From Deltaproteobacteria bacterium (GTDB lineage Bacteria; Desulfobacterota; Binatia; Binatales; Binataceae): a stretch of 64,000 bases of DNA. Made by a program: the position numbers and the translations under genes. Positions 1 through 64,000 of the stretch are shown one piece after another. The notes under the pieces were generated by a model, which saw nothing but the letters and a program-made list of their open reading frames with translations, was not told where the DNA came from and made no database searches. The DNA is taken from positions 4,454 through 68,453 of the forward strand of contig JAKAVC010000025.1 of the NCBI GenBank assembly GCA_021817345.1, given 5' to 3'. Numbering within the stretch: position 1 is the first letter of the stretch; each line of letters opens with the position of its first letter.

Positions 1-700
1 TTATGCCCAGAACGTACGCCTCGCTCAGATGGCCGCTCTGATGGAGGCCGAAGAGCCAGTCGGTCGAACGGATGCCGCGCTCGCGCGCGAGCCTTCGCGC
101 ACGGCGCGAGAGGCTTCTGAAAATCACCGACTCGACCAGTTTTCGTCCCGCGTGGTCGCGCGCGAGCGCAAGCGTGGTCATCGCGGATTCGCGCGGGAGC
201 CTGACGCACGGCACCTTATATTCGGCGGCAAGCTCGATCATGATGTCGGCGAGCACCGGATGGACGTGGAAGTTCAGATGCCCGTCGATATGATACAGGT
301 GGCCGACGAGCTTGAGGTGCTGTTCGATCTGGGCGCGGAATTCGGCGCGCAGCTTGTCGCGCAGGCTTCGGCTGAAGAAATAGCGAAGGCCGCCAAGGAC
401 CGGATTTTCGACGAACCTTCCCGCCGAATCGACCAGCGGCGAAATCTCCGCGGGAGCGAGCACGCTTCGGCCCTTGCAGACCACCAGATGAAGCCCCACG
501 TCGAGGCCGGGAAACTGCCGCGCCGCGCGGGCCGCCTCCTCGCGCGACGCCTCGGCCACCATCAGGCTTGCGCTGTTGAGCACGCCCTCGCGATGGGCCC
601 GGATGATTCCGGCGTTGACCTCGGGCGACAGGCCGAAGTCGTCGCCGTTTACGATAACGGAACGCAAGGCGCGGGCGGGCGATACTTGACCATCGGGCAT
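1..700 (-). CDS. hpnK: YdjC/ChbG-family carbohydrate deacetylase, HpnK-like; C-terminus cut by window edge
   Basis: Manual minus-strand translation from ATG at 700 (MPDGQVSPARALRSVIVNGDDFGLSPEVNAGIIRAHREGVLNSASLMV...HLVVCKG...) has no stops down to position 1 and looks like the YdjC-like fold (DDFG, HxH motifs). Not in the ORF track because it has no stop in the window. The plus-strand ORF 29..787 is its antisense artefact. Confidence 0.6.
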   Translation of the reverse strand, partial: MPDGQVSPARALRSVIVNGDDFGLSPEVNAGIIRAHREGVLNSASLMVAEASREEAARAARQFPGLDVGLHLVVCKGRSVLAPAEISPLVDSAGRFVENPVLGGLRYFFSRSLRDKLRAEFRAQIEQHLKLVGHLYHIDGHLNFHVHPVLADIMIELAAEYKVPCVRLPRESAMTTLALARDHAGRKLVESVIFRSLSRRARRLARERGIRSTDWLFGLHQSGHLSEAYVLGI

Positions 701-783
701 GTGCGCGCAATTTTGCTAGGACCGGGCGCGCGGCTCAAGCCCACCGGGCGTGAAGCCGGCGGCCCGGAGCGAGAGCCTGTCGA

Positions 784-1542
784 TTGATCCTGATTTTTTA
801 CGCATTCTCACGCGAACTCGGACCGCTCAAGCGAAGGCTCAAGGAGCGCGCGCCGCTCGCCGAGCCGGGGCTTCGCGGCTTCGAGTCGCGCGCCGGCGGG
901 CGGCGAATAGTCTTCGTCGCCACCGGAATCGGCGCCGAACGCGCAGGCGAAGCGGCCCGAATCGCGATGGGTCGCTTCTCGCCCGAACTCGTTATCGGTA
1001 CCGGCGTTGTCGGAGCGCTCTCGGCGGGGCTTTCGCCGGGCGACATCGTTCTCGCGGAGCGAATCATGCTCTCGCCCGAGGGCGAAGGCGCCGTCCAGGA
1101 ACCGGCCATCGCAATCGCCGCCGACACGCTCAGGCATTGCGAGCACGCGCTCAAGCGGGCCGGACTCGATTTCGCGCGCGGCGGGCTTCTCACTTCGCGC
1201 CGAGTGCTCGCCAACGCCCACGCCAAGCTTCGCGCCAAGGAGCAAACCGGCGCGATTGCGGTGGACATGGAAAGCGCCGCGCTCGCATCCGAAGCGATGC
1301 GTCGCGGGATTAAGTTCGCGGTGGTGCGCACCGTGATGGACGCGCTTGAGGACGAAGTGTTCGGCGCTGAACTCGCCGACGGGCAGGGACGCGTGCGTCC
1401 GCTCGCCGCGGCCGGTTACCTTGCGAGAAATCCCGCCGCTATAACGCAACTGCCGCGCATGATGCGAAATCTCTCGCGCGCGACCCGTTCGCTGGCCGAC
1501 GCGATCGAGGCGATTGGCCTGGCCGCGCCGGTGGCGCGCTGA
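784..1542 (+). CDS. hpnG: PNP/MTA-nucleosidase-family hopanoid-associated phosphorylase (HpnG-like)
   Basis: 252 aa with a PNP_UDP_1-like pattern (VFVATGIGAERAGEAA...IGTGVVGAL...AVDMESAALA), adjacent to other hpn genes. TTG start. Confidence 0.6.
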   Translation: MILIFYAFSRELGPLKRRLKERAPLAEPGLRGFESRAGGRRIVFVATGIGAERAGEAARIAMGRFSPELVIGTGVVGALSAGLSPGDIVLAERIMLSPEGEGAVQEPAIAIAADTLRHCEHALKRAGLDFARGGLLTSRRVLANAHAKLRAKEQTGAIAVDMESAALASEAMRRGIKFAVVRTVMDALEDEVFGAELADGQGRVRPLAAAGYLARNPAAITQLPRMMRNLSRATRSLADAIEAIGLAAPVAR

Positions 1543-1563
1543 GGCCGCGTCCCGCATCCGGCT

Positions 1564-2469
1564 CTACGAGCCGGTCCTGCGCGAGGCCGCCGACGCAAGA
1601 CGCTCATTTTCGTCGCGCCATACCGGGAGAGCGCGCTCGTAGGGAAAATCCGCGAGATGCCGCTCGACCGCTTCGCGATCGCCGTAGCTGTCGGGGCGGG
1701 TCAGGATATGAATTATGAGCGTCGCGAAGGGCAGATAGATGAACACGCTCGCCCACGCGATCTCGTAGGCTCCAATCACGAACAGCATCGTGATCCCGAA
1801 CAGCACGATTCCCGCGTAAAGCAGCGGGCCCATCAGCGCGCGCGACGGAAGCGAGGGAGCCGCGCCCACGGGCTTTTGCCCGCCGCGATTAATCCGCGCG
1901 TCGAGAAGAATGAAGATCGGAATCGTCACCGCCGCGACGAAGTACCATCCGAGATAATTGCTTATCGGTACGCCGAAGTGAGGCCCCGGCGGGTCGTACC
2001 AGAAAATCCTGCCCAAAAACCATCGGTTGCCCAGCACGCTCAGCGGATCGACCACGAAATCGATCATCACCATGAACAGCGCGGCCATCAGCCACACCCG
2101 CGGCGAGCGCCTGAGCTTCCACGTGTCGAGAAGCCGCAGGTCCCATCCCCGCCGATAGAGCGGCGAACTCACCAGCAGCGCAAGCGTGTACGCGGCGAAG
2201 CCCAGAAACGTGAACGACAGCGAATCCATGAAAGGCACGCCGAACACCCAGATTTCGCGGTCGCGGGTCGCCTCGATGTAATGATAAAGCCCGAACGGAA
2301 ATCCGTTGTGCACGGAAGACCATTCGCACCCGAGCGCAACCGCGTAGGTGAGCACGGCGAACAGCACCGTGGTGCGGACGCCGAAGTTGACGATCGAGAT
2401 GAACAGAAAGCTCGCCAGGAAGACGAATACGTAAGGGCGCAGCTCAATCGTGGAAATCAGCAGATGCAT
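1564..2469 (-). CDS. polytopic membrane protein, possibly carotenoid-biosynthesis-associated (DUF422-like) family
   Basis: 301 aa with several hydrophobic segments rich in W/Y/F. It sits at the distal end of the hpn operon. The family call is tentative. Confidence 0.35.
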   Translation of the reverse strand: MHLLISTIELRPYVFVFLASFLFISIVNFGVRTTVLFAVLTYAVALGCEWSSVHNGFPFGLYHYIEATRDREIWVFGVPFMDSLSFTFLGFAAYTLALLVSSPLYRRGWDLRLLDTWKLRRSPRVWLMAALFMVMIDFVVDPLSVLGNRWFLGRIFWYDPPGPHFGVPISNYLGWYFVAAVTIPIFILLDARINRGGQKPVGAAPSLPSRALMGPLLYAGIVLFGITMLFVIGAYEIAWASVFIYLPFATLIIHILTRPDSYGDREAVERHLADFPYERALPVWRDENERLASAASRRTGS

Positions 2470-2482
2470 CGCGTGACGCCGC

Positions 2483-3487
2483 CTAAGCCGCGGCCCGAAC
2501 CGCGCCGCTCGCTCGGAAAAACTCGATCGCGCGGCGAATCGCCTCGTCTATCGGACCGGGCGAGTAGCCCAGCTCGCGGCGCGCTTTCGACGAATCGAAG
2601 AACATCTTCTTGCGCGCCATCCTGACCTCGGTAAGACTCGCGCGCGGCGGCTTGCGGGTTACGGCGCGGGCGAACGCCTCGGCGCCAAGCGCGAATCCAT
2701 AGGCGAGCGCGTAGGGAATCCTGAGCCGCGGCGCGCTCAGCCCGGAAAGATTCGCAAGACGGCGGAAAAATTCCTCCAGCGTAAGGTTCTCGCCGCCCAG
2801 GATATATTTCTCGCCCACGCGCCCGCGCTCGGCGGCCAGCAGATGGCCGCGCGCAACGTCCTCAACATCGACCAGGTTGAGCCCCGTGTCCATGTACGCG
2901 GGCATCCGGCGGTTCAGGAAATCCACGATTATGCGCCCGGTCGGCGTGGGCTTCAGATCGTAGGCGCCGATCGGCGTGGAGGGATTCACGATCACGACCG
3001 GAAGTCCTGCGCGCGCGGCCGAAAGCGCTTCCATCTCGGCGAGAAACTTCGAGCGCTTGTACGGACCGACCATCTCGCCGAGCGTGACCGGAGTATCCTC
3101 GCGTCCCGGACCGTCCGGGGGGATCCCGAGCGCGCCCACCGTGCTGGTATGGACGATTCGGGCGACTTTCGCTTCGCGCGCGGCGGCGAGCACGTTGCGA
3201 GTGCCTTCAACGTTGGTCGCGTACATCGGCGCTTCGTCGCGCAGCCAGAGCCGGTAGTCGGCGGCGACGTGATAGACCTCGGCGCACCCGGCGACTGCGC
3301 GTCTTAGCGAATCAAGATCGCGGAGATCGCCGCGCACCGGCTCGCAATCGACGCCTGACAGCGCGGTAATGTCCGCCCGCTCGCGAACCAGCACGCGCAC
3401 GCGGTCGCCGCGCGCGACGAGCGCGCGCACCACGTGGCATCCCACGAACCCGTTTCCGCCGGTAACCAGCGCCGTCCTCGACGCCAT
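2483..3487 (-). CDS. hpnA: NAD-dependent epimerase/dehydratase, hopanoid-associated sugar epimerase HpnA-like
   Basis: N-terminal TGGNGFVG Rossmann motif and YxxxK-type SDR features (PYKRSK), in the hpn operon. Confidence 0.6.
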   Translation of the reverse strand: MASRTALVTGGNGFVGCHVVRALVARGDRVRVLVRERADITALSGVDCEPVRGDLRDLDSLRRAVAGCAEVYHVAADYRLWLRDEAPMYATNVEGTRNVLAAAREAKVARIVHTSTVGALGIPPDGPGREDTPVTLGEMVGPYKRSKFLAEMEALSAARAGLPVVIVNPSTPIGAYDLKPTPTGRIIVDFLNRRMPAYMDTGLNLVDVEDVARGHLLAAERGRVGEKYILGGENLTLEEFFRRLANLSGLSAPRLRIPYALAYGFALGAEAFARAVTRKPPRASLTEVRMARKKMFFDSSKARRELGYSPGPIDEAIRRAIEFFRASGAVRAAA

Positions 3488-3501
3488 CGCGAACGCTCCC
3501 G

Positions 3502-4881
3502 CTACGCGGCCACCGCCAGGGTTTTTTCGCCGTGGCGCGCCTCAAGCGCGCGCGCCGCCGCGCGTCCCGACATTACCGCGCTCTCGATCGTCGCGGGAAG
3601 GCCGGTCTGAATCCAGTCGCCGGCAAGGAACAGGTTGGGCACCGGCGTGTTTGCGGTCGGCCGCAGGCGGAAAGTATCGGGCGCGGGCGCCATCGTGGCA
3701 TGCTTTTCCTTGAGCACGAGCGCCTTCACCATCCGCGCCCCGCGCGCCGCGGGAATCATGGCCTTCAGATCGCCGAGCACGATATCGAGCAGCTCATTGT
3801 TGGGCCGCTCGACCAGCTTTCGCGCGCCGCTGATAACGAAGCTCAGATATCCCGGATGACGCTCGCCGTGGCGGGCGAAGATACGCCGCTTGTTGAACAT
3901 CCACTGGGTGGTGGTTCCGATGAAGCCGGCGAAAGCGGCGTCGGTGACTTCGCGGTCGAACCATGCGTGAACGCACACGATAGGCGAGCTTTCGAGCTTG
4001 CCCACGCGCGCGAAAAACGGATCGGATGCGGCGCCGTCGGGCAGGAGGCGGAGCATCTGATGAGGCGGGACGGCGAGCACGAAGTTGCTCGCGCCGAGCT
4101 TTCTTCCGTCGCGAAGCCTGACTCGCGCGACCGCGCCGTCGGCAAACTCGAGCGCCTCGACGTTGCAATGCGCCGCCACCACGCCGTCGCGCTTTTCGAT
4201 AAAATCGGCCGCGGGCTTGCAGTACAGTTCGCTCAGTCCAACCCGCGAATAGACGAACGCGGAATCCGAGCGGCGGCTGAAAAACGCGCGCTTGAGCACT
4301 TCCGCAAGCAGCGCTGCGGAGGAAACTTCGGGCTCGTCGTTCAGCGTCGCGATAGAAAGCGGATACCAGAAGCATTGGCGCGCGCGCTCGCCCTGCTTGA
4401 GCCGGCTCATCAGTTCCGCGACCGTAAGGCCTTCGAGCGCGGCGCGCTCGCGCCGAAGCATCGCGAGCAGCTTCATCCCGCCCGCCATCAGCCGGACACG
4501 CTCGCCTATCCCGAGATGGCGGTAGCGAAGCAGCGCGCCGCTCATATGCAGCGGACCCGGCATCCGCGAGGTCTTGAGCACCGCCTCGGCACCGTTTCGA
4601 TCGAGCATCCGGATTTCCAAATCCTGATGGAAGAAAAGCTTGTCGCGCGAGCCAATCCGCTCAAGGAAATCGAGCGTCTCGTGATAGCAGCCCATCAGGA
4701 CGTGCTGGCCGTTATCGACCTGGTCGCCACCATCCTCCTGCATGAAGGAGTAAGCGCGGCCGCCGAGCTCCGGCTTGCTCTCGAGCACCGCGACGCGGAA
4801 GCCCCGCTCGGCCAGCGCGACCGCGGCGGAAAGCCCGGCGAAACCGCCGCCGACAACCACAACGTCCTTCGCTTCAACCAT
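3502..4881 (-). CDS. hpnE: squalene-associated FAD-dependent desaturase HpnE (amine-oxidase family)
   Basis: N-terminal VVVGGGFAGLSAA dinucleotide-binding motif, 459 aa, located immediately after hpnD. Confidence 0.7.
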   Translation of the reverse strand: MVEAKDVVVVGGGFAGLSAAVALAERGFRVAVLESKPELGGRAYSFMQEDGGDQVDNGQHVLMGCYHETLDFLERIGSRDKLFFHQDLEIRMLDRNGAEAVLKTSRMPGPLHMSGALLRYRHLGIGERVRLMAGGMKLLAMLRRERAALEGLTVAELMSRLKQGERARQCFWYPLSIATLNDEPEVSSAALLAEVLKRAFFSRRSDSAFVYSRVGLSELYCKPAADFIEKRDGVVAAHCNVEALEFADGAVARVRLRDGRKLGASNFVLAVPPHQMLRLLPDGAASDPFFARVGKLESSPIVCVHAWFDREVTDAAFAGFIGTTTQWMFNKRRIFARHGERHPGYLSFVISGARKLVERPNNELLDIVLGDLKAMIPAARGARMVKALVLKEKHATMAPAPDTFRLRPTANTPVPNLFLAGDWIQTGLPATIESAVMSGRAAARALEARHGEKTLAVAA

Positions 4882-4888
4882 CGTCGCG

Positions 4889-5788
4889 TCATCCCCTGAG
4901 CGAAGCGATTCTTCCCGAGGCCCATGCCCTGCCGACCAGGTAAAGCTTGCGCGGAGCCGACAGGCCGAGCCTTCGGTCGAGCACGCGGTAATTGGAGCGG
5001 ACTATCCGGGCCAGCAGCGCCCCGTAGATCATCCGCATCGCCTCCGCGGTGCGCAGCGTCGAGCGGTCCTCGGGCGGCATCGCGGCCTCGGCCTCGCGAT
5101 AGAAATTCCGCGCCCGTTTGGCCTCGAATTCCATCAGGCGCACGAAATTCGAGCTATAGACGCGGTTTAGGATCTCTTCTTCGGTCACGCCCATCGCCTC
5201 AAGGTCCTCAAGCGGCAGATAGATACGGCCGCGCGAGGCGTCCTCGCTCACGTCGCGCAGGATATTGGTGAGCTGGAATGCGATTCCGAGTTTTTCCGCG
5301 TAAACCCTGGCGGCTGGATTGGTATAGCCGAAGACCTCGATACAGATGAGGCCGACCGCCGAGGCGACCCGGTAGCAGTACAGGCGAAGCTCGTCGAAGG
5401 TCCGGTAGCGCTTTCGCGTAAGGTCCATCTCGACGCCCGCGATAACTTCCTCGAAGTATTCGCGCGGAATCGTGAAACGGCGCGCCGCGTCGGCCAGCGC
5501 GCGAGAGACCGGGCGAGTCGGCTCGCCACCGTACACGCGGTCGAGTTCCTCGCGCCATCGCGCGAGCATCACGGCCGGATCGCGCACCGCGGCGTCGTCG
5601 GCGATATCGTCGACGAACCGGCAGAAGGCATAGACCGCGTAGAGCGCCTGGCGCCGCTCGGGCGCAAGGAGCATGAACGCGTAGTAGAAGTTGGACGAGG
5701 AGCGCCGGGTTATTTCGGCGCATCGTTCGTAGTCGCGATCGAGTTGCGTGGCTCCCGCTTCGCCTTGAACTGCCGCCTGTTGCCGCAT
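4889..5788 (-). CDS. hpnD: presqualene diphosphate synthase HpnD (squalene/phytoene synthase family)
   Basis: Trans-IPPS head-to-head motifs (YAFCRFVDDIAD, ILRDVSEDASRGRIYLP). The likely start is the internal Met (MRQQ...) whose ATG overlaps the hpnC stop (ATGA). The ORF track start at 5878 overlaps hpnC. Confidence 0.75.
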   Translation of the reverse strand: MRQQAAVQGEAGATQLDRDYERCAEITRRSSSNFYYAFMLLAPERRQALYAVYAFCRFVDDIADDAAVRDPAVMLARWREELDRVYGGEPTRPVSRALADAARRFTIPREYFEEVIAGVEMDLTRKRYRTFDELRLYCYRVASAVGLICIEVFGYTNPAARVYAEKLGIAFQLTNILRDVSEDASRGRIYLPLEDLEAMGVTEEEILNRVYSSNFVRLMEFEAKRARNFYREAEAAMPPEDRSTLRTAEAMRMIYGALLARIVRSNYRVLDRRLGLSAPRKLYLVGRAWASGRIASLRG

Positions 5789-6717
5789 CAGACGCAAAGC
5801 CTCCCAAGCGCCGCGTTCAGTCCAAGCCTGAGATAATCGAGCTTGTTCAGTTTCGGTCTGCTTTGAAAAACGTCGCACCCGGCGCGCTCTATCGCGCGCA
5901 GGATCGCGAGCCCTCCGCCCGCGAACATCAGGATGTCGCGGCGAAGCCGTCGATCGACGAGCCGGTTCAGTTGCGCGCCCTCCCTGAGCATCGCCCGCGC
6001 GACCTCGACTTCGTACCGCATCAGGTCCACGAAGGCTGGCGTCGCCGTGCGGCGCGCGAGATCCCCGGGCGTAACGCCGAAGCGCGCAAGGTCGGCGCGC
6101 GGCAGGTAGATTCGATTCTTGCCGAGGTCAACGGCAACGTCCTGCCAGAAGTTCGCAAGTTGAAGCCCGCTGCATACGAGGTCGGAGAGATACTGGCGCT
6201 CGGGGTCGCGGTATCCAAACAGGTAAAGCACCAGCCGTCCGACCGGATTGGCGGAGTAGCGCGCGTAGCCGAGAAGGTCGTCGAGGGTGTCGAAGCCGCG
6301 GAAGTTGACGTCGGAACGGAACGCGATCAGAAGGTCGGCGAACGGCTCGCGCGGGATATCGTAGCGCCTGACCGTCGCGGCGAGCGCGACAAACACGGGA
6401 TGCCGCGGGTTGCCCGCGTAGCAGAGATCGAGTTCATGCTCCCAGGCGTCGAGCTTGGCGAGGTCGTGCTCTTCGTCGGCGAAGTCGTCGGCCATGCGCG
6501 CGTAAGCGTAAATCGCGTGCATGTGCGGGCGCATCTCGCGCGGCATCAGCCACGACGCGATAGTGAAATTCTCGTAGTGAGACCGGGCAAGGCGGGTGCA
6601 ATACGCGTAAGCCTCGGCCAGTTCCGCGTCCGAATGAGCCTTGGCGGCGGACGAGCCGGCGCGGGCGGCCGGAGGTGCAACCAGGGAGGCGGGATCGGTC
6701 GAAGCGCGGCTCATCAA
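5788..6717 (-). CDS. hpnC: hydroxysqualene synthase HpnC (squalene/phytoene synthase family)
   Basis: Motifs YAYARMADDFADE and NFWQDVAVDLGKNRIYLP, paired with hpnD. Confidence 0.75.
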   Translation of the reverse strand: MMSRASTDPASLVAPPAARAGSSAAKAHSDAELAEAYAYCTRLARSHYENFTIASWLMPREMRPHMHAIYAYARMADDFADEEHDLAKLDAWEHELDLCYAGNPRHPVFVALAATVRRYDIPREPFADLLIAFRSDVNFRGFDTLDDLLGYARYSANPVGRLVLYLFGYRDPERQYLSDLVCSGLQLANFWQDVAVDLGKNRIYLPRADLARFGVTPGDLARRTATPAFVDLMRYEVEVARAMLREGAQLNRLVDRRLRRDILMFAGGGLAILRAIERAGCDVFQSRPKLNKLDYLRLGLNAALGRLCV

Positions 6718-7880
6718 ATCGCGTACCGCCGTTCAAGGAGATTGCGCGTTTCGCGGCGGCTCCATTCATCGACTTCCAGCAGATCCTCGAGCGAGCGCGC
6801 GGGTTTGTTCGGATGGCGCTCCATCACGGTCTCGATACATCGCGGGATGTCCACGAAGCGGGCCCGCCCGGCCAGAAACGCCGCCACCATCTCTTCGTTG
6901 GCCGCGTTCAGGCAGGCCGGCATCGTGCCGCCCGCCGAGAGCGCGTCGTAAGCGAGTCTCAGGCACGGGAACTTCGCGTAGTCGGGCTCCTCGAAGGAAA
7001 GCCGTCCGCAATCGGCGAGCGAAAGGCGCGGCAGATGGCCGAGCGGCAGGCGTTCCGGATACGCCAGCGCATAGGCGATCGGAATCGCCATGTCCGGAAT
7101 CGCCATCTCGGCCAGCACCGAGCCGTCCATCATCTCGACCATCGAGTGGATCACGCTCTGCGGATGAATCACGACCGAGATCTGCTCGCGCGAAAGATCG
7201 AACAGCCATCGCGCCTCGATCACCTCGAGGCCCTTGTTCATCAAGGTCGCGGAATCGATCGTTATCTTGCTGCCCATCCGCCAGGTCGGATGCTTGAGCG
7301 CGTCGGCGACGGTCACTTCGGCGAGCCGCTCCGCGGGAAGCTCGCGGAACGGGCCGCCCGAGGCTGTGAGGATTATCCGCTTGAGCGCGGCGCGCTGACG
7401 GCCTTCAAGGCACTGGAAAATCGCGTTGTGCTCGCTGTCGACGGGGAGCAGATGGACGCCGTGCTCGGCGACCGAACGCGTGACCATCTCGCCCGCGATC
7501 ACCAGCACTTCCTTGTTGGCAAAGGCGATGTCCTTGCCCGCCCGTATCGCGGCGAGCGTCGGCGTAAGGCCAAGCGCACCCACCATCGCGGACATCAGAA
7601 GCCGGGACTCGGGATGGGTCGCGACCGCGATCGCGCCTTCGAGCCCGTGGAGGATTTCGACTCGCTGCCCGCCGAGACGGCGGCTGAGTTCGGCGGCGAG
7701 CGCCGGGGTCGCGACCGAGACCAGCTCGGGCCGAAAGCGCCTGACCTGCTCGGTGAACAGATCGAGGTTTCGCCCCGCGCCCATCGCGACGACGCGAAAC
7801 CGCTCGGGAAAACGTCCGGCCACGTCGAGCGTGTTGACGCCGATCGAGCCGGTCGAGCCGAGAACCGAAAGCGCCTTCAT
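6714..7880 (-). CDS. dxr: 1-deoxy-D-xylulose 5-phosphate reductoisomerase
   Basis: MKALSVLGSTGSIGVNTLDV...LPVDSEHNAIFQ is a canonical Dxr pattern. The start ATG shares one nucleotide with the shc stop (TGATG). The ORF-track N-terminal extension is not used. Confidence 0.85.
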   Translation of the reverse strand: MKALSVLGSTGSIGVNTLDVAGRFPERFRVVAMGAGRNLDLFTEQVRRFRPELVSVATPALAAELSRRLGGQRVEILHGLEGAIAVATHPESRLLMSAMVGALGLTPTLAAIRAGKDIAFANKEVLVIAGEMVTRSVAEHGVHLLPVDSEHNAIFQCLEGRQRAALKRIILTASGGPFRELPAERLAEVTVADALKHPTWRMGSKITIDSATLMNKGLEVIEARWLFDLSREQISVVIHPQSVIHSMVEMMDGSVLAEMAIPDMAIPIAYALAYPERLPLGHLPRLSLADCGRLSFEEPDYAKFPCLRLAYDALSAGGTMPACLNAANEEMVAAFLAGRARFVDIPRCIETVMERHPNKPARSLEDLLEVDEWSRRETRNLLERRYAI

Positions 7881-9859
7881 CAAGCCTGGTCCACCTTCGC
7901 GCCGCCTTCGAGCAGGCGCTTGCGCAAGCGTCCTAGTGCCATCAGCGGAAAGTAGTGCGGATACAAGTGGTAGCGGAGATAGAAGTGGTTGGGGAAGCCC
8001 GCGCCGGTAAATTCCAGCTCGTCCCATCCGCCGCTTTCATTCTGGCGCTCAACGAGCCATCTCACGCCGCGCATCACGTGCTCCGAGACCCCGTCCTCGC
8101 CCGCAAGCAGGCCCATCACGGCCCACGCGGTTTGTGAGGCGGTGCTCGGGCCGCGTCCGCGCCATGCGGGGTCCTTGTCGCTGAGCGGACTTTCGCCCCA
8201 TCCGCCGTCCTCATTCTGGTGGGACTTGAGCCACGCAACCGCCCGCCTTACCCACGACTCGCCGAGGTCCACGCCGATCGCGCGCACACCCATCAGCGCC
8301 GACCACGTACCGTAAAGGTAATTGACGCCCCATCTCCCCCACCATCCGCCGTCGGGCGACTGGTTGCGCTTGAGCCACGCGATCGCGCGGCGGGCGACCG
8401 GATGCTCCGCGCTGTAGCCGACCGCGGCCATCATCTCGAGCGCGCGGCCGGCGAGATCGGGGCAGGAGGGATCGATCACGGCCTCGACGTCGGCGAGCGG
8501 AATCTGGTTGAGCCACCGCTTCTGGACGTCGGCGTCAAAGGCGGCGAATCCGCCGTCACTCGACTGCATCCCCATGACCCAGTTCGCGCCGGCGCGAATC
8601 GAGCGTTCCTTTGCCTGCGCATCGGGAAACTCGGTGCGCGCCATCACCTCGAGGATAACGGCCGAGTCATCGACGTCGGGATACCAGTCATTGTAAAACT
8701 CGAACGCCCAGCCGCCCGGCTCAAGGTCGGGGCGCTTCACCGACCAGTCGCCGCGCTTGAAGATCTGGTGATCGATGAACCACTTGACCGACTGTACGAG
8801 CGCGGGATGGTCGGCGGGCAGGCCGGAATCGAGCAGCGCCTTGGCGGCGAGCGCGGTGTCCCAGTTGGGCGAGACGCACGGCATGTACATCGCGCGGTCG
8901 CCCATCTCCCATACAAGCTCGCGGACTCCTTCGAGCGCCTTTTTGAGCACCGGATGGTCGTTGCGGTAGCCGAGCGCCCTGAGCCCCATCGCGCTCAGCA
9001 GATAGCAGGGCTCGATTCCGCCCCAGGTGCCGTTGGCCTCCTGATGCTCGAGTATCCAGTTCTCGGCGGCCCTGAGCGCTCGGGCGCGAAGCGATTTAAG
9101 GTGATGGCGGTTGTAGAACCTGAGCCCCCCGTCGATCACGTTGAACAGGTTTCGAAGCGAAAACGGACTCTTGCCGGGAGGCTGCTTGAAACGGGTGAAG
9201 TGGGGCGGCTCGATATAAAGTTCGAGCACGCCGTTTCGGAAATCGACCGGCACCACGGGACGCGCCGCCTGCAGCAGCATCAGGCCGAAAGCGGTTCCGC
9301 GCGCCCACGAGGCAAGCTCGTACATGTTGAAGAAGAACCAGTTGGGCAGAAGCGCGACTTCGACCGGCAGCGCGGCGGTCGCCTCCCAGGGCACCTGCCC
9401 CATCGCGGCCAGATAGAATCGCGCGAGCGTCCCCACCTTGGAAATTCCGCCGCGCGACAGAATCCAGCGCCGCGACTGCATCATCGGCTCGTCGCCCGCG
9501 CGCATCCCGGCGAGCTTGAGCGCGAAGTATGCCTCAATCGTGCTCGACAGGTATCCCTCGCCACCCTTATAGAGCACCCAGCTTCCGTCGGTCTCCTGGG
9601 TTTCGAGCAGGAACTTCTTAAGACGCCCCTCGAGTTCGCGGTCAACGGCGTCCATATAGTGCATGAAGATGATGTATTCGGCGTTCATCTCGGCGTTGGC
9701 TTCGAGCGCCGCATGCCAATAGCCGTCGGGATGCTGCTGGCCGATGAGGGAACGCTGCGCGCGGTCGATCGCGAAGCCGATCCTCGCCACGAATTCGTCG
9801 CGCGTCACGTCGGCAACGCGAACCTCGCCGTTTTCCACCTGTTGAAGAGCTTCACTCAT
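7880..9859 (-). CDS. shc: squalene-hopene cyclase
   Basis: 659 aa with multiple QW repeats (DGGW, DGSW), the DVDDSAVI motif (DxDD catalytic Asp), and class-II terpene cyclase length. Confidence 0.9.
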   Translation of the reverse strand: MSEALQQVENGEVRVADVTRDEFVARIGFAIDRAQRSLIGQQHPDGYWHAALEANAEMNAEYIIFMHYMDAVDRELEGRLKKFLLETQETDGSWVLYKGGEGYLSSTIEAYFALKLAGMRAGDEPMMQSRRWILSRGGISKVGTLARFYLAAMGQVPWEATAALPVEVALLPNWFFFNMYELASWARGTAFGLMLLQAARPVVPVDFRNGVLELYIEPPHFTRFKQPPGKSPFSLRNLFNVIDGGLRFYNRHHLKSLRARALRAAENWILEHQEANGTWGGIEPCYLLSAMGLRALGYRNDHPVLKKALEGVRELVWEMGDRAMYMPCVSPNWDTALAAKALLDSGLPADHPALVQSVKWFIDHQIFKRGDWSVKRPDLEPGGWAFEFYNDWYPDVDDSAVILEVMARTEFPDAQAKERSIRAGANWVMGMQSSDGGFAAFDADVQKRWLNQIPLADVEAVIDPSCPDLAGRALEMMAAVGYSAEHPVARRAIAWLKRNQSPDGGWWGRWGVNYLYGTWSALMGVRAIGVDLGESWVRRAVAWLKSHQNEDGGWGESPLSDKDPAWRGRGPSTASQTAWAVMGLLAGEDGVSEHVMRGVRWLVERQNESGGWDELEFTGAGFPNHFYLRYHLYPHYFPLMALGRLRKRLLEGGAKVDQA

Positions 9860-9908
9860 GGGTCTGTCTTAGGGGTTCGTTTCAGGTTTTCCTTGTTGCG
9901 CATCGGAT

Positions 9909-10967
9909 CTAGGGAACCACGGCGCACTTGAGCGCTTCGCCGCGTTCGAGCATCGAGAACACTTCGCCAAGTTCGGCCAGCGGCCGGCGGGCGTTGACTA
10001 TCGCGCCGGCTCCGATTTTGCCCTCGCCGAGCATCTCGAAAGCGCGCTTTACGTCGCGCGGCCGGAAATGAAACGGCGCAAGCAACGTCAGGTTGTCGTA
10101 ATGCATCCGGCGCGTATCGACTTTAAGCGTGGTATCGGCGGGGCATCCGCCAAAGAACACGACTCGCCCGCCGCGGCGCACGCGCCTGAGCGCGTCCTGC
10201 CATCCGTCGAGCTGTCCGGTGCACTCGATCACGAGATCGGGGCCGAAGCCCGCGTTGAGCGAGGCGACCGCGCCTTCCGAGTCGTTGCGGCTGACGTCGA
10301 TCACGCGGTCGGCGCCGAGTTCGCCCGCCCACTCAAGCCGTTTTGCCCCGCGCCCGGCGATCGCCACTTCGCGCACGCCGCGCGCCCGGAGCGCGAGCAT
10401 GTGCAGGAGCCCGAACGGGCCCGCGCCGACGATAAGAACCGACTCGAACGGCTCGGGCCGCGCCATCTCTTGCGCGTGCACGACGCACGCGAGCGGTTCG
10501 AGCAGCGCGGCCTCCTCGAAGCCGAGATGCTCGGGCTTGATAAAGGCGTTGCGTGCGACCACGTGCGCGGGAACCAGCAGATAATCCGCGTACGCGCCCA
10601 TCAGCATCCGTTCCATCGTCTGCGCGCACAGGTTTTCCTGCCCGCGCTGGCAATAGAAGCAGATTCCGCACGGCGCCGTCGGCGCGGCCATCATCGCGTC
10701 GCCCGGTTTGAAGCCGCGCACGCCTTCGCCCACCTCGACCACCACGCCGGCGAATTCGTGTCCGAACGGAGTCGGCAGTTTCCACACCGGATGGCCGCGG
10801 CGATAGGTCTTCAGATCGGTTCCGCAGCTCAGCGCGCACGCGACGCGCACCAGCACTTCGCCGCGCGCCGGACGGGGCGGCCTGAAGTCGCGGAGTTCGA
10901 GATGCCCCGGCGCAACCAGCACCGCCTGGCGGGCGGATAAGGGCGCGGTTGTTGCGAAGTTGGTCAA
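9909..10967 (-). CDS. zinc-binding medium-chain alcohol dehydrogenase (threonine/sorbitol-DH-like)
   Basis: CGTD...GHEFAGVVVEVG catalytic Zn motif, CGICFYCQRGQENLC structural Zn site, and a GAGPFGLL Rossmann motif. 4-nt overlap with ispA. Confidence 0.7.
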   Translation of the reverse strand: MTNFATTAPLSARQAVLVAPGHLELRDFRPPRPARGEVLVRVACALSCGTDLKTYRRGHPVWKLPTPFGHEFAGVVVEVGEGVRGFKPGDAMMAAPTAPCGICFYCQRGQENLCAQTMERMLMGAYADYLLVPAHVVARNAFIKPEHLGFEEAALLEPLACVVHAQEMARPEPFESVLIVGAGPFGLLHMLALRARGVREVAIAGRGAKRLEWAGELGADRVIDVSRNDSEGAVASLNAGFGPDLVIECTGQLDGWQDALRRVRRGGRVVFFGGCPADTTLKVDTRRMHYDNLTLLAPFHFRPRDVKRAFEMLGEGKIGAGAIVNARRPLAELGEVFSMLERGEALKCAVVP

Positions 10968-11848
10968 AGCTTTCGCTCCACCACGAACACGGCAAGCGCG
11001 CGAAGCGGCTCGGCACGCCCGTCAAAATTCGAAAGCGCGGCAATCGCGCGGTTGGAAAGCTCACGGGCGAAATCGCGCGAGCGCTCAAGCCCGAGCAGTC
11101 CTGGATAGGTGTTCTTGCCGTGCGCCTGATCCTTGCCCGTGCGCTTGCCCATCTGCTCGGTCGAGGCTTCCACATCGAGGATGTCGTCGACCACCTGGAA
11201 GCAGAGCCCGAGCGCCTTGGCGTACACCGAGAGCGACTCCATCTCGGCCGCAGTCGCGCCGCCAAGACGCGCCCCTCCGCGCACGGAGGCGAGAAACAAC
11301 GCGCCGGTCTTGCGCCCATGCAGATATTCCAGCTCCGCGAGTTCCATCGCGCGCCCTTCGCCGAGCAGATCGATAACCTGCCCCGCGACCATCCCGCGCG
11401 AGCCCGCGGCCTCCGACAATTCCGCAATCGTTTGCGCAACGAGCGCCGGCGCCACAAGCGGCGAACGCGCCAGCACGCCAAACGCATCGGTCAAAAGCGC
11501 GTCGCCCGCCAGCGTCGCGAGCGCCTCGCCGTAGACCTTGTGATTGGTCGGCCGGCCGCGGCGCAGGTCGTCGTCGTCCATGCAGGGAAGATCGTCATGG
11601 ATGAGCGAGTAGGTGTGAATCATCTCGACCGCGCAGGCAAACGACGCGGCGTCGTCAATCGCGCCGCCAACCGCCTCGCACGCGGCTAAGGCAAGGATAG
11701 GGCGCAGGCGCTTTCCGCCGTCGAGCAGGCTGTAGCGCATCGCCTCGTTAAGCCGCGCCGACGGGCCTTCGGACCCGGGCACCGCCGCGTCGAGCAGGCG
11801 CTCGACGAGCGAGGCCCGTTCCTTCAGATAACGGTCAAGTTCAAACAC
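10964..11848 (-). CDS. ispA: polyprenyl (farnesyl) diphosphate synthase
   Basis: FARM motif LIHDDLPCMDDDDLRRG and SARM motif FQVVDDILD; 294 aa. Confidence 0.75.
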   Translation of the reverse strand: MFELDRYLKERASLVERLLDAAVPGSEGPSARLNEAMRYSLLDGGKRLRPILALAACEAVGGAIDDAASFACAVEMIHTYSLIHDDLPCMDDDDLRRGRPTNHKVYGEALATLAGDALLTDAFGVLARSPLVAPALVAQTIAELSEAAGSRGMVAGQVIDLLGEGRAMELAELEYLHGRKTGALFLASVRGGARLGGATAAEMESLSVYAKALGLCFQVVDDILDVEASTEQMGKRTGKDQAHGKNTYPGLLGLERSRDFARELSNRAIAALSNFDGRAEPLRALAVFVVERKL

Positions 11849-11964
11849 GTTGGACCCTCTCGGCCACGCATCCGAAGCCGGATGCGCCGACGGCCCCGTC
11901 GGACGGGACGCGGATTGCCTGGTTTGCGGACGCGGGCATCCGACAGGACTTCAAGGCCATAAGC

Positions 11965-12969
11965 TCAGGCCATGTAGTGGCGCACCATCCGCCAGGAATC
12001 CTTGATGTTCTTGCCGAACTCGAGAGCGGCCGTTCCCTCGAACCCTGAATGCAGCTTGCAATCGCGGCATCGGAAGTCCTGCTTGGTGCGATAGAACTCC
12101 CAATCGGTCGCCTCGTGAAGCTGCTTGAACGTCTTGTAATGGCCGTTGGTGATGAGATAGCAGGGCCCCTTCCATCCCTGTGGATTACGCGTGACCGTGG
12201 TCCACGGGCTGCACGAGAGATCGCGGTCGCCGGTCAGGTAATCGAGGTAGATGGGCGTGTTGATGATCTTGTAGTGGTCGGCGAGCTCGCGCACCCGGCG
12301 GAACTTGAACGGCATCTCGTCGCTCTTCAGGTAGATGTCGTCGTTGGTCAGCACCTGGTAGTGATAACCGGGCGTGAGCAGCATCCCGTCCACGCCGAGG
12401 CCCGCGAGCATCTTGATCAGCTCTTCGAGTTCCTCGGTGGTGGTCTCGCGGAAGACCGTGGTGTTGGTCTGGACCCGGTAGCCCTTCTCCTTGAGCATCT
12501 TGATCATCTTGACGCAGGTGTCGAAGACACCCTGCTTGTCGACCACGCGATCGTGCGTTTCGCGCATGCCGTCGAGATGGATGTTGAAGCTAAGGTACGG
12601 GCTGGGCGGCACCTGGCGGACGAAGCGTTCGAGCAGGATCGCGTTGGTGCAGATCTGCACGTGACGCTTCTGCTGCTCGATCAGCCCCCTGGTGAGCGGG
12701 ACGATATGCTTGTACATGAGCGGCTCGCCGCCGCAAATGGACACGATCGGCGCGTCGCATTCCTCGGCCGAGCCGAGCGCTTCTTCCAGCGGCATCATGT
12801 CGCGGATCGTGTCCTTGTATTCGACGATCCGCCCGCATCCGATACAGGCGAGGTTGCACGCATGAAGCGGCTCGAGCATCAGCACCAGCGGAAAATACTT
12901 CTCGCCCGCCTTGCGCTTGCGGCGCATGTACCGGCCGAGGTCCGTCATCAGTTTAAGCGGCATACGCAT
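11965..12969 (-). CDS. hpnH: adenosylhopane synthase, radical SAM (HpnH)
   Basis: CNLACIGCG radical-SAM cysteine motif near the N-terminus, about 334 aa, closely matches the HpnH family. It is the first gene of the minus-strand hpn operon. Confidence 0.8.
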   Translation of the reverse strand: MRMPLKLMTDLGRYMRRKRKAGEKYFPLVLMLEPLHACNLACIGCGRIVEYKDTIRDMMPLEEALGSAEECDAPIVSICGGEPLMYKHIVPLTRGLIEQQKRHVQICTNAILLERFVRQVPPSPYLSFNIHLDGMRETHDRVVDKQGVFDTCVKMIKMLKEKGYRVQTNTTVFRETTTEELEELIKMLAGLGVDGMLLTPGYHYQVLTNDDIYLKSDEMPFKFRRVRELADHYKIINTPIYLDYLTGDRDLSCSPWTTVTRNPQGWKGPCYLITNGHYKTFKQLHEATDWEFYRTKQDFRCRDCKLHSGFEGTAALEFGKNIKDSWRMVRHYMA

Positions 12970-13009
12970 AGGCGTTTTTAGGAACTCCCTGGCCGTGATT
13001 CGGCCCTTT

Positions 13010-13756
13010 TCAATGCTCGGCCTTGACGGCCTCCGTGGCTTCCCGTTCCGAGGCGTGAAACAGCCACTGGTCGACCATCGAGACGGCCGACTCCGGATTC
13101 ATCGTGGCCCTCGGCATAAACAGGAATTCGATCATGAGCCCGTTCAACGCCGAAAGGATGAAACCTGCGGCGTCCTCGGGCGTAAAGCCGCTCGCGCAGA
13201 CTCCGCGATGCTGAGCGCGCGAGATTAGCTCGACTAACATGTTCCGGTATCCGCTGTAGAGCCGCATGATCTGCTCGCCCAGCCCTTCGGAAAGGCGCTG
13301 CTCGCGCAGCATCTGGGCCAGGAAGAAGCGCACCGAATTGGCGTGGTCGCGCACAAAGAGCAGGTAGAACTCGACCAGCCTCAGGATCTGATGGCGCTCG
13401 TCGAGCATCCGCGATTCTTCGGCAAAGTCGATGAAATAAGGCTCCAACAGCCGGTTCAGGACCGCCAGGAAAAGTTCTTCCTTGGTTTTGAAATGCCAGA
13501 AAATCAGGGCCTTGCTGACTCGCGCCTCGCGCGCGACTTCCGACATCGAAGTCTCATGGAAGCCGCGGTTGGCGAAAAGTTGCGTCGCAGCCTTTAGAAT
13601 CTCGTCGCGCGAGTCCTGCGACTGCTGTCCGTGGCTTTCCTGCGACTGTCCCTTGAGTTGAGATCCAACCATGCTAAGGAAATGGTCCCGCGGCATTCGC
13701 CGACCCTCGGACGCGCCGCTCAGGCCTTCCGGCCTCGATCGAAGCGCCCTTCCCAT
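13010..13756 (-). CDS. TetR/AcrR-family transcriptional regulator
   Basis: HTH region FANRGFHETSMSEVAREARVSKALIFWHFKTKEELF. The true start is likely an internal Met (MPRDH or MVGSQ). Confidence 0.7.
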   Translation of the reverse strand: MGRALRSRPEGLSGASEGRRMPRDHFLSMVGSQLKGQSQESHGQQSQDSRDEILKAATQLFANRGFHETSMSEVAREARVSKALIFWHFKTKEELFLAVLNRLLEPYFIDFAEESRMLDERHQILRLVEFYLLFVRDHANSVRFFLAQMLREQRLSEGLGEQIMRLYSGYRNMLVELISRAQHRGVCASGFTPEDAAGFILSALNGLMIEFLFMPRATMNPESAVSMVDQWLFHASEREATEAVKAEH

Positions 13757-13898
13757 AAACCCGTCTAATCATTACGGGGATCGGCAAGGATGCCTAACCT
13801 ATCGGTCAAGGTTTAACTTTATTTCCATCGCGGGGAAAGTCAATAGATGACAAAATACCGCGAAGATTGGCGGGCTGGAGGCCTCCGATTCGCCGATT

Positions 13899-14912
13899 CT
13901 ACCCCGCGAGCGCGATCTCCGCGCCGGTGCGAGCCGACGATTCCCGGGCCGCCTCAATAAGCCGAAGCGCGGTCGATACTTCCCTGATGTTCCGAAGCGC
14001 GGCTGCCGAGCCCGGACCCTCCCCTATCGCCTGCTCGAATTCCGCCGCAACCCCGGCGAACCATGCCGAGTGATAGCTGTCGTCGGGCGCGTCAACGACC
14101 GAAAGATCCTCAGTCCTGCCGCCTCGCTCGGTCAGGATGAGGCGGTCGCCCTCGATCTCAAGCGCCGCGCGCTCGCCGTAAAGCGATGCCGAGGTGCGTC
14201 TGACCGGCGCGCGCCACGACATATGCGAGCGGCCAATCCGCCCGCTCGAAAACCTGACCCAAAGATCGGCGACATCCTCGACCTCGCCCTCCCTGCCGAC
14301 GCCGAGATGCGCCGATACCCCAAGCGGCGCGTCGCCGCCCATCAGCGACTGCATCAGGTACGACACGTGCCATCCGTGATCGACGAGGATTCCGCCGCCG
14401 AGCGCGCCGGCCGCGCGCCAGCTTCCCGGTCCGCCGGCGGGCTGGGTCCTCAGCCGTTCGATATTCAGCAGCGTAAGCGCGCCGAGCCTGCCCGACGCAA
14501 CAAGTTCGAGCGCGCGCCGATAACTCGGCGAATGCTTCCAGTTATGCACGCACATCAGCACGCGCGAGACGCGCGCCGCCATTTCAGCGAGCGCGGTGAA
14601 TTCACCGATACCGAGGCAGAGCGGTTTCTCGCACAGCACGTGCGCGCCGGCTTCGAGCGCCGCCCGGATAGCGGGAGCGTGAAGCGCCGGCGGGCTCGCT
14701 ATATCGATGAAGTCGGGCGACTCACCCGCTAGCATCAATTCGAGGTCGTCATAGACGCGGACGTTATTCGCAAGCCGCATCGCCAGATGACGCCGCTCGG
14801 AGAGCGGGTCGTGAACCGCGACGATGCTGACGCCGGGGCGCGAAAACCATCCTGGCAGATGGCCCCGGGCCGCAACCTCGCCGAAGCCGGAAATTACCCC
14901 GCGCAGTTTCAC
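13899..14912 (-). CDS. Gfo/Idh/MocA-family NAD(P)-dependent oxidoreductase
   Basis: N-terminal KLRGVISGFGEVAARGHLPGW Rossmann motif and an EKPL motif. The likely GTG start at 14912 overlaps the stop of the upstream LLM gene (GTGA). The ORF-track start at 14951 is also possible. Confidence 0.6.
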   Translation of the reverse strand: MKLRGVISGFGEVAARGHLPGWFSRPGVSIVAVHDPLSERRHLAMRLANNVRVYDDLELMLAGESPDFIDIASPPALHAPAIRAALEAGAHVLCEKPLCLGIGEFTALAEMAARVSRVLMCVHNWKHSPSYRRALELVASGRLGALTLLNIERLRTQPAGGPGSWRAAGALGGGILVDHGWHVSYLMQSLMGGDAPLGVSAHLGVGREGEVEDVADLWVRFSSGRIGRSHMSWRAPVRRTSASLYGERAALEIEGDRLILTERGGRTEDLSVVDAPDDSYHSAWFAGVAAEFEQAIGEGPGSAAALRNIREVSTALRLIEAARESSARTGAEIALAG

Positions 14913-15775
14913 ATCCAGGCGCGCGCGATATCCTCGAGCTCGCTCTCCCACTTGTCGGGCGCGAGACTCGGCGGAAACAGGACCAGGCGATGCGCTCCGG
15001 CGCGCTCATATTCGCGGGCGGCGGCGTGAGTGTCCTTGCCGCCCGCCGGTGCGAACACGGAGATCTCGATTTTGCCGAAATCACGGCCCGCCTCGGCGCA
15101 GAGCTTCCTCAGAGTCTGCAACTGCTCGGCAAGTTCGGCGGGCGACAGCATCAGCGGTCCCCATCCGTCGCCGATTGCAACCGTATTCTTCATTGCGCGC
15201 TCGCCGCCGGCGCCGATGCCGCCCGCTCCGATCAGGATTGGAGGATGCGGCTTCTGCGCGGGCTTCGGGTAGCTTCTGACCGGCGGGAACTTGACGAATT
15301 TGCCCTCGAAGCTGGGCTCGGGCCGGGTCCAGAGTTGCTTCATCGCGCGCACGTACTCGCGCGTCATCGGCCATCGCCGGCGAAAATCGACGCCCATTAT
15401 CTCGCTTTCGTCCTTGAGCCATCCCGCGCCGATACCGAAGATGAAGCGCCCGCCGGAATAATGATCGAGCGTGGCGACCTCCTTGGCGAGCAGGAGCGGG
15501 TTGCGTTCCGGAACCAGGCAGATTCCGGTGCCGAGCTTGATTTTGCTGGTCGCGGCGGCCGCCAGCGCGAGCGCCATGAACGGATCGGGCATGTGCGAGT
15601 AAACTTCCGGTATAACGCCGTCGCGGCTGGCCGGATAGGGCGTCACATGATGGACGGGGATTATCGGATGCTCGGGGATGAACAGCGAGTCGAAGCCAAG
15701 CTGCTCGCATTTGCGCGCAACCGGGCCGGGTTCGGCGGTGTACTCGGCGATAAACGCGAGAATTCCTATCTTCAT
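14909..15775 (-). CDS. LLM-class (luciferase-like) flavin/F420-dependent oxidoreductase
   Basis: 288 aa with a bacterial-luciferase-like pattern (GFDSLFIPEH, GTGICLVPERNPLLLAKEVATLDHYSGGRF). Confidence 0.6.
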   Translation of the reverse strand: MKIGILAFIAEYTAEPGPVARKCEQLGFDSLFIPEHPIIPVHHVTPYPASRDGVIPEVYSHMPDPFMALALAAAATSKIKLGTGICLVPERNPLLLAKEVATLDHYSGGRFIFGIGAGWLKDESEIMGVDFRRRWPMTREYVRAMKQLWTRPEPSFEGKFVKFPPVRSYPKPAQKPHPPILIGAGGIGAGGERAMKNTVAIGDGWGPLMLSPAELAEQLQTLRKLCAEAGRDFGKIEISVFAPAGGKDTHAAAREYERAGAHRLVLFPPSLAPDKWESELEDIARAWM

Positions 15776-15866
15776 GCGGCGCCTCCCGTGGCGAGGTTCA
15801 GATGGCGAGACCAGTTTTTAGCGCGAACCAGCGCCCTGCGCCATCGAGCGGCGCGCCCTCTCGCGT

Positions 15867-16373
15867 TCATCGCCAGCCGAAGAAATCCTTCGCGTAGATG
15901 AAGCGGCCGACGCCTGCGGCGCGCGCCGCCTGCTCGTCGATTTCCTGGTCACCGACCATCGTCGAGGCCGAAAGATCGACTCCATACATGGCGGCCAGTT
16001 CTTCGATCATCCCGGGCCGCGGCTTGCGGCATGCGCATCGGTCGGCGTCGTCGTGCGGGCAGACCATCCATCCGCTCAGGATTCCGCCCAGTTCTTCGTC
16101 GAGCCTCGCAAGCGCCGCCTCGACCTTCTCCATCGTGACCCGGCCGCGCTTGATGCCGGCCTGGTTGGTGACGACGAAAATCAGATGGTCGCGCATCGGG
16201 CCGAGCCTTTCGGCCACGCCGGGCAGGAGCCTGAGCACGACGTTTCCGTTCGCGTCGAGCGGAAGCTGGCGCGTCTCGTCCATCTCCACGAGCGTTCCGA
16301 CGAGGTCGCAGAAAAGGGCCTGGTTGCCGGCCGCTTCAGTCATCGCGGGCAGCCCCTTCAGGCGGCGCGCCAA
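15867..16373 (-). CDS. HAD-superfamily phosphatase, GmhB (D,D-heptose-1,7-bisphosphate phosphatase)-like
   Basis: DxD motif (FCDLVGTL), VTNQAGI, and a C-terminal GDQEIDEQAARAAGV. 16-nt overlap with the aminotransferase gene. Confidence 0.5.
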   Translation of the reverse strand: MARRLKGLPAMTEAAGNQALFCDLVGTLVEMDETRQLPLDANGNVVLRLLPGVAERLGPMRDHLIFVVTNQAGIKRGRVTMEKVEAALARLDEELGGILSGWMVCPHDDADRCACRKPRPGMIEELAAMYGVDLSASTMVGDQEIDEQAARAAGVGRFIYAKDFFGWR

Positions 16374-17728
16374 TCGACGTTGTCGCGCACGTAGGCGAAG
16401 ACTTCATCGAGGATGGCGGCGCCGGCTTCGGCCTGTTCTTCGGTGATCACCAGCGGCGGATTGATCCGCACGCGGGGAAAATAGCTCATCGTGAGCAGCC
16501 CGCGCTTGAGGGCTTCCTTGAAGATCACCTCAGTAACCTTGCGATTAAGCAGTTCGCCGGTCTTCTCGTCGCGCACTAGGTCCATCCCGATAAACAGGCC
16601 GCGTCCGCGCACGTCGCCGACGAACTCGTACTTCTCCTTGAGATCGAGCAACCTGCTGAGTAATGTCGTGCCGACCTTGCGCGAATTCTCGACCAGGTTC
16701 TCGGCGTTGATCGTTTTAATCGTCTCGGCGACCGCGACCGCCGCGAGCGGATTCCCGCCGTAACTCGACGACGACGCGCTGGGCTTGCCGAACGGCTCGG
16801 CCTTTCCGAGTTCGTCGCTGAGCAGCACGCCAGAGACCGGAAATCCCGAACCCATCCCTTTGCCGACCGTCATGATGTCGGGCTTGGCGCCGGAATGCTC
16901 GACGCCCCACCATTTCCCGGTGCGGGCGAATCCGGTGATCATCTCGTCGGCGACAAGCATCGCGCCAAGTTCCTTCGCAACCGACTTGATCGCGGGCAGC
17001 CAGTCGTCGGGCGGCACCACGTTGCCCGCGGTTCCCTGCATCGGCTCGACCAGAACCGCAGCGACCGCTCCGGCGGAGGAATTCTTTATCTGCTTGCGCG
17101 CAAATTCGACGCAGAAGAGCCCGCAGTGCGGATACTTCATCCGAAACGGGCATCGATAGCAGTCCGCGTACGGCACCTGGTAGCGTCCTCCGGGAAGCGG
17201 GCCGTAGCCCTGCTTGGATTCGTCGCCGATAAGCCCGATCACGCCGCCGGTTTTGCCGTGAAAGCCGCCCCAGAAGCTCACGACCTCGTATTTCTTGGTT
17301 ACGGAACGGGCCAGCCTGAGCGCGGCCTCAACGGCCTCGGCGCCGCCGCTATACAGATGCGCGCGGTTGAGCCCTGCGGGCGCGGCCTCGGCGAGCAGGC
17401 GCAGCGCCTCGGCGCGGCTCGCGTTGGCGAAGGTGCCGACAATAAGCCGGCGCGATTGTTTTTCGAGCGCCGCGGTGAACTCGGGATGCGCGTGGCCGAG
17501 GCTCGCGACCGCGACGCCGGCGAAAAAATCAACGTAGGTGTTGCCGTCCGCGTCGGTCAGCGTGGCGCCGTCGCCGTGGTCGAAAGCGACCTCGGCGAGT
17601 GAGGAGATTCGCTGGCGACCGGGGGCGATATAGCGCTGTTCCTGTTCGAATATCTCCCGCGACCTGGGTCCCGGGACCGGAGTTTTGATGCTTGGAAGTT
17701 TGGGTTTCGAAACTTGTGAAGTCGCCAT
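16358..17728 (-). CDS. class-III pyridoxal-phosphate aminotransferase, HpnO-like (aminobacteriohopanetriol synthase candidate)
   Basis: 456 aa with the AT-III pattern (FFAGVAVASLGHAHP, ADEMITGFARTGKWWG, TVGKGMGSGFPV with the Lys site). Located in the hpn neighbourhood. Confidence 0.6.
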   Translation of the reverse strand: MATSQVSKPKLPSIKTPVPGPRSREIFEQEQRYIAPGRQRISSLAEVAFDHGDGATLTDADGNTYVDFFAGVAVASLGHAHPEFTAALEKQSRRLIVGTFANASRAEALRLLAEAAPAGLNRAHLYSGGAEAVEAALRLARSVTKKYEVVSFWGGFHGKTGGVIGLIGDESKQGYGPLPGGRYQVPYADCYRCPFRMKYPHCGLFCVEFARKQIKNSSAGAVAAVLVEPMQGTAGNVVPPDDWLPAIKSVAKELGAMLVADEMITGFARTGKWWGVEHSGAKPDIMTVGKGMGSGFPVSGVLLSDELGKAEPFGKPSASSSSYGGNPLAAVAVAETIKTINAENLVENSRKVGTTLLSRLLDLKEKYEFVGDVRGRGLFIGMDLVRDEKTGELLNRKVTEVIFKEALKRGLLTMSYFPRVRINPPLVITEEQAEAGAAILDEVFAYVRDNVDWRAA

Positions 17729-17774
17729 CTAATGGCCCGCGAGACCGCTCCTTTCATACAAAACCGCTGCCGTC

Positions 17775-18599
17775 TCAACGCGTGCGGCGTATCAACCTCA
17801 TCGCCCGCCGCGCAATCGCGCGCGCCGCGGGCGCACGAACCTGGCTATAACTGGGCCAGTCATTAAAGTCGATAATCGCAAAACGTCCGCCACTCAAGAC
17901 CGCGTCTCCGCCCCACGCCTGCAGGCCGAGCGCCGCCGCCGCAACCGAGGCGGCCTCGGCAAGCTCGCGCGCGACGTTGGCGGCGACTTCGCCTTCCTCG
18001 CCCAGCACCGAGAAGTATTCGCCGCCGCTTACGCCATAAAACTTGACGACCCTTCCCTCGACGGCCTGCTGAACGTAAACCGTATGAACACCCCGGCGGG
18101 CGAACGCCCGGATCGTCTCGAGCAGCGGCGCCTTGCCGACCACCTTTTGCACGTCGTCGGGTCCAAGTGCGTGCAGGTCGCCGCGCTTGACGTAAACTCC
18201 GGCGTCGAGATCGAGTGGGGTCAGCGCCTTGAGATTGACCGGCTCGGCGGTGCCGAGGACGGCTCCGTCGGGCGTGGGCACACCGGCGCGCATCAGCCCA
18301 ATCCCGAGCAGGTCGCGATAGCAGTTGCGAATCGCGAGCGCCGTGTTGAGCGTCAGAACGCCGCGTGCCTCCATCTCGGCCACCCGCTTGAGCGCGGCCT
18401 CGCCCTGGCACATGACCAGCAGCAGGTCGGCGCCGACCGGGTCGGTTCCCGCGGCAAAAGTCTTCGCGTCAAGGGCCGAAGTTTCCACGCCGAGCAACGA
18501 AAGCTCGTGGAGCACGGCGTCCATGATTGCGGCATCAGCCTCGACCTTCCCTGGGGAGAACTCATGCTCGCGATAAATACCGATTGCGCGATGCGTCAT
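17775..18599 (-). CDS. ATP-grasp-like ligase (RimK/GshB-like fold), unknown substrate
   Basis: 274 aa with a pre-ATP-grasp-like N-terminus, GVPTP, a VYVQQAVEGRVVKFYGV nucleotide-binding-like segment, and a C-terminal AIIDFNDWPS (ExN-like). Remote call made by eye. Confidence 0.4.
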   Translation of the reverse strand: MTHRAIGIYREHEFSPGKVEADAAIMDAVLHELSLLGVETSALDAKTFAAGTDPVGADLLLVMCQGEAALKRVAEMEARGVLTLNTALAIRNCYRDLLGIGLMRAGVPTPDGAVLGTAEPVNLKALTPLDLDAGVYVKRGDLHALGPDDVQKVVGKAPLLETIRAFARRGVHTVYVQQAVEGRVVKFYGVSGGEYFSVLGEEGEVAANVARELAEAASVAAAALGLQAWGGDAVLSGGRFAIIDFNDWPSYSQVRAPAARAIARRAMRLIRRTR

Positions 18600-19306
18600 G
18601 CTTTGTCTCCCATCGTGGCGCGAGCCGCTTCGAGGTCGGACGCTTCGTCAACGTCTATCGCCTCGCTTAGTTCGATCGCGCCAAGCAGCAATCCCTTGTC
18701 CAGCAGCATGGCAAGAAACTGCCGCATCGCTCCGAGCCCGGCGGCGCGCGCATCGGCAACAAAATCGAAGATTCGTTGCGGTAAGTAGTAGATGCCGGCG
18801 GTGACGGTGGGGCACTGCCCGCCGCCCAGCCGGGTTATTGTCTGGTTTGTGGAAACCTCCGCGAAAAGCGGACGCTCGTCGCCCCGCCATCGGACGACCC
18901 CGAGCGCTCCGTCCATCGCGCGCTCCGAGGTCATCGCGCGCGCGCTTGAAACAAACCTGCGCATCTCGCCCGCCGGCATCACCGCGTCAACCGTGGCGAG
19001 CACGAAATATCCGGGCGCAAGCCGCTCGCCGAGCGTGAACAGCGACTCCATCGAGTTGGCCGTGTCACGCACGACAAGGTTCAGATATTCTGGCAACTCC
19101 ACCCGGCGTTCCTTAACCAGGCGCGCGGTTTCGGAATTCACCACCGCGAGCACCTCGCTCGCCCCGGCCTCGCGCAGCATCGCCGCCTGACGCGCGATAA
19201 GGGTCTTCGTGCCGAGCGTCACCAACGGCTTTGGGACGCCGCCCGTGCTGCTCCGGAGTCTTTCTCCCCGGCCAGCCGCGATAATTGCTCCTTGCAAGTT
19301 GGCTAC
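18596..19306 (-). CDS. sugar/alcohol-phosphate nucleotidyltransferase (MobA/GlmU-like NTP-transferase domain)
   Basis: N-terminal AIIAAGRGERLRSSTGGVPKPLVTLGTKTLI is the nucleotidyltransferase signature. The likely GTG start at 19306 abuts the stop of the upstream HAD gene. The ORF-track start at 19360 overlaps that gene. Confidence 0.55.
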   Translation of the reverse strand, partial: VANLQGAIIAAGRGERLRSSTGGVPKPLVTLGTKTLIARQAAMLREAGASEVLAVVNSETARLVKERRVELPEYLNLVVRDTANSMESLFTLGERLAPGYFVLATVDAVMPAGEMRRFVSSARAMTSERAMDGALGVVRWRGDERPLFAEVSTNQTITRLGGGQCPTVTAGIYYLPQRIFDFVADARAAGLGAMRQFLAMLLDKGLLLGAIELSEAIDVDEASDLEAARATMGDKA

Positions 19307-20040
19307 CACCGGATGGCGAGAAGCTCGTCGAGCGAGCCGATCACACAATCGGGAACGCACGGGGTTTCCACATCCTTGGGCCCACCATTGCCCGCGTCAA
19401 TGAGGATAGTGCGCATGCCAAGCCGATGGGCCGGGACGCAGTCCTTGAGCAGCGAGTCTCCAACCATCGCCGCCTCCCTGGCGCTTATCTGAAGTCTCGC
19501 GAGCGCCATCTCGAAAATTCGCGGGTCCGGCTTGAATATACCGACGCGCGTCGAGTCGAGCGCCACGTCGATTAGCGCTTCCATCCCGGCCTCTCCAAGC
19601 ACGGTCTCCAGATTCCCGTAGAAGTTTGATACCACCCCGAGCTTGAAGCGTGGCTTTAGTTCTTCGAGAAGCCGACGGCTGTGCTTGAGACCCGCGGAAG
19701 TCTGCTCGACGAAATCCGCGACGATACGCTCGGCAAGCCTCGCACGTCCTTCGCGCCCCATCTGTTCGAGGCTCTCCCTGACACGACGTGGGCCTTCCAT
19801 TCGCAGGCATTCGAGCTGCTTTCCAACCAGAAAGCCGGTCAATCCCGCAAGTCCGAGACCTTCGAGCGAAGCAGGCTGCGCGTAGCCGAGCCGCGTCGCG
19901 TCAGTGAAGGCTCTATCAAACTCCTCACGATGAAGCTCCAGGCCGGCTGAGCGATAACATCCGAGGAACCGATCAAGCCAATGCGAGGCGAGGTCGAGGG
20001 TGCCGCCAAAGTCGAACAGAATCGCGCGAAGCTTGGTCAC
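19303..20040 (-). CDS. HAD-IA family hydrolase/phosphatase
   Basis: N-terminal ILFDFGGTL (DxG motif), VVSNF, and GDSLLKD motif IV. It is the first gene of the 7-gene minus-strand operon. Confidence 0.6.
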   Translation of the reverse strand: MTKLRAILFDFGGTLDLASHWLDRFLGCYRSAGLELHREEFDRAFTDATRLGYAQPASLEGLGLAGLTGFLVGKQLECLRMEGPRRVRESLEQMGREGRARLAERIVADFVEQTSAGLKHSRRLLEELKPRFKLGVVSNFYGNLETVLGEAGMEALIDVALDSTRVGIFKPDPRIFEMALARLQISAREAAMVGDSLLKDCVPAHRLGMRTILIDAGNGGPKDVETPCVPDCVIGSLDELLAIRW

Positions 20041-20180
20041 TTTGTGGCCCAGTTTATCAACCGGCGCAGAGACGCTCCAGAAAGAGCCAAATTAAGGCTT
20101 TGCCGACATCGAGTACGTCTGGCATCTTTGAAGAACCTGTTATCGAACGCTAGCACGTCGACGGTCCCGGAGACTCTGAT

Positions 20181-20882
20181 TTGGGTTACATTGCTGTTAA
20201 ATCCAACGCCTTGCGCGCGTTCTCGCTGGTATTGCTTTGGCTTGTTTTCCCCGTCGCAACCCTCGCCGCCCCATCCGCGGCCCCGGGTGAAAGCACGATC
20301 CGCAGCCTCCTCGCCGCGATGAGAGCCTACGCTCAGGCCAGGACGCCCGCTGAAAGGGCGGCGGCTGCCGCTAAAGTAAGCCGCCGCCTCGCCCTCCGAA
20401 CGGTGGCGCAGGAATCCCTTGGCACCCAATGGCAAAAGCTGAACCGTGCCGAGCGCGACCGCTTCGCGGCACTCTTCGAACGTTCGGTGGAAAGCCTCGC
20501 CTACCCGCGTGCGGCGCGGGCACTTGCGCAAATCAAAGTCAATTATCTTCGGGAAACCGTGAAAGGCCGCGAGCGGTTCGTCCACACGACGGTGACACGA
20601 CCCGAGGGCGGGACGCTTCCGGTCGATTACACACTCACCAAGCAGGACGGCCGCTGGACAGTTGCCGACGTAAGCCTCGACGGGGAGAGTCTCGCAAAAG
20701 CGGTTCGGACCCGCATTCAGAAGGCTCTTAACGAGGAAGGCTACGCGAAGCTCGTGGCCGACCTCAAAAAGCACGTGGAACAGGGGAATTCCGCCAGTTC
20801 CGGAGCCAACGCGCGGTCGTCCGGAAGGGACGGTGCGGACAAAGCACTTTCCGATCGGTCAGTCCAAGAGCCTGCGCGTTGA
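20181..20882 (+). CDS. MlaC/Ttg2D-family periplasmic lipid-binding protein (HpnM-like)
   Basis: Signal peptide, about 230 aa, tolerance-to-toluene Ttg2D-like composition. In other hopanoid producers HpnM is a Ttg2D homologue. TTG start. Confidence 0.45.
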   Translation: MGYIAVKSNALRAFSLVLLWLVFPVATLAAPSAAPGESTIRSLLAAMRAYAQARTPAERAAAAAKVSRRLALRTVAQESLGTQWQKLNRAERDRFAALFERSVESLAYPRAARALAQIKVNYLRETVKGRERFVHTTVTRPEGGTLPVDYTLTKQDGRWTVADVSLDGESLAKAVRTRIQKALNEEGYAKLVADLKKHVEQGNSASSGANARSSGRDGADKALSDRSVQEPAR

Positions 20883-20954
20883 TTTAACACCTGTTTTCAT
20901 CTAAGAAACTTGGTTCTATAACCGTAAGTAATAGGCGGTTAACCAGGAATTCAC

Positions 20955-22151
20955 TTGATCGAGACAGCATTAGTGACTGCGCCGCCACGCGGCGGCGAGG
21001 CGATTTTCGGACGCCCGCTGCTCGAACGGCTTCTGGCCAGCTGCGAACGTGTCGGTATCAAGCGCTTTTTCATCCAGGCAACGGCTGAAGAACGCGAACA
21101 GCTTGCAAGGTCGATGGGTCGGTTTGCGGGACGACCCGAGGTGCGGGTGGTTGACTCGTTCGAGGAGCTGTTGAACGGCCCGAACCGAATTGACCCCTCA
21201 GCGCCGTGCCTCGCGCTCAATGGAAATCTGGTGATTTCGTCGTGGTTCCTGAACCGGATCGTCGCCGAGGGCGAGCATCAGGGGGGCCGGGTGACGACGA
21301 TGCTGAGCGCGGACCCGGAGCGCGCGGGTTCTATCGCGATTGGTCCGGTCGCCGAGTTTGTGCGTGCGGGGGTGGCGGCAGGCACCTCCGCCCGGACCGC
21401 ATCGTGTCTGCCGTTCGCGCTCAACGGACGTCCGGAGGATCGCGAGGAAGCCGAGATGCGCCTTGCTTGCTCGCTCAAGCAGGAGACGGCCGCCACGGAC
21501 GCCTTCCTTGCGCGCCATCTCGATCGCAACCTGTCGTGGCGAATCAGCGTACGGCTCGCGCGTATCCGCGGCGTGACGGCGAACCTCGTTACGGTCGCAA
21601 ACACCGCCGTGGGATTGTTGTGCGGATGGATGTTCGCGTCGCCGTCGTATTGGGTGCGGATGGCGGCGGCGATTTTGTTCCTGGTCTCAATCACGGTTGA
21701 CGGGGTGGACGGCGAGATCGCGCGGCTCACGATGACGGAAAGTAAATTCGGCGGGATGCTCGACAAGGTCACCGACAATGTCGTGCATGTCGCGATTTTT
21801 GCGGGAATTTTTGTCGGTTGCTATAGGACGTCGGGCAGCGCAGCCTATTTATATCTGATTCCGGTCGTGCTCATTGGCTTCTCGCTGTGCGCTATCGCGA
21901 CTTATCGGGCGTTTCGGGTGCACGGTGCCGACGCCGAAGAATGGATTTCAAGGGTGGACAGGACCAGCGGGCGCGATTTTGCCTACCTGCTGGTGCTGCT
22001 CGCGGCCGTTAACCGTTTGAACTATTTCGCCTGGGGTGTCGCATTCGGTACTTACGTGTTCGCCTTCGGCCTGATGTGGCTTACCCAATATCGCTGGGGG
22101 CGAGCGGAAACTGGCGCTGGCCCAAATAGTGCGCCAGCGGAGGAACTATGA
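20955..22151 (+). CDS. fusion protein: N-terminal degenerate NTP-transferase-like domain plus C-terminal CDP-alcohol phosphatidyltransferase domain
   Basis: A perfect CDP-OH phosphotransferase motif DG-x2-AR-x8-G-x3-D-x3-D (VDGVDGEIARLTMTESKFGGMLDKVTD) with flanking TM helices. The N-terminal 180 aa loosely resemble a nucleotidyltransferase domain (ALVTAPPRGGEAIFGRPLLERLL). The overall architecture resembles IPCT/DIPPS-type fusions. TTG start. Confidence 0.55.
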   Translation: MIETALVTAPPRGGEAIFGRPLLERLLASCERVGIKRFFIQATAEEREQLARSMGRFAGRPEVRVVDSFEELLNGPNRIDPSAPCLALNGNLVISSWFLNRIVAEGEHQGGRVTTMLSADPERAGSIAIGPVAEFVRAGVAAGTSARTASCLPFALNGRPEDREEAEMRLACSLKQETAATDAFLARHLDRNLSWRISVRLARIRGVTANLVTVANTAVGLLCGWMFASPSYWVRMAAAILFLVSITVDGVDGEIARLTMTESKFGGMLDKVTDNVVHVAIFAGIFVGCYRTSGSAAYLYLIPVVLIGFSLCAIATYRAFRVHGADAEEWISRVDRTSGRDFAYLLVLLAAVNRLNYFAWGVAFGTYVFAFGLMWLTQYRWGRAETGAGPNSAPAEEL

Positions 22152-23473
22152 AAAAGCCGCGAATTCTGCTGGTTCAGCCGACGACCGTTCATCTGGACGG
22201 AACGCCGCACAAGACCCGATGGCGGCTGATCATCGGGCTCATGATCCCATTGATGGCGGGACTTACACCGCCCGAGTATGACGTAACGCTCTGTGACGAA
22301 CGCCTGGAGGACCTCGACTTCGACGCGGGATGGGATCTGGTCGGAATGACCACCACCATCGGAGCGTCGTTGCGCGCCTATCAACTCGCCGACGAGTTCC
22401 GAAAGCGCGGAATTCCGGTCGTGATGGGCGGCTTTCATGCCACGCTCCAGACCGAGGAGGCGCTAAAACACGCCGACGCCGTGGTCCAGGGCGAGGCCGA
22501 CCTGGTCTGGGCCGAACTGCTCCAGGACTGGCGCGACGGCAAGCTCAAGCGCATCTACAAGGGCGACAAGCTTCACGACCTAAAAAATCTGCCGCGCCCG
22601 CGCCATGAACTGCTTAAGCTCAACCGCTATCTGTTCAAGGCGCTTCCGATCCAGGCAAGCCGGGGATGCCCTTATCGATGCTCGTTCTGCGAGATCCCGG
22701 TCTTCTATGAAGGTTCGTACCGTACCCGTCCGGTCGGCGATATCATCGAGGAAATCAAGAAAAACATCGAGATAACCGGCTTTCGCCGCTTCCAGTTCAT
22801 CGACGACCAGATCACCGGCAAGCATCGCTTCGCCAAGGAACTGTTCAAGGCGCTCGCCCCGCTCAACATCCGCTTCTCGTGCCTGTGGACGGTCAATTCC
22901 AACCACGACGAGGAGCTGCTCGATCTCGCGGCCAAGGCGGGAATCTTTCACGTCAATATCGGCGTGGAATCGATTAGCCAGGACAGCCTGCTGTCGATGA
23001 ACAAGATCCAGAACCACGCCAAGGAATACAAAAAGCTGCTCAAGCGCCTCGAGCAGCACGGCATTTACTACTCGCTCAACTTCCTGTTCGGGCTCGACGA
23101 GGACCATCCCAAGATCTTCGACGACACGCTGCAATTCCTGCACGAGGTGCGCGCCCCCGAGGCGTTCTTCAACACCGTCACGCCGCGCAAGGGCACCCCG
23201 ATGCGCGCGAAGCTGGAGGCCGAGGACCGCGTCATCATCCCCGACGCCGACATGTACACCAACAACTTCCGCTGCATGTTCATCCCGAAGAAACTCAGCC
23301 CGCAGCAGGTCGAGGAAGGCGTCTGGCGATGCACCAAGGAATTCTACTCGTTCAGGTCGATGTTTAAACGCCTGCTGATGCCGCCGAATAAGTACACCTG
23401 GCAGGGCCTGACCGAGAACATGCTGTTCTGGTACGGCGCGAAGCGTCAGATCGATCCGGTCGATTACTATTGA
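22148..23473 (+). CDS. B12-binding domain radical SAM enzyme (class B; HpnJ/HpnP/HpnR-like candidate)
   Basis: N-terminal cobalamin-binding Rossmann domain, then QASRGCPYRCSFCEIP (CxxxCxxC), 441 aa. The start overlaps the upstream stop (ATGA). Confidence 0.7.
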   Translation: MKKPRILLVQPTTVHLDGTPHKTRWRLIIGLMIPLMAGLTPPEYDVTLCDERLEDLDFDAGWDLVGMTTTIGASLRAYQLADEFRKRGIPVVMGGFHATLQTEEALKHADAVVQGEADLVWAELLQDWRDGKLKRIYKGDKLHDLKNLPRPRHELLKLNRYLFKALPIQASRGCPYRCSFCEIPVFYEGSYRTRPVGDIIEEIKKNIEITGFRRFQFIDDQITGKHRFAKELFKALAPLNIRFSCLWTVNSNHDEELLDLAAKAGIFHVNIGVESISQDSLLSMNKIQNHAKEYKKLLKRLEQHGIYYSLNFLFGLDEDHPKIFDDTLQFLHEVRAPEAFFNTVTPRKGTPMRAKLEAEDRVIIPDADMYTNNFRCMFIPKKLSPQQVEEGVWRCTKEFYSFRSMFKRLLMPPNKYTWQGLTENMLFWYGAKRQIDPVDYY

Positions 23474-23557
23474 GCCGGCCTGTTCGCCGTAAACCCTGAA
23501 AATCCGCGCGGGGCCGGAGCGATTCGCTTCGGCCTCGCGTCTTTGCGCGAAGCCGCC

Positions 23558-24034
23558 TCATCCGCCGCCGCGCACGCGCCTGTCTGCCGCCTGCGTCTTC
23601 AACCCCTCCAGGTGCAGATAGGAGTAAAGCGCCGAAAAAGCCGCGGCGTGAAAGGCAGCCGCGTACGCGGACAGAAGCCGGAGCTGCGCAATCCGACCCG
23701 CGCCGCGCCCGGTTAGAAGCCGCCAAACTCCGAAGAGCGAGAAAACCACGAGCGCGTAAGCCAGCATCCAGAGCGGCAGCCGGCGCATCCATCGCGGAGC
23801 GCCGCGCGTGGCCGCCTTCCACTTGTCACGCCATCGCAGACCGCGCGTCATCGCGTGCCCGGCGAGAAACGCCGGCATCCACACGATGAAGACCGCAACG
23901 AAGGCCGCCACGGTCAAATCGAAGAGCATCGGTGTCCAGATTCCGGCGAGCGAGACTACATGCAGGCACGCGCTTGTGACCGCGCCCGCTCCCGAAAGAA
24001 CCAGAAACGGCACGGCCCACGATTGGCGCGACAT
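23558..24034 (-). CDS. hypothetical small integral membrane protein
   Basis: 158 aa with 3-4 hydrophobic helices and no recognisable family. Confidence 0.3.
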   Translation of the reverse strand: MSRQSWAVPFLVLSGAGAVTSACLHVVSLAGIWTPMLFDLTVAAFVAVFIVWMPAFLAGHAMTRGLRWRDKWKAATRGAPRWMRRLPLWMLAYALVVFSLFGVWRLLTGRGAGRIAQLRLLSAYAAAFHAAAFSALYSYLHLEGLKTQAADRRVRGGG

Positions 24035-24137
24035 GCAACCCTTCTAGCGGCTCATGAACCGGCGTTCCAGACCGCCCTGCTCCATCAAGCCGCCCGCAGC
24101 CGAACCCGGTACGCGACGATGAAGTGTCGCCGACCCG

Positions 24138-24539
24138 TTATTTAGCGGCGCCCTCGGGCGCGGACGCGAAGCCGCCGCATGCGGGGCTCGGCCGGATACG
24201 GTTTCGGTTGTCCACGTGAACAACCGTCGGCACATGACGGCGCGCCTCCGCCTCGTCCATCGCGCCGAACGTCGCGATTATAACGATGTCACCGGGGGTT
24301 CCGCGAAGCGCCGCCGCGCCGTTGAGCGCCACCTCGCCCGAGCCGCGCGGTGCCTCTATCGCGTAGGTTTCGAGCCGTTCTCCGTTGCTGACGTTCCAGA
24401 CGTGAACCTGTTCGAACGGGATAATTCCCGCCGCGTCGAGCAGGTCGCGGTCGATGCCGATACTTCCTTCGTAATCGGGGTCCGCTCCGGTGAGGGTCAG
24501 GCGATGGAGCTTCGCCCGCAACATGATCCTGGTTGCCAC
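24138..24539 (-). CDS. panD: aspartate 1-decarboxylase
   Basis: [24 protein letters not shown] with the Gly-Ser self-cleavage site, and a [14 protein letters not shown] motif. Confidence 0.8.
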
Positions 24540-24588
24540 CTTGCCTCCGAAAAATCAGTCGGTACGAAAATGCGCTCGCGTCGAACGT

Positions 24589-25470
24589 TTATGCCCGCAG
24601 GCGCTCGCGTGAAACCGCCGAGGCGCGCAGCACGATGTTGTCGATCAGCCGGGTGTTGCCGACCCGCGCGGCGATTGCGAGCAGAATCGGCCGTTCTAGT
24701 GAAACTGCGGCCTCCAGCGTCTCGGCGTCGACCGCCTCCACGTATTCGATTTTGACCGCCTCGTTCTGTTCGAGCACCGCCCGCGCCGCCGCGGCCAGAT
24801 CTGCGGGCGTGCGCGCGTCCCACAGGTATTTCTCGCGCGCGACCATCAGTGCGCGGCTCAGCGCCAGCGCCTGCTTTCGCTCGTGCGGGTCGAGGTAGGC
24901 GTTTCGCGACGACATCGCAAGCCCGTCGGCCTCGCGCACGATCGGCATCGGAACGATCTCGACATCGAAATTCAAATCGGCGACCATCCGCTCGATCGCG
25001 CGAAGCTGCTGGAAATCCTTCTCGCCAAAGAACGCCAGATGCGGTTTGGTTATGTTGAAGAGCTTTGCAACCACGGTGGTCACGCCGCGGAAATGCCCCG
25101 GACGCGAGCGCCCGCACAGCCCCCTGGTCAGCTCCGTGACCTCAACCCAAGTCTGAGCTCCCGGCGGATACATCTCGGCCGCATCGGGCGCATAAACCGC
25201 ATCCACCGCAACCGTTTCCATCATCGCGCAGTCGCGTTCGAAGTTGCGCGGATACTTTGCGAGATCCTCGTTCGGCCCGAACTGGGTTGGATTCACGAAC
25301 ACCGAGGCGATCACGACATCGGCGCGCCGGCGCGCCTCGCGCATCAGGCTCAGATGTCCCTCGTGCAGAAAGCCCATCGTGGGCACGAAGCCAATCCGTG
25401 CTCCGCGCATCCGCGCGGCCTCGGAATAGAGCGTCATTTCACGCGCGCTGTTGATTATTTCCACGGTCAC
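24589..25470 (-). CDS. panC: pantoate--beta-alanine ligase
   Basis: [16 protein letters not shown] (HxGH motif), FGEKDFQQ, and [15 protein letters not shown]. The GTG start overlaps the panB stop (GTGA). The ORF-track N-terminal extension is not used. Confidence 0.8.
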
Positions 25471-26300
25471 GCTCCCTTTAAGCCGTAGCAATGCTCCGGG
25501 CCGGGAAAGCTCCGCTCGCGAACCTCGCGGATATAGGCGGTCGCCGCGCCCGCGGCCTCCCGCCATAGATTCGCGTAGGTCTTTGCGAAGCGCGGCACGA
25601 ACGAGGACGTAAGCCCGAGCATGTCATGCATCACGAGCACCTGCCCGTCGCAATCCGGGCCGGCGCCTATTCCGATCGTGGGCACCGAGACGCTCGCGGT
25701 GATTTCGCGCGCAAGCGGTGCCGGGATACCTTCGAGCACGATCGCAAAAGCTCCCGCCTGCTCGATAGCGCGGGCGTCCTCGAGCAGCCGCTCGCGGCAT
25801 CCGGGGCCATGTCCCTCGCGCCGGCCCTGAACCCGATGGCCGCCCATGCGATGGATCGACTGCGGCGTAAGCCCGACGTGGCCCATCACCGGAATATCGA
25901 CCCGCGTCAGCCGGGCAACCGTGTCGGCCACGAAGATCCCGCCCTCGAGTTTGACCGCTTCGGCGCCGCCTTCCTTGATGAGGCGCCCGGCGTTGCGCAT
26001 CGCGTCCTCGGGACTCACCTGGTAGGAGAGAAACGGCATGTCCGCGACGACCAGAGCGCGTTTTCCGCCCCGCACAACCATCCGGGTGTGGTAGATGATC
26101 TCGTCGACGGTCACGGGCAGCGTGCTGTCGGCGCCCTGCACCACCATCCCGAGGCTGTCGCCGATAAGCAGCACGTCCACGCCCGCCTCGTCGAAGATCC
26201 GCGCGAACGCGAAATCGTACGCCGTCAGCATCGTGATTGGCGTCGCCGCCGCCTTCATCCGGGCCAGGTCTGGCACTCGAACCTTCGCCTGATTCATCAT
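25467..26300 (-). CDS. panB: 3-methyl-2-oxobutanoate hydroxymethyltransferase
   Basis: [35 protein letters not shown] and [11 protein letters not shown] motifs. Start taken at the internal MMNQAK, preceded by a GGGAAAGAG RBS. Confidence 0.8.
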
Positions 26301-26310
26301 CTCTTTCCCA

Positions 26311-26346
26311 AAAAAAACGGGGTCGCCGTCGAACCGGCAACCCCGC
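26311..26346 (-). terminator. intrinsic terminator or attenuator hairpin immediately upstream of panB
   Basis: Minus-strand GGGGUUGCCG-GUUCGAC-CGGCGACCCC forms a 10-bp GC-rich stem followed by U8. The U-tract ends 10 nt before the panB ATG. Confidence 0.6.
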
Positions 26347-26578
26347 TTAAGAGCAGACTCAAGAAGGTCAGCGCCCAAGCCTTGATTCGGGTCCCGGTCC
26401 GGTAATTCGGATCCAGGCGCGAGCCCAAGCTTTATTTGTCTAGCGTCCCCTGTCCGCCGTGACGCAAAATCCATCGGCCTCGCCGGGTAAAACCTCGACG
26501 GGCCTGTCCCAGTCTTTCTAGTACAACAGGCGCCTTACAGTAAAGCCCGATTTGCCTTATACCGCGGAGCCAACAGTC
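26347..26578 (-). ncRNA. candidate cis-regulatory leader or small RNA upstream of panBCD (possibly a pan-motif-type element)
   Basis: About 230 nt with no credible ORF, lying between the PDZ-protein stop and a terminator that directly abuts the panB RBS. Function not verified. Confidence 0.25.
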
Positions 26579-27535
26579 TTACTGCGAGGCGGTTTGCGTG
26601 GTCGATGGGATGGGAACCCTGATCTGGACCCGCTTTCCGTTGCGTATCACGGACAGATAGACAATTTCGCCTGGAAGGGTCTTGCGCATCTGGTCCTCGA
26701 AATCCATAAAATTCGTCACCCTGACGCCGTCGATGCCGATTACCATGTCGTAGGATTCGCCAATCCGCGTGTAGTCGAGCACCGGCAACGCAAGGATCGC
26801 TGGCGGACAGACCATCGCGGCCGCTAGCACGGCTCCGGTCAGGACACTGTGCGCGGTAGTCTTGAAAGGCTGCAATCCCGCCTTGGCCGCCGGGCTTCCA
26901 GGAAAGACTTTCACCACCAGCAGCCCGTCAGCCACCTCCCCGGAGTCGAGTTTACGGCGCGCCTCGACAAATTGGGCGCCGATCTCGGAGGTCTCCGTGC
27001 CCTGCGCCACGAATTCCCTGAGCGTTCCAAGCTGCGCGTCGAGATCCTGTTCGGCCTGGTAGCTCTTTATGTCGTTGTCGCTTGAGGACGCGGTTGATTC
27101 AGGCGAAGCCACCTGTTCGTCTGGCTGAGAAGCGGCGGGCGGAGCGGCCCGCGGGATTACCTGGGTGGACTCGGGCGGCACCTGCGGACTCATCAGCACG
27201 CCGGAGCCTTCGATAACCGGCGTTTTGATCTCCGCGGCCCGCGACCGGCTCCATCCTCGGCTGCCGACAGGAACGGGCGTGGACGACGCCGACGGTGAAG
27301 GCGACGCTTCGGGCGCGTTCGATGGCGACTCCGCAATCGCGCCTGTGGACCCGGGAGCCGCTGACGGAGAACCGCCGCCCGCCGCAGACATCCGCGCGGC
27401 GTCGGCCGCGGTGATCGGGACGGGCGGTTCCGACTGCGCGCACACCGACGCGCATGCGACAAGCATTATCGCTGCGCCCGCGAACGCGGCGGCGGCAATC
27501 CTCCGCCTACGCGATAAGACTCCAGCGGCTCTCAT
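26579..27535 (-). CDS. secreted PDZ-domain protein with a Pro/Ser/Ala-rich low-complexity linker
   Basis: Signal peptide, long S/P/A-rich region, and a C-terminal PDZ-like GLLVVKVFPGSPAAKAGLQP...IGIDGVRV. The true start is probably internal. Confidence 0.45.
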   Translation of the reverse strand: MRAAGVLSRRRRIAAAAFAGAAIMLVACASVCAQSEPPVPITAADAARMSAAGGGSPSAAPGSTGAIAESPSNAPEASPSPSASSTPVPVGSRGWSRSRAAEIKTPVIEGSGVLMSPQVPPESTQVIPRAAPPAASQPDEQVASPESTASSSDNDIKSYQAEQDLDAQLGTLREFVAQGTETSEIGAQFVEARRKLDSGEVADGLLVVKVFPGSPAAKAGLQPFKTTAHSVLTGAVLAAAMVCPPAILALPVLDYTRIGESYDMVIGIDGVRVTNFMDFEDQMRKTLPGEIVYLSVIRNGKRVQIRVPIPSTTQTASQ

Positions 27536-28388
27536 TCTCGATCACGCGTCCCTCCTTGCGGAGTTTTTTCAGATGCGAACGGACCGAGCTTGCGGCGGCC
27601 GGATGCAGGTATTCGGGAACGTCGAAGTAAATTTTTTTCACGATCTCCATTACTTCGAGTCCGCCGTTGCTCGCGAGCGTGTCCAGCACCTGGCGCTCAC
27701 GAAGTTCCCGATGGGCGATATATTCGCGGAGCTTGGCGCGGGGATTGCGGATGGCCGGACCGTGGGCCGGATAGATCGTTTCGAGGTCGAGTTCGAGAAG
27801 CCGGCGCAGCGAGTCCATGTAATCGCCCAGATCGCCCGTATCGTCGGGAATTACCGTCGTTCCCGCGCCCAGCACGACATCGCCGGTGAACAGCGCGCGT
27901 TCCTCTTCCACATAATAGCACAGATGGTCGGGCGCATGACCCGGCGTATGGATCGCGCGAAGCGTCGCGCCCTCGGTGGCTATCACCGCGCCGTCGCCGA
28001 TCGGCGTGATCGGGACCCCCGCGGCTTCATCGTGTCCCGGCCACGGCTTCTTCAAAACCTCGACCCGCCCGAACCGCTCCGCCACCTGCTTTACGCCGCC
28101 GATATGATCGACGTGCGCATGGGTCAGGACGATCCGCTCGATCGCGCCGCCGTGCGCGAGTTCGTAAAGCGCCTGGACGAGGAGGTCGATCCAGAGCGGC
28201 ACGCCCTGCCCGGTATCGAGCAGGAGCGGCCGAGGCCCCGTGCCGACCAGGTAGGTGTTGGTTCCCGGCCCGGTGAACGGCGACGGGTTGTGGCCGAGCA
28301 CGGTCGCGACCCGCGGCGAAAGGCGCGCGTAGTCCGGCAGCTTCATCCCGATCATGGAATCGGTAACGATCCGCGCGGGCTTGTCCAT
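27507..28388 (-). CDS. MBL-fold metallo-hydrolase
   Basis: LTHAHVDHIGG (HxHxDH) motif; 293 aa. Confidence 0.65.
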   Translation of the reverse strand: MDKPARIVTDSMIGMKLPDYARLSPRVATVLGHNPSPFTGPGTNTYLVGTGPRPLLLDTGQGVPLWIDLLVQALYELAHGGAIERIVLTHAHVDHIGGVKQVAERFGRVEVLKKPWPGHDEAAGVPITPIGDGAVIATEGATLRAIHTPGHAPDHLCYYVEEERALFTGDVVLGAGTTVIPDDTGDLGDYMDSLRRLLELDLETIYPAHGPAIRNPRAKLREYIAHRELRERQVLDTLASNGGLEVMEIVKKIYFDVPEYLHPAAASSVRSHLKKLRKEGRVIENESRWSLIA

Positions 28389-28404
28389 CGATCCCTCCTC
28401 GGCC

Positions 28405-29175
28405 TCAGCGGCGATTGCGCTCGAAGATGAGCCTGAGTCCCTTCAGGGTCAGGAATTCGTCAACTTCTTCGATCGTCGAGGACTCGGGCGCGATCAGGTC
28501 GGCGAGTCCGCCGGTCGCGATCACGCGCGCGTTCTCTCCGCGCTCGCGGTTGATCCGATCGACGAGGCCGTCGACCAGCGCGGTGTACCCGAAGATGAGC
28601 CCCGACTGTATCGCACCCATCGTGGTCCTGCCTACCGCCTCGCGCGGGCGCACCAGCTCGACCCGGTAAAGCTTCGCCGCGTGCTCGATAAGCGCATCCA
28701 TCGAAACGCCCAGCCCCGGCGCGATCGCGCCGCCCGCGTACTCGCCGCGTCGCGTCACGTAATCGAAGGTGGTCGCGGTGCCGAAATCCACCACGATACA
28801 GGCGCTCGCGTAGCGGTCGTAGGCGGCAACCGCGTTGACGATCCGGTCGGCGCCGACCTCCTTGGGATTCTCGTACAGGATCGGCATCCCGGTCTTGATC
28901 CCCGGCCCGACGATGAGCGGCGTGCAATGGAAGTAGCGCTCGGCCACCTGCTCCATCACGCGATTGAGCGGCGGCACCACGCAGGCAACCGCGACTCCCT
29001 CAGGTTTGAGCGGAATCGGAAGCTCCGCCGCTTGCAGCAGAGTGTTCAGCACCGCGCCGTGCTCGTCGGTAGTGCGTTCGGGGTTGGTCGAGATACGCCA
29101 GTGATGGATCAATGCGTCATCGGCGTAAATCCCGATCACGGTATGACTGTTGCCAACGTCGATTGTTACCAGCAT
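28405..29175 (-). CDS. coaX: type III pantothenate kinase
   Basis: MLVTIDVGNSHTVIG and IVVDFGTATTFD motifs (ASKHA fold, CoaX family); 256 aa. Confidence 0.8.
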   Translation of the reverse strand: MLVTIDVGNSHTVIGIYADDALIHHWRISTNPERTTDEHGAVLNTLLQAAELPIPLKPEGVAVACVVPPLNRVMEQVAERYFHCTPLIVGPGIKTGMPILYENPKEVGADRIVNAVAAYDRYASACIVVDFGTATTFDYVTRRGEYAGGAIAPGLGVSMDALIEHAAKLYRVELVRPREAVGRTTMGAIQSGLIFGYTALVDGLVDRINRERGENARVIATGGLADLIAPESSTIEEVDEFLTLKGLRLIFERNRR

Positions 29176-29286
29176 CTATCGATTTCGAAACCTGCGAAGC
29201 GCCTGCACACAGAATAGAACTTCGGCGCCCATGTAAGAAGCGGGAATAATTCCACGGATGGGCCGGCGGAGGAAGCCCCGCGCGCG

Positions 29287-29748
29287 TCAGCGGGCGCGGG
29301 AAGCCGACCGGCTCGCCGTATGGGCACGCGCGACAGGAATCGCGGGCGGTATAGTCACATAACCGGGCGCAACCGGCACCGGCGAGCCCGCAGTGCGCTG
29401 ACGCTCGTAGTCGGCCACGGTTCCGTAGTCGGTGCCGTGGCGCGAACCGGATGCGGAGCGGCTCTGCCGGCCGGCCGCCAGCTCGTCGCGCTCACCGCGA
29501 TCGCACAGCGTCGAAACCGCCTCGCGGCTGCATTGTTGCGGGATTACCAGAACCTGGCGGATACCGACCCAGTCGGCTTCGGCGATAGTGTCGGGCACTT
29601 CGGAATTGTCGGCGGCAAGGACCACTCCTACCGGTCCGACAAACGCGGCAAGCGCTATCGCGCAAACCGCAATCCACGCCGCGCTCGCGCTCGAATCAGC
29701 CTTGCCCGACAGTCCGTTCAAGCTTCGCCCCCTGCGCAGGTCAGCCAC
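29287..29748 (-). CDS. hypothetical membrane-anchored protein
   Basis: 153 aa with one N-terminal TM helix and no family recognised. It could be spurious. Confidence 0.25.
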   Translation of the reverse strand: MADLRRGRSLNGLSGKADSSASAAWIAVCAIALAAFVGPVGVVLAADNSEVPDTIAEADWVGIRQVLVIPQQCSREAVSTLCDRGERDELAAGRQSRSASGSRHGTDYGTVADYERQRTAGSPVPVAPGYVTIPPAIPVARAHTASRSASRAR

Positions 29749-29878
29749 CCCTCACCGGAAGCCTCTGGCGTTTGAGGCTAGCATCGCCCGGCCCCCCGGC
29801 CAAGAAAGCCGCGGAACCCCAAAACCGCCCTGCGCGCAAGGTTTTCAGGAGCGTATCGTCCAGCTAATATCCGTCGCC

Positions 29879-30622
29879 ATGTCTCTGAGCAAAGTTGCAC
29901 TGGTAACCGGCGCGGGGCGCGGGATCGGCCGCGATATCGCGCTCAGGCTTGCGCGCGAGGGATACGCCTGCGGACTTATCGCGCGCACCAAGTCCCAACT
30001 CGAGGAAACCGCCGAACTGATCCATAAACAGGGCGGACGCGCGCTCGTCACTCCGACCGACGTCTCGAAACGCGAACAGGTGCTCGCGTCGGTCGAGGCC
30101 GTCGAACGCGAACTCGGACCCATCTCAGTCCTGGTCAACAACGCCGGCGCGTACCTAAAGAAGCGCTTCACCGACATCACCGAGGACGAGTTCGACTTCC
30201 AGTTCAAGGTCAACTGCTACGGGCCGTTCTTTTGCACGCAGGCGGTGGTGAGCCGGATGGCCGAACATGGAGGCGGGACGGTCATCTTCGTGCTCGGCTC
30301 CGAATCGCGCGGCGGACCGGCGCAATATTCGGCCTACACTGCTTCCAAGGTCGCGCAGCGCGCGATTGCGGAATCGCTCGCCTACGAGTTCGGCCATCTG
30401 GGCATCCACGCCGCGGCGCTGGATGTTGACGGGGCGGTCGACAGCCCGCGGGTGCGCGAGGCGATGCCCGACGTGGATCCTTCGTGGTTTGTCTCGCCCG
30501 AGCGCATCTGCGAGGAGATCGTCCATCTGGTGAACCAGCCGAAAAGCTCGTGGACCTTCCAGCTCGACCTGCGCTCGTATTCGCAATGGCGTCCGCGCGT
30601 CGCGGCAAAGAAGAAGGCCTGA
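29879..30622 (+). CDS. SDR-family oxidoreductase
   Basis: VALVTGAGRGIGRDIA (TGxxxGxG), NNAG, and a YSAYTASK active site (YxxxK). Start taken at the internal ATG (MSLSKV); the ORF-track N-terminal 149 aa look non-coding. Confidence 0.7.
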   Translation: MSLSKVALVTGAGRGIGRDIALRLAREGYACGLIARTKSQLEETAELIHKQGGRALVTPTDVSKREQVLASVEAVERELGPISVLVNNAGAYLKKRFTDITEDEFDFQFKVNCYGPFFCTQAVVSRMAEHGGGTVIFVLGSESRGGPAQYSAYTASKVAQRAIAESLAYEFGHLGIHAAALDVDGAVDSPRVREAMPDVDPSWFVSPERICEEIVHLVNQPKSSWTFQLDLRSYSQWRPRVAAKKKA

Positions 30623-30772
30623 CGCGGCGTTCGCGATTTGTTAAGGCGCCGCAAGCGCTCGCGGACATCGCGCGCAGGCAAAGGGACTCGCGTGAGGTGT
30701 GGTTTTCGCTCGCGGCTGATTGTATTGTCGAAATCCCGGCCGCCCGTTAGGCGGCCGGTTACGACCCCGGGT

Positions 30773-30849
30773 CGGGGCGTGGCGCAGACTGGTAGCGCAC
30801 ACGCTTGGGGTGCGTGTGGTCGCCGGTTCAAATCCGGCCGCCCCGACCA
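30773..30849 (+). tRNA. tRNA-Pro (anticodon GGG)
   Basis: Cloverleaf folded by hand: acceptor CGGGGCG/CGCCCCG, D-arm GCGC/GCGC, anticodon stem CACGC/GCGTG, loop TTGGGGT (anticodon GGG), T-arm GCCGG-TTCAAAT-CCGGC, discriminator A, encoded CCA. Confidence 0.85.
30800..30849. repeat. attL core: 3-prime 50 nt of tRNA-Pro, directly repeated at 38599-38648
   Basis: Exact 49-nt match acgcttggggtgcgtgtggtcgccggttcaaatccggccgccccgacca at both positions. Confidence 0.75.
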
Positions 30850-30862
30850 ACAAAAAACCCTT

Positions 30863-32053
30863 TCAGTTCAAGGCTTTTTCAGGAATCGCAAAACGCGGTT
30901 CTGTCTCTATCGCGCCCGACTGTGGGGGATTTTGTGGGGACCCCGAGGCAAAATCGGCCCCTTGCGGCCGCTCCAGGGCGGCGATGGCGTCCCGCCGGGC
31001 TTGCGCCCGGATATGGGCATAGCGGGCGAGCATGCGCGGGCTGACGTGGCCCGCGAGCTGGCGGATGGTCTCTTCGCTCACCCTCGGGTTTTCCGCAAGC
31101 CGGGTCACGAAGGTGTGGCGCGCGTCATAGAGCCGGCAATCGACTCCCGCCTTGCGGCGCGCGGTATCGAAGGCGCGCTTGTAGCTGTAGGCTCCCATCG
31201 GGCGGCCGAGGTCGATTCCCCAGAGATGCGGCTTGCGGCCGTTGCCCGCGAAGCCGACGCGATGGAACGGGAACAGGTAGGCGTCCGGCCCGGCTTCCGG
31301 GAACCGCGCGAGCCAGAGAGTTAGAGCGGCGGCGGCCCGTCGCGTAAGCGGGATCACGCGGCCGGTCCCGGCTTCCGTCTTCGAGCGTCCCACGACGATT
31401 TCCCCTTCCTCAATCGCCCCGTCACGCCAGCGAAGGCTAAGATCGCAGCGCCTGAGCGCCCGTGTCTCGGCTGGCCGCAAGCCCGCGTCGAGCGACAGGA
31501 TGAAGAACGGGTAGAGCGCGGGAGACGCGCTTTGCCCGATGGCGTCGAGCAGCTTCCGTTCGTCTTCGAGCGAGAGCGCGCGGCCCGTATCGGACCGCTC
31601 CCGGAGCATCTTCACGCGATGGCCGATGCCGCCCCAAAGCCCGTAATGCTTCAGGATCGCCCGCAAGGTGGCGACTTCGCAGTTAATCTGCCGCCCGGAC
31701 AAGCCCTCGCCCTGGCGCTTGCGTTGAAGCGCGGCTATGTCGTCCGCCGTGATGTCGGAAACAAGACGGCCGCCGAATTCCCGGCTGAGCTTGCCGAGAT
31801 ACTGCCGGTAATAGGCCCGCCCGAGCGGGGTAAGGGCTGTCTTCGAGGCGAACCACTGCTCGGCCGCCAACCTGAAAAGCGGCGGGCGCTCCCGCTTCGC
31901 CAGCCCGTTAAGAGCTCGCTCCAGTTCGCGCCGGCGCGCTCGCTCCGCTTCCCGCGCGATAGTCTTCGAGCTTGTCTTAGCGCTTTCGCGGACACGCGAA
32001 CCACCAAGCACGAATTCGAACCAAAAAGTTCTGCCGCGTCGGTAAACGGCCAT
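30863..32053 (-). CDS. int: tyrosine-type site-specific integrase
   Basis: C-terminal catalytic signature YDARHTFVTRL...LAGHVSPRMLARYAH (R, HxxR, H, Y); 396 aa; adjacent to the tRNA. Confidence 0.85.
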   Translation of the reverse strand: MAVYRRGRTFWFEFVLGGSRVRESAKTSSKTIAREAERARRRELERALNGLAKRERPPLFRLAAEQWFASKTALTPLGRAYYRQYLGKLSREFGGRLVSDITADDIAALQRKRQGEGLSGRQINCEVATLRAILKHYGLWGGIGHRVKMLRERSDTGRALSLEDERKLLDAIGQSASPALYPFFILSLDAGLRPAETRALRRCDLSLRWRDGAIEEGEIVVGRSKTEAGTGRVIPLTRRAAAALTLWLARFPEAGPDAYLFPFHRVGFAGNGRKPHLWGIDLGRPMGAYSYKRAFDTARRKAGVDCRLYDARHTFVTRLAENPRVSEETIRQLAGHVSPRMLARYAHIRAQARRDAIAALERPQGADFASGSPQNPPQSGAIETEPRFAIPEKALN

Positions 32054-32057
32054 CTGC

Positions 32058-32819
32058 TTACCCTCCGTTTGATTGCTTCGTTCGCTCTCTCACTTTAGCC
32101 GCGATGGCGGCGCCCTTGGTCTTGCGCACCCAACGCACGTAGGAGGCATGGCGCCGCTTCCGCTGTTCTTCTTCCCCATGCCTCTCTCGGAAGCGCGCCT
32201 GGCGCGCGCGCTGAGAACATGCGCGAGAGCAGTAGGCTCCGCGCTTGCGGCGGACAAATGGCTTGTTGCAAGGCTTCCAGGAGCATCGCGCGAGGCGCCG
32301 CCCTTCGGCGGCCAGCACGTCGATCATCGCCATGCGGAAGATTTCGCGGGAATCGCCGCCCCATGAGGACGTGAAGCTCTGCGTGATGGCGCGCCACACT
32401 CTTCCCGCCTTGCCAACCTCGAAAACCACATGTCCGCCGCCCAGCAGCTCGGCGATAGTATGCTCGGCCTCCCGCGCGAGCACGGCCAATTCCCTTGCAC
32501 TTAGATCGTAATCGACGGTTGTCACCCTCCCCGCGGGATCATGGAGGGTCATTGCGCCATTCTGAGCATGCCCCGTGCGCAAGCTAAAGAGCGACACTTC
32601 GGCGCGCCTTTGAACCAGCGCGGCCCGATCCATGCGGGCGGGCGCGGGCGCGGACGCGAACCCGAGCAGCCACTTGAGGCGGCTCAAGTCGCTCTTTCCG
32701 ACCCGCTTCCTTGCCTCACGCTCCGTCGGAGCCCACTCGACGGCGGCTGCGCGCACAAGGCGTCTTGGGGATTCTGTCTCGAAGTTTGGCATAACGCTCA
32801 TCCGCATGATTCGAGTCAT
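32058..32819 (-). CDS. hypothetical protein with a C-terminal CxxC...CxxxC zinc-ribbon-like motif
   Basis: 253 aa with a C-terminal WKPCNKPF...CSRACSQRARQ motif, inside the island next to int. Confidence 0.35.
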   Translation of the reverse strand: MTRIMRMSVMPNFETESPRRLVRAAAVEWAPTEREARKRVGKSDLSRLKWLLGFASAPAPARMDRAALVQRRAEVSLFSLRTGHAQNGAMTLHDPAGRVTTVDYDLSARELAVLAREAEHTIAELLGGGHVVFEVGKAGRVWRAITQSFTSSWGGDSREIFRMAMIDVLAAEGRRLARCSWKPCNKPFVRRKRGAYCSRACSQRARQARFRERHGEEEQRKRRHASYVRWVRKTKGAAIAAKVRERTKQSNGG

Positions 32820-32887
32820 TACTCGCCAACACTAATTTTCTAGTTGAGCGTTGTCAAGTAGCGCTGCCGACCGCTACGCTCGTCGGC

Positions 32888-33085
32888 ATGGGAACCCTCA
32901 AATTGCTGACGATCGAGCAGGCGGCGGAGCGGCTTGGCATGAAGCCCGTAACGGTGCGAATGTGGGCTGCGACGCGGAAAATCGCGCGCTGCAAAATCGG
33001 CCGCGCGGTCCGAATCCCTGAAAGCGAAATCGAGCGGCTGATCGCCGCGTCGTTGATACCCACCGCGCCGGAGTCGCGTCGATGA
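32888..33085 (+). CDS. xis: excisionase/AlpA-family helix-turn-helix DNA-binding protein
   Basis: 65 aa; LTIEQAAERLGMKPVTVRMWAATRKIARCKIGRAVRIPESEIERLI matches the excisionase-family HTH pattern. Confidence 0.6.
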   Translation: MGTLKLLTIEQAAERLGMKPVTVRMWAATRKIARCKIGRAVRIPESEIERLIAASLIPTAPESRR

Positions 33086-34674
33086 GATCGCCCGAGATCG
33101 ACGCGACCGATGAGTTGGCCGGCGCCCGGCCGCCCGACCGCGCCGCGCTGTTGCGGGCCGAAGCCGCCCGGCTGGCGAAGCTGGATGATGTGGGCTACAT
33201 GGTCGAGCGGCGCGCCGTTGCGAAGGCGCTAGGCGTACCGGTCGGCGAGCTGGACAAGCTGGTTGACAAGGCAAAGCCGAAACCGGCCGCCGCGAAAGCC
33301 GACACACTCGCGCCGCCGCCGCCGGTGCCATGGCCCGAACCGGTCGAGCCAGCCGCCGTGCTCGATGAGCTGCGCGCCTTCATTCGGCGTTTCATCGTGC
33401 TGGACGAGCACGCCGTGACCGCGGTCGCGCTGTGGATCGCGTTCGCGCACGCCTTCGAGATCGCCGAGGTGAGCCCGCGCTTGGCCGTTCTCAGCGCGAC
33501 GAAGCGCTGCGGGAAGACGCGCTTGATCGAATTGCTTGGGCTTTTGTGTCCGAGCGCGATCGCGGCATCGAACCTGACCCCAAGCGCGATTTTCCGCACA
33601 ATCGACGCCGGCTTTTGCACGCTTCTGATCGACGAAGCCGATACTTTCACGCGCGAAAACGGCGAGCTGCGCGGCCTTCTCAACAGCGGCCACACTAAAA
33701 CCGCCGCCTATGTAATCAGAAGCGTCCCCACGGGAGAGGGTGGCAAGGAATGGACGCCGCGCCGGTTTTCAACGTGGTGTCCGATCGCAATTGCCGCTAT
33801 CGGCCGCCTGCCAGAAACGTGGCTGGACCGTGCCATCGTGATTCCAATGAAGCGCAAACTGCGCTCGCAGCCTGTCGAGCGTCTCACTCGCGCGAATCAA
33901 GCCGCGCGCGCGCAAGCAGCGGCCCTGGCATCGAAGTTGGTCCGACTTGCGCAAGACAGCCTTGAGGCGGTGCGCAATGCCACCCCAGAGCCGCCGCCCT
34001 TGGATAGCGATCGGCAGGTTGACAACTGGGAATTGCTGCTCGCGATCGCCAACCTGGGCAGCCCCGACTGGGCAAAGCGAGCCCGCGCCGCCGCCGTCGC
34101 CCTGAGCGGCAAGCAGGATGAAACGGCCGATTCGTTGCCGCTCAAGATGCTCGCGGACGTGTACTCGATCTTCGAAGCCGAGCATCTCGAATTAATTGGG
34201 TCAGCCGAGCTTTGCGAAAAGCTTGTAGCTCTGGAGCTTTCCCCTTGGAGCACGATTTCGCGCGGCAGACCCCTAACGCCAGCTCGGCTTGCTCGGCTGC
34301 TTCGACAGTTTGAAGTCTATCCTCGCAACGCCGGCAAACAGAACGGTTACGCCCGAAAAGATGTCGCGCGCGCGTATACCCCCTACCAAAGTTCCGAAGT
34401 TCATAAAACCCTTGGGAGAGTAGCACAAAACGACGATTTCAAAGTTCCATGCACTGGAACCTTGAAAACTGCGGATTGTCCTACGGAGAGAACAACTTCC
34501 GGAACTTCGGAACTTTCAAAGGGGGGGATGGACACCAATATGTCTGTTTCGGCGGCCGAGGAGGCCGAAATCGACAGGGCGTTGGCCGACGAGGGGGAGA
34601 CGTGCCCGCACGGCGACGACTCGCTGCTGTGCGGGCGATGCGAGTCCGAGGCTCAATTTGAGGAGATCGAATGA
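33082..34674 (+). CDS. DUF3631-like replication-associated protein (P-loop-like LLIDEAD segment)
   Basis: 530 aa with an LLIDEADTF Walker-B-like segment. The family is commonly found next to the primase in integrative elements. Call is by recollection of the family pattern. Confidence 0.4.
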   Translation: MRSPEIDATDELAGARPPDRAALLRAEAARLAKLDDVGYMVERRAVAKALGVPVGELDKLVDKAKPKPAAAKADTLAPPPPVPWPEPVEPAAVLDELRAFIRRFIVLDEHAVTAVALWIAFAHAFEIAEVSPRLAVLSATKRCGKTRLIELLGLLCPSAIAASNLTPSAIFRTIDAGFCTLLIDEADTFTRENGELRGLLNSGHTKTAAYVIRSVPTGEGGKEWTPRRFSTWCPIAIAAIGRLPETWLDRAIVIPMKRKLRSQPVERLTRANQAARAQAAALASKLVRLAQDSLEAVRNATPEPPPLDSDRQVDNWELLLAIANLGSPDWAKRARAAAVALSGKQDETADSLPLKMLADVYSIFEAEHLELIGSAELCEKLVALELSPWSTISRGRPLTPARLARLLRQFEVYPRNAGKQNGYARKDVARAYTPYQSSEVHKTLGRVAQNDDFKVPCTGTLKTADCPTERTTSGTSELSKGGMDTNMSVSAAEEAEIDRALADEGETCPHGDDSLLCGRCESEAQFEEIE

Positions 34675-35135
34675 CTCCGGCCGAACTGATCAACCAAGCC
34701 CAGCATTACGGCGCGCGGTTACTGATCGTGGGCGGAAAGCTCGCGGTCGCGCCGCCCGGCCGCGTACCGCCCGATCTGAAAAGCAGGCTCCGCGAACACG
34801 CGCCCGAAATTCGCGCCCTGCTGACCCAACCGTCCCCCGCCGCGCCCGAGCCGTCCGCCGCCGACCGGGCCGCTTGGGCCCGCGAGGTGACCCCCAATTC
34901 GCGCCAGCCGCTCATCCCGCCCGAGGTCCGCAGGAAGATAGAGGGCATCGAGGGCGAGGCGCGCCGCCTGGGCTGGCCAGCGGAATTGCTTTGGAGCGCC
35001 GGGTTCTGGGACTGCCCGCGCGGCCTGGCGGCCGTGCTCGATGAGGACGATCAGATCGGCGCGGTCACGCCCGACTTCATCGAGATCGTGAAAATGCGCC
35101 GCGACTTGCTGCGCTTTCAACGCCGTGCTGCTTGA
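34671..35135 (+). CDS. hypothetical island protein
   Basis: 154 aa, overlapping stop/start with its neighbours, no family recognised. Confidence 0.3.
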   Translation: MTPAELINQAQHYGARLLIVGGKLAVAPPGRVPPDLKSRLREHAPEIRALLTQPSPAAPEPSAADRAAWAREVTPNSRQPLIPPEVRRKIEGIEGEARRLGWPAELLWSAGFWDCPRGLAAVLDEDDQIGAVTPDFIEIVKMRRDLLRFQRRAA

Positions 35136-36027
35136 CCTGGACACCATGCTGGGCCGCCTTCGCGGCGTCCGCCGGGCCGGGAGCGGCTACGTCGCCTGCT
35201 GCCCCGCTCATGCCGACCAAAACCCGAGCTTGTCCATCCGCGAAGGGAAGGACCGCATCTTGCTCCATTGTCACGCCGGCTGCGATTACCGTTCCATCCT
35301 TCGCGCCCTGGAGCTGGAGCCGCAGCGGAGCGGGCCGGCAATACCCTTACCCAGTGGGGGTATTCACCCGGCCGACGATAGCGCCCGCATCGAGCACGCC
35401 CGCCGGCTCTGGCGCGAGGCGAAGCCCCTGCCCGGCACGCCCGCCGAACGCTACCTCGAAGGGCGGGGAATCTCGCTCCCGAGCTGGCCGCCGACCCTGC
35501 GCTTTCACCCGGCCTGCCCGCATCCGTCCGGCAAGCGCCTGCCCGCTCTGATTGCCGCCATCTGCCGCTATCGCGAAAGGATGCTTCGCCTTCGCGGCCT
35601 GCATCGGGTCTTCATCACGCCCGACGGCCGCAAGGCCGCCATCGAGCCGCGCAAAGCCGCGCTCGGAGCCGTGAAGGGCGCAGCCGTCTACCTTTCGCGT
35701 CCGACCGCGACGCTCGCCGTCGCCGAGGGCGTCGAGACTGCGCTCGCCACGATGCTCCTGTGCCGGCACGATCCGCGCTTCGAGGGCTGGAGCTACGCCG
35801 CCGCCGTCTCGGCTGGCAACCTGCCCGCCATCGAGCTGCCGCCCGAGGTCAAGGTCGTAATCATCGCCGCCGATAACGACGAACCGGGACGCGAGGCCGC
35901 AATCAAAGCCGCCCATCGCTTCATCCGCGAAGGGAAGGACGCCCGCATCGCGTACCCGCCCAACGCCAAGGATTTCAACGACGCTCTGCTTAACGAGCGG
36001 CGCGAAAAGGAAAGCGCCAATGGGTGA
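35125..36027 (+). CDS. DNA primase, CHC2 zinc-finger plus Toprim domain (P4-alpha-like N-terminal primase)
   Basis: CPAHADQNPSLSI...LHCHAGCD forms the CHC2 zinc finger. VAEGVETAL and IIAADNDEPGREAA form the Toprim E and DxD motifs. Confidence 0.6.
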   Translation: MLLDLDTMLGRLRGVRRAGSGYVACCPAHADQNPSLSIREGKDRILLHCHAGCDYRSILRALELEPQRSGPAIPLPSGGIHPADDSARIEHARRLWREAKPLPGTPAERYLEGRGISLPSWPPTLRFHPACPHPSGKRLPALIAAICRYRERMLRLRGLHRVFITPDGRKAAIEPRKAALGAVKGAAVYLSRPTATLAVAEGVETALATMLLCRHDPRFEGWSYAAAVSAGNLPAIELPPEVKVVIIAADNDEPGREAAIKAAHRFIREGKDARIAYPPNAKDFNDALLNERREKESANG

Positions 36028-36268
36028 CTATCCCAACAGCGGGATCATGTTCCGCGAGGACCGCAAGGACCGCCCCACCTCGCGGGATTACAAGGGCGAA
36101 GGCAATCTCGCCTGTCCGCACTGCGGTGCGCGGATCGGACTTTGGCTGTCGGGCTGGATTAAGACCGCCCGCAACGGCGCGCGGTTCCTGAGCCTCAGCT
36201 TCAAACCGAAAACCGAGCGGGCGGCCGCCAGCGCCCCGGCGCGCGATGGCGATGACATCCCCTTCTGA
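36020..36268 (+). CDS. small DUF736-like protein with a CxxC pair
   Basis: 82 aa; GIMFRED...RDYKGEG...FLSLSFKPK resembles DUF736 proteins found on ICEs and plasmids. Weak call. Confidence 0.3.
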   Translation: MGDYPNSGIMFREDRKDRPTSRDYKGEGNLACPHCGARIGLWLSGWIKTARNGARFLSLSFKPKTERAAASAPARDGDDIPF

Positions 36269-36485
36269 CTTCTCTCTCGCGCTTACCATCGTCGGCGACG
36301 TCATGGTTCGCGGCGCGGCGAGCCATCCCGGCGACGACTGGCGCGCCTACCCGCCCGCCTTCCACGTTGCGAAGGCCGAGCGGCACGTGCGGCTTTACCG
36401 CGAAGGGGACAAAAGCGAGCCGCACCTTGCGCACGCCGCCACGCGCCTGCTGATGGCCCTGGAGCTAAGCTGTGAGCGGCCTTGA
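36246..36485 (+). CDS. hypothetical small protein
   Basis: 79 aa; its 3-prime end is part of a local tandem duplication. Confidence 0.25.
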   Translation: MAMTSPSDFSLALTIVGDVMVRGAASHPGDDWRAYPPAFHVAKAERHVRLYREGDKSEPHLAHAATRLLMALELSCERP

Positions 36486-36581
36486 GCGGGCGTTCGTTAA
36501 GCTGACCGGCCATACCCCGACCCCGTACCAGTATTCGGCATGCCAGCGTACGCTTGCTAATGAGCCTGGAGTTGACCGTCT

Positions 36582-36923
36582 GTGAGCGGCCTTGAGAAGG
36601 CGTTCCTGCTCCACTTGCGCGCCGCCGGGCTGCCCGCGCCGGTCCGCGAGCATCGGTTCCACCCTTCGCGAAGATGGCGCTTCGATTGCGCGTGGCCCGA
36701 GCTGAAGCTTGCGGTCGAACTCGAAGGCGGGACATGGATTCACGGCCGCCACAACCGGGGCCGGGGCTTCGAGGCCGACTGCGAGAAGTACAACGCCGCC
36801 GCCCTGGCGGGTTGGCGCGTGCTTCGCTTCACGGCCGCGATGGTCGAATCGGGCGCGGCGCTCGAACAAGTCCGCCAAGCTTGGGCGGCCAGCACGTGCC
36901 TGGCCTTGGCGGCCGGCCATTGA
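36582..36923 (+). CDS. DUF559/Vsr-like endonuclease-domain protein
   Basis: 113 aa; HRFHPSRRWRFDCAWPELKLAVELEGGTWIHGR matches the DUF559 (very-short-patch-repair-like REase fold) pattern. Confidence 0.45.
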   Translation: MSGLEKAFLLHLRAAGLPAPVREHRFHPSRRWRFDCAWPELKLAVELEGGTWIHGRHNRGRGFEADCEKYNAAALAGWRVLRFTAAMVESGAALEQVRQAWAASTCLALAAGH

Positions 36924-36924
36924 T

Positions 36925-37149
36925 TCACGCGGCAAGGTCGAAGGACACGCCCGACGGATCGCCCGGCCGCTCGCCATGCTCGATTTCATCGGCGATCACC
37001 CGCAAAGCCAGCGCCTTCGCCTTGGCGACCGCCTCTTCGCGGCTCGCGCCGTAAGCCATCACGCCCGGAAGCGCCGGAATGTCCGCGATCCAGCGGCCGT
37101 CCCGCTCGCGGTCGATTTCGATCCTGAGCCGGATTGTGTCGGCGTTCAT
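36925..37149 (-). CDS. HicB-family (UPF0150) antitoxin-like protein with no adjacent HicA
   Basis: MNADTIRLRIEIDRERDGRWIADIPALPGVMAYGASREEAVAKAKALALRVIADEIEHGE fits the HicB N-terminal domain. Start taken at the internal Met. Confidence 0.5.
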   Translation of the reverse strand: MNADTIRLRIEIDRERDGRWIADIPALPGVMAYGASREEAVAKAKALALRVIADEIEHGERPGDPSGVSFDLAA

Positions 37150-37230
37150 GCGTAGCGCAAGACGAGGCCCACAAACCCGAGGGAAGGCCGGTTCCGGGCA
37201 CGGGTTTTTACCATGAGTGAGCATCACTTT

Positions 37231-37665
37231 TCATTTCAGCCGTGGATCGTCGCTCGCAAGGCAAGCCGTTGGGCGTTCAGCCTGTCCCGCTACAAACTGA
37301 TCGACGTAATCTTTGGCAAGCGGCTGACCCGCCTTGCGTGCGTCTTCCATTATAACTTTGGCAAGCCGCTCATCTTGTCGCCGCTCTTGTTCCATTCTCT
37401 GGCGCGAGTGTGTCCATGCGCGACAACCCGAAAGTGTTTCAAAAGTGCCAATCTGGACCCACTTGGAAAACGGAGCGAAGTAGTCGGGGCCCGTCGCCTC
37501 GTAATCACAGATCATCTCGAATTTTTGCCACGACTCGGGGGAGCATCTAATATCCGTATCGGCTTGGGTTGGCGCCAGCATCAGATACCAGCCGGCAATC
37601 GCGAGCGCAGCGGCATGGCCTAGCTTCATAGCGCGCATCCCGCCATCGTTATCTGTCTTGAACAT
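37231..37665 (-). CDS. secreted Cys-containing hypothetical protein (AT-rich gene)
   Basis: 144 aa with a signal peptide and four Cys. Local GC is clearly below that of its surroundings. Confidence 0.35.
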   Translation of the reverse strand: MFKTDNDGGMRAMKLGHAAALAIAGWYLMLAPTQADTDIRCSPESWQKFEMICDYEATGPDYFAPFSKWVQIGTFETLSGCRAWTHSRQRMEQERRQDERLAKVIMEDARKAGQPLAKDYVDQFVAGQAERPTACLASDDPRLK

Positions 37666-37681
37666 TGTGAGCGTGCCCCGC

Positions 37682-38248
37682 TCACCTTCGCGAGCGCCGT
37701 TCGGCTTCCCTCAGCGCCCGAAGCGTGGCCTTCAGCGCGGCCCAGCCATCCGCCACCGCGGGTGCGCTGTCTTTCGCCACCGGGCCGCCTTGCGCTTCGG
37801 CGCGAGCGTCGGCGCGCACAGAGATTACGCCTGTCCCCGTCGTTAGGGAAGGGTTTTCACGCTTGCTCCAGCGAGCCCTGTTGGCCCGCTTCGCGAGCAT
37901 GGACCGGCCCCAGGCGCGGCTGCGGGGATGGAGCGTCATGGAGACCGCGGTGGCCAGCGCCAGCTGCGGCTTCATCCCCCGGCTGCGATAGTCGCGCTCG
38001 CGCTCCTGAATCTCGCTCCACTGCGCCTCGGTGAACTTCGCGCGGGCGATTGCCGTCCCCGTGGCGTGGCGGAAGTTCCGCTCCGCCTCGGTCCGCTGCC
38101 GTGCGGGCGGCGGCTCCGGTTCCCGTTCCGGTTGCGTCACGGGCGGGGCATAGCGCGAAGGGCGGTAACCGCCCCGGACTCCGCCCCAGGAATTGAAGAC
38201 CACCATGCCGCCAGTCTGCCACGGATCGGCGTCGCCAGGGAATTGCAA
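37682..38248 (-). CDS. hypothetical island protein
   Basis: 188 aa, basic, no family recognised. Confidence 0.3.
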   Translation of the reverse strand: MQFPGDADPWQTGGMVVFNSWGGVRGGYRPSRYAPPVTQPEREPEPPPARQRTEAERNFRHATGTAIARAKFTEAQWSEIQERERDYRSRGMKPQLALATAVSMTLHPRSRAWGRSMLAKRANRARWSKRENPSLTTGTGVISVRADARAEAQGGPVAKDSAPAVADGWAALKATLRALREAERRSRR

Positions 38249-38598
38249 TCTCCATCGCGAAGCGCGCGGGAACTATGCACGGCTCTGGGCGTGAGCGGCG
38301 CGCGCGGGAGGGGCTCGGAGCAATGGGAGGGCAGGAGGCGGGCCGCGGACGCCTTGGCGGGCCGCGGACGCCTTGGCGGGCCGTTTCCGTGCCCGCGCGG
38401 GGCATTCCTGATTAGCCAGTGGAATAGCCAGTGAGTATCGCTTCGGGACTGTGGGGGATTTTGTGGGGACCCTCAATCAATTTCGGTATCGCTCGGTAGC
38501 GGTCGGGCTTTCGGCTCGAAGGCGAGAAAGCCCTTGGGGGACAAGCGTTTGACGCATATTGAGCGCTACCAAGTGATACTGGCGAAAAGTCCATTTTT

Positions 38599-38648
38599 AC
38601 GCTTGGGGTGCGTGTGGTCGCCGGTTCAAATCCGGCCGCCCCGACCAG
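38599..38648. repeat. attR core: partial tRNA-Pro 3-prime copy
   Basis: Exact copy of tRNA-Pro nt 28-76. The upstream tRNA half is absent. Confidence 0.75.
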
Positions 38649-38771
38649 AAACAATCGACCAGCCGCGCCGCATTCGCACGCCTCAGCGGAAAACGAGCCG
38701 CGCGAGCCGCCTTTTCCGGTGGTTCCTCCTGTCTCTGCTCGCCATTTCCACGCTCCGAGATTGCGGACAGG

Positions 38772-39620
38772 TTAGAAGAACCATCCCGATTCTGAGGATG
38801 GCCCGAAGATCGCGCCCACGAACCGCTCCAGTTCCAGGTTAAATTTCATGATCACATGGTCCGAGCCGCGCGTGAGGCCGAAACCGGGGCCGAGATTGTA
38901 CTCGATCCCGTGCGGGAGCTCGCCCCAGACCACGGGGAAAATGTAGTGTTGCTGTGCGTTGAGCGGGTCGGTGTCGTCCATTAATCCGGCCCCGCCGTAA
39001 AATTCGAGGCCGGGTGACAGGTAGCGCATCCAGCGATAATAGGCGCCGGTTGCGTAACCGAATTCGAAACCTTCGTGGACGCCAACTCCTTTCAACACTT
39101 TCTCGAAAATTGGATTGGCTATGAAGGAGAATCGACCGATGTCCTTTTCCACGATCGGGCGCAGTTCGAGCTCGATATCGGCGTCATCGAACTGCGGCGT
39201 ATGATGCCATTCGAGTTCCGCGTACCAGCCGAGGTCAACGGGCAGGACCTCCGGGTCAAATAGCCGCCCACGCAAGCGGTATTCCGAGCCGGCGTACCAG
39301 TATCCATGTCCGCTCGGCGAAGCCATTAGAAGATAAGCTGAGGCTTCGATCCGATCGGTCAGCCCGTAAGTGAGTTCGTACTGGTTGTACCACATCCCTT
39401 GGCTACGGAAGGTTCCGGCGGCGGTGCCTTCGCCTCCTTTGCTGTGCCCGTTGGCGATAACAGCGTTGTCGGTCTCCAGCTCCATCGTGCCGCGGCTCTC
39501 AGTGGCGTAGGGGTAGACCTCAAATTCCCATGGATCCACCTGAGCCCGAACGCTGCTCGCGCCCAGAACAGCGGTGAACAGCAAGGCTCCCATCCCAACT
39601 AATCGCAGAAGATTCTTCAT
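38772..39620 (-). CDS. putative outer-membrane beta-barrel protein (MetA/phenol-pathway-like transporter family?)
   Basis: Signal peptide, alternating aromatic/Gly-rich strands, C-terminal ...GWFF (terminal Phe). Confidence 0.4.
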   Translation of the reverse strand: MKNLLRLVGMGALLFTAVLGASSVRAQVDPWEFEVYPYATESRGTMELETDNAVIANGHSKGGEGTAAGTFRSQGMWYNQYELTYGLTDRIEASAYLLMASPSGHGYWYAGSEYRLRGRLFDPEVLPVDLGWYAELEWHHTPQFDDADIELELRPIVEKDIGRFSFIANPIFEKVLKGVGVHEGFEFGYATGAYYRWMRYLSPGLEFYGGAGLMDDTDPLNAQQHYIFPVVWGELPHGIEYNLGPGFGLTRGSDHVIMKFNLELERFVGAIFGPSSESGWFF

Positions 39621-39636
39621 AGAGGGCCTTTCACAC

Positions 39637-40098
39637 TTATTGTTGTTTCCGCGGCGAGGACGTCGTCAGAACAGACTCGACCCAGCGTTCCAGCGCGGCC
39701 CGATCGGCGTTGGTAAGGCGGGCGCCAGGATGCATCAGCCGATAGGGCCAGGGCGGCATGTTCTCTTCGCGCACCGCCCGTCCCATCCATTCGAGCTTTC
39801 TCCGCCGAGTAGCGGGGTAGTAGCTCCTCCACTCGGAAAAGTTGATTTCCTTGCGCCCGAGGTCCACGTCGCGAACGATGAGCCACGACAGGGGAGCCAC
39901 ATGGCTGTACCAGGGCCAGTGACTCTCGTTGGAATGGCAGTCGTAGCAGGCGCGCTTTAGAACTTCGTCGATCCGCGGCGGAGCGAGTAACTTGCCATGG
40001 GACGGCGGATTAGTTCTTTGTGCCGGGACAAACTGGATTCCGGCCAGCACCGCCACTGTCACGAATGCCACTGCCCGAGGGATTCGTGATGAAGTCAC
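39637..40098 (-). CDS. haem-binding-domain protein
   Basis: CYDCHSNESHWPWYSHVAPLSWLI...EINFSEW matches the haem-binding domain family (CxxCH present). Confidence 0.5.
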   Translation of the reverse strand: MTSSRIPRAVAFVTVAVLAGIQFVPAQRTNPPSHGKLLAPPRIDEVLKRACYDCHSNESHWPWYSHVAPLSWLIVRDVDLGRKEINFSEWRSYYPATRRRKLEWMGRAVREENMPPWPYRLMHPGARLTNADRAALERWVESVLTTSSPRKQQ

Positions 40099-40145
40099 AA
40101 TCCGCAGCCCGCGCCAGCGACCACGCGACCGGTTGCCGACCCACC

Positions 40146-40529
40146 CTACTTCGCCACGATTGCGCCCTCGGGCACGTCCTGATGGAAGTCGTCATAGAAG
40201 TCGTAGCGGCCGGGGCCGAGCGCCGGCAGGCGGACCGTAATCGTCTCGCCCGGCGTCATCGCAACTTCGCGGTTGAGCTTGAAGCTCTCGAACTCGATGG
40301 TTTCCTTGCTGGCGTTGATAACTTTGAGAACGACAGGTTTTCCCGCCGTAACCTCGACTGTTTGAGGTATGAAGTGATGGTTCTCGAAGCGGATTTCCTG
40401 GCCGCCCATCGCCCGTGACGGGCTTGGAAAAAGGAAGCTGGCGCTAATCCCCAGGAAGGCGATGGTCAGCGTAAATCGTGGAAGGTTCATATTTTCTGGT
40501 GCCTCCATGATTTTGAGAATAATTCTCAA
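40146..40529 (-). CDS. cupredoxin-like domain protein
   Basis: Signal peptide, then EIRFENHHFIPQTVEVTAGKPVVLKVINASKETIEFES, a plastocyanin-like fold without an obvious complete Cu site. Confidence 0.45.
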   Translation of the reverse strand: MRIILKIMEAPENMNLPRFTLTIAFLGISASFLFPSPSRAMGGQEIRFENHHFIPQTVEVTAGKPVVLKVINASKETIEFESFKLNREVAMTPGETITVRLPALGPGRYDFYDDFHQDVPEGAIVAK

Positions 40530-40959
40530 TATCGTTACACTCAGCCCCTGTCAAGAGCGGATGAGGATCGCGCGAGTTGGCCGACGAACGGCTGGGATCA
40601 ACTTGATGGGAGGTCAATTCACGCTTAGTGGCGCATAGGGTCCGGAGGGTCATGATCGAGGAACACGGATTCGGATCTCCAGCGTAAAATGCGATCGAAC
40701 AACTCGGCCGCATTGACAAATTCGGATAGCTCGTCCGCGCGCTGGCGGGCGGGAAATCTCGGATGGGGGCGTGGCGGCTACGGTGAAATCGGCGAGGTTA
40801 GCCTATCTCCCGAATCGCATCGCATCTGTGGACGGAGCGCGCGTTTTAGCGCAGAGTCTCCTCAATTCCTTCCGGCGAAACGACGCGCCGCGAACGTCGG
40901 GTCACGGCTCGCGCCGCCGCCATTACTTTGTCGCCGGAAAACCTGGGAGAGATGACGCG

Positions 40960-41739
40960 ATGGAATATCTGGTTCGTGACGGGGTCAAGCTTTACTACGA
41001 CATGGGCGGAAGGGGCTCGCCGCCTATTGTTTTCGTGCACGGATGGACCTGCAATCATACCTACTTCGCGCCGCAGCAGAAGTATTTCGCCAAGCGCCAT
41101 CGCGTCGTATCGGTCGATCTTCGCGGACATGGCAAAAGCGGCAAACCCGAGCAGCAGTACTCGATCGCCGGCTTCGCCGACGACCTCGCGTGGATGTGCG
41201 GCGAGCTTGGGCTCAAGAAGCCGGTCGTCGTTGGCCATAGCATGGGCGGGATGGTCGCGCTTGAGCTGGCTGGCTCGCATCCCGACGTTCCGAGTACAAT
41301 CGTGACGTGCGATTCGCCGATCGTGGTCCCCGCTCAACTTGCAACGAATATGGCCGCGACACTCGAACAGTTCCACAAGCCCAACTGGCGCAAGGCGCAT
41401 CGGGCCTTTATCGCCGATGCGCTCTTCATCCCGAGCGACGACCCCAAGCGCAAGGAGCGCATCCTGAAGGATATGACCTCTGCGCCCGATCACGTGACGG
41501 TCGGATGCTTCGACGCGATCGCCCAAGCCGACACCGAAGGCGCGGCGCGCAAGTGCAAGGTGCCGTTCCTGAACATTCTTGCAACAAACCCGCTATGCGA
41601 CGTCGCGCGGCTGCGCGAGCTATGTCCGTCCGTGGTGATCGGCCAGACGGTTGGCGCGGGCCATTTCCATCAACTCGAGGTGCCCGATCAGGTCAATGCA
41701 ATGATCGAGCGCTTCCTGAAGGTCTCGGGCGTCAAATGA
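40960..41739 (+). CDS. alpha/beta-fold hydrolase
   Basis: PIVFVHGW..., GHSMGG nucleophile elbow, and a C-terminal GAGHFHQLE. Start taken at the internal MEYL. Confidence 0.65.
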   Translation: MEYLVRDGVKLYYDMGGRGSPPIVFVHGWTCNHTYFAPQQKYFAKRHRVVSVDLRGHGKSGKPEQQYSIAGFADDLAWMCGELGLKKPVVVGHSMGGMVALELAGSHPDVPSTIVTCDSPIVVPAQLATNMAATLEQFHKPNWRKAHRAFIADALFIPSDDPKRKERILKDMTSAPDHVTVGCFDAIAQADTEGAARKCKVPFLNILATNPLCDVARLRELCPSVVIGQTVGAGHFHQLEVPDQVNAMIERFLKVSGVK

Positions 41740-41974
41740 ATTCTCATTTGGACATGCGGACGCAACTGCGTGCGCCCCGATTTAGCGATTCCTTTCCGCT
41801 GGATTCTTCGTTAATTGTGGCATATGCCTGCGAAAGGGGCGTCTGGCGGCTCGGTTTCGACGTTTTTGCGGAATTTTTTACTTACGATATGCGGCATTTC
41901 CTGACCATCTCGGGCACATAGGGCTGCTGACTGGGGAAGATTCACTTATGCTTTGTTAAGCAAGAACTGCTTGC

Positions 41975-42496
41975 GTGTTACGGGGCATGGCTCTTGCTGG
42001 GATTACAGACATGGCCAATCTCCAGCAAAAAAAGTTGATTGGAGGGTCGCGGGTCGTATATCCGCGCTATTTGCACGCATGGATACACACCAAGCACGGC
42101 GCTTTGGCGCTCTCGCGCTTGGGGCTGCCGGCGTGCCTGTCGATCGCGTATATGCATCCGACGGCACTGTGGGTTCACGAATTGCCCATACGGATTGGCG
42201 TGTTGGGATGGCTGCTTTCGGTCGTGGGCGCGCTCGGATGGTTGATGCTTGGGTGGGCCATCTATCGCACCAGTCCGCTCGCGGCGGCCGTCGCATTACT
42301 GCTCTATGTATCCTCGCGCGCGGGCCACGTGGCGTACGCACTAAGCGGTCCTGGAAGAGCCGAAGGAATCATCCAGCTCGTGGTCACGGCCACACTTACA
42401 GCGATGCTGATGGCTTCCGCTTACGGAAGCTTCCAGTACCGGCGGCGGATGCGCCGGAAGCAGGACGAAACCGAGGGGCTCTTTCCTGATGGATAA
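41975..42496 (+). CDS. hypothetical membrane protein
   Basis: 173 aa with 3-4 hydrophobic helices. Start uncertain. Confidence 0.3.
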   Translation: MLRGMALAGITDMANLQQKKLIGGSRVVYPRYLHAWIHTKHGALALSRLGLPACLSIAYMHPTALWVHELPIRIGVLGWLLSVVGALGWLMLGWAIYRTSPLAAAVALLLYVSSRAGHVAYALSGPGRAEGIIQLVVTATLTAMLMASAYGSFQYRRRMRRKQDETEGLFPDG

Positions 42497-42555
42497 TCAA
42501 ACGGCGCGGCGGGAACTCCCGCCGCGCCGTTGCGTGCTTCGGCCGTAGCCGCGAA

Positions 42556-43893
42556 TCAGAGCGCGGCAAGCGCCTCGGCGTTGGCAACCGGTTCAGGCTC
42601 GGAGGATGCCGCAAGCGGCGTCGATCCCGGAGCGCGCTCGAACGGATCCACCAGGTCCAGTTCCTTGCCGATCTCGCGGACCCTCGGCATGACCTCCTTG
42701 CCAAGCAGCTCGACACATCGCATCCGGTCCTTCGGCGGAATCGGACCGTCGATCCAGAACGAAAATATTCCCGGGCGCAGCACTTCGAGCACCTTGCGAA
42801 GCTGCGGGATGACCGAATCAGGCGTTCCCGCGATCATCTGCAGATCCTTGCGCGACTGCGGATAGCCTTCGTAGATGGCCTTTCGTATCGCTTCGATCTG
42901 CGCGTCATCTTCGTCGCCGCCGGCCGCGTGGATCGGCTTTCCGGGAAGGTTGGGCCCGTTATTGAGCCTGGCGAGCCGGCGGGTCGCCTCCTTGGAGTTG
43001 TATCCCGGCGGGAACATCCATTCCGGACGCGCGAAATGGGCGAACGCGCCGCCGAACATGAAGCGCTTGCCGAGTTCCTCGGCCTTCTCCTGCGTGTCGG
43101 CCACGAACACCGGCTGCAGGTAGCCGAAATTCTCGGTCCCCGCCTGATAGCCTTCGCGCGCCGCCTGCTGCGTGTACATGTTCCAGAGCTCGACCGTTGG
43201 TTCGAGCTTGGTCGCCAGCGCCACGTACGGGAAACGCTTCTGCGCGCACCACTTGACCGTGTCGGGGCTGACCAGGCCGGGAATCCAGATGGGCGGATGC
43301 GGCTTCTGCAGCGGCAGCACCCACGGATTGACGAAGCGGAAGTGGAAATGCTTGCCCTCGTAGCGGAACGGCCCGGGCTGCGTCCACGCCTTGATGATCA
43401 AATCGATTCCTTCCTCGAACAACTCGCGATTGTTCGCCGGATTGGCGTTGTTGGCAAACTGCTCGCTGCCCGCGCCGCGCACCCATCCGGGCACCAGCCG
43501 TCCGCGCGAGATGAGATCGATCATCGCGAGTTCCTCGGCCAGCCTGACTGGATTGCCAACGGTCGGAACCGGGTTGCCGAGAAGAACGATTTTCACGCGC
43601 CGGGTGGTCTTGGCGAGCACCGCCGCCTCGACGTCCATCACAGCGCCCAGGCAGAATGGCGTGCCGTGATGCTCGTTCAGCATCACGCCGTCGAATCCGA
43701 GTTCGTCGGAATAGATTTTCTCGTCGAGAAACTGGTTGAGAAGCTCGGAGCCGAGTTTCGCGTCGAACAGCTCGTTGCGAAGCCCGAAGAAGCTCCGATG
43801 CCTGATTACCTCGGTTTCGAGTTCGCGAAGTTTTTCCGGCTCCTTTTCCGGGTCGTAATGATACGACCGCTCCGTAAACCACATTATGTGCAT
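42556..43893 (-). CDS. LLM-class flavin-dependent monooxygenase/oxidoreductase
   Basis: 445 aa with a luciferase-like TIM-barrel pattern (GFDGVMLNEHH, IDLISRGRL). Confidence 0.6.
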   Translation of the reverse strand: MHIMWFTERSYHYDPEKEPEKLRELETEVIRHRSFFGLRNELFDAKLGSELLNQFLDEKIYSDELGFDGVMLNEHHGTPFCLGAVMDVEAAVLAKTTRRVKIVLLGNPVPTVGNPVRLAEELAMIDLISRGRLVPGWVRGAGSEQFANNANPANNRELFEEGIDLIIKAWTQPGPFRYEGKHFHFRFVNPWVLPLQKPHPPIWIPGLVSPDTVKWCAQKRFPYVALATKLEPTVELWNMYTQQAAREGYQAGTENFGYLQPVFVADTQEKAEELGKRFMFGGAFAHFARPEWMFPPGYNSKEATRRLARLNNGPNLPGKPIHAAGGDEDDAQIEAIRKAIYEGYPQSRKDLQMIAGTPDSVIPQLRKVLEVLRPGIFSFWIDGPIPPKDRMRCVELLGKEVMPRVREIGKELDLVDPFERAPGSTPLAASSEPEPVANAEALAAL

Positions 43894-43911
43894 CGCGCCA
43901 CCTCCGGGTGA

Positions 43912-44709
43912 TTAGGCAAGAAACTCGTTTACCTGGGCCACGAACTCCGAGGTCTTTTCGACTTCGGGGCGATGGCCGCAATTGTCGAATACGACCAGGC
44001 GGGAATCCTTGAGCGCCCGCTGATAAACTTCGCCCGCCGAAAGCGGAACCACGCCATCCTCGCGTCCCCAGAGAAGGAGCGTCGGCAGTCCGCTCACTCC
44101 TTCGAGCAGATGGGGCAGACTCGGATTATGCATGTAGGGCTGCCAGGCAAGCCGCGCCACTTCGGCCCGCGCGTCCTCAAACGCCTCGAACTGCTCGGGA
44201 GTCTCGTCGCCGCCGAACAGCGCGCCGAACTCCGCCGTCGCGGCCGGATTCCTGACGCTCGCGCTGAGATAAACCCGAGCGGGCGTAACGAACATGTCGC
44301 GCAACTCGCCGTTCGGCGGACGGATGCCGGTCGGTGCGACCAGCACCATCCTGCGAAACAGGTTCGGATCATTCGCCGCCATCTCGGCCGCGACCCATCC
44401 GCCAAAGGAAAAGCCGATCACGTCGATCCCGGCGAGCTTTTGCTCGCGCAGGTATCGGGAATGGAAGCCCGCCAGATCGCGGACGCTGGAAATCCATTCC
44501 GCCTTTTCGGTGCGGCCGAAACCCGGATGCATCGGGATGAGGAGCGTGCGATTCTTCGCCATCTCCGCGTTCCACCTGAGCCATCCGGGAAAGCCCAGCT
44601 CCTCGTGCAGGACGAGAAGCGGTTTTCCGCTTCCGCCCTTCAGTACGACCAGGCTGGTAGCGCCGACCTTGACGGTTTCCTCGGTAAATCCGGAAACTTT
44701 CTCTGCCAT
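43912..44709 (-). CDS. alpha/beta-fold hydrolase
   Basis: GFSFGG nucleophile elbow, C-terminal CGHRP; 265 aa. Confidence 0.65.
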   Translation of the reverse strand: MAEKVSGFTEETVKVGATSLVVLKGGSGKPLLVLHEELGFPGWLRWNAEMAKNRTLLIPMHPGFGRTEKAEWISSVRDLAGFHSRYLREQKLAGIDVIGFSFGGWVAAEMAANDPNLFRRMVLVAPTGIRPPNGELRDMFVTPARVYLSASVRNPAATAEFGALFGGDETPEQFEAFEDARAEVARLAWQPYMHNPSLPHLLEGVSGLPTLLLWGREDGVVPLSAGEVYQRALKDSRLVVFDNCGHRPEVEKTSEFVAQVNEFLA

Positions 44710-44837
44710 CCAACTAATGTCCCCGCGCGTCTGGTGGGAAGCGGCGAAGCGACGCGCTAAAAAGAGCAGCTACCACAGATTTCGGCAGTTTTACAAACCA
44801 ACCAATCGGTTGATCGGCGGAAAGGGCCGACGTTTTT

Positions 44838-45992
44838 TCAGCCCGGCGCGCGCTCGCCGAGCGCGTCGCGAATCGAGCGATGGAAATGCTCCAGCGCGGG
44901 CTCGAAACGCCCATAAATCACTTCGCCGACCGCTCCCGATTCGAAATTCCGCTGGATTTGTTCTCCCACCGCGAAATCTTCCTCAACGACGCCGAGCAGC
45001 AGCTCCATCACGCGGCTCCACTGACGCTCGGGCGCGCCCGCCGTATTCCTGCGCGGCACCAGCACGTTCACTTCGGTGATCGATTCGTCCGCTCTTCCCG
45101 GCGCGGGAAAGATCCTGAAGACTTCCAGATGGTCGCTCTGCATCACCGCGACCGTGTTCGGGAACAGGTTCATCAGGATCGTCGCGTGCGGCAGCAGGTC
45201 CCATTCGTTCTCGGGCCGCCCGCGCAGCTTTTCGATCGAAGTGCGCACTCCGACCAGCCGGTGGTTCTTCCCGAACGGCTCGAACAGGGCGAGATTGCGC
45301 ACGAAGAGCGGCGCTATCGTCGCGCGATGGAGCACCTTGATGTGGTAGCCCTCCCAGAACGTGTCGCTCACGAGCTTCCAGTTCATCGGTCTTCGGAGCA
45401 CGCGCCGCTCGTAAAGTTCGAACGAATCGAGCCGATACGATTCCAGGTCCTCGGCGAGGCCGCCGAGGTGCTCGTCGATTTCGAATCGCGCGCCCGGCTT
45501 CGCGATCGCCCATACCATCCCGTATTTCTCCGCGACCGGAAACTCGACCAACCCGCATCGCTCGCGCTCGAGCCCCGCAAATCCGTACTCGTCGGGAATC
45601 GCGCGCAAGCGCCCGTCGGTGTCGTACGACCATGCGTGATACGGGCATGTGAAGCGCACTGCGCCGTGGCCCGTCCCCTGAACCAGGCGCGCGCCGCGAT
45701 GGCGGCAGATATTGGCGAACGCGCGCAGTTCGCCGCGCTCATTGCGTACGACCAGCGTCGGCATAGGCGAGAGATCGTCCGCTGCGTAATCGCCCGGCGC
45801 GCGAAACTCGGAGCTGAATCCGACCACTATCGGATAACCACCGAACAGGATTTCGCGTTCCATCGCCGCGCGCCGCGGGTCGGTGTAAACGCTGGCGCGA
45901 TTCTTCGTGAAGGTCTCGGCAAGCGGCGGCGAGCCGCGCTCGATCGCCGCGAGCGCCTCGCGGATAAGCCTGACCTGAGTCGGATGCTTCAT
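44838..45992 (-). CDS. Rieske [2Fe-2S] non-haem-iron oxygenase, alpha subunit-like
   Basis: CRHRGARL...CPYHAW Rieske motif and a downstream mononuclear Fe-binding region. Start at the internal MKHPTQ. No reductase or ferredoxin partner in the window. Confidence 0.65.
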   Translation of the reverse strand: MKHPTQVRLIREALAAIERGSPPLAETFTKNRASVYTDPRRAAMEREILFGGYPIVVGFSSEFRAPGDYAADDLSPMPTLVVRNERGELRAFANICRHRGARLVQGTGHGAVRFTCPYHAWSYDTDGRLRAIPDEYGFAGLERERCGLVEFPVAEKYGMVWAIAKPGARFEIDEHLGGLAEDLESYRLDSFELYERRVLRRPMNWKLVSDTFWEGYHIKVLHRATIAPLFVRNLALFEPFGKNHRLVGVRTSIEKLRGRPENEWDLLPHATILMNLFPNTVAVMQSDHLEVFRIFPAPGRADESITEVNVLVPRRNTAGAPERQWSRVMELLLGVVEEDFAVGEQIQRNFESGAVGEVIYGRFEPALEHFHRSIRDALGERAPG

Positions 45993-46144
45993 GCGATCCT
46001 GTCCCCCGTCTTCGCCCGGATAGCGGCGCGCGATTATGCGCGAGCATCGGCTCGCAGGGCAAAAATCCCCGCCGGGCGAGCCGTCGCGCTCGTCCATATC
46101 GGCCTACAACATTGTTCCGGCCATCGCTATAATATTGTGGTCCT

Positions 46145-46792
46145 ATGGATGAGGACCTCGCAAAAGCCCAGGAGCGCATGATCGTCGAGCAGCTCATGCG
46201 GCGCGGAATTTCCGACCGCGGCGTGCTCGACGCGATGCGTTCGGTGCCGCGCCATCGCTTTGTCCCGCCCGAACTCGTGGAGCATGCTTACGACGACGCG
46301 CCGCTGCCTATCGGCGGGTCGCAGACCATCTCGCAGCCCTACATGGTCGCGCTCATATGCGAGGTCGCCGAACTCGACGGCTTCGAAAAGGTTCTCGAAG
46401 TCGGCACCGGAAGCGGCTACCAGGCCGCGGTTCTCTCGCGCCTTGCCGCGGAGGTTCGCACCGTCGAATGTATCGAGCATCTATGCGACCGCGCGCGCGT
46501 AATCCTGAACGGCGTGGGCGCCCGAAACGTGCAGGTGCGGCTCGGCGACGGATCGTTCGGATGGCCCGAGGAGGCGCCGTTCGACGCAATCGTGGTGACG
46601 GCCGCGATGCCCGGTATCCCGATCGCGCTGCTCGACCAGCTCAAGCCTGACGGCCGGCTGATCGCGCCGATCGGCGAGCAGGAGCTGCAAACTCTCGTCC
46701 GTATCCGGCGTATCAAGGGCCACTGGCAGGAAGAATATTTCGGCGAATGCCGGTTCGTCAGGATGACGGGCAAGTACGGATTCACGGACTGA
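46145..46792 (+). CDS. pcm: protein-L-isoaspartate O-methyltransferase
   Basis: VLEVGTGSGYQAAVLS SAM-binding motif and QTISQPYMVA; 215 aa. Confidence 0.8.
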   Translation: MDEDLAKAQERMIVEQLMRRGISDRGVLDAMRSVPRHRFVPPELVEHAYDDAPLPIGGSQTISQPYMVALICEVAELDGFEKVLEVGTGSGYQAAVLSRLAAEVRTVECIEHLCDRARVILNGVGARNVQVRLGDGSFGWPEEAPFDAIVVTAAMPGIPIALLDQLKPDGRLIAPIGEQELQTLVRIRRIKGHWQEEYFGECRFVRMTGKYGFTD

Positions 46793-46902
46793 GCGCCCTT
46801 CGGGAAAGGGCGCCGCGGCGCGGTTGCGGCGGCGATGGTCTGGCGGTGGTGGAGGAGGAAACGAGGACAAGGAAAGCCTGCGGCGTAGCGCTTGCGCTTC
46901 TC

Positions 46903-47604
46903 ATGTTCGGCGCGCTCCTTGCCGGATGCTCTTCGAGAAACGCGCCGAGCACGCCCCCGCCGGCCGTTTCGGCCCGGGCCGGTTCCTACACGGTCCGACG
47001 CGGCGACACGCTCTACGGAATCGCGAGGCGTTTCCATATAAGCGTGTACAGCCTGATGGCGGCCAACGGAATCGGCAGCGCGCGCGATCTGCGAGCCGGG
47101 CGAGTGCTCGTGATTCCGAGCGCAACCACGCGGATCCCATACGCATCCAACCTGCAAATCCCCGCGCACTCGCATGACCCGCTGGCGCCGCATTTCATGT
47201 GGCCCGTGGCGCACGGGGTCGTCTCGTCCGGCTTCGGAATACGCAACGGCACGATGCATGACGGAGTGGATATCGCGGCACCGGTCGGAACTCCGGTGCG
47301 CGCGGCCGCCGGCGGCGTGGTGATTTTCGCCGGATGGCTGCACGGTTACGGCCGGGTGGTTATCGTGCGCCACAACCCGTATTACGTGACCGTTTACGGG
47401 CACGACCATATCAATTATGTGCATAAGGGCGAGCGCCTCAGGCGCGGGCAGATAATCGGCGAAATCGGACGCAGCGGCAGGGTAACGGGACCGAACCTGC
47501 ATTTCGAGATTCGCCGCGACAATATCGCGCGCAACCCGCTCGCATACCTGCCCGAACCCGCCACTTCCGACGGGATAAGCTTTGCCAGCAATGCCGCGCC
47601 CTAG
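46903..47604 (+). CDS. LysM plus M23 peptidase lipoprotein (NlpD-like)
   Basis: LLAGC lipobox, a LysM segment YTVRRGDTLYGIARRF, and M23 HDGVDIAA...GHDH motifs. The start is approximate and a GTG upstream is possible. Classic pcm-nlpD gene pairing. Confidence 0.65.
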   Translation: MFGALLAGCSSRNAPSTPPPAVSARAGSYTVRRGDTLYGIARRFHISVYSLMAANGIGSARDLRAGRVLVIPSATTRIPYASNLQIPAHSHDPLAPHFMWPVAHGVVSSGFGIRNGTMHDGVDIAAPVGTPVRAAAGGVVIFAGWLHGYGRVVIVRHNPYYVTVYGHDHINYVHKGERLRRGQIIGEIGRSGRVTGPNLHFEIRRDNIARNPLAYLPEPATSDGISFASNAAP

Positions 47605-47715
47605 TATCTTGGGTGATTCCGACCGCGCCCCTGAACCGGGTTAGCGCGGCGATTCCCGCGGCTTCGGCGGCTCGCCCGGAAAAGCCGGCCGCATCATGAT
47701 TATTGAAAGAACCCG

Positions 47716-48237
47716 ATGACGCCTGACGAACTGAAAAAGCTTATTCGCAACATCCCGGATTTTCCCCAGCCGGGAATCATGTTTCGTGACATCACGCCGC
47801 TTATCGGCAGCGCGCGTGGCTTGGCCGCGGTCGTGGACCAGATGGCCGAACCCTATCTCGGAGCGGTCGACGTGGTGCTCGGTATCGAGTCGCGCGGATT
47901 CATCGTCGGCGCCCCGGTCGCCTACCGGCTCGGGGTCGGCCTTGCGATCGCGCGCAAACCGGGCAAGCTGCCCTATCAAACGATCGAGGAGGGCTACGAG
48001 CTCGAGTACGGCCGCGCGGAACTCCAGATGCATCAGGACGGAATCGCCCCGCAGGCGCGCGTGCTGCTCGTTGATGATCTGCTCGCGACCGGAGGCACCG
48101 CGGAGGCGGCGGTTCGCCTGGTCAGAAGGCTCGGCGGCCAGGTCGTGGGATGCGCCTTCGTGGTCGAGCTTTCCGCGCTGGGCGGCCGCGCCCGGCTCGC
48201 CGGAGTGAACGTTACCTCGCTGGTTCAATATGATTGA
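47716..48237 (+). CDS. apt: adenine phosphoribosyltransferase
   Basis: VLLVDDLLATGGTAEAA PRPP-binding motif and FPQPGIMFRDITPL. Confidence 0.85.
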   Translation: MTPDELKKLIRNIPDFPQPGIMFRDITPLIGSARGLAAVVDQMAEPYLGAVDVVLGIESRGFIVGAPVAYRLGVGLAIARKPGKLPYQTIEEGYELEYGRAELQMHQDGIAPQARVLLVDDLLATGGTAEAAVRLVRRLGGQVVGCAFVVELSALGGRARLAGVNVTSLVQYD

Positions 48238-48321
48238 TGGTGCTCGGCCGGGCGCCCGAATCGCGCGGACCCCGCGTTCGACGCGCCGGCCGGCGTGGAG
48301 CCCGTCTGACGGGAAGGGTGC

Positions 48322-49227
48322 ATGCGCGCTGCCAATGACAGAAACCGCATCGTTGCCTCGGAGCGCCGGCGGCTGCTGGCGGTCCTGGCCGTAACCACGG
48401 CCTACTGCGCGACCGAGTTCATAGGCGGCTACTTCACCAACAGCCTCGCGCTTGTTTCCGACGCGGTCCATCTGCTGACCGACATGGCCGCGCTCGGACT
48501 GAGCCTGCTCGCGCTGTGGATCTCGATGCGCCCGGCGACGCCGGGAAAGACCTACGGCTATCTGCGCGCGGAGATACTGGGCGCGCTGCTCAACGGGCTT
48601 TTCCTGTGGGTCCTGGTGGTCTTCATCTGGATCGAAGCCGTGCGCCGGCTGCGCACGCCCGAACATATCGACGCGCTTCCCGTGATGGCGATCGCCGCGG
48701 GCGGAATCGTGGTAAACGCATTCTCCGCGTGGATGACACATCAGGCGGCCGAAGCGGGCGCGCGCGGGATGGCGGTGCGCGCGGTGTTCGTTCACGTGCT
48801 CTCCGATCTCCTCGGTTCGACGGGGGTTCTCGTCGGCGCGGCGATAATCCAGTTCACCGGATGGTGGGAGGCCGACCCGATCGTCAGTATCGGAATCGGA
48901 TGCCTGGTGCTCTACGGCTCGTGGGGACTGGTCCGCGAGGGAGTGGACATCCTGATGGAATCCGTTCCGTCGGCAATCGACCTCGACCAGCTAAGAAGCG
49001 ACCTGCTCGCGGTTGACGGCACCGAGGAAGTGCACGATCTTCACGTATGGTGCCTGACCAGCCGCGAGTTCGCTCTTTCGGCTCACGCGGTGGTTGCGGC
49101 CGAGGTCGACCAGGATCGGGTGCTTTCGGATATGTATCGGCTGCTCGAGCACAAGTTCAAGATCCGGCACATGACCGTCCAGCTCGAACGCGACAGCCGC
49201 CGCGACCACGAGCCCGAGCATTTCTGA
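48322..49227 (+). CDS. cation diffusion facilitator (CDF) family metal efflux transporter
   Basis: Six TM helices, SDAVHLLTD and HVLSDLLGS metal-site motifs, and a C-terminal dimerisation domain. Confidence 0.8.
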   Translation: MRAANDRNRIVASERRRLLAVLAVTTAYCATEFIGGYFTNSLALVSDAVHLLTDMAALGLSLLALWISMRPATPGKTYGYLRAEILGALLNGLFLWVLVVFIWIEAVRRLRTPEHIDALPVMAIAAGGIVVNAFSAWMTHQAAEAGARGMAVRAVFVHVLSDLLGSTGVLVGAAIIQFTGWWEADPIVSIGIGCLVLYGSWGLVREGVDILMESVPSAIDLDQLRSDLLAVDGTEEVHDLHVWCLTSREFALSAHAVVAAEVDQDRVLSDMYRLLEHKFKIRHMTVQLERDSRRDHEPEHF

Positions 49228-49296
49228 ATTCATCCTCGCAGGCGCGGACGACTTGCGCGCGCGCCGAAAATCCCGCGCGCCGGGGGGTCAGGCGTA

Positions 49297-49728
49297 ATGA
49301 ACCAGCGCAACGACCGTAAACTCTTCCGCGAGTTCGAGCATACCGGCGACCTCGGAATCGAGCTCGAAGCTCCGACCCGCCTCGAATTGTTCGCCAACGC
49401 CGCGCTCGCGCTTGCGCATCTGATGGTCGCGGCGGAGGGAATTTCCCCGCGCGAGAGCCGCCTCGTCGAGACTTCCGCCGAAAGCGATGAAGACCTGATG
49501 CATGACATGCTCGCCGCCGCTCTCAATGTCTTCCTTGCCGACGGCTTCATCTGGTGCGAAGCCCGCGCCGAGGAGCGTCCCGGCGGCGTCGCGGTTACGC
49601 TTCGCGGCGAGCGCTTCGACCCGCACCGCCATCAGTTGCTCACCGAAATCAAGGCCGTCACCTATCACCAGCTCCGGGTCGAGCGCGGCCGCGGCCTGTG
49701 GCGCGCGCGGATCGTTTTCGACGTGTGA
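49297..49728 (+). CDS. archease
   Basis: FREFEHTGDLGIELEA N-terminal hallmark of the archease family (HTAD[I/L]G); 143 aa. Confidence 0.65.
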   Translation: MNQRNDRKLFREFEHTGDLGIELEAPTRLELFANAALALAHLMVAAEGISPRESRLVETSAESDEDLMHDMLAAALNVFLADGFIWCEARAEERPGGVAVTLRGERFDPHRHQLLTEIKAVTYHQLRVERGRGLWRARIVFDV

Positions 49729-49785
49729 GGAACGGCGCGAAGGCGTTTGCAAGGCAAGCGCATGCGGCGCGGACTCGCCGGCGTC

Positions 49786-50442
49786 TCAGAGATTGCGGCG
49801 GATGGCGGCGAGCAGGGAGCGGGTCGCCTCGGCGGGCGAATCGGCGCCGAATACCGCGCCGATAACCGCAACTCCTGCCGCCCCCGAGCCGCGAAGTTCC
49901 CCGATCCGTTCGGCCGTGACACCGCCGAGTGCGAAAACCGGAAGGTTCGTCGCGCGGCACGCCTCGGCAAGGCCCTTTGGCCCCAATGGAGCCCCGTAAC
50001 CGGTCTTGGAGAGCGGAGCGTAGACTGGGCCGTACACCGCGAAGTCCGCGCCCTCGCGCTCGGCGCGCTCGAGGTCCAAGACCCGATGGGCCGAAACGCC
50101 GACGAGACGCTCGGGACCAAGCAGACGGCGCGCCTCGGCGGGCGAAAACGAGTCGGCGCGAAGATGTACGCCGTCGGCCTCGCACGCAAGCGCTACGTCC
50201 ACCCGATCGTTTACCGTGAGAAGCGCGCCGAATCGCCTGCATAGCGCGCGGACTTCGCGGCCAAGCGCGCAAAGCTCGCCTCCCGTCAGCTCCTTCTCGC
50301 GAAGCTGCACCGCAACGCCGATCTCCGGCGCCGCCTCGCGCGCCGCGGCGAGCGCCTCCGCCAGTGCCCGGGTGATATCGCCACCGCGGACCAGCTTGCG
50401 ATCGGTTATGAGATAGAGCGAGAAACGCCCTGCGCGCGCCAT
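49786..50442 (-). CDS. thiE: thiamine-phosphate synthase
   Basis: LYLITD...VQLREK...GADFAVYGPVYAP...FALGGV pattern; 218 aa. Confidence 0.8.
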   Translation of the reverse strand: MARAGRFSLYLITDRKLVRGGDITRALAEALAAAREAAPEIGVAVQLREKELTGGELCALGREVRALCRRFGALLTVNDRVDVALACEADGVHLRADSFSPAEARRLLGPERLVGVSAHRVLDLERAEREGADFAVYGPVYAPLSKTGYGAPLGPKGLAEACRATNLPVFALGGVTAERIGELRGSGAAGVAVIGAVFGADSPAEATRSLLAAIRRNL

Positions 50443-50461
50443 CGAATCGACCGGCGCGCGC

Positions 50462-51238
50462 TCAGCCGATAAGGCCGGTCAGCGGACTCGACGCGCTGGC
50501 GTAGAGCTTGCGCTCGATTCGTCCGGCCAGGTAGGCGAGACGGCCGGCTTCGATCGCAAGGCGCATCGCGCGCGCCATCGCGATCGGGTCTTTCGCGCCC
50601 GCGATCGCGCTGTTCATCAGCACGCCGTCGCACCCGAGTTCCATCGCGACCGCCGCGTCCGAGGCCGTGCCGACTCCGGCATCTACGATAACCGGGACCT
50701 TGGCCTGTTCGACTATGATCCGGATGTTGTACGGATTGCGGATTCCGAGGCCCGAGCCGATCGGCGCCGCGAGCGGCATCACGGCGGCGCATCCGATCTC
50801 CTCGAGCCTTTTGCACGCGATCGGATCGTCGGTGACGTAGGGCAGCACCGTGAAGCCCTCTTTCACAAGTATTTTCGCGGCTTCTATCGTGGCGGGAACG
50901 TCGGGAAACAGCGTCTTCTGGTCGCCGATTATCTCCAGCTTGACCATCGCGCCGACGCCGACCTCGCGCGCCAGCCTGCAGGTGCGAATCGCCTCCTCGG
51001 CCGTGTAGCATCCGGCGGTGTTCGGCAAGATCTGGAACTTTGCGGGATCGAGGAAGTCGAGCAGGTTTTCCTTGCCGCGGTCAGTAATATTGACGCGCCT
51101 TACCGCGACCGTGACGATCTCGGCGCCGCTTTCCTCGACCGCGCGGCGGGTCTCGGCGAAATCCCTGTACTTGCCGGTGCCGACGATAAGCCGCGACTTG
51201 AAGCTCCGCTCGCCAATCCTGAAAGGAGTATCCTGCAT
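50462..51238 (-). CDS. thiG: thiazole synthase
   Basis: LIVGTGKY...VTVAVRR...LPNTAGC...[12 protein letters not shown] conserved ThiG pattern; 258 aa. Confidence 0.85.
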
Positions 51239-51267
51239 TTTTGTAAGGAGCCGGGCGCGCGCCCGGT

Positions 51268-51489
51268 TCAGCCTCCTCCGACGAAATTGATTATTTCGAG
51301 ACGGTCGCCGTCGCGCAGCACAACGCTGTCGTGCTCGGCCTTGGGCACCACCTCGCCGTTAAGCTCGACCGCGATTCTACCGCGCTTCATGTTGAGCTTC
51401 TCGATAAGCGCGGCAAGACGCGGATCGCCCTCGATACGGCACGGCTCGCCATTCAGTTGCACGGTGATGGAGGAAGAAACCTGGGACAT
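51268..51489 (-). CDS. thiS: sulfur-carrier protein ThiS
   Basis: Ends in the GG motif (INFVGGG) and has a ubiquitin-like size. Start taken at MSQVSS. Confidence 0.7.
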
Positions 51490-51503
51490 TTTCGAGGGCA
51501 TCC

Positions 51504-51538
51504 AAAAAAGCCGCTTCCCGGCGCCTGGGAAGCGGCTT
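51504..51538 (-). terminator. riboswitch expression-platform terminator upstream of thiS
   Basis: Minus-strand GCCGCUUCCC-aggcgcc-GGGAAGCGGC plus U6, lying between the TPP aptamer and the thiS start. Confidence 0.55.
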
Positions 51539-51579
51539 CAGGCGCGGCCGCGATCGCCGCGCCATCGCCCGGATATGCA

Positions 51580-51665
51580 CGGCTTCCCTACGCCGGTATA
51601 ACCCGGATCAGGTTCGAGGGGTCTCTCCAAACCGGAGATCTCAGCGCCTGCCGACGCACCCCCAG
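51580..51665 (-). promoter_or_regulatory. TPP (THI-box) riboswitch aptamer
   Basis: Minus-strand GGGGUGCG...CUGAGA...ACCC...AACCUGAUCCGGGUUAUACCGGCGUAGGGAA matches the THI element consensus (CUGAGA box and the ACCUGAUC.GG.UAAUACC.GCGUAGGGA pyrimidine-sensing helix). Confidence 0.75.
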
Positions 51666-52170
51666 CCAACCAATCAAATCTATACCACCGCGATTGGCGC
51701 ATAGTCAAAAAATCTTTCACCCGCGGATTCGCCCGCTCGTGCGGGTCGCCGCAAGCCGGTGCTGTCGCAAGTCCCGACAAAATCCGCGGAGTCTCCGAAA
51801 CTCACGCGGGCGCCGATGATAGACCGCAGCGCACGGCGCCGCCAAGATGGAGGAAAGGAAAATGGATATCGACGAGAAAGCTAAAGCGCAAGCCTCGCAA
51901 ACCCTGGCGCAAGCGCGCGCAAGGACCAGCGTCAAGGCGCTGCGGGCCTGCATGTCGGAGCAACATTGACTGCACTTCAGGTCAATGGTTATCTGAACCC
52001 GCTCCTCGACGGGCGTTATTTCCACCGGGGCGGATTGCACCTCGCGCATCTGCCGGAGTCACCGTCCCCGTGGGACTCGCGTCCGGGCCTTCGTCAATGG
52101 CTCGGACGCTTTCGCTTGGAGATAATGTCCGTGGCGCCTTGCGGAAGAACCCTGGGATTCGGAAACGCGC

Positions 52171-53301
52171 GTGACAGGCTCTGAAATCGAACGCCCAACG
52201 GTCGCCGAGATCGATCTCGGCGCGCTCAGGCACAACTATCACGCGCTGCGCGCGCTCGCGGGCGCGGCTCGGATGATGGCGATCGTCAAGGCGGACGCCT
52301 ACGGGCACGGCGCGGTCGCGGTCGCGCGAACGCTCGCCCAGGAAGGATGCGCTTATTTCGGCGTCGCGACCATCGGCGAGGCGCGCGAGCTTCGCTCGGC
52401 CGGGCTTCGCGCGCGCCTTTTCCTGCTCGGCGGATTCTTTGCCGAGCAGGCTGCCGAGATCGTCGCGCTCGACCTCACGCCTTTCGTCTTCGACGCGGCG
52501 CTGATTGCTCCCATGGAGGCGGCGGCGAAGGCCGCCGGACGGCGCGACTTCGCCATCCACCTGAAAATCGACACCGGCGCGACGCGGCTCGGCGTGATGC
52601 AATCGGAACTCGCAACCGTCGTGCGCCATCTGCGCCAGGCGCCGTCGCTGAGCCTCGAAGGCGCCTGTACGCTGCTCGCCAATGCGGGCGATCCGGCAAG
52701 CCCAATCACCGAGGCGCAACTGAAAGTCTTCGACGGGGCGCTTAAGGCGTTACGCGCGGCCGGATTCGATCCTCCGATAGCCCATGTCTCCAATTCGGCC
52801 GCGCTCGTGCTTCGCGAGGACTGCCGCTACAACATGGTCCGGCCGGGGCTCGCGCTCTACGGATTGCCGCCGGTAGCCGCGGTGCGCGAGAAGATCACGC
52901 TCGTTCCGGTGATGACCTTCAAGACCCGCGTGATGCAGACCAAGCGCGTGCCGGCCGGCTCGGGCGTCAGCTATGGCCATACTTTTATAACCCCGCGCGA
53001 GAGCCTGATCGGAATTCTGCCGGTCGGCTACGCCGACGGATACCGGCGCGGGCTTCAGCACGGCGGCGAAGTGCTGGTGCGCGGCTATCGCGCTCCGGTG
53101 GTCGGCGCGGTCTGCATGGACCTCACGATGGTCGATCTGACGGATGTGCCCGGCGCGGCGGTCGGCGACGAAGTGATACTCTGGGGACGCAGCGGCGACG
53201 AAACCATCAGCGTCAACGACGTGGCCCGAATCGCGCAAACCATCTCGTACGAGATGCTCTGCACGGTGGGACGGCGCGTGCCGCGAATCGCAAGGAGCTG
53301 A
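52171..53301 (+). CDS. alr: alanine racemase
   Basis: AIVKADAYGHG PLP-lysine motif and C-terminal MDLTMVD; 376 aa; GTG start. Confidence 0.8.
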   Translation: MTGSEIERPTVAEIDLGALRHNYHALRALAGAARMMAIVKADAYGHGAVAVARTLAQEGCAYFGVATIGEARELRSAGLRARLFLLGGFFAEQAAEIVALDLTPFVFDAALIAPMEAAAKAAGRRDFAIHLKIDTGATRLGVMQSELATVVRHLRQAPSLSLEGACTLLANAGDPASPITEAQLKVFDGALKALRAAGFDPPIAHVSNSAALVLREDCRYNMVRPGLALYGLPPVAAVREKITLVPVMTFKTRVMQTKRVPAGSGVSYGHTFITPRESLIGILPVGYADGYRRGLQHGGEVLVRGYRAPVVGAVCMDLTMVDLTDVPGAAVGDEVILWGRSGDETISVNDVARIAQTISYEMLCTVGRRVPRIARS

Positions 53302-53306
53302 ATTCG

Positions 53307-54872
53307 ATGAATACGGACAAGGTCATGATACGGCGGGCACTGCTCGGCGTCTCGGACAAAAATGGCCTGGCGGAGTTTGCCCGCGTGCTCGAACGCCACG
53401 GGGTCGAGATCCTTTCCACCGGCGGCACCAAGGCCGCGCTCGAGAAGGCCGGCGTGCGGGTCAAGGCGGTCGAGGATTTCACCGGGTTTCCCGAGATGCT
53501 CGACGGCCGGGTAAAGACCCTCCATCCGAAGATTCACGGCGCAATCCTCGCCCGGCGCGCCGAACCGTCGCATCAGCGCCAGATGAAGGAGCACGGAATC
53601 GAGCCGATCGACCTGGTGGTCGTCAACTTTTACCCGTTCGAGCAGACCGTCTCGAACCCGGACGTCGCGCTCGACGACGCAATCGAGAATATCGACATCG
53701 GGGGGCCAACGCTGGTTCGCGCTGCCGCCAAGAACTACGCGGACGTGGCGGTCGTCGTCGATCCGGCCGACTATTCGCCGCTGGCCGAGGAACTCGACTC
53801 CAACCGCGGCGCGATAAGCGCGGATACGCGATGGCGTCTGGCGCGAAAGGCGTTCGCCCGCGTAACCGCCTACGACTGCGCGATTTCGAACTATCTCGGC
53901 GCGAAGGCCGAGGGTGAATCGGCGCCGCTCGGCGAAACCTTCAGCCTTTCGTTCCCGCGCGAGCAGAAGCTGCGCTACGGCGAGAATCCGCATCAGCAGG
54001 CCGCCCTCTATGGCGACTTTCTCGATATCGCCGAACAGCTCCACGGCCGCGAGCTGTCCTTCAACAACGTCGTCGATATCAGCTCGGCGATTAACCTTAT
54101 CGTGGAATTCCAGCGCGAGCCGCGCGCCGTCGTCGCGATCCTAAAGCACAACACCCCGTGCGGGGTTGGCGTCGCCGATACGCTCAAGGGCGCGTGGGAC
54201 AAGGCGTTCGCGACCGATCCCGACTCGCCTTTCGGCGGAATCATAATCGCCAACCGCCCCTGGGACCTCGAATTCGCCCGCACGGTTGACGAACTTTTCA
54301 CCGAGGTCCTGATAGGCCTCGACTACCCGCCCGAGGTTCTCGAATTCCTGCGCAAGAAAAAGAACCGGCGCGTGATGCGGTTCCACCCGGAGGCGATCCG
54401 GCGTGAGGAGGTCGATTTGAAGCGCGTGCTCGGCGGAATTCTCGTCCAGACGCCCGACCTCGCGATCGAAGACCCGCGCGAGGCCAAAGTGGTGACCAGG
54501 TGCAGGCCGACCGAGGCGGAACTCAGGGCGATGGCGTTCGGCATCAAGGTCTGCAAACATATCAAGTCCAACGCGATCGCATTCGTCGCCGAGGATCGCA
54601 CGCTCGCGGTCGGCGGCGGTGCGACTTCGCGTATCGACCCTGTGTACGCGGCGCGGGAAAAGGCCGCACGGCTTAAGGTTCCTTTGCACGGCTCGGTCCT
54701 GGTTTCAGAGGCGTTGTTCCCCTTCCCCGACGGCCCGACACTCGCCGCCGAGGCGGGCGCGACCGCTATCGCCCAGCCCGGTGGCGCGGTGCGCGACGAC
54801 GAGGTTATCGAGGCGGCGGACCGTTTCGGCCTTGCGATGGTTTTCACGGGGGTGCGTCATTTTCGCCATTAA
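53307..54872 (+). CDS. purH: bifunctional AICAR formyltransferase / IMP cyclohydrolase
   Basis: RALLGVSDKNGL MGS-like N-terminal domain, KTLHPKIHGAIL, and the C-terminal AICARFT domain; 521 aa. Confidence 0.9.
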   Translation: MNTDKVMIRRALLGVSDKNGLAEFARVLERHGVEILSTGGTKAALEKAGVRVKAVEDFTGFPEMLDGRVKTLHPKIHGAILARRAEPSHQRQMKEHGIEPIDLVVVNFYPFEQTVSNPDVALDDAIENIDIGGPTLVRAAAKNYADVAVVVDPADYSPLAEELDSNRGAISADTRWRLARKAFARVTAYDCAISNYLGAKAEGESAPLGETFSLSFPREQKLRYGENPHQQAALYGDFLDIAEQLHGRELSFNNVVDISSAINLIVEFQREPRAVVAILKHNTPCGVGVADTLKGAWDKAFATDPDSPFGGIIIANRPWDLEFARTVDELFTEVLIGLDYPPEVLEFLRKKKNRRVMRFHPEAIRREEVDLKRVLGGILVQTPDLAIEDPREAKVVTRCRPTEAELRAMAFGIKVCKHIKSNAIAFVAEDRTLAVGGGATSRIDPVYAAREKAARLKVPLHGSVLVSEALFPFPDGPTLAAEAGATAIAQPGGAVRDDEVIEAADRFGLAMVFTGVRHFRH

Positions 54873-54884
54873 GGCGTGTCCTGG

Positions 54885-56210
54885 ATGAAGGTCCTGGTAG
54901 TAGGAAAAGGCGGGCGCGAGCACGCGCTATGCTGGCGGCTCAGCCAGAGCCAGACGGTGCGCGGGCTTTACTGCGCGAGCGGAAATCCCGGCATCGACAG
55001 GCTCGCAAAGCCGGTCGCGCTTTCCCCCGGCGATATCGCGGGCCTGCTCGGCTTCGCGCGCGACAATTCGATCGACCTTACCGTAATCGGCCCCGAGGAC
55101 CCGCTTGCGGCCGGAATCGTTGACGAGTTCGTCCGGGCGGGCCTCCCCATTTTTGGACCCACCGCGGCTGCCGCCCAGCTCGAAACGAGCAAATCATTCG
55201 CCAAGACGGTGATGCGCGAGGCGGGCGTTCCGACCGCGGACTTCGCCGTCTTCGACGACTTCGACGCGGCGCGCCGCTACATCGCGGCGCATCCCGGTCC
55301 GATGGTCGTCAAGGCCGACGGTCTCGCGCTCGGAAAAGGCGTCACCGTTTGCCCGGACAGCGCAACGGCCCTTGACGCGCTTGCCGACGCGATGGAGCGC
55401 CGGCGGTTCGGCGGCGCCGGCGCGCGCGTCGTGCTCGAGCAGGTGCTGCGCGGCGAGGAGCTCTCCTTCTTCGCGCTGTGCGACGGCGAGAACGCGCTCG
55501 CCCTTGGGATGTGCCAGGATCACAAGGCGGCCTTCGACGGCGACCGCGGTCCCAACACGGGCGGGATGGGCGCGTATTCACCGGTGCCGCAATTCGACGC
55601 CGCGCTCGAAGCGCGCGTGCTCGACGAAGTCATCAAGCCGACGCTTCGCGCGATGAAGGCGCGCGGGACGGAGTTCCGCGGCGTGCTCTTCGTCGGCCTG
55701 ATGGTGGACGGAGAGCGAATCAACGTTCTTGAATTCAACGTGCGGTTCGGCGACCCGGAATGTCAGCCGCTGATGATGCGCTTTCAGGGCGATCTGGCCG
55801 AAGCGCTGCTTGTTGCGACCGAAGGCAGGCTCGCTCGAACCCCGATAACCCTTTCGCCAGCAAGCGCCGCAACCGTCGTGCTCGCCTCGGGCGGATACCC
55901 GGGCGAATACCGCAAGGGAATTCCGATCACGGGTCTGGAGCGGATCGAAGGCGCCGAGCCGTCGGAGCTCAAGGTCAAGTGGGCGCTTGATAAAGTGCGC
56001 GTCAAGGTCTTTCACGCGGGCACCGCGCTTCGCGACGGCCAACTGGTTACCGACGGCGGGCGCGTGCTCGCGGTCACCGCGATGGCGCCGACGCTGGAGC
56101 AGACGTTGCAGGCCGCCTACGAGGGCGCCGATCTGATAGAATTCGAGGGCAAGCACATGCGCCGCGATATCGGACGGCGCGCGCTCGATTATCTCGCACG
56201 CAAGCGATGA
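54885..56210 (+). CDS. purD: phosphoribosylamine--glycine ligase
   Basis: MKVLVVGKGGREHAL N-terminus and an ATP-grasp core. Start taken at the ATG 9 nt inside the ORF-track start. Confidence 0.85.
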   Translation: MKVLVVGKGGREHALCWRLSQSQTVRGLYCASGNPGIDRLAKPVALSPGDIAGLLGFARDNSIDLTVIGPEDPLAAGIVDEFVRAGLPIFGPTAAAAQLETSKSFAKTVMREAGVPTADFAVFDDFDAARRYIAAHPGPMVVKADGLALGKGVTVCPDSATALDALADAMERRRFGGAGARVVLEQVLRGEELSFFALCDGENALALGMCQDHKAAFDGDRGPNTGGMGAYSPVPQFDAALEARVLDEVIKPTLRAMKARGTEFRGVLFVGLMVDGERINVLEFNVRFGDPECQPLMMRFQGDLAEALLVATEGRLARTPITLSPASAATVVLASGGYPGEYRKGIPITGLERIEGAEPSELKVKWALDKVRVKVFHAGTALRDGQLVTDGGRVLAVTAMAPTLEQTLQAAYEGADLIEFEGKHMRRDIGRRALDYLARKR

Positions 56211-56217
56211 ATTAGCC

Positions 56218-56847
56218 GTGGCCGCAGCATCATCAGAAATCCCGGGGCTCGACGAAGCGCTCGCGGCGCTTCGCGCGGGAGAACTGGTCGTCTATCCGAC
56301 CGAAACCTTTTACGCGCTGGGCGCCGATCCGTTTTCCGAGGCCGCGATGGAGCGTCTTTTCGCGCTCAAGGGACGCGACCCGGAAAAGCCCGTTGCGCTT
56401 ATCGCCGCCGACGCGCCGATGGCTTTCGCCCTGGCCCGCTCGATACCCGAGTCCGCGCGCGCTCTCGCCGAAGCGTTCTGGCCGGGGCCGCTCACCCTTG
56501 TGCTCGCGCCGCGCGACGGTATCCCCGCCGCGCTTATCGGGCCAACCGGCGGCGTGGGCGTGCGAGTCTCGCCGAATCCGGTCGCCCGCGCGTTAAGCGC
56601 CGGACTCGGACGTCCCATAACCGCGACCAGCGCGAATCTCTCCGGCCAGCCTCCCGCATCAACCCTTTCCGCGGCTCGCGCCGCACTTGGAGACAGAGTG
56701 AGAGTGTATCTTGAAGGTGGAACGCTTCGCGCGCCGGCCCCGAGCACGGTGGTCGCGTGCGAGGACGAGGGATTCCGGATTATTCGCACGGGCGCGATCG
56801 TCGAACGCGAACTTATCGCCGCACTTTCGACCGGAGCGCTCAAATGA
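56218..56847 (+). CDS. tsaC: L-threonylcarbamoyladenylate synthase (TsaC/YrdC family)
   Basis: VVYPTETFYALGADPF YrdC hallmark; 209 aa. Confidence 0.75.
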   Translation: MAAASSEIPGLDEALAALRAGELVVYPTETFYALGADPFSEAAMERLFALKGRDPEKPVALIAADAPMAFALARSIPESARALAEAFWPGPLTLVLAPRDGIPAALIGPTGGVGVRVSPNPVARALSAGLGRPITATSANLSGQPPASTLSAARAALGDRVRVYLEGGTLRAPAPSTVVACEDEGFRIIRTGAIVERELIAALSTGALK

Positions 56848-58139
56848 GCGGCTTCGGCGAACGTATCGAACCGCTGCGCGCGCTGCTTTATGACCCCGAA
56901 CAGGTCGGCGACCTGCGCAAGGTCGTCGCCCCGCCCTACGATCTGATCAACGAGCGGCAGCAGAGCGAACTCTACCAGCGAAGCCCGTACAACGTGGTGC
57001 GCCTGGAGCTTGCGCGCGACCCCGATCGCTACGCGGCGTCCGCCGAAACGATGACGCGATGGCGGCGCGAGGGCGCGCTCAGGTTCGCCCCACGGCCCGC
57101 AATCTATCACTACGTCCAGGAATTCGAGGTCGAGGGGCGAAAGCTGAGCCGCACCGGCCTCATCGTCCGCATCAGGCTCGAGGAATTCGCAAGCGGCGGA
57201 ATCCTGCCGCACGAAAAAACCTTTCCCGCCGCCAAGCAGGACCGCCTTCGGCTCCTGCAGGCGCTCGAAACCAACGTGAGTTCCATCTTCGGCCTCTATC
57301 CGGGCGCCTATCCGGAGCTTGCCGCGATGCTTCGCGCGGTTGGCGCGCGCGAGCCGCTCATCGACATCGTCGACGATCTCGGCATCCGCAACCAGCTTCG
57401 GCCGATCGAGGACCCGGCGGAAATCGCCGTCGTCCAGCGCTCGCTCGCAACCACGCGCATCCTTATCGCCGACGGGCATCATCGCTACGAGACCGCGCTC
57501 AACTATCGCCGGATGCGCCGCGAGGCCGAAGGCAACCCCAAGGAAGTCCGGCCGTACGACTACACGATGATGACGCTGGTTGCGTTCGACGACCCCGGAC
57601 TGGTGATCCTGCCGACCCATCGCGTGGTCGCGAAGCTCGACGCCGCGGCGGCGGAAAAGTTCGTCGAACGCGCCGCCGGGACGTTCGAGATTTCAGAAAC
57701 CGAAGAGCGCGGCTCGTTTCTCGTCGAGCTTTCGCGTCGCGGGCGCGGCACGCTTGGCGTCGCGCTTCGCGGACGCAACCGCCTGATGCTGCTCAAGCTG
57801 CGCTCGCAGGAAGCGCTCAAGACCGCGCTTCCCGATACTCCGCCGGCGGTCCGCGAACTTGACGTCTCGATCCTGCACGCGCTCGTGCTCGATCGGATTT
57901 TCGGCATCAAGGGCGAGCAGGTAAAAAAGGGCGGCAATATCGAGTACACGATTGACGGGCGCGGCGCTCTCGCGGCGGTAGCCGAAGGCCGCGCCGACGG
58001 CGCATTCCTGATGAACCCGCCGTCGATCGGCGACGTCGAACGGGTCTGCAACTCGGGCGCGACGATGCCGGAGAAGTCCACATACTTCCATCCCAAGCTG
58101 CTGACCGGGCTGGTCCTGAACCCGCTCGACGCGCGCTGA
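56844..58139 (+). CDS. DUF1015-domain protein
   Basis: About 430 aa with the conserved IADGHHRY motif. Start at the ATG overlapping the tsaC stop (ATGA). The ORF-track N-terminal extension overlaps tsaC. Confidence 0.6.
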   Translation: MSGFGERIEPLRALLYDPEQVGDLRKVVAPPYDLINERQQSELYQRSPYNVVRLELARDPDRYAASAETMTRWRREGALRFAPRPAIYHYVQEFEVEGRKLSRTGLIVRIRLEEFASGGILPHEKTFPAAKQDRLRLLQALETNVSSIFGLYPGAYPELAAMLRAVGAREPLIDIVDDLGIRNQLRPIEDPAEIAVVQRSLATTRILIADGHHRYETALNYRRMRREAEGNPKEVRPYDYTMMTLVAFDDPGLVILPTHRVVAKLDAAAAEKFVERAAGTFEISETEERGSFLVELSRRGRGTLGVALRGRNRLMLLKLRSQEALKTALPDTPPAVRELDVSILHALVLDRIFGIKGEQVKKGGNIEYTIDGRGALAAVAEGRADGAFLMNPPSIGDVERVCNSGATMPEKSTYFHPKLLTGLVLNPLDAR

Positions 58140-58160
58140 GACGGCCGAAACGCGGGAATT

Positions 58161-58820
58161 TTGCACGTACCGGCGATGAGCGGCGGACGGACTATTGCGC
58201 TGACCACGATGGCGCTGGTTCGCCACGGAGAAACCGAGGGCGAATCCAGCATCCGCTACCACGGCCGCACTGACGTCGCGCTCTCGGAACTCGGGCGCGC
58301 GCAGATGCGCGCGGCGCGGCGCGAACTTGCGCAGCGGCTCGGCGAAACCGCCTTCGCGCACGTGTTTTCAAGCCCGCTCATCCGCGCAATCGAAGGCGCG
58401 CGGCTTATCGCGGGCGGCAGCGCCACGCTCGTCACGATCGAGGAGTTCGCCGAGGTCCACTTCGGGCTGTTCGAGGGGCTCACGGCCGAGGAGATCCGCG
58501 AGCGCTATCCCGAGGAGTTCGCGCGATGGCGCGCTGACCCGCTCGCCCCGGCCTATACCTATCCGGGCGGCGAGAACCGTGGCGCGTTTGCCGAGCGGGT
58601 CCGGCGCGGACTGGACAGGATGCTGACGATGCTCGCGGATGAACAGTCGGACGGCGGATGCGCGCTGGTTGTGGCGCATCGCGGGGTTATCCGCGCTATC
58701 GTCTCCGCGCTCGCCGCCGAGGAGCCGAGCGTGGAACTCGGTTCAGTGCATATCCTGGAACGCCGCAATTCGCGATGGCATCCTCGCGCGCTCGACATCA
58801 CGGCGCATCTCCCGCGCTAA
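58161..58820 (+). CDS. histidine phosphatase (phosphoglycerate-mutase-like) family protein
   Basis: LVRHGET catalytic RHG motif and a downstream VVAHRGVIRA (second His). The true start may be the internal Met (MALVRHG). Confidence 0.65.
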   Translation: MHVPAMSGGRTIALTTMALVRHGETEGESSIRYHGRTDVALSELGRAQMRAARRELAQRLGETAFAHVFSSPLIRAIEGARLIAGGSATLVTIEEFAEVHFGLFEGLTAEEIRERYPEEFARWRADPLAPAYTYPGGENRGAFAERVRRGLDRMLTMLADEQSDGGCALVVAHRGVIRAIVSALAAEEPSVELGSVHILERRNSRWHPRALDITAHLPR

Positions 58821-58914
58821 CGCGCCCGGTTTGAGACTCGCGCGCGTCCCGGCGAAAGACTCGGCGCGCGAGCTAGTGCGGCGTCCCATTGATAATTTTA
58901 CAGCGGACGCATGA

Positions 58915-58992
58915 GATTCTTCGCTTCGGCAGCCTTTGCTCAGAATGACCAACAACCGTGCGCGCGCCTGTCATTCTGAGCGAAGCGAAGAA
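58915..58992. repeat. long imperfect palindrome (hairpin) between convergent genes
   Basis: gattcttcgcttcg[gcagcctttg]ctcagaatgac ... gtcattctgagcgaagcgaagaa: two 23-nt arms that are perfect apart from a 10-nt insertion in the left arm, around a 20-nt loop. Confidence 0.6.
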
Positions 58993-59114
58993 CCTCATTC
59001 CACCGAGCGACATCTCATCAACTTATCTGCGGAACACCAAACTAGCCCGCGCCAATCGCCCGCCGATATTTCCGTTCGCGAGACCCGGCGAACGAGTCGC
59101 TCGCCGGCTTCCGT

Positions 59115-60896
59115 CTATTGCGCGCTCGGGGTGATGCTCGCTATCCAGGTTCCCCAGATCGATCCCAGAAGCGGGTAGTCGGTCGAGTACTCGCCGCCGA
59201 TCCAGATGCTCGAGTCGGTGGGATCGGTGCTTGCGCCCGAGTAATCGCCCCATCGCGGCGGCGAAAGCGTGTACTGGTAATTACCCAGTTGGACCGTCTG
59301 AAAATAACCAAGTTCATTTGCGCTGCCACCCGCCTTCTGCATCCCGGCGTACACCGACGCAAAGCTGGTGCTCGAAGAGCCCGAGAACACTGTCACCAGG
59401 TCGCCCGCACTGTCGGTCCGAACGGCGGGATAATAGAAGTAGTACCCGGGAGAGCCGAGGTCGAAGTCCTGCGCGACGTTCATCGAGCCGCCGCTGCCGA
59501 TATTCACCTCGATGAAGCGCGCGCAGGAACGGGTCGAGCTGTCGCCCGCCGGCACGCAGGCATCGTTGGCTGCCACCCACAGCGTGCCCGTCGTATCCGA
59601 CGTGTCCGACGTTGACGGGCGGAACATGGCATCCAGCAGGCTATCGTCATTGGTGTCGATAAGCGTGCTGGTGCCCTCCTGCTGCGCGTTCGGCGGAAGC
59701 GAAATCGTATTGATGCCGACTTGAGCAAGCGAGGCCTGAGCCGTGGAGGTGGCACACGTCGTGGAACTCGTCGAAGCGGCGTTGCCGGTGACGGTCCAGA
59801 TGTCGAGCGTTTTCGTCGATGAGACGCTGGAATCCACCGCGGCCATGTAGAGAGTGTCACTGCTTGTCGAGTTGGGCGGGAGATTCTCCGCGGGCTCAAT
59901 CGCGACCGCGCCCTGGTTCGGAGGAAAAAACGTAGTGCAAACCACCGGCGCCTGGTAACTCGAGTTGTTGATGTTCGCGTAAATATCGTTCGCCGCGGTT
60001 ACGAGTTCGCTCTTGTTGATTACCAGGAACTCAGTTCCCTGATATTTGTAGCTGGCGCTGAATCGACCTTTCTGGCTCACGGAGAATGCGTCGCCGGTCA
60101 GTACCAGTTTGTCGCCATTGAACCCGATCTTCGGGAAATCGGGAAAATTACCAACACTGCCGTCGGGATTCGTCACTCCGGCGGTGGGAAAATAGAACAG
60201 CACCCAGTACCCGGTCGTGGGATCGCTGGTCGCCGAAACCGCTAGATCCCATCCCGCGTCGCTAATCGGCGAGAAAGTGACAAGGCTGATGAACCATCTT
60301 TGCGGCGCCGCGTCGTAAAGAACCCGCGGATCGCTGACGCTGTCAGTCAGGTAGTCGGGAGTGAATGCGGAGAGCGAAAAGCTACTGACTCCTGGCAGCG
60401 AAGTCCCGCTGGTGCTGAAAACCTCGGCTTCCAGGTTGACCGCCTCCAGCACGTTCGTCGCCGCACTGGTACCGTTGACGCCTGCGGTAAGGATAGTGTC
60501 GGGCGGTTCATAGCCACCGCCGTCCAGCATCCCGAGCGCGTTGAAGCTCGACCCCAGTGCGATCCCTGGCAGATTCGGAAGCGTAGGAGTAACACTACCG
60601 CCGCCACCTCCTCCGCCACTGCCGCCGCCTCCGCCGCCCGGTTTGCCCTTGCTCGGCGTTATGCCTCTCGCCAGCGCCGCCTTTATCAGGCCGACCATCG
60701 ACGGGTTGGCATAGTAATAACGCAATGGCGTCGCTTTCCCGCCCCGCGGCGCTTGCGGCGCCTGATTCACATTGACCAGCATTGCGGACTTCAAAAGCAC
60801 GCTTTGCGGCGCGGGACCTGCGGCGATAGCCGAACCAATCGGCAAAGCCAACATCGCAGAGAGCGCCACGATGAGGAAAACTCGAAGGTTGGGCAT
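59115..60896 (-). CDS. secreted hypothetical protein with a Gly-rich linker (lower-GC gene)
   Basis: 593 aa with a signal peptide, a GGGGGSGGGGGGGS linker, and an S/T-rich C-terminal domain. GC is lower than in the flanking genes. Confidence 0.4.
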   Translation of the reverse strand: MPNLRVFLIVALSAMLALPIGSAIAAGPAPQSVLLKSAMLVNVNQAPQAPRGGKATPLRYYYANPSMVGLIKAALARGITPSKGKPGGGGGGSGGGGGGGSVTPTLPNLPGIALGSSFNALGMLDGGGYEPPDTILTAGVNGTSAATNVLEAVNLEAEVFSTSGTSLPGVSSFSLSAFTPDYLTDSVSDPRVLYDAAPQRWFISLVTFSPISDAGWDLAVSATSDPTTGYWVLFYFPTAGVTNPDGSVGNFPDFPKIGFNGDKLVLTGDAFSVSQKGRFSASYKYQGTEFLVINKSELVTAANDIYANINNSSYQAPVVCTTFFPPNQGAVAIEPAENLPPNSTSSDTLYMAAVDSSVSSTKTLDIWTVTGNAASTSSTTCATSTAQASLAQVGINTISLPPNAQQEGTSTLIDTNDDSLLDAMFRPSTSDTSDTTGTLWVAANDACVPAGDSSTRSCARFIEVNIGSGGSMNVAQDFDLGSPGYYFYYPAVRTDSAGDLVTVFSGSSSTSFASVYAGMQKAGGSANELGYFQTVQLGNYQYTLSPPRWGDYSGASTDPTDSSIWIGGEYSTDYPLLGSIWGTWIASITPSAQ

Positions 60897-61286
60897 TGGA
60901 GAACCTCCGCGCGGATTTTTGCGCCTGATCCATTTAGCCGCCGGACTCGTTGGAGCTAACTCTGAGCAAATTGATTATGCAGCGTTGAACTGCTGGGAAC
61001 TCTCTCTGACATCGCCTAGTGACCTTAAAAAATAGCCTAGAAGAAGTCAAACTCAACTTGAGTTAATTTGGCTCCGCTGAGTGTGCGGTTGAGTAGAGTC
61101 CGACTTCTCAAGATTTGAAATTCAAATCGTAGCGCCTCTGATGCTTAAGGGAGCACTGTTGGCTCTTTGCGAGCCACTGCAGGGGTTTGCTATCGCCCTT
61201 GAGCGCGTATCGCGCCAAATCTCGTCCGGCACAGCCTATGCTCGTCCCCAGGCGGGAAACACATCCACATCCTGGGGAGAGCGCCA

Positions 61287-62525
61287 ATGGAGTACCTGGA
61301 ACTCGGGGACAAGGAACTGGCACCCGAATATCGCGAACTCAAGGAAAACGTCCATCGCTTTGCCCGCGACGTTCTGCGTCCCGCCGCCGTCGCGCTCGAC
61401 AAGCTGGCCAGCCCTGAACAGGTTATCGCGCCCGACTCGCGGCTCTGGCAGTTCTTCAAGCAGGCCTGGGCGCTTGGCTACCACACGGTCACGATTCCGG
61501 CGGAATATGGCGGCCTCGGCCTTCACGGCGTCGGCATGCAGGTCTTTCTCGAGGAACTCGGATGGGGCAGCGCCGACCTGGCGCTCAGCCTCGGCGTCGC
61601 GAGCTTTCCGTTCAGCGCGCTCGCGATGACCGGAAATCCGCGGTTGATCGATGAGTACGTGACGCCGTTCATCCAGGACCGGGAGGCGCGGCACATCGGA
61701 TGCTGGCCGGTGACGGAACCGAGTCACGGCTCGGACTGGGCGATGGCTCTCTCGGCCGATTACGATCCGGCCACTCCCGGACGCGCAACGATCCGGCGCG
61801 ACGGTGACGGTTACGTAATCAGCGGCCAGAAGGCGCCATGGGTCTCCAACGGCACGATCTCGACGCATGGACTTACCTACCTGATGGAGCCGGCATCGAG
61901 CGGGCGGCAGGGCGGCGGCGCGGTCGCGTTCATCCCCTTCGATCTTCCGGGCGTGTCGAAAGGCAAGCCGCTGAACAAACTTGGGCAGCGGGCGCTTAAC
62001 CAGGGCGAGATATTTTTCGACAACGTCCGGGTCCCGGCCGAATACGTGATGATAACGCCGGAGACGTTCGAGTACGGAGCGGCGGCGACATTGACCGGCG
62101 CGAACAGCACGATGGCGGCGGTGTTCACCGGGGTGGCGAGGTCGGCCTTCGACCTGGCGCTCGAATATTCGCGCCAGCGCGTGCAGGGCGGCGTTCCCAT
62201 CTGCGAGCATCAGCTCGTCCAAAAGCATCTGTTCGAGATGTTCACCAAGGTGCAGGCGTGCCGGACGCTGTCACGCGCGGTTCTCGCGCACAACGACGGC
62301 GCGGCGATTCCCGAACTGGAGTACGCGTGCGCGGCGAAGACTTTCTGCACGCAGGCGGCCTTCGAGGTCGCGAGCGACGCGCTTCAGCTCTTCGGCGGCA
62401 ACGGCCTAAGCCGCGATTATCCGATAGAAAAGATTTTCCGCGACGCGCGCGCTTCGCTTATCGAGGACGGAACCAACGACGTGCTGAGCCTGGCCGGCGC
62501 GCGGCGGATTATCGATCGCGCCTGA
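61287..62525 (+). CDS. acyl-CoA dehydrogenase family protein
   Basis: 412 aa with an ACAD fold pattern (WPVTEPSHGSD, a C-terminal QLFGGNGLSRDYPIEKIFRDAR catalytic region). Confidence 0.75.
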   Translation: MEYLELGDKELAPEYRELKENVHRFARDVLRPAAVALDKLASPEQVIAPDSRLWQFFKQAWALGYHTVTIPAEYGGLGLHGVGMQVFLEELGWGSADLALSLGVASFPFSALAMTGNPRLIDEYVTPFIQDREARHIGCWPVTEPSHGSDWAMALSADYDPATPGRATIRRDGDGYVISGQKAPWVSNGTISTHGLTYLMEPASSGRQGGGAVAFIPFDLPGVSKGKPLNKLGQRALNQGEIFFDNVRVPAEYVMITPETFEYGAAATLTGANSTMAAVFTGVARSAFDLALEYSRQRVQGGVPICEHQLVQKHLFEMFTKVQACRTLSRAVLAHNDGAAIPELEYACAAKTFCTQAAFEVASDALQLFGGNGLSRDYPIEKIFRDARASLIEDGTNDVLSLAGARRIIDRA

Positions 62526-62598
62526 GCGCCGCGCCCGACCAAGTCTGGACACGGGGACCTCAAGACGCGCGGTGACCCTGGTCGTCCTTGCGACAGTG

Positions 62599-64000
62599 CT
62601 AGCCGGCGGGCGCCGAAGCGCGTGACTTTTCCCTGTCCCAGGTCGTGCGCGTCACGCCCTCCTTTTTGAGTTCCGCTTTCTGGACCCGATGGGTTCCCGT
62701 CTTGGGCAGGCTTTCGCGGACGTCGATGTAGCGCGGAACCATGAACTTCGCCATCCGCTCCTCGCAGAACGCGACGAGGTTTTCGGGCGCGAGCGTCTGT
62801 CCCGGCCTGAGCACGACCGCGACCATCACGTCGTCTTCGCCAAGCTCCGAAGGAACGCCGTAGGCGGCGGATTCGAGGACGGCGGGATGCTGGTTGACGA
62901 TCTTCTCGACCTCGAACGACGAGATATTCTCGCCCCGGCGGCGCATCGAGTCGGTCTTGCGGTCGGCGAAGAAGAAATTTCCGTCCTGGTCGCGATAAGC
63001 GAGGTCTCCCGTGTAGAACCATCCTTTGCGGAACTTCGCCGCAGAGGCCTCTTCGTTCTTGAAGTACTCGACGCGGCGCGCCTCGGGATTGTCGACCTTG
63101 AAAACCAGGTTGCCGACCTCGCCCGGGCGAAGCTCGTTGCCGTCGTCGTCAAAAATGCCGGCCTCGACTCCCGGCGGCGGCTTGCCCATCGAGCCCTTGG
63201 GCGCGTTGCCCGGATTGATCAGACTGAAGCCGCCTCCGTCGACCGCGCCGTAACCCTCCCAGATGGTCAGATTGAAGCGCTTTTCGAATTCTTCCCACGC
63301 CCACGCCGGGGTCGCGGCGCTCAGCACCACGCGCACCGGATTGTCGGCGTCGTCGGGTCGAACGGGTTGCTTCAACAGAATCGGGATCATCGCGCCAAGC
63401 GCGTTGAACGTGGTCGCCTTGTAATGGCGCACTTCGTCCCAGAAGCGGCTTGCGCTGAAGCGCCGGCTGAGCGCGACCGTAAGCCCGTTGGCGAGCGCCC
63501 TGAGCGTCGTCAGATAGAGCGCGTTGCCGTGAAACAGGGGCAAACAGGTATAGAGGATGTCGTCGGGCCGATAGATTCCTATCGAGAACAGCCCGGGACC
63601 GGACAGGTTCATCGCGTGATTTCGCATCACCACGCCCTTGGGCAGACCCGTGGTGCCCGAGGTGTACATGAGATTGGAGATCGCGTCCGGAGCGACCGGC
63701 CGAGCCACATCTTCGGGCGCTCCCTTCGCCATCAGATCGGAAAGCGCGATCGAGCCGGCGGGCGGTCCGGCGAGCGTAACCTCGGGCGCGTTCAGATCGA
63801 CGATCACGTGCTTCAGGAGAGCGAGCCGCGATCGGATTGGCGCGAACTGCTCGAAGAGCTCGGCGCCGATTATCAGCGCCCTGCTCTCGGAGTGATTCAG
63901 TATGTAGGCGAGTCCTTCGCCCTTGAGCGCGGTATTCACGGGCACCGCGTAAGCGCCGAGTTTCTGCGTGGCGAAGAACGCGTACAGCCACTCGGGCCGG
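62599..64000 (-). CDS. AMP-dependent synthetase/ligase (acyl-CoA synthetase-like); N-terminus beyond window
   Basis: YTSGTTGLPKGV AMP-binding motif, YGAVDGG, and a C-terminal K. The reading frame stays open upstream of the ORF-track Met through position 64000. Confidence 0.75.
   Translation of the reverse strand, partial: RPEWLYAFFATQKLGAYAVPVNTALKGEGLAYILNHSESRALIIGAELFEQFAPIRSRLALLKHVIVDLNAPEVTLAGPPAGSIALSDLMAKGAPEDVARPVAPDAISNLMYTSGTTGLPKGVVMRNHAMNLSGPGLFSIGIYRPDDILYTCLPLFHGNALYLTTLRALANGLTVALSRRFSASRFWDEVRHYKATTFNALGAMIPILLKQPVRPDDADNPVRVVLSAATPAWAWEEFEKRFNLTIWEGYGAVDGGGFSLINPGNAPKGSMGKPPPGVEAGIFDDDGNELRPGEVGNLVFKVDNPEARRVEYFKNEEASAAKFRKGWFYTGDLAYRDQDGNFFFADRKTDSMRRRGENISSFEVEKIVNQHPAVLESAAYGVPSELGEDDVMVAVVLRPGQTLAPENLVAFCEERMAKFMVPRYIDVRESLPKTGTHRVQKAELKKEGVTRTTWDREKSRASAPAG

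Follow-up and report, generated by a model that had tools for sequence, protein, structure and literature searches.

The hopanoid operon of an uncultured Binataceae bacterium carries, between the genes for farnesyl-diphosphate synthase (ispA) and squalene-hopene cyclase (shc), a gene for a zinc-dependent medium-chain dehydrogenase/reductase (MDR; hereafter ADH) whose subfamily recurs in the hopanoid clusters of two phyla. Tentatively, and with less than even confidence, we read this protein as a reductase that uses NADPH to reduce the hopanoid side chain derived from ribose, in the simplest case by converting ribosylhopane to bacteriohopanetetrol (BHT). The gene was analyzed within a stretch of 64,000 nucleotides (the window), in which its open reading frame is real and occupies exactly positions 9909-10967 of the minus strand, encoding 352 aa; gene, family and position are as an earlier sequence-only reading of this DNA had described them.

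The codon-position GC content of the ADH gene (0.73/0.49/0.82) is similar to that of the adjoining genes, and its homologues reach identities of up to 93%. The translational coupling to ispA claimed earlier held as to the start/stop overlap but not as to its letters, which are TTGA rather than ATGA: the TTG start lies at 10967-10965 and the TGA of ispA at 10966-10964, with a GGAG 8 nt 5' of the start. This junction is GTGA in approximately 27 of 32 Binataceae relatives, and the surrounding string GAGCG(C/A)AAGCT-NTGA is kept in approximately 27 of 32 Binataceae loci. A conserved GTG or ATG provides an alternative start, which in the window is the GTG at codon 16 and in most relatives stands at least 18 codons 3' of the NTGA junction. 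Residues between the two candidate starts are poorly conserved, and residues 1-10 are disordered in the AF2 model. Either start keeps the gene inside the same tightly packed gene string (Table 1), with whose neighboring members it is probably co-transcribed.

Table 1. Positions in the window of the hopanoid gene string and of the gene convergent with it, listed in the order of transcription of the string.
Feature	Positions	Strand	Basis
TetR-family regulator, first of the gene string	13010..13756	-	Pfam TetR_N
hpnH, adenosyl-hopene transferase (radical SAM)	11965..12969	-	TIGR03470, 393 bits, above cutoff
ispA, farnesyl-diphosphate synthase	10964..11848	-	NF045485 FPPsyn, 359 bits, above cutoff
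TTGA start/stop overlap of ispA and ADH	10964..10967	-	Direct sequence reading
ADH1-type zinc-dependent MDR	9909..10967	-	Pfam ADH_N + ADH_zinc_N; 352 aa from TTG, ~337 aa from GTG at codon 16
shc, squalene-hopene cyclase	7880..9859	-	TIGR01507, 725 bits
dxr	6714..7880	-	NF009114, 533 bits, residues 50-434 of a long ORF
hpnC, squalene synthase	5788..6717	-	TIGR03464, 322 bits
hpnD, presqualene diphosphate synthase	4889..5878	-	TIGR03465, 335 bits
hpnE, hydroxysqualene dehydroxylase	3502..4881	-	TIGR03467, 441 bits
hpnA, hopanoid-associated SDR	2483..3487	-	TIGR03466, 467 bits
CruF/Caroten_synth-like membrane protein, last of the string	1564..2469	-	Weak TIGR03460/NF045693 matches
HpnG-like nucleoside phosphorylase/hydrolase	784..1542	+	Best NCBIfam match TIGR03468 HpnG, 100 bits, below cutoff of 187

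Immediately 5' of ADH, on the same strand, lies the farnesyl-diphosphate synthase gene, while squalene-hopene cyclase follows 3' after a gap of 49 nt, and the ATG of dxr in turn shares 1 nt with the stop codon of shc (TGATG). The string also includes hpnH, and adjoining it is the HpnG-like gene, which is convergent with the hopanoid cluster and keeps the same position in Binataceae loci. The CruF/Caroten_synth-like gene has an orthologue in Binataceae locus L001 that matches PF04240. The only sigma-70-like site (13843-13816) stands just 5' of the TetR gene and does not exceed the number expected by chance, and the promoter and terminator scan was at chance level. A class-III aminotransferase gene is located upstream in the window.

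The encoded protein is a member of the zinc-dependent MDR superfamily and belongs to its polyol/threonine-dehydrogenase branch. PF08240 (ADH_N) matches residues 35-138 with an E value of 2.4e-26 and PF00107 (ADH_zinc_N) residues 186-313 with an E value of 8.8e-19, both above the gathering score, and a Glu_dehyd_C match (E 1e-11) is also found. The catalytic zinc set consists of C48, H70, E71 and E157, the structural zinc site of four cysteines (C100, C103, C106 and C114), and all of these residues are invariant or nearly so among 85 sequences of the subfamily; the GxGxxG dinucleotide motif is G181-A-G183-P-F-G186. The AF2 model has a pLDDT of 94 and TM-scores of 0.86-0.90 to MDR structures, of which the nearest PDB chains share at most 31% identity. 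No NCBIfam equivalog cutoff was reached: the best score was that of Tdh (157 bits against 380), and the remaining polyol and sugar models that were scored (IolM, YdjJ-type PRK10083, galactitol-1-P 5-DH, L-idonate 5-DH, AdhP and Ahr) gave 59-145 bits against cutoffs of 344-550. Comparison with the named hopanoid families of TIGRFAM/NCBIfam (HpnA-HpnR) yielded zero matches. A model designated 'HpnZ_proposed' (TIGR03366) was discarded, as it scored 110 bits against 328 and describes a phosphonate-associated ADH unrelated to hopanoids. The nearest solved chains are 4EJ6/4EJM, a putative zinc-binding dehydrogenase of Sinorhizobium meliloti, and 5VM2, E. coli YdjJ/ECK1772 (E 1.6e-38, TM 0.88-0.90, identity 27-30%); these are themselves of no known specificity and therefore indicate no function for ADH.

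Sorbitol dehydrogenase (SDH) and NADP(H)-dependent ketose reductase (PDB 1PL6, 3QE3 and 1E3J) are further relatives by structure, having the same fold (TM 0.86-0.89), the same Cys-His-Glu zinc ligands and second-sphere Glu, a Thr/Ser after the catalytic Cys, and an F-x-aromatic motif in the same place, although identity is only 28-29%. T50, E157 and F299-H300 of ADH align with the substrate-binding motif of SDH; K53, H289-Y290 and H300 are invariant in the subfamily, and H300 aligns with an Arg of the sheep enzyme. Mammalian SDH is not known to have the structural zinc site, whereas the window protein retains its four cysteines. An active site of this polyol-dehydrogenase type would fit a polyhydroxylated side chain. 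The cofactor site differs from that of SDH in that the NAD-specifying Asp is replaced by Gly205-Arg206 in the window protein, by Val-Lys-Arg in its Terriglobales relatives and by Gly-Lys-Arg in locus L107. The exchange of this Asp, at the end of strand beta-2, for a small residue and an Arg presumably resembles the arrangement in the NADP-dependent ketose reductase 1E3J, and 4EJ6 likewise lacks the NAD-type Asp. Because the copies embedded in hopanoid clusters are without the NAD-specifying Asp, use of NADPH is predicted.

ADH falls into an uncharacterized MDR subfamily, here named ADH1, with the signature C48, K53, H70, E71, E157, H289, Y290, F299 and H300; the signature string CKHEEHYFH occurs in the window protein and in approximately 78 of the 85 ADH1 sequences, including those of Terriglobales. 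A neighbor-joining tree places the window protein inside the ADH1 clade and apart from ADH2, a second MDR that carries an NAD-type Asp or Glu at the cofactor position in all 41 of 41 sequences. Neighborhoods of 10 kb on each side of every match were inspected, and the gene order hpnH-ispA-ADH-shc-dxr-hpnCDE-hpnA proved identical in all 43 Binataceae loci recovered, with hpnH-FPPS-ADH-SHC kept in 43/43 Binataceae-type loci as far as the contigs reach. Three of these loci (L036, L038 and L039), with ADH identities of 40-51%, were considered as divergent lineages or pseudogenes, but they show frameshifts in every gene and come from long-read assemblies, and they were counted among the ordinary Binataceae loci. 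Across the Binataceae loci, ADH has a median identity of 71.5% and a dN/dS of approximately 0.18, compared with 72.2% and 0.215 for shc. Fixed position and purifying selection together show that ADH is no passenger, and the suggestion that it might be an unusual one in this operon is rejected.

The survey of gene order that the sequence-only reading had called for also extends the association to a second phylum. Contigs of Terriglobales/Korobacteraceae (Acidobacteriota) carry the order ispH-shc-(hpnH)-hpnA-hpnG-ADH2-ADH1-hpnC-hpnD-hpnE, with an ADH1 that the neighbor-joining tree places on a branch separate from the Binataceae clade, and in L104, L107 and L122 ADH1 is followed directly by an hpnD-like gene. 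That a zinc-binding ADH can accompany hpn genes was reported before: Sinninghe Damsté et al. (2017, Front Microbiol 8:968, PMC5462960) describe for BHT-producing Acidobacteria a gene 'ug1' that comes after hpnA-hpnG and a gene 'ug2', a zinc-binding ADH of ~350 aa that precedes hpnC. From gene order and description, we take ug2 to correspond to ADH1 and ug1 to ADH2. Like the window protein, ug2 is a ~350-aa zinc-binding ADH among hpn genes, and the Terriglobales ug2-type proteins share with it the ADH1 clade, the full signature and the lack of the NAD-specifying Asp; however, identity is only 37-39%, and the two lie on separate branches. The settings differ as well, since the acidobacterial gene follows ADH2 and precedes hpnC, whereas the Binataceae gene is single and is flanked by shc and by ispA, to which it is coupled. 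Neighbors differ by phylum (ispA/shc or hpnG/hpnC), so that adjacency does not identify the step.

Under the reading that we favor, adenosylation by HpnH would come first, followed by removal of the adenine by the HpnG-like enzyme; putative genes for both steps lie together here, hpnH in the string and the HpnG-like gene, with its score below the family cutoff, next to it. ADH would act next on the C5 side chain that C35 hopanoids derive from ribose, its catalytic zinc (Cys48, His70, Glu71) polarizing the side-chain carbonyl and NADPH delivering hydride to it; in the simplest case, the C-35 aldehyde of open-chain ribosylhopane would be reduced to BHT. What is shown directly is the gene, its fold and metal ligands, its place in the operon and its recurrence in the hopanoid clusters of two phyla; cofactor, substrate and reaction direction are those that we infer. 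Against an aldehyde substrate stands that polyol-type MDRs usually have secondary alcohols and ketones as substrates. Cell-free reduction of ribosylhopane in Methylobacterium was reportedly achieved with NADPH by Bodlenner et al. in 2015.

That the enzyme of the step from ribosylhopane to BHT is still without assignment, as the sequence-only reading had stated, agrees with a 2025 account in which it 'has not yet been established' (PMC12583986) and with a 2026 paper that names no enzyme for it (PMC13459092); the literature searched, up to 2026, yielded neither an assigned ribosylhopane reductase nor work on hopanoids of Binatota. Chloracidobacterium thermophilum makes BHT without ug2 (PMC5462960), and in Alphaproteobacteria a survey of the surroundings of hpn clusters turned up no new candidate (PMC12583986), so that ADH1 cannot be a universal solution. 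HpnA (TIGR03466, an SDR 'sugar epimerase') was proposed earlier for the same conversion (PMC5462960). ADH and HpnA are both NAD(P)-dependent oxidoreductase-type products of one operon, but HpnA is an extended SDR without zinc, of an unrelated superfamily, and occurs in hpn clusters much more widely than ADH1. Reports cited in PMC5462960 describe hpnA as non-essential for BHT in Burkholderia and absent from Rhodopseudomonas, and its function is not established (PMC12583986). As a reductase-type gene without an assigned step, hpnA in the same operon is a rival candidate.

The contexts of ADH1 beyond hopanoid clusters bear on whether the substrate is a lipid. In 47 of 125 family loci, ADH1 forms a module with ADH2, in some cases with a cupin gene, in which hpn genes are lacking, and at a further 21/125 neither ADH2 nor hpn genes are present; these hpn-free loci include Desulfuromonas versatilis, Nitrospirota and Blastocatellia, and the family also occurs in marine metagenomes. 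An Asp-type subclade adjoins 2-oxoacid dehydrogenase genes, which shows the family to be functionally mixed. ADH might thus be a general sugar/polyol oxidoreductase acting on the soluble metabolite of the ADH1-ADH2-cupin module, such as a pentose, a 5-deoxypentose or a polyol derived from the MEP pathway, and linked to hopanoids only indirectly, a proposal that we regard as rather doubtful. It is in keeping with the majority of family loci being hpn-free, with the presence of the family in Blastocatellia, whose cultured members lack hopanoids (PMC5462960), and in marine metagenomes, and with the MEP genes that adjoin ADH clusters, namely dxr in the window and ispH in Terriglobales. The residues of the signature do not vary with context, and the hpn-embedded copies show no specialization: substitutions common to both hpn-embedded branches are minor (F104, G297A, V336) and none is catalytic. 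With no active-site difference between embedded and stand-alone copies, the sequence gives no pointer to a lipid substrate. Nevertheless, two separate branches are stably kept in hopanoid clusters, each in its own phylum and at its own position, the coupling to ispA is tight, and the module is broken up in hpn clusters. Neither ADH2 nor cupin is found in the 64-kb window or in the surrounding 10 kb at any Binataceae locus, and the Terriglobales loci, which have ADH2 and ADH1, lack cupin as well. This breakup suggests the recruitment of single enzymes, not of a complete side pathway. A wider proposal, which we consider somewhat less probable than the favored reading, makes ADH1 the missing NADPH-dependent enzyme of the step from ribosylhopane to BHT in two abundant phyla of soil, Binatota and Acidobacteriota. 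It would work alone in Binataceae, whereas in Acidobacteria it would have the NAD-type ADH2 as a partner and the two might also set the stereochemistry at C-34; on this view, the hopanoid enzymes were recruited from the widespread ADH1-ADH2-cupin module, an ancestral form acting on soluble sugars.

Action on the hopanoid side chain at another redox step is unlikely in our estimate, and it could take three forms. A 34-keto (ketose-type) intermediate might be reduced, with C-34 stereochemistry set or inverted, in Acidobacteria by an oxidize-then-reduce pair with the NAD-type ADH2; the hemiacetal of ribosylhopane might be oxidized to the lactone ribonylhopane; or a keto intermediate might be made for amino-hopanoids. 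The nearest structures, SDH, ketose reductase and the xylitol/arabinitol dehydrogenases, are enzymes of secondary alcohols and ketoses, the combination of NAD-type ADH2 with NADP-type ADH1 in Terriglobales is that expected of an epimerizing pair, and the Glu_dehyd_C match, the ribonylhopane reported in mutants (PMC4263297) and the aminotransferase gene upstream in the window all point the same way. The solitary ADH1 of Binataceae speaks against a pair, and the general objections to the favored reading apply here equally. Service to the squalene and isoprenoid-precursor branch, for example in the redox of a prenyl alcohol or aldehyde or of hydroxysqualene, would agree with the neighbors of ADH1, which are ispA in the window, hpnC in Terriglobales and an hpnD-like gene in L107/L122; yet the established HpnD-HpnC-HpnE route to squalene is complete and needs no dehydrogenase, and the polyol-type active site has a polar character (K53, H289, Y290, H300), contrary to what a prenyl chain would lead one to expect. 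An association with this branch is stated in PMC5462960, but the same paper has C. thermophilum making squalene without ug2, and we judge such a role quite improbable. Least probable of all is a housekeeping L-threonine 3-dehydrogenase (TIGR00692/PRK05396; PDB 2DFV, 2D8A, 3GFB), or an unrelated MDR, merely traveling with the operon. Tdh gives both the best curated score and the best structural match and shares the structural zinc lobe and the ligand set, but its models score 152-157 bits where the cutoffs lie at 380-458 (151.8 against 458.35 for TIGR00692/NF003808; 156.7 against 380), identity to the solved enzymes is at most 29%, and the cofactor site is different. Moreover, the annotated neighbors include no 2-amino-3-ketobutyrate ligase (kbl) partner, and position is invariant, under purifying selection, over 43 loci.

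Among the lipids of bacterial membranes, bacteriohopanepolyols are a major class, and they give rise to the geohopanes that serve as molecular fossils; the window supplies a concrete, clonable candidate for the step from ribosylhopane to BHT. Should the family handle a soluble sugar, the finding would be an ordinary one; should only the exact step differ, ADH would still be a new tailoring enzyme of the hopanoid side chain. The Binataceae gene is tied to the acidobacterial ug1/ug2, some of whose hosts are culturable, so that genetics may be possible. The survey across phyla shows one dehydrogenase subfamily built into the hopanoid clusters of both Binataceae and subdivision-1 Acidobacteria, the latter being dominant bacteria of soil and peat.

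The alcohol dehydrogenase (ADH) gene is an ORF encoding 352 aa, with ADH_N and ADH_zinc_N domains both over Pfam thresholds and a codon-position GC resembling that of the adjoining genes. Identity to homologues goes up to 93%; only a few of these have a named source, in several cases Candidatus Binataceae. The sequence-only reading, which placed a Zn-dependent ADH between ispA and shc, is confirmed as to gene, domains and position, with the minus strand to be added; it was right except for the start codon, since the ispA stop and ADH start overlap as TTGA and not as the ATGA it described. GGAG lies 8 nt upstream of this start, the junction reads GTGA in about 27 of 32 Binataceae relatives, and a conserved downstream GTG/ATG (codon 16 in the window gene) offers an alternative start. 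The ADH stop and the shc start are 49 nt apart.

Features of the window around the hopanoid gene string
Feature	Position	Strand	Remark
HpnG-like gene	784-1542	+	Convergent with the cluster
CruF-like membrane protein	1564-2469	-	Last gene of the hopanoid string
dxr, hpnC, hpnD, hpnE, hpnA		-	After shc, in that order; the start at 8027 given by mechanical ORF calling makes dxr 49 codons too long
shc/dxr junction	7878-7882	-	shc stop and dxr start share one base (TGATG)
shc	7880-9859	-	Directly after ADH
ADH (ADH1)	9909-10967	-	Between ispA and shc
ispA (farnesyl-diphosphate synthase)	10964-11848	-	Directly before ADH
hpnH	11965-12969	-	After TetR in gene order
TetR	13010-13756	-	Same strand as ADH; head of this gene order
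Module upstream of TetR	13899-20040	-	GFO/IDH/MocA oxidoreductase, F420-type LLM oxidoreductase, HAD-IIIA phosphatase, class-III aminotransferase, 274-aa protein, sugar-phosphate nucleotidyltransferase, HAD-IA hydrolase
274-aa protein	17775-18599	-	No Pfam or NCBIfam match
CDP-alcohol phosphatidyltransferase-like gene, then overlapping B12-binding radical SAM gene	20955-23473	+	Pair divergent from cluster; radical SAM gene weakly similar to HpnJ/HpnR
Phage-type integrase	30863-32053	-	
DUF3631 protein	33082-34674	+	

When one genome was scanned for each GTDB species, 35 loci were obtained, of which one (L037, where a short contig carries an unrelated MDR from Brocadiaceae) was set aside. The other 34 show the gene order of the window to the limits of each contig: GFO/IDH/MocA oxidoreductase, TetR, hpnH, FPPS, ADH, SHC, dxr, hpnC, hpnD, hpnE, hpnA, CruF-like and HpnG-like. 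With locus L001 and eight metagenome contigs, Binataceae-type loci number 43; three seeming outliers were read as assembly errors because frameshifts hit all of their genes. Across Binataceae the ADH has a median identity of 71.5% and a dN/dS of 0.18, against 72.2% and 0.215 for shc. The gene is thus conserved like the core genes, which rules out the earlier suggestion of an unusual passenger.

The co-linear module upstream of TetR is present in about one third of Binataceae loci; its aminotransferase is possibly HpnO-like, and the module might serve polar head group synthesis for composite hopanoids. The CruF/Caroten_synth (PF04240)-like protein, related to carotenoid 1,2-hydratases, is present in the Binataceae loci reaching that far (72-82% identity) and could add water to a double bond of a hopanoid or of squalene. 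HpnG-like nucleosidase/phosphorylase genes evolve fast (35-54% identity within Binataceae) and score 100 bits in the window and 85 in the Terriglobales locus L120 (5258-6112) against the TIGR03468 cutoff of 187; they may constitute a divergent subfamily of HpnG or instead be related to MTA/futalosine nucleosidases. The integrase and DUF3631 genes suggest a small mobile island (30863-34674), unconnected with the hopanoid cluster.

The window protein is a zinc-dependent medium-chain dehydrogenase/reductase (MDR), in which the catalytic ligands C48, H70 and E71, second-sphere E157, the four-Cys structural site and GxGxxG are all found. Its AlphaFold model is confident (pLDDT 94) and superposes on threonine and sorbitol dehydrogenases, ketose reductase, and 4EJ6 and E. 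coli YdjJ, two dehydrogenases without known specificity (TM 0.86-0.90, identity at most 31%). It falls within no curated NCBIfam family, Tdh models giving 152-157 bits against cutoffs of 380-458. Searched against 1.84 billion representative proteins, the sequence shows a step in identity from the Binataceae group (at least about 70%) to a broad 35-51% set sharing motifs such as TCGTDLK.Y and FH.TP, which we name ADH1. Among 85 ADH1 sequences C48, H70 and E157 are kept, E71 nearly always; K53, H289, Y290, F299 and H300 are almost invariant, and a nine-residue signature is complete in about 78. Aligned to sheep sorbitol dehydrogenase, the NAD-ribose-binding Asp is replaced by Gly205-Arg206, the pattern expected of NADP(H) use. 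The ADH1s embedded in hpn clusters have no such Asp (G-R, V-K-R or G-K-R) and probably use NADP(H), and their sorbitol-dehydrogenase-like pocket positions point to a polyhydroxylated substrate.

Outside Binataceae, six homologues (43-51% identity) were inspected on long contigs; their sources are Desulfuromonas versatilis, one member each of Nitrospirae and Blastocatellia, and three others. In all six the gene is in tandem with another MDR, ADH2, which has about 30% identity to ADH1; three also have a Cupin_2 protein, and no hpn genes were found within 10 kb; none of the three proteins belongs to a curated family. A metagenome scan with the ADH family profile gave 80 loci. The 125 loci in all include 47 with ADH1-ADH2 (18 with cupin), 21 without ADH2 or hpn genes, and 8 on contigs too short to judge. 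The ADH1-ADH2(-cupin) module (L002, L003, L004, L040, L041, L042 and 41 metagenome loci, e.g. L044 2005-4512 and L048 10001-14177) is widespread, with members in Desulfuromonas, Nitrospirota, Blastocatellia and others. Its cupin is small and metal-binding, its ADH2 has the NAD-type Asp (all 41 ADH2 sequences carry Asp or Glu), and a 73-98-aa membrane protein precedes ADH1 in 10 loci. An Asp-type (NAD) ADH1 subclade (L081, L082, L086, L101, L108, L116, L119), with ADH2 upstream rather than downstream, adjoins 2-oxoacid dehydrogenase E1 and E2 genes, a context resembling acetoin- or butanediol-like catabolism; the ADH1 family is therefore functionally mixed.

Hopanoid clusters of Acidobacteria contain the subfamily as well. 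Metagenome locus L120 reads ispH-shc-hpnA-hpnG-like-ADH2-ADH1-hpnC-hpnD-hpnE, and its ADH1 shares 83-93% identity with proteins of which only a few carry a source name, for the most part Terriglobales, Korobacteraceae or Acidobacteria. Two more Terriglobales contigs repeat this order, one also with hpnH, and in L104, L107 and L122 an hpnD-like gene directly follows ADH1. Neighbour-joining places the ADH1s of Terriglobales and of the L107 type on one branch and those of Binataceae elsewhere, amid stand-alone sequences; the family is thus a built-in part of hopanoid clusters in two phyla, at differing positions and along two or more separate branches. The synteny survey proposed earlier is accordingly positive in both Binataceae loci and Terriglobales hpn clusters.

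Sinninghe Damsté et al. 2017 (PMC5462960) described an acidobacterial Zn-ADH tied to hpn genes (ug2, about 350 amino acids), present in every subdivision 1 and 3 strain and missing from the BHT producer Chloracidobacterium thermophilum, and another gene of unknown function, ug1, after hpnA-hpnG. From gene order we infer that ug2 is ADH1 and ug1 ADH2. Both ug2 and the Binataceae gene are Zn-ADHs among hpn genes, but the latter stands alone, with ispA, to which it is coupled, on one side and shc on the other. A Zn-ADH without known function alongside hpn genes was thus already known in Acidobacteria; new here are the cross-phylum link, the subfamily definition, the ADH1-ADH2-cupin module, the cofactor prediction and the Binataceae arrangement. 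For the step from ribosylhopane to bacteriohopanetetrol (BHT), the same authors proposed HpnA, not ug1 or ug2, noting evidence for its dispensability in Burkholderia and absence in Rhodopseudomonas (PMC5462960). The sequence-only reading held this enzyme to be unassigned, in agreement with a 2025 survey, where it "has not yet been established" and no further candidates were found near alphaproteobacterial hpn clusters (PMC12583986), and with a 2026 review that names none (PMC13459092). Our literature search found no paper assigning the step or covering Binatota hopanoid genes in detail.

The most economical reading, tentatively held and drawn from genomic context, is that ADH1 would act after HpnH and HpnG, reducing ribosylhopane in its open-chain form, at the C-35 aldehyde, to BHT. 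The sequence-only view of the gene as a credible candidate for the BHT-forming reductase is supported in part. Against the reductase reading, polyol-type MDRs usually take secondary alcohols or ketones, the same operon holds a rival candidate in hpnA, and most ADH1 members do not lie near hpn genes. Some members occur in lineages whose cultured representatives lack hopanoids (Blastocatellia, PMC5462960), and at least one organism produces BHT without ug2 (PMC5462960); ADH1 cannot be the universal enzyme for this step. Sequence comparison found no active-site specialisation of the hpn-embedded copies. Among the rival readings, a soluble sugar or polyol function only loosely tied to hopanoids is rather unlikely, and a different redox reaction on the side chain (for instance keto reduction at C-34, or epimerisation together with ADH2) unlikely; a role in the squalene branch is improbable, and an unrelated housekeeping enzyme very improbable indeed.

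The Binataceae hopanoid gene string includes, as an integral gene, an MDR that is conserved, under selection and from an uncharacterised subfamily, and this gene makes a long-standing gap in hopanoid biosynthesis directly approachable by enzyme assay and knockout.

What the first reader, a model, noticed from the sequence alone, without database searches (positions are those of the whole stretch)
13899..20040. Seven-gene co-directional operon inside the hopanoid locus: a candidate new head-group pathway
Seven minus-strand genes have overlapping or abutting stops and starts (GTGA at 14912, a 16-nt overlap at 16358-16373, a 4-nt overlap at 18596-18599, GTG at 19306).

The genes, in order of transcription, are:
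- HAD-IA hydrolase
- NTP-transferase
- ATP-grasp-like ligase
- class-III aminotransferase (HpnO-like)
- GmhB-like HAD phosphatase
- LLM flavin oxidoreductase
- Gfo/Idh/MocA dehydrogenase

This module sits between hpnH/TetR and the hpnM-like operon. HpnO alone explains aminobacteriohopanetriol. The co-transcribed dehydrogenase, nucleotidyltransferase, two phosphatases and ligase are not part of any described hopanoid pathway.

The enzyme set (dehydrogenase, transaminase, NTP-activation, phosphatase, ligase) resembles inositol-to-aminocyclitol or DIP-like phosphodiester solute logic. Together with the downstream CDP-alcohol phosphotransferase, this suggests an undescribed hopanoid polar head group or a compatible-solute pathway.
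Basis: partly seen in the sequence, partly recalled or inferred. Interest (0 to 1): 0.75.

Follow-up and report, generated by a model that had tools for sequence, protein, structure and literature searches.

The report
Amino-inositol lipid head-group operon
The seven-gene operon is real, but it is probably not a hopanoid pathway: its core matches an uncharacterised, inositol-linked lipid head-group gene cluster already proposed in gut Bacteroides, here extended by a dehydrogenase and a transaminase that could put an amino group on the inositol.

Summary
**Observation.** It is confirmed, with small coordinate corrections. Seven tightly packed minus-strand genes lie at 13899-20040 in a Binataceae (Ca. 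Binatota) MAG.

**Family calls.**
- Six of the seven hold in Pfam/NCBIfam.

**What it resembles.** HAD-IA, NTP-transferase and ATP-grasp, plus the divergent CDP-alcohol phosphotransferase, are homologous to the "putative alternative inositol-lipid cluster" of Bacteroides vulgatus/Prevotella (Heaver 2022).
- That cluster usually sits next to myo-inositol-phosphate synthase (MIPS).
- The four functions also occur as fused proteins.
- Versions that add the class-III aminotransferase and the Gfo/Idh/MocA dehydrogenase occur in four other lineages: two delta-proteobacterial MAGs, Desulfarculales, Elusimicrobiota and Bdellovibrionales. Two of these have MIPS inside the cluster.
- The phosphotransferase most resembles archaeal IPCT-DIPPS.

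**Hopanoid link.** Hopanoid genes flank the module in only 17 of 40 Binatia species and in no other lineage.

**Best reading (about 0.5).** A CDP-activated inositol or amino-inositol phospholipid head-group pathway.

**Rivals.** A hopanoid head group, or a DIP-like solute.

**Novelty and limits.** New variant of a known, still putative kind. The substrate, the product and the ATP-grasp chemistry (kinase or ligase) are all inferred.

The parts
19303..20040 (-). Gene 1: HAD-IA family hydrolase (245 aa, GTG start). Motif I reads DFGGT, so it lacks the usual second Asp.
   Evidence: Pfam Hydrolase/HAD_2. NCBIfam REG-2-like/CTE7 HAD-IA, below cut-off. 29% identity, E 4e-30, to the B. vulgatus cluster HAD. 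Present in 47/47 Binatia loci. Motif alignment.
18596..19309 (-). Gene 2: nucleotidyltransferase (237 aa from GTG 19309) with a canonical AAGRGERL...PKPL motif.
   Evidence: Pfam NTP_transf_3, 44 bits against cut-off 27. Weak NCBIfam hit to the IPCT part of IPCT/DIPPS (E 1.9e-6). Nearest solved relatives are MurU and LicC. 30% identity, E 4e-28, to the B. vulgatus cluster NTP-transferase. Found fused to the ATP-grasp in six 50%-cluster representatives and in the L059 ORF.
17775..18599 (-). Gene 3: ATP-grasp fold protein of an unnamed family (274 aa). Kinase or ligase is not resolved.
16358..17728 (-). Gene 4: class-III (omega-type) PLP aminotransferase (456 aa).
   Evidence: Pfam Aminotran_3, 318 bits. 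Below every NCBIfam equivalog cut-off. Nearest solved relatives are GABA-AT type enzymes and archaeal racemases. 47-63% identical orthologues sit directly after the ATP-grasp gene in L052, L053, L055, L062 and nearby in L067.
15867..16343 (-). Gene 5: HAD-IIIA, GmhB / histidinol-phosphatase-like (158 aa from ATG 16343). Motif I reads DLVGT.
   Evidence: NCBIfam TIGR01656, 93 bits against cut-off 84. Nearest solved relatives are heptose 1,7-bisphosphate phosphatases. Present in 43/47 Binatia loci and absent outside Binatia. Motif.
14909..15775 (-). Gene 6: luciferase-like (LLM) oxidoreductase of the Rv2161c-type F420 family (288 aa).
   Evidence: Pfam Bac_luciferase, 196 bits. NCBIfam TIGR03619, 255 bits against cut-off 167. 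Present in 28/43 Binatia loci.
13899..14912 (-). Gene 7: Gfo/Idh/MocA NAD(P) dehydrogenase (337 aa from GTG 14912).
   Evidence: Pfam, three domains. iolG model 64 bits against cut-off 355. Scyllo-inositol dehydrogenase 5e-16 among generic hits. Present in 20/42 Binatia loci. Follows the aminotransferase in L052, L053, L055, L062 and precedes MIPS in L067.
20955..22151 (+). Divergent unit: two-domain CDP-alcohol phosphotransferase (398 aa). Residues 1-170 form a nucleotidyltransferase-like domain without a GxGxR motif. The C-terminal part is the membrane domain, with an intact D249xxDGxxARx8GxxxDxxxD274 motif.
   Evidence: Pfam CDP-OH_P_transf. Best NCBIfam hit is the DIPPS part of IPCT/DIPPS (E 3.7e-21), then AIP and PIP synthases. 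AF2 pLDDT 82; best Foldseek match is A. fulgidus IPCT-DIPPS 4mnd (3.9e-10, 455 columns). 47% identity over 394 aa to the Desulfarculales orthologue. Present in 41/42 Binatia loci. Motif read and invariants.
22148..23473 (+). Divergent unit: B12-binding-domain radical SAM enzyme (441 aa, CPYRCSFC cluster motif). It is the most conserved gene of the locus.
   Evidence: Pfam B12-binding (weak) and Radical_SAM. No NCBIfam equivalog: HpnJ 74 against 578, HpnR 50 against 650, AprD4 54 against 500. Nearest solved relatives are 9ccb and AprD4 (5.9e-9). 84-90% identity across Binatia, 39/40 loci. 41% orthologue in the same operon in L055.
20181..20882 (+). MlaC-family periplasmic lipid-binding protein ('hpnM-like'). 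It is a variable part of the locus.
   Evidence: Pfam MlaC. HpnM model 62 bits against cut-off 160. Present in 9/45 Binatia loci and absent in Ca. Binatus.
20041..20180 (.). 140-bp divergent intergenic region between the two units. It is the presumed shared promoter region.
   Evidence: Read from the sequence. No consensus promoter or palindrome above chance.
13010..13756 (-). TetR-family regulator between the operon and hpnH. It is a neighbour, not shown to be part of the module.
   Evidence: Pfam TetR_N. A promoter-like site at 13843-13816 precedes it, within chance expectation. Present in 18/41 Binatia loci, always together with hpnH.

Best explanation
The seven genes, together with the divergent CDP-alcohol phosphotransferase and radical SAM genes, form one module. 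The module builds and installs a polar alcohol head group, most likely myo-inositol-derived and aminated, onto a membrane lipid through a CDP-activated intermediate.

**Proposed route (every step is inferred):**
1. An inositol phosphate made by MIPS, which is encoded elsewhere in this genome, enters the pathway.
2. The Gfo/Idh/MocA dehydrogenase oxidises it at a ring hydroxyl.
3. The class-III aminotransferase aminates the keto group.
4. The ATP-grasp protein, acting as an ITPK-like kinase, and a HAD protein together set the phosphate at the position to be activated. The named analogy is ADP-heptose synthesis: HldE kinase, then GmhB phosphatase, then HldE adenylyltransferase.
5. The nucleotidyltransferase makes the CDP-alcohol.
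6. The IPCT-DIPPS-like membrane enzyme transfers the phospho-alcohol to a lipid alcohol such as diacylglycerol.
7. The radical SAM enzyme, the LLM oxidoreductase and the GmhB-like HAD tailor the product. The last two are Binatia-specific.

**What is shown:** the gene families, the folds, the homology to the Bacteroides cluster, the gene fusions and the co-occurrence with MIPS.

**What is not shown:** substrates, order of steps and product.
For: **1. Homology of the core to the B. vulgatus alternative inositol-lipid cluster.**
- tblastn E-values are 4e-28 (NTP-transferase), 4e-36 (ATP-grasp) and 4e-30 (HAD).
- The cluster is described in PMC9246714.
- L069 gene order is NTP - ATP-grasp - CDP-OH - LPG_synthase_TM - HAD - MFS - MIPS.

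**2. Inositol link.**
- MIPS lies within 10 kb in 13 of 24 loci of the type without the aminotransferase.
- In L067 the order is Gfo-MIPS-grasp-CDPOH.
- In L052 MIPS lies directly upstream of HAD-NTP-grasp-AT-Gfo.
- A Binatia genome (L045) carries a MIPS about 5 kb beyond the radical SAM gene.

**3. Fusion proteins tie the steps together.**
- NTP-transferase-ATP-grasp: six cluster representatives plus the L059 ORF.
- HAD-NTP-ATP-grasp: P0338.
- ATP-grasp-CDP-OH_P_transf: P0363.

**4. The phosphotransferase looks inositol-type.**
- It is closest to the DIPPS part of IPCT/DIPPS, then to AIP synthase and PIP synthase.
- Its model matches IPCT-DIPPS over its whole length.
- Its catalytic motif is intact.

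**5. Lipid context in relatives.**
- LPG_synthase_TM, MMPL and an outer-membrane efflux protein occur in related loci.
- MlaC is here, and plsY is in L085.
- B. vulgatus and P. veroralis make inositol lipids without the B. thetaiotaomicron genes (PMC9246714).

**6. Kinase reading of the ATP-grasp.**
- The family has D-F-N where the ITPK sequences printed have D-x-N. The ligases PsnB and ArgX printed there have E-x-N.
- The only recurrent weak Pfam hit is Ins134_P3_kin, in 9 of 33 members.
- The gene is always next to, or fused with, the nucleotidyltransferase. That enzyme needs a phosphorylated substrate.

**7. Aminotransferase and dehydrogenase.** They are added as a pair in four other lineages.
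Against: - No MIPS and no other inositol gene lies in the 64-kb window.
- The dehydrogenase is missing within 10 kb in about half of Binatia species (20/42). The carbonyl substrate of the aminotransferase may therefore not come from it.
- Known inosose aminotransferases (StsC type) belong to another PLP family (own knowledge). This aminotransferase groups with GABA-type omega-transaminases and racemases.
- The dehydrogenase is far below the iolG cut-off (64 against 355).
- Both HAD proteins lack the Asp+2 general acid of ordinary HAD phosphatases, so 'phosphatase' is not assured.
- The Bacteroides cluster itself has never been tested experimentally.
- No amino-inositol phospholipid was found in the literature searched.
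Confidence: 0.5

Rival explanations
1. Hopanoid head-group pathway. The module makes a CDP-activated aminocyclitol that the phosphotransferase attaches to a bacteriohopanepolyol hydroxyl. Alternatively, the aminotransferase is HpnO and makes aminobacteriohopanetriol.
For: - In the window the operon is co-directional with, and 142 bp upstream of, TetR-hpnH-polyprenyl synthase-ADH-shc-dxr-hpnCDE.
- The same arrangement is kept at about 60-65% identity in Ca. Binatus and in 17 Binatia species.
- An MlaC/HpnM-like gene lies beside it.
Against: - hpn genes are absent within 10 kb in 23 of 40 Binatia species and in all 30 non-Binatia loci.
- There is no hpnG in the window.
- The HpnM, HpnJ and HpnR models are far below cut-off.
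- The aminotransferase stays with the ATP-grasp gene where no hpn genes are near.
- Homologous clusters are frequent in Bacteroidales, which are not known hopanoid producers (own knowledge).
- No phosphorylated hopanoid is known to me.
Confidence: 0.12
2. Soluble phosphodiester compatible solute of the di-myo-inositol-phosphate (DIP) type, possibly aminated. The nucleotidyltransferase acts as IPCT, the membrane enzyme as DIPPS and a HAD as the DIPP phosphatase.
For: - The phosphotransferase has the IPCT-DIPPS two-domain architecture, and its best sequence and structure matches are to DIPPS.
- The set MIPS, cytidylyltransferase, CDP-alcohol transferase and phosphatase is the DIP gene set (own knowledge).
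Against: - The N-terminal nucleotidyltransferase-like domain lacks the GxGxR motif.
- Neighbours in relatives are lipid-handling proteins: LPG_synthase_TM, MMPL and MlaC.
- The Bacteroides species that carry the homologous cluster make inositol lipids.
- The hosts are soil and gut organisms rather than hyperthermophiles (record titles). DIP is known as a solute of hyperthermophiles (own knowledge).
- The ATP-grasp, aminotransferase and radical SAM have no role in DIP synthesis.
Confidence: 0.12
3. A head group that is not inositol-derived in Binatia. For example, the aminotransferase may aminate a sugar or triose phosphate directly, giving an aminopolyol phosphate of the serinol-phosphate or aminopentanetetrol type. 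That product would then be CDP-activated and transferred to a lipid.
For: - The aminotransferase belongs to the omega-transaminase group, which typically aminates aldehydes or simple ketones (own knowledge).
- The dehydrogenase is dispensable locally in half of the Binatia loci.
- No MIPS lies in the window.
- The biosynthesis of aminopentanetetrol phospholipids is not described in the papers found.
Against: - The homologous clusters with aminotransferase in L052 and L067 contain MIPS.
- The phosphotransferase groups with inositol-phosphate enzymes.
- Binatia do carry MIPS (L045).
- Nothing ties the module to organisms known to make aminopentanetetrol lipids.
Confidence: 0.15

Closest known systems
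Bacteroides (Phocaeicola) vulgatus / Prevotella 'putative alternative inositol lipid cluster' (Heaver et al. 2022, PMC9246714): BVU_RS13095 NTP-transferase, BVU_RS13105 CDP-alcohol phosphatidyltransferase, BVU_RS13115 HAD hydrolase, next to MIPS
   Same: - The NTP-transferase, the HAD-IA and the unmentioned ATP-grasp gene between them are homologous (29-33% identity, E 1e-28 to 1e-36).
- A CDP-alcohol phosphotransferase is always adjacent.
- Function is unproven in both.
   Different: - The window adds a class-III aminotransferase, a Gfo/Idh/MocA dehydrogenase, a GmhB-like HAD, an LLM oxidoreductase and a radical SAM enzyme.
- Its phosphotransferase is a different subtype with an N-terminal nucleotidyltransferase-like domain. 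Similarity to the Bacteroides enzyme is only 26% over 109 aa.
- It has no LPG_synthase_TM gene and no adjacent MIPS.
- The host is a soil Binatia MAG.
Archaeal/Thermotoga IPCT-DIPPS (di-myo-inositol phosphate synthesis; PDB 4mnd) and AF2299
   Same: - Both have a two-domain architecture: a cytoplasmic nucleotidyltransferase-fold domain plus a CDP-alcohol phosphotransferase membrane domain.
- IPCT-DIPPS is the best sequence-profile and structure match.
- The catalytic motif is intact.
   Different: - The score is far below the equivalog cut-off (76 against 580 bits).
- The N-terminal domain lacks the nucleotide-binding GxGxR signature, and a separate canonical nucleotidyltransferase is encoded in the operon.
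- The context points to lipid rather than solute.
ADP-heptose pathway (HldE kinase, GmhB HAD-IIIA phosphatase, HldE adenylyltransferase)
   Same: - The same enzyme triad occurs: an ATP-dependent kinase candidate, a HAD protein (one of them GmhB-like) and a nucleotidyltransferase.
- As in HldE, the parts occur fused.
   Different: - The candidate kinase is an ATP-grasp rather than a ribokinase-type enzyme.
- The HADs lack Asp+2.
- The end user is a CDP-alcohol phosphotransferase, not a glycosyltransferase.
- This is an analogy only. Nothing was tested.
scyllo-Inosamine formation in aminocyclitol antibiotic and rhizopine pathways (inositol dehydrogenase plus StsC-type aminotransferase)
   Same: A Gfo/Idh/MocA-family dehydrogenase is paired with a PLP aminotransferase. 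In relatives this pair sits next to MIPS.
   Different: - The aminotransferase is class III, not the DegT/StsC family (own knowledge for the latter).
- There are no glycosyltransferase or amidinotransferase genes.
- The product is predicted to be CDP-activated.
Hopanoid side-chain genes HpnO, HpnJ, HpnM
   Same: All are adjacent to shc and hpnH. The superfamilies match: class-III aminotransferase, B12 radical SAM and MlaC.
   Different: - The HpnJ and HpnM models are far below cut-off.
- The module occurs without hpn genes in most genomes examined.
- hpnG is absent.

Membership tests
B. vulgatus-like alternative inositol-lipid cluster (Heaver 2022) | Homologue of the NTP-transferase BVU_RS13095 | tested here: met
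   tblastn of L069:9253-9963 against the window: 30% identity over 241 aa, E 3.8e-28, at 18602-19297.
B. vulgatus-like alternative inositol-lipid cluster (Heaver 2022) | Homologue of the HAD hydrolase BVU_RS13115 | tested here: met
   29% identity over 251 aa, E 3.7e-30, at 19312-20061. The same DxGGT motif I occurs in both.
B. vulgatus-like alternative inositol-lipid cluster (Heaver 2022) | Adjacent CDP-alcohol phosphatidyltransferase homologous to BVU_RS13105 | tested here: inconclusive
   It has the same Pfam family and is adjacent. Similarity is only 26% over 109 aa (E 2.5e-9), and the domain architecture differs.
B. vulgatus-like alternative inositol-lipid cluster (Heaver 2022) | Location next to a MIPS gene | tested here: not met
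   No MIPS lies in the 64-kb window, nor within 10 kb in 49 of 50 Binatia loci. The feature is met in the related loci L052 and L067.
B. vulgatus-like alternative inositol-lipid cluster (Heaver 2022) | Production of inositol lipids by the host | not testable with these tools
   The host is an uncultured MAG and no lipid data are available.
IPCT-DIPPS (DIP synthesis) | CDP-alcohol phosphotransferase motif DxxDGxxARx8GxxxDxxxD | tested here: met
   D249...D274 read. The residues are invariant in 32 sequences.
IPCT-DIPPS (DIP synthesis) | Score at or above the NCBIfam NF041135 equivalog cut-off | tested here: not met
   75.6 bits against a cut-off of 580. Only the DIPPS part matched.
IPCT-DIPPS (DIP synthesis) | Active N-terminal cytidylyltransferase domain (GxGxR signature) | tested here: not met
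   The fold is nucleotidyltransferase-like, but the sequence reads APPRGGEAIFGRP with no GxGxR.
ATP-grasp superfamily | Three-domain ATP-grasp fold | tested here: met
ATP-grasp superfamily | Match to a curated ATP-grasp sequence family | tested here: not met
   No Pfam or NCBIfam hit for the window protein. There are only weak Ins134_P3_kin hits in 9 of 33 relatives, with best E 0.023.
Inositol-phosphate kinases of the ITPK type | Kinase rather than ligase chemistry | not testable with these tools
Hopanoid biosynthesis (Hpn) genes | HpnM equivalog (TIGR03481) | tested here: not met
   62.1 bits against a cut-off of 160.1.
Hopanoid biosynthesis (Hpn) genes | HpnJ / HpnR equivalogs for the radical SAM protein | tested here: not met
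   HpnJ 73.7 against 577.6, and HpnR 49.9 against 650.
Hopanoid biosynthesis (Hpn) genes | HpnO identity of the aminotransferase | not tested
   No HpnO model or reference sequence was available in the tools. Context argues against it.
Hopanoid biosynthesis (Hpn) genes | Conserved synteny with shc/hpnH | tested here: inconclusive
   17 of 40 Binatia species have it, and 0 of 30 non-Binatia loci do.
myo-Inositol 2-dehydrogenase (IolG) | Score at or above the TIGR04380 cut-off | tested here: not met
   64.2 bits against a cut-off of 355. Only superfamily membership holds.
F420-dependent LLM oxidoreductases, Rv2161c family (TIGR03619) | Score at or above the cut-off | tested here: met
   255.2 bits against a cut-off of 166.9. 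Cofactor use was not tested.

The most novel reading that the evidence does not exclude
The module makes a phospholipid class not yet described. Its head group would be an amino-inositol (inosamine), zwitterionic like phosphatidylethanolamine.
- It would be built by a kinase / HAD / cytidylyltransferase relay in which an ATP-grasp protein is a bacterial inositol-phosphate kinase.
- The same relay, without the amination, would be the missing mechanism of the 'alternative' inositol-lipid pathway of gut Bacteroides and Prevotella.
- In Binatia the product might further be coupled to hopanoid-rich membranes.
Probability: 0.3. Interest if true: 0.75.

Novelty: new variant of a known kind. Interest (0 to 1): 0.6.

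Why it matters
**Open question it touches.** Bacterial inositol lipids are considered rare. The 'alternative' pathway proposed for Prevotella and B. vulgatus has no tested mechanism.

**What the comparison adds:**
- The cluster always includes a conserved ATP-grasp protein that the 2022 paper did not discuss.
- The four core functions occur as fusion proteins.
- The ATP-grasp protein that marks the module has confirmed relatives in at least 597 species-level genomes. Binatia, Desulfobacterota, Elusimicrobiota, Bdellovibrionota and Bacteroidales are all represented among the 80 loci examined.
- A subset adds a dehydrogenase and a transaminase.

**Testable predictions:**
- Deleting the ATP-grasp gene in B. 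vulgatus should abolish inositol lipids.
- The extended version should yield an amine-bearing inositol head group.

**If true.** This would add a membrane lipid class. It would also give a biomarker for Binatia, an abundant uncultured soil lineage.

**Caution for annotation.** Adjacency to shc and hpnH is not enough to annotate genes as hopanoid-related.

Tried and rejected
- **Sequence-family searches for the ATP-grasp protein.** They gave nothing. Only the structure identified the fold.
- **The eighth abutting ORF (20037-20774, minus strand).** Rejected as a shadow of the MlaC gene.
- **Two context look-ups.** They failed because I gave stop-to-stop coordinates instead of true starts.
- **Promoter, terminator and inverted-repeat scans.** They found nothing above chance in the operon or in the divergent intergenic region.
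- **Literature searches.**
  - No amino-inositol phospholipid was found.
  - No hopanoid plus CDP-alcohol phosphotransferase link was found.
  - No follow-up on the alternative cluster was found.
  - Nothing was found on Binatota hopanoids.
- **Aminopentanetetrol head group.**
  - Considered because class-III transaminases aminate aldehydes, and because its biosynthesis is not described.
  - Kept only as a minor rival, because related clusters contain MIPS.
- **Phosphonolipid reading.** Considered because of the weak PbfA, PhpK and Sden_1164/1168 hits. Dropped because no PEP mutase is present.
- **Rest of the window.** It was searched for inositol genes and none were found.
- **HpnO.** A direct test was not possible for lack of a reference.

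Full report
**Origin and layout**

The ATP-grasp-like protein of the window is encoded, residue for residue, on contig DAHVPY010000067.1 of GCA_027318025.1. Its closest relatives are from Candidatus Binataceae / Binatus MAGs (lineage).

On the minus strand the window carries the following genes:
- an HpnA-like epimerase
- hpnE, hpnD, hpnC
- dxr
- shc
- a zinc alcohol dehydrogenase
- a polyprenyl synthase
- hpnH (393 bits against a cut-off of 225)
- a TetR regulator
- upstream of all these, the seven genes of the finding

A second unit is transcribed divergently from the operon: MlaC, a CDP-alcohol phosphotransferase and a B12-domain radical SAM enzyme (20181-23473).

**Check of the observation**

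The seven ORFs exist as described. An independent gene call on the public contig agrees.

Junctions read from the sequence:

|---|---|---|
| LLM stop / Gfo start | GTGA at 14912-14909 | correct |
| NTP-transferase stop / ATP-grasp start | ATGA at 18599-18596 | correct |
| HAD-IA stop / NTP-transferase start | GTG at 19309, 7-nt overlap | reader gave 19306 |
| Aminotransferase stop / HAD-IIIA start | ATG 16343 behind a GAAGGGG Shine-Dalgarno-like site, 14 nt after the stop | the 16-nt overlap needs the TTG start at 16373 |

An eighth abutting ORF (20037-20774) is a frame shadow of the MlaC gene. No promoter, terminator or palindrome stood out above chance.

**Family calls**

| Gene | Result |
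|---|---|
| Gfo/Idh/MocA | Pfam hit; only 64 bits on the iolG model against cut-off 355 |
| LLM | TIGR03619 F420 family, 255 bits against cut-off 167 |
| HAD-IIIA | GmhB / histidinol-phosphatase-like; TIGR01656 above cut-off; nearest structures are heptose bisphosphate phosphatases |
| Aminotransferase | Class III, 318 bits, below every equivalog cut-off; nearest structures are GABA-type transaminases and archaeal racemases |
| Nucleotidyltransferase | NTP_transf_3; nearest structures are MurU and LicC |
| HAD-IA | Pfam and NCBIfam HAD-IA hits |
| ATP-grasp | No sequence-family hit; AlphaFold model of pLDDT 82 is an ATP-grasp |

The refutation condition that the ATP-grasp and NTP-transferase calls fail is therefore not met. 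The ATP-grasp call passes only at the level of structure.

**What the module is related to**

A scan of one genome per species found at least 597 genomes with a relative of the ATP-grasp protein. The 80 best loci were fetched. Fifty of them are Binatia.

The other thirty include Phocaeicola vulgatus ATCC 8482, Duncaniella muris, Bacteroides graminisolvens and many Bacteroidales MAGs. They also include a Kapabacteria MAG, Desulfarculales, Syntrophobacteraceae, Elusimicrobiota and Bdellovibrionales.

In P. vulgatus the gene order is NTP-transferase, ATP-grasp, CDP-alcohol phosphotransferase, LPG_synthase_TM, HAD-IA, MFS, then MIPS. This is the 'putative alternative inositol lipid cluster' of Heaver et al. 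2022 (PMC9246714).
- The paper names the NTP-transferase, the phosphatidyltransferase and the HAD, and proposes a CDP-inositol route.
- It does not discuss the ATP-grasp gene.
- It states that the functions are unconfirmed.

The window proteins match the P. vulgatus NTP-transferase, ATP-grasp and HAD at 29-33% identity, with E-values of 4e-28, 4e-36 and 4e-30. I found no later paper that tests this cluster.

**Functional coupling of the core**

An exhaustive profile search found 317 clusters (at 50% identity) of the ATP-grasp family at E <= 1e-30. Among the best hits were these fusion proteins:
- six NTP-transferase-ATP-grasp fusions
- one HAD-NTP-transferase-ATP-grasp fusion (P0338)
- one ATP-grasp-CDP-alcohol phosphotransferase fusion (P0363)

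A continuous 517-codon NTP-transferase-ATP-grasp ORF is also visible in the DNA of L059. These four functions therefore act in one pathway.

**The extended version**

The aminotransferase and the Gfo/Idh/MocA dehydrogenase are absent from the Bacteroidales loci. They accompany the core in Binatia and in five other loci:

| Locus | Source | Gene order |
|---|---|---|
| L055 | Desulfarculales | radical SAM, sulfotransferase, CDP-OH transferase, LPG_synthase_TM, B12 radical SAM, HAD, NTP, ATP-grasp, aminotransferase, Gfo, MMPL; all on one strand |
| L052 | delta-proteobacterial MAG | MIPS, HAD, NTP, ATP-grasp, aminotransferase, Gfo |
| L067 | Bdellovibrionales | Gfo, MIPS, ATP-grasp, CDP-OH transferase, LPG_synthase_TM, (HAD, NTP), aminotransferase |
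| L053 | delta-proteobacterial MAG | same core with aminotransferase and Gfo |
| L062 | Elusimicrobiota | same core with aminotransferase and Gfo |

Two independent extended clusters thus contain MIPS. This is the main argument that inositol is the scaffold also where the amine-forming pair is present.

Binatia do have MIPS. L045 carries one about 5 kb beyond the radical SAM gene. The window and the other Binatia loci have none within reach.

**The phosphotransferase**

- Its catalytic motif D249xxDGxxARx8GxxxDxxxD274 is intact and invariant.
- Its best NCBIfam match is the DIPPS half of IPCT/DIPPS (E 3.7e-21). Next come archaetidylinositol-phosphate synthase and PIP synthase. All are far below cut-off.
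- Its model (pLDDT 82) matches A. fulgidus IPCT-DIPPS over the whole length. Residues 1-170 have a nucleotidyltransferase fold.
- That N-terminal domain lacks the GxGxR signature. The stand-alone NTP-transferase of the operon has it.
- The Desulfarculales orthologue is 47% identical over 394 residues. This two-domain subtype therefore belongs to the extended module. It differs from the shorter Bacteroides enzyme.

**Relation to hopanoids**

Frequency of each gene among Binatia species with enough flanking sequence:

| Gene | Present / loci with enough flank |
|---|---|
| HAD-IA | 47/47 |
| NTP-transferase | 48/48 |
| Aminotransferase | 44/47 |
| HAD-IIIA | 43/47 |
| Phosphotransferase | 41/42 |
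| Radical SAM | 39/40 |
| LLM | 28/43 |
| Dehydrogenase | 20/42 |
| TetR | 18/41 |
| hpnH | 17/40 |
| MlaC | 9/45 |

- Ca. Binatus keeps the full arrangement including shc, but has no MlaC.
- Another Binatia genome has a five-gene operon followed by unrelated genes, with plsY nearby.
- No non-Binatia locus has hpn genes within 10 kb.
- The MlaC gene is not an HpnM equivalog. The radical SAM protein is not HpnJ or HpnR.
- hpnG is not in the window.

I conclude that the link to hopanoid genes is a frequent, lineage-specific neighbourhood of two membrane-lipid gene sets. It is not evidence that the module modifies hopanoids. I could not test the aminotransferase against HpnO directly.

**Mechanism**

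Shown:
- the families and folds
- the homology
- the fusions
- the MIPS association

Inferred: a route in which an inositol phosphate is oxidised and transaminated, phosphorylated at the position to be activated, converted to a CDP-alcohol and transferred to a lipid alcohol.

The triad of kinase candidate, HAD and nucleotidyltransferase resembles the HldE/GmhB logic of ADP-heptose synthesis (own knowledge). One of the HADs is GmhB-like.

The kinase reading of the ATP-grasp rests on three points:
- its constant pairing and fusion with the nucleotidyltransferase
- a D-F-N metal motif like the D-x-N of the ITPK sequences printed, where the ligases PsnB and ArgX show E-x-N
- recurrent weak Ins134_P3_kin hits

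Both HAD proteins have D-x-(G/A/V)-G-T in motif I. They lack the Asp+2 of standard HAD phosphatases, so their chemistry is uncertain too.

The radical SAM enzyme is the most conserved gene of the locus, at 84-90% identity across Binatia. Its nearest solved relatives include the aminoglycoside diol-dehydratase AprD4 (5.9e-9). A tailoring role on the polyol is possible but untested.

**Rivals**

I considered three rival readings and give their weights in the report sections:
- a hopanoid head group
- a DIP-like solute
- a non-inositol aminopolyol head group

**Verdict**

The module is a new, extended variant of a published but uncharacterised inositol-lipid cluster. The product is unknown.

Noticed in passing
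window 19303-20040 and 15867-16343; related loci L052, L054, L055, L067, L069, L083, L085 for the HAD-IA, and 49 Binatia loci for the HAD-IIIA: Both HAD-family proteins of the operon lack the second Asp of motif I. The HAD-IA reads D-[FYL]-G-G-[TC] in the eight sequences aligned. The HAD-IIIA reads D-L-x-G-T in all 49 Binatia loci that carry it. Ordinary HAD phosphatases use that Asp as general acid, so these may not be simple phosphatases.
   Followed up: partly
proteins P0253, P0295, P0304, P0325, P0331, P0379, P0338, P0363; L059:3480-5033: Natural fusion proteins join NTP-transferase to ATP-grasp, HAD to NTP-transferase to ATP-grasp, and ATP-grasp to CDP-alcohol phosphotransferase.
   Followed up: yes
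window 22148-23473: The B12-domain radical SAM protein is 84-90% identical across Binatia species, while its neighbours are 42-81% identical. It matches no curated equivalog. Its nearest solved relatives are 9ccb and the aminoglycoside diol-dehydratase AprD4.
   Followed up: partly
window 1564-2469: A protein of the Pfam 'Carotenoid biosynthesis protein' family (PF04240) lies at the end of the hopanoid gene row, next to the HpnA-like epimerase. Its role there is unknown. The adjacent ORF at 808-1557 has no family hit.
   Followed up: no
window 30863-34674, with lower G+C at about 38000-44000: A phage-type integrase gene (30863-32053) and a DUF3631 gene (33082-34674) suggest an integrated mobile element. 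G+C drops to 0.59-0.62 nearby, against about 0.65 elsewhere.
   Followed up: no
window 40717-46103: A separate group of genes comprises two alpha/beta hydrolases, a second luciferase-like oxidoreductase and a Rieske ring-hydroxylating oxygenase alpha subunit. This looks like a degradation cluster unrelated to the finding.
   Followed up: no
L045:13377-17729: In one Binatia genome a TonB-dependent receptor with a CarboxypepD_reg domain, ExbB and TonB are inserted inside the operon, between the HAD-IIIA and LLM genes. Heaver et al. mention a carboxypeptidase-regulatory-like protein near both Bacteroides inositol clusters.
   Followed up: no
L055:2157-4531 and 13424-16195; L054:2344-6613: The Desulfobacterota versions of the cluster carry an extra radical SAM gene, a sulfotransferase and an MMPL transporter. 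L054 also carries an outer-membrane efflux protein. This hints at further modification and export of the product.
   Followed up: no
window 23558-29175; L001, L083: Pantothenate genes (panB, panC, panD and a type III pantothenate kinase) flank the radical SAM gene in the window and in Ca. Binatus. In L045, coaBC lies at the corresponding side. This is a conserved neighbourhood of unknown meaning.
   Followed up: no

What the first reader, a model, noticed from the sequence alone, without database searches (positions are those of the whole stretch)
20181..23473. Operon linking an MlaC/HpnM-like lipid carrier, a fused NT-like/CDP-alcohol phosphatidyltransferase and a B12-radical SAM enzyme
Three plus-strand genes are present, the last two overlapping by ATGA. 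The middle gene has a perfect CDP-alcohol phosphatidyltransferase catalytic motif on a TM scaffold. It is fused to an N-terminal, apparently degenerate, nucleotidyltransferase-like domain. This is the architecture of IPCT/DIPPS (CDP-inositol / di-myo-inositol-phosphate) enzymes, not of any known hopanoid enzyme.

It is flanked by a Ttg2D/MlaC-type periplasmic lipid-binding protein (the HpnM family) and a cobalamin radical SAM enzyme (HpnJ ring-contraction-like, or an HpnP/HpnR-type methylase).

This suggests a phospho-alcohol head group being installed on a (hopanoid?) lipid and trafficked by the Mla-like carrier. Alternatively it could be a membrane-anchored DIP-like solute synthase.
Basis: partly seen in the sequence, partly recalled or inferred. 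Interest (0 to 1): 0.7.

Follow-up and report, generated by a model that had tools for sequence, protein, structure and literature searches.

The report
Hopanoid-linked CDP-alcohol head-group gene cassette
The three genes are real, but they are one arm of a roughly ten-gene cassette, conserved in two bacterial phyla and tied to hopanoid genes, that probably builds a CDP-activated head group and attaches it through a phosphate to a membrane lipid; no such hopanoid lipid has been described.

Summary
Three plus-strand genes are present: an MlaC-family protein, an NT-like/CDP-alcohol phosphotransferase (PT) with an intact catalytic motif, and a radical SAM enzyme that overlaps PT by ATGA.

The interpretation needs three corrections.
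- **Size of the unit.** It is larger than reported (13899-23473). It includes a divergent operon encoding HAD-IA, an active nucleotidyltransferase, an ATP-grasp enzyme, a class-III aminotransferase, HAD-IIIA, an F420-type oxidoreductase and a GFO/IDH/MocA oxidoreductase.
- **MlaC.** The gene is accessory (9 of 78 Binataceae loci) and scores below the HpnM cut-off.
- **The rSAM.** It is not HpnJ, HpnR or HpnP. It belongs to an unnamed, very conserved family whose closest solved fold is AprD4, a B12-independent diol dehydratase.

PT and rSAM are adjacent in 69 of 71 Binataceae species loci. The orthologous cassette recurs, reordered, in Syntrophobacteraceae. There it shares an operon with HpnJ and with HpnN-like or HpnL-like genes. 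rSAM relatives elsewhere sit beside HpnN-HpnM-MlaA or SHC-HpnA-HpnH.

The best reading is a CDP-alcohol pathway that installs a phosphodiester-linked (amino)polyol head group, most likely on an extended hopanoid. The chemistry is inferred, not shown. I found no description of the cassette in the literature searched.

The parts
20955..22151 (+). PT: membrane CDP-alcohol phosphotransferase of the AF2299/DIPPS type. It has a conserved but motif-less nucleotidyltransferase-fold N-domain (aa 1 to about 175) and a six-helix membrane domain.
   Evidence: Pfam PF01066 at 9.4e-13. The best NCBIfam hit is IPCT/DIPPS, C-terminal half only, 75.6 bits against a cut-off of 580. PDB sequence hits: AF2299 at 1.6e-13 and 4mnd at 1e-9. 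AF2 model and Foldseek matches. Motif confirmed. The N-domain has 56% mean pairwise identity across Binataceae, with invariant residues.
22148..23473 (+). Radical SAM enzyme of an unnamed, highly conserved family with an N-terminal Rossmann/B12-like domain. It is translationally coupled to PT.
   Evidence: Pfam Radical_SAM plus a marginal B12-binding hit. It is below every NCBIfam cut-off: BchE 101/481, HpnJ 74/578, HpnR 50/650. C174, C178 and C181 are invariant. It is 84-90% identical within Binataceae and 53-58% identical across phyla. The AF2 model has pLDDT 89, and its best PDB match is AprD4 6fd2 (TM 0.76, E 4e-22). ATGA overlap.
20181..20882 (+). MlaC-family periplasmic lipid-binding protein with a signal-peptide-like N-terminus. 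It is an accessory, lineage-variable member.
   Evidence: Pfam MlaC at 5.9e-23. HpnM TIGR03481 scores only 62.1 bits against a cut-off of 160.1. A homologue is present between HAD-IA and PT in 9 of 78 Binataceae loci. Most loci have only a 170-500 bp gap there.
20041..20180 (.). Divergent intergenic region between the two operons, presumed to hold the promoters.
   Evidence: Gene coordinates. No consensus sigma-70 site was found here, so the promoter role is inferred from geometry only.
19303..20040 (-). HAD-IA phosphatase, first gene of the divergent operon.
   Evidence: Pfam Hydrolase, HAD_2 and Hydrolase_like. Present in 70 of 74 Binataceae loci. Orthologues at 38-40% identity lie in the Syntrophobacteraceae cluster.
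18596..19360 (-). Stand-alone nucleotidyltransferase (NTP_transf_3, LicC/MurU-like) with an intact G-x-G-x-R...PK motif. It is the presumed maker of the CDP-alcohol.
   Evidence: Pfam NTP_transf_3 at 2.6e-11. PDB hits to LicC and MurU. Motif read. Present in 67 of 71 loci. Orthologues at 37-38% identity in L172 and L173.
17775..18599 (-). ATP-grasp-like protein (ligase or kinase) with no Pfam family.
   Evidence: No Pfam or NCBIfam hit. Weak PDB hits to the C-terminal parts of D-Ala-D-Ala ligase and LysX/ArgX. The L172 orthologue (34-40% identity) hits RimK, LysX and MptN at 1e-9 to 1e-7. Present in 65 of 69 loci.
16358..17728 (-). Class-III (omega-type) aminotransferase.
   Evidence: Pfam Aminotran_3 at 9e-95. 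It is below all NCBIfam equivalog cut-offs. The best PDB relatives are GABA/ornithine-type transaminases. Present in 60 of 66 loci at about 78% identity. Orthologues at 57-58% identity in L172 and L173.
15867..16373 (-). HAD-IIIA phosphatase (histidinol-phosphatase/GmhB-like).
   Evidence: TIGR01656 scores 93 bits against a cut-off of 84. Present in 59 of 64 Binataceae loci. Not found in L172 or L173.
14909..15775 (-). F420-dependent luciferase-like oxidoreductase (TIGR03619 family), variably present.
   Evidence: 255 bits against a cut-off of 167. Present in 37 of 62 loci.
13899..14951 (-). GFO/IDH/MocA NAD(P) oxidoreductase (weakly inositol 2-dehydrogenase-like).
   Evidence: Pfam hits. IolG scores 64 bits against a cut-off of 355. 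Present in 31 of 60 Binataceae loci. Orthologues at 35% identity lie inside the Syntrophobacteraceae operon.
13010..13756 (-). TetR-family regulator between hpnH and the cassette, a possible regulator.
   Evidence: Pfam TetR_N at 5.6e-20. Present in 23 of 56 loci. Its regulatory role was not tested.
784..12969 (-). Adjacent hopanoid locus: HpnG-like (+), CruF-like, HpnA, HpnE, HpnD, HpnC-like, SHC, Zn-ADH, FPP synthase and HpnH.
   Evidence: NCBIfam scores above cut-off for HpnA (467), HpnE (441), HpnD (335), SHC (725) and HpnH (393). An HpnC paralogue lies at 5977-6714(-).

Best explanation
The three genes are the plus-strand arm of a bidirectional cassette of about ten genes (13899-23473) that makes a polar head group and attaches it to a membrane lipid. 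The most likely acceptor is an extended hopanoid made by the neighbouring hpn genes.

Proposed flow:
1. The soluble enzymes of the divergent operon (GFO/IDH/MocA and F420-type oxidoreductases, a class-III aminotransferase, an ATP-grasp enzyme and HAD phosphatases) shape a phosphorylated (amino)polyol or sugar.
2. The stand-alone nucleotidyltransferase converts it with CTP into a CDP-alcohol.
3. The AF2299/DIPPS-type membrane enzyme PT transfers the phospho-alcohol onto a lipid hydroxyl and releases CMP, creating a phosphodiester-linked head group. PT's own nucleotidyltransferase-like domain has lost the catalytic loop and probably acts as a docking or regulatory domain.
4. A HAD phosphatase may remove a terminal phosphate, as happens in the PGP, PIP and DIPP pathways.
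5. The radical SAM enzyme, translationally coupled to PT, tailors the head group or the polyol side chain. The possible chemistries are diol dehydration, ring contraction or C-methylation.
6. Where present, the MlaC-like protein carries the product across the periplasm.

Shown here: gene content, domain identities, an intact PT catalytic motif, a degenerate N-domain, conservation of the gene set across two phyla, and physical linkage to hopanoid genes. Inferred: the substrate, the acceptor, the order of steps and the rSAM chemistry.
For: **One unit**
- The minus operon is tightly packed, with overlaps or gaps of 91 bp or less, and it diverges from MlaC-PT-rSAM across 140 bp.
- In GTDB species-representative Binataceae loci, the neighbours of PT are rSAM in 69/71, HAD-IA in 70/74, NTP in 67/71, ATP-grasp in 65/69, AT3 in 60/66 and HAD-IIIA in 59/64.
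- Five loci have PT1-rSAM-PT2.

**Cross-phylum conservation with a different gene order**
- Syntrophobacteraceae loci L172 and L173 hold orthologues of PT (31% identity over the full length, 40% in the membrane domain), HAD-IA, NTP, ATP-grasp, AT3 (58%) and GFO in one cluster.
- PT's cluster includes WP_011699759 of the cultured Syntrophobacter fumaroxidans strain.

**Hopanoid link**
- The window cassette abuts hpnH, FPPS and SHC.
- In L173 and L172 the same operon begins with HpnJ. It scores 477 bits on the 333 visible C-terminal residues, and the L172 fragment is 78% identical to it. That operon also contains HpnL-like or HpnN-like genes.
- In L093 a PT-rSAM pair sits next to an HpnN-like gene.
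- In L091 the rSAM orthologue follows HpnN | HpnM-MlaA, with HpnN and HpnM both above their cut-offs.
- A sister rSAM subfamily lies in SHC-HpnA-HpnH-GT-C arrays.
- A preprint (10.1101/2025.07.29.667474) independently proposes HpnN/HpnM/MlaA-like HpnS as a hopanoid transport module.

**CDP-alcohol logic**
- PT's nearest characterised relatives use soluble CDP-alcohols.
- An active nucleotidyltransferase is encoded in trans.
Against: - No product is known, and no enzyme of the cassette reaches an equivalog cut-off that names a substrate.
- Only 21 of 55 Binataceae loci with enough flank have hpnH within 10 kb. Part of the adjacency could be inherited synteny within one family.
- rSAM orthologues at 53-55% identity stand alone, with unrelated neighbours, in Geotalea uraniireducens, Desulfobaccales-like and Nitrospirae genomes. 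One at 73% identity does so in a non-Binataceae Binatia genome. The rSAM therefore does not strictly need PT.
- The L172 HpnN-like and L173 HpnL-like genes are below their curated cut-offs.
- HpnJ in L173 is seen only in part, because the locus ends there.
- The closest characterised PT relative, DIPPS, makes a soluble solute, not a lipid.
Confidence: 0.5

Rival explanations
1. The cassette works by the same CDP-alcohol chemistry, but the acceptor (or the CDP-linked donor) is an ordinary glycerolipid. The product would be a new phospholipid head group, in the manner of PIP, AIP or PGP synthase followed by a phosphatase. Proximity to hopanoid genes would only reflect envelope-lipid genes lying near one another.
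For: - After DIPPS, the next-best PT family hits are archaetidylinositol-phosphate and phosphatidylinositol-phosphate synthases (1.5e-15 and 4.8e-12). PIPS structures also match the model.
- HAD phosphatases fit a route that passes through a 'lipid-P-X-P' intermediate before dephosphorylation.
- More than half of the Binataceae loci have no hpnH within 10 kb.
- MMPL and LPG_synthase_TM proteins below the HpnN/HpnL cut-offs could serve other lipids.
Against: - HpnJ, whose only known role is hopanoid cyclitol-ether formation (review PMC13459092), is the first gene of the orthologous operon in L172 and L173.
- The rSAM family recurs next to HpnN/HpnM above cut-off and next to SHC-HpnA-HpnH.
- A dedicated nucleotidyltransferase in the cassette argues for a soluble CDP-alcohol donor rather than CDP-diacylglycerol.
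Confidence: 0.22
2. The cassette makes a soluble phosphodiester compatible solute, analogous to di-myo-inositol phosphate, glycerophosphoinositol or diglycerol phosphate. The nucleotidyltransferase makes a CDP-polyol, PT couples it to a polyol phosphate, and a HAD phosphatase finishes the product.
For: - PT's best family and structure matches are IPCT/DIPPS and AF2299.
- The cassette has a separate nucleotidyltransferase and two HAD phosphatases, which is exactly the enzyme set of the DIP pathway (my own knowledge of that pathway).
Against: - No inositol-1-phosphate synthase or comparable polyol-phosphate synthase is in the cassette.
- Linkage to lipid transport and hopanoid genes (HpnJ, HpnN-like, HpnL-like, MlaC, MlaA) in three lineages is unexplained by a cytoplasmic solute.
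- An aminotransferase, an ATP-grasp enzyme and a radical SAM enzyme are not needed for known solutes of this type.
Confidence: 0.1
3. The radical SAM gene is a housekeeping gene that merely sits downstream of PT in Binataceae. Under this reading the 'operon' of the finding is not one functional unit.
For: - The rSAM is far more conserved than PT (about 87% against about 56% identity within Binataceae).
- It has 53-55% identical orthologues as isolated genes in several phyla.
- In Desulfobaccales-like loci its conserved neighbours are MarC and HcyBio, not lipid genes.
Against: - PT-rSAM adjacency holds in 69 of 71 species loci, including a deep lineage where PT has drifted to 39% identity (L118).
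- The rSAM is sandwiched between two PT paralogues in five loci.
- An independent PT-rSAM pair exists in a Syntrophobacteraceae-type contig (L093).
- Start and stop codons overlap in the window.
- The family recurs in hopanoid neighbourhoods.
Confidence: 0.12

Closest known systems
AF2299 of Archaeoglobus fulgidus (PDB 4o6m, 4o6n, 4q7c), a CDP-alcohol phosphotransferase with an N-terminal cytidylyltransferase-like domain
   Same: It has the same two-domain architecture: a cytosolic nucleotidyltransferase-fold domain without the catalytic loop, followed by a six-helix CDP-OH_P_transf domain with the D-x2-DG-x2-AR...G-x3-D-x3-D motif. It is the best PDB sequence hit (1.6e-13) and a whole-length structural match.
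   Different: Identity is only 18-19%. AF2299 is archaeal, and nothing I retrieved states its physiological substrate. The window protein is bacterial and is embedded in a conserved cassette beside hopanoid genes.
Bifunctional IPCT/DIPPS (PDB 4mnd; NCBIfam NF041135), the di-myo-inositol-phosphate pathway
   Same: The domain order is the same, and it is the best NCBIfam and Foldseek match. The pathway logic of nucleotidyltransferase, then CDP-alcohol phosphotransferase, then phosphatase is mirrored by the cassette.
   Different: The score is 75.6 bits against a cut-off of 580, and only the membrane half aligns. The N-domain lacks the catalytic motif, so cytidylyl transfer must come from the separate gene. 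There is no inositol-phosphate synthase. The linkage to lipid genes argues for a membrane product.
HpnI/HpnK/HpnJ route to bacteriohopanetetrol cyclitol ether
   Same: It is a hopanoid head-group pathway that ends with a Rossmann-domain radical SAM enzyme acting on a sugar-derived head group. HpnJ itself is co-operonic with the orthologous cassette in Syntrophobacteraceae.
   Different: In the known route the head group is attached by a glycosyltransferase through an ether/glycosidic link. Here the coupling enzyme is a CDP-alcohol phosphotransferase, which implies a phosphodiester. The window rSAM is only 26% identical to that HpnJ and scores 74 bits against 578.
AprD4, the radical SAM 1,2-diol dehydratase of apramycin biosynthesis (PDB 6fd2)
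   Same: It is the closest solved structure to the rSAM model (TM 0.76/0.74, E 4e-22) and the best PDB hit for the family profile (1.3e-16). It is similar in size, and its substrate is an amino-sugar/cyclitol polyol.
   Different: Identity is 20%, and the NCBIfam AprD4 model scores 53.5 bits against a cut-off of 500. AprD4 does not bind cobalamin (PMC12931638). Whether the window enzyme does is unknown.
HpnN / HpnM (MlaC-like) / HpnS (MlaA-like) proposed hopanoid transport module
   Same: The window encodes an MlaC-family protein next to hopanoid genes. An rSAM orthologue follows HpnN | HpnM-MlaA in L091.
   Different: The window MlaC-like protein is below the HpnM cut-off (62 bits against 160). 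No HpnN or MlaA gene was found among the window ORFs tested, and the MlaC gene is absent from most related loci.

Membership tests
CDP-alcohol phosphatidyltransferase superfamily (PF01066) | Signature D-x2-DG-x2-AR-x7-8-G-x3-D-x3-D on a polytopic membrane scaffold | tested here: met
   The motif is at residues 249-274. Pfam scores 49.3 bits against a cut-off of 22. The AF2 model has six long helices after residue 205.
Bifunctional IPCT/DIPPS (NF041135) | Whole-protein score at or above the curated cut-off (580 bits) | tested here: not met
   75.6 bits, aligned only over aa 179-339 against model positions 224-376.
Bifunctional IPCT/DIPPS (NF041135) | Catalytically competent N-terminal cytidylyltransferase (G-x-G-x-R ... 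PK loop) | tested here: not met
   The N-terminus reads ALVTAPPRGGEAIFGRPLL, with no G-x-G and no PK. The same holds in all 32 aligned homologues. There is no Pfam hit at E = 10 and no profile match to the cassette's own nucleotidyltransferase.
AF2299-type CDP-alcohol phosphotransferases | Nucleotidyltransferase-fold N-domain fused to the CDP-OH_P_transf membrane domain | tested here: met
   Foldseek aligns the model over its whole length to 4o6n, 4o6m and 4q7c (E 4e-10 to 3e-9). The N-domain alone matches KdsB, RmlA, IspD and CobY.
PgsA, PssA and PIP synthase (ordinary phospholipid synthases) | Equivalog-level score | tested here: not met
   PIPS 46 bits against 170, PgsA 30 against 109, PssA 32 against 107.
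HpnM (TIGR03481) | Score at or above 160.1 bits | tested here: not met
   62.1 bits. By contrast, the L091 protein scores 183.6 bits.
MlaC/Ttg2D family (PF05494) | Pfam gathering score | tested here: met
   81.9 bits against a cut-off of 26.
HpnJ (TIGR03471) | Score at or above 577.6 bits | tested here: not met
   73.7 bits, and 26% identity to the HpnJ fragment of L173.
HpnR (TIGR04367) and HpnP methylases | Equivalog-level score | tested here: not met
   HpnR scores 49.9 bits against 650. HpnP is not among the 25 best families listed, the weakest of which has E = 3.5e-4.
Radical SAM superfamily | CxxxCxxC cluster motif in a partial TIM barrel | tested here: met
   C174, C178 and C181 are invariant in 30 sequences. 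Pfam scores 68.8 bits against 29.5.
Cobalamin-dependent (class B) radical SAM enzymes | Binds cobalamin in the N-terminal Rossmann domain | not testable with these tools
   The Pfam B12-binding hit is marginal (34.0 bits against 32.1). The nearest structure, AprD4, has such a domain but binds no cobalamin. No cobalamin riboswitch is present in the window.
HpnO (hopanoid side-chain aminotransferase), considered for 16358-17728 | Orthology to experimentally defined HpnO | not tested
   No HpnO reference or model was available. The protein is a class-III aminotransferase that stays with the cassette even where hpnH is not nearby.

The most novel reading that the evidence does not exclude
The cassette makes a previously unseen class of composite hopanoids in which the head group is joined through a phosphodiester ('phosphohopanoids'). 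There are two possible routes. In one, a CDP-activated amino-polyol or cyclitol is transferred onto bacteriohopanetetrol. In the other, CDP-ribosylhopane is used as a hopanoid analogue of CDP-diacylglycerol. It would be made from the sugar-1-phosphate that the HpnG phosphorylase reaction is expected to give.

The PT-coupled radical SAM enzyme would then be a fifth hopanoid-associated radical SAM family, after HpnH, HpnJ, HpnP and HpnR. Its chemistry could be AprD4-like diol dehydration or HpnJ-like ring contraction.
Probability: 0.3. Interest if true: 0.85.

Novelty: new variant of a known kind. Interest (0 to 1): 0.66.

Why it matters
Hopanoids are major bacterial membrane lipids and the source of the geohopane fossil record. 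Their known head groups are all ether-, glycoside-, amine- or amide-linked.

A conserved pathway that joins CDP-alcohol chemistry to hopanoid genes would add a new structural class. It would give new biomarker candidates for soil- and peat-dwelling Binataceae and for syntrophic Thermodesulfobacteriota. It would also give AF2299-type enzymes a first physiological context.

The hypothesis is directly testable because a cultured organism, Syntrophobacter fumaroxidans, carries the PT orthologue (WP_011699759). A MAG contig assigned to that species carries the full cassette together with hpnJ.

The work also singles out a very conserved, uncharacterised radical SAM family that recurs next to hopanoid genes.

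Tried and rejected
**Readings considered and rejected**
1. I tested whether the rSAM is HpnJ, HpnP, HpnR or BchE. It is below every curated cut-off.
2. I tested whether PT is an ordinary PgsA, PssA or PI synthase. It is not.
3. I tested whether MlaC is a core member or an HpnM equivalog. Its score is below the cut-off and it is absent from about 88% of related loci.

**Searches that gave little**
4. The genome-contig scan with the PT alignment returned only Binataceae, so it could not separate function from vertical synteny. This was solved later through the rSAM metagenome scan and a search seeded with the L093 PT.
5. Three rSAM orthologue contexts (Geotalea, Desulfobaccales-like, Nitrospirae) showed no lipid genes. 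I keep these as evidence against strict coupling.
6. A profile comparison of the PT N-domain with the cassette's nucleotidyltransferase found no similarity. Only fold-level evidence supports the NT-like assignment.
7. Pfam at E = 10 found nothing for the ATP-grasp-like protein or the PT N-domain.
8. The promoter and terminator scan of 19800-24200 found nothing above shuffle expectation.
9. The Rfam scan found no cobalamin riboswitch.
10. Literature searches found no paper describing this cassette or family. The queries were hopanoid + CDP-alcohol; AF2299; hopanoid + B12-binding + radical SAM + hpnN; Binatota + hopanoid; and Syntrophobacter + hopanoid.
11. Ten further large ORFs of the window were scanned for hpn genes and none was found.

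Full report
**1. Observation**

The three plus-strand ORFs are present at 20181-20882, 20955-22151 and 22148-23473 (translations).
- Pfam assigns MlaC to the first (5.9e-23).
- Pfam assigns CDP-OH_P_transf to aa 208-358 of the second (9.4e-13).
- Pfam assigns Radical_SAM (8.3e-19) and a marginal B12-binding domain (34.0 bits, cut-off 32.1) to the third.

The phosphotransferase motif is intact: DGVDGEIARLTMTESKFGGMLDKVTD, from residue 249. The second gene's stop codon and the third gene's start codon overlap as ATGA, with GGAGGA just upstream.

**2. Family membership of the three proteins**

None reaches a curated equivalog cut-off.
- The MlaC-like protein scores 62 bits on HpnM (cut-off 160).
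- The middle protein (PT) is best matched by IPCT/DIPPS, but only over its membrane half (75.6 bits against 580). PIP synthase, PgsA and PssA score far lower.
- The radical SAM protein scores 101 bits on BchE (cut-off 481), 74 on HpnJ (578) and 50 on HpnR (650). HpnP is not among its 25 best families.

**3. Structure of PT**

The best solved relatives by sequence are AF2299 (1.6e-13) and IPCT/DIPPS 4mnd (1e-9). An AlphaFold model built on 32 homologues has pLDDT 82 and pTM 0.72. It shows an alpha/beta N-domain followed by six long helices.

Foldseek aligns the whole model to 4mnd and to the AF2299 entries (E about 4e-10). The N-domain on its own matches cytidylyltransferases such as KdsB, RmlA, IspD and CobY. 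The domain has no Pfam match even at E = 10. It has no profile similarity to the cassette's own nucleotidyltransferase.

The domain lacks the G-x-G-x-R...PK loop in all 32 homologues. It is nonetheless under constraint, with 56% mean pairwise identity and many invariant residues. It is a conserved but catalytically degenerate NT-fold domain, as in AF2299.

**4. Structure of the radical SAM enzyme**

The family alignment has an invariant C174-x3-C178-x2-C181 and 69% mean column identity across phyla. The model has pLDDT 89 and pTM 0.88.

Its closest solved structure is AprD4 (6fd2; TM 0.76/0.74, E 4e-22). The cobalamin methylases TsrM, CysS, MgmA and TokK come after it. AprD4 is also the best PDB hit for the family profile. 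AprD4 carries a Rossmann-like domain but binds no cobalamin (PMC12931638).

The 'B12' label is therefore not secure. Diol dehydration is a live alternative to methylation or ring contraction.

**5. Neighbourhood in the window**

A genuine hopanoid locus lies upstream on the minus strand. HpnA, HpnE, HpnD, squalene-hopene cyclase and HpnH are all above cut-off. There is also an HpnG-like gene, an HpnC paralogue, an FPP synthase, a Zn-ADH and a CruF-like gene. A TetR regulator follows.

Next comes a tightly packed minus-strand operon. In ascending window coordinates, it reads:
- GFO/IDH/MocA oxidoreductase
- F420-type LLM oxidoreductase
- HAD-IIIA phosphatase
- class-III aminotransferase
- a 274-aa protein
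- NTP_transf_3 nucleotidyltransferase
- HAD-IA phosphatase

HAD-IA is transcribed first and diverges from the MlaC-like gene across 140 bp.

The nucleotidyltransferase has the canonical AAGRGERL...VPKPL motif, and its best PDB relatives are LicC and MurU. The 274-aa protein has no family. It shows weak ATP-grasp signals, and its Syntrophobacteraceae orthologue hits RimK, LysX and MptN. Downstream of the rSAM lie panD, panC, panB, coaX and other housekeeping genes.

**6. Conservation within Binataceae**

PT homologues at 48% identity or more are all from Candidatus Binataceae/Binatus MAGs. I mapped the window proteins onto 89 loci. I then counted only species-representative loci with enough flank.

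| Neighbour of PT | Loci with it / loci assessable |
|---|---|
| rSAM downstream | 69/71 |
| HAD-IA | 70/74 |
| nucleotidyltransferase | 67/71 |
| ATP-grasp | 65/69 |
| aminotransferase | 60/66 |
| HAD-IIIA | 59/64 |
| LLM | 37/62 |
| GFO | 31/60 |
| TetR | 23/56 |
| HpnH | 21/55 |

- The MlaC-like gene occupies the HAD-IA/PT gap in only 9 of 78 loci. Most gaps are 170-500 bp.
- Five loci carry a second PT paralogue immediately after the rSAM (PT1-rSAM-PT2).
- Two lone PT paralogues sit elsewhere.
- One genome (L010) has the block inverted, so that TetR-HpnH-FPPS-ADH-SHC follow the rSAM.
- The rSAM is 84-90% identical across the family, while PT is about 56% identical.

**7. Beyond Binataceae: the rSAM**

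Orthologues at 53-58% identity occur in Geotalea uraniireducens Rf4 (WP_011937318), Desulfobaccales-like bacteria, Nitrospirae, Elusimicrobia and others. Three contexts showed unrelated neighbours, and so did one in a non-Binataceae Binatia genome.

A metagenome scan seeded with the non-Binataceae orthologues gave further contexts:
- L091 has HpnN (887 bits against 752) divergent from HpnM (184 against 160), then MlaA, then the rSAM. This matches the HpnN/HpnM/HpnS transport module proposed in preprint 10.1101/2025.07.29.667474. That block is flanked by sulfate-assimilation genes.
- L155, L161 and L171 have SHC-HpnA-HpnH, then an ArnT-like GT-C, a 238-aa protein, an rSAM (43% identity), a TPR protein and an Sfum_1244-family protein.
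- L093 has a 406-aa PT orthologue directly upstream of an rSAM orthologue. On the opposite strand are a 324-aa radical SAM gene and an HpnN-like fragment.
- A Desulfobaccales-type group has conserved MarC and HcyBio neighbours and no lipid genes.

**8. Beyond Binataceae: PT and the cassette**

Searching with the L093 PT recovered a Syntrophobacteraceae clade. The 90% cluster of its member P0263 includes WP_011699759 of Syntrophobacter fumaroxidans DSM 10017. Two contexts were read.
- L172: PT1(+), then on the minus strand MMPL (best hit HpnN, 514 bits, below the cut-off of 752), PT2, GFO/IDH/MocA, Aminotran_3, a 286-aa ATP-grasp, NTP_transf_3, HAD and a Rossmann-domain rSAM.
- L173: PT1(+), then on the minus strand the 324-aa rSAM, an LPG_synthase_TM protein (best hit HpnL, 105 bits, below 196), PT2, GFO, Aminotran_3, a 270-aa protein, NTP_transf_3, HAD and a Rossmann-domain rSAM.

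tblastn shows these are orthologues of the window's proteins. Identities are 58% for AT3, 34-40% for ATP-grasp, 37-38% for NTP, 38-40% for HAD-IA and 35% for GFO. PT is 31% identical over the full length and 40% in the membrane domain.

The terminal rSAM of that operon is HpnJ. It scores 477 bits on the 333 visible residues, covering model positions 155-471 of 472. The L172 fragment is 78% identical to it. It is only 26% identical to the window rSAM.

The same six-gene set is therefore clustered, in a different order, in two phyla. In the second phylum it shares an operon with a hopanoid head-group enzyme.

**9. Mechanism**

Shown:
- the gene set and its conservation
- an intact PT active site
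- a degenerate NT-like domain
- an intact trans-encoded nucleotidyltransferase
- physical linkage to hopanoid genes in four lineages

Inferred:
1. The soluble enzymes shape a phosphorylated (amino)polyol or sugar.
2. The nucleotidyltransferase makes its CDP derivative.
3. PT transfers the phospho-alcohol to a lipid hydroxyl, most likely on a bacteriohopanepolyol.
4. A HAD phosphatase trims a terminal phosphate.
5. The rSAM tailors the head group or side chain.
6. MlaC, where present, shuttles the product.

A variant uses a point made in review PMC13459092. The HpnG phosphorylase reaction should give phosphoribosylhopane. A nucleotidyltransferase could turn this sugar-1-phosphate into a CDP-linked hopanoid donor. 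The specific chemistry cannot be decided with these tools.

**10. Rivals**

- A new glycerophospholipid head group unrelated to hopanoids. This is supported by the similarity to PIPS and AIPS and by the incomplete hpnH adjacency. HpnJ co-operonicity weighs against it.
- A soluble DIP-like solute. This is supported by the DIPPS/AF2299 similarity and the phosphatases. The transporter and hopanoid linkage, and the lack of a polyol-phosphate synthase, weigh against it.
- The rSAM as an unrelated neighbour. This is supported by its stand-alone orthologues and extreme conservation. The 69/71 adjacency, the PT1-rSAM-PT2 arrangement, the L093 pair and the start/stop overlap weigh against it.

**11. 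Novelty and limits**

The literature available here lists only HpnH, HpnJ, HpnP and HpnR as hopanoid radical SAM enzymes (PMC13459092). It contains no paper linking CDP-alcohol phosphotransferases to hopanoids. The parts are members of known superfamilies. Their combination and context are a new variant.

Limits:
- There is no product evidence.
- HpnJ in L172 and L173 is truncated by the locus end.
- The HpnN-like and HpnL-like genes of those loci are below cut-off.
- Much of the Binataceae signal may be vertical synteny.
- I could not run a genome-wide co-occurrence test with shc.

Noticed in passing
window 30773-32053: A tRNA-Pro(GGG) gene at 30773-30849(+) is immediately followed by a phage-type integrase at 30863-32053(-). 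This suggests an integration site for a mobile element to the right. GC content dips at about 38-44 kb.
   Followed up: no
window 51568-51673 (-): A TPP riboswitch (81 bits, gathering score 54) lies upstream of the minus-strand ORF at 50462-51238.
   Followed up: no
window 1564-2469 (-) and 9909-10967 (-): The hopanoid locus contains a CruF-like (carotenoid 1,2-hydratase family) membrane protein between the HpnG-like gene and HpnA. It also has a Zn-dependent alcohol dehydrogenase between SHC and FPP synthase. Neither is a standard hpn gene.
   Followed up: no
window 5863-6951 (+) / 5977-6714 (-): The long plus-strand ORF has no family hit. An HpnC-like paralogue of HpnD (32% identity) is encoded on the opposite strand, so the plus ORF is probably spurious.
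   Followed up: partly
L012, L013, L015, L056 (12679-13806), L066: One Binataceae clade has a second full-length PT paralogue (about 40% identity, motif intact) immediately downstream of the rSAM. The arrangement is PT1-rSAM-PT2.
   Followed up: partly
L089 10001-11155; L065 10001-11113: Lone PT paralogues (51-55% identity) lie far from any rSAM or cassette gene. In L089 the paralogue sits beside an ABC-2/HlyD-type exporter and an amidohydrolase.
   Followed up: partly
L155 38-9186, L161, L171: A sister rSAM subfamily (42-43% identity) sits in co-directional arrays: SHC, HpnA, HpnH, an ArnT-like GT-C glycosyltransferase, a 238-aa unknown protein, the rSAM, a TPR protein and an Sfum_1244-family protein. 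ArnT-like genes also lie near rSAM homologues in L095, L166 and L167.
   Followed up: partly
L093 3131-4105 (-); L173 11410-12384 (-): A 324-aa radical SAM protein with no specific family (weak hits to PqqE, MoaA and Tes) recurs next to PT1 in Syntrophobacteraceae-type loci.
   Followed up: no
L118 155-7300: A deep Binatia lineage (GC 0.56) keeps the same cassette and the pan/coaX flank. PT, ATP-grasp and NTP have drifted to 39-41% identity while the rSAM stays at 84%.
   Followed up: no
L145 5995-7300: A Binataceae-type rSAM (87% identity) has no PT or cassette gene detectable in the 6 kb upstream. This is an exception to the PT-rSAM pairing.
   Followed up: no
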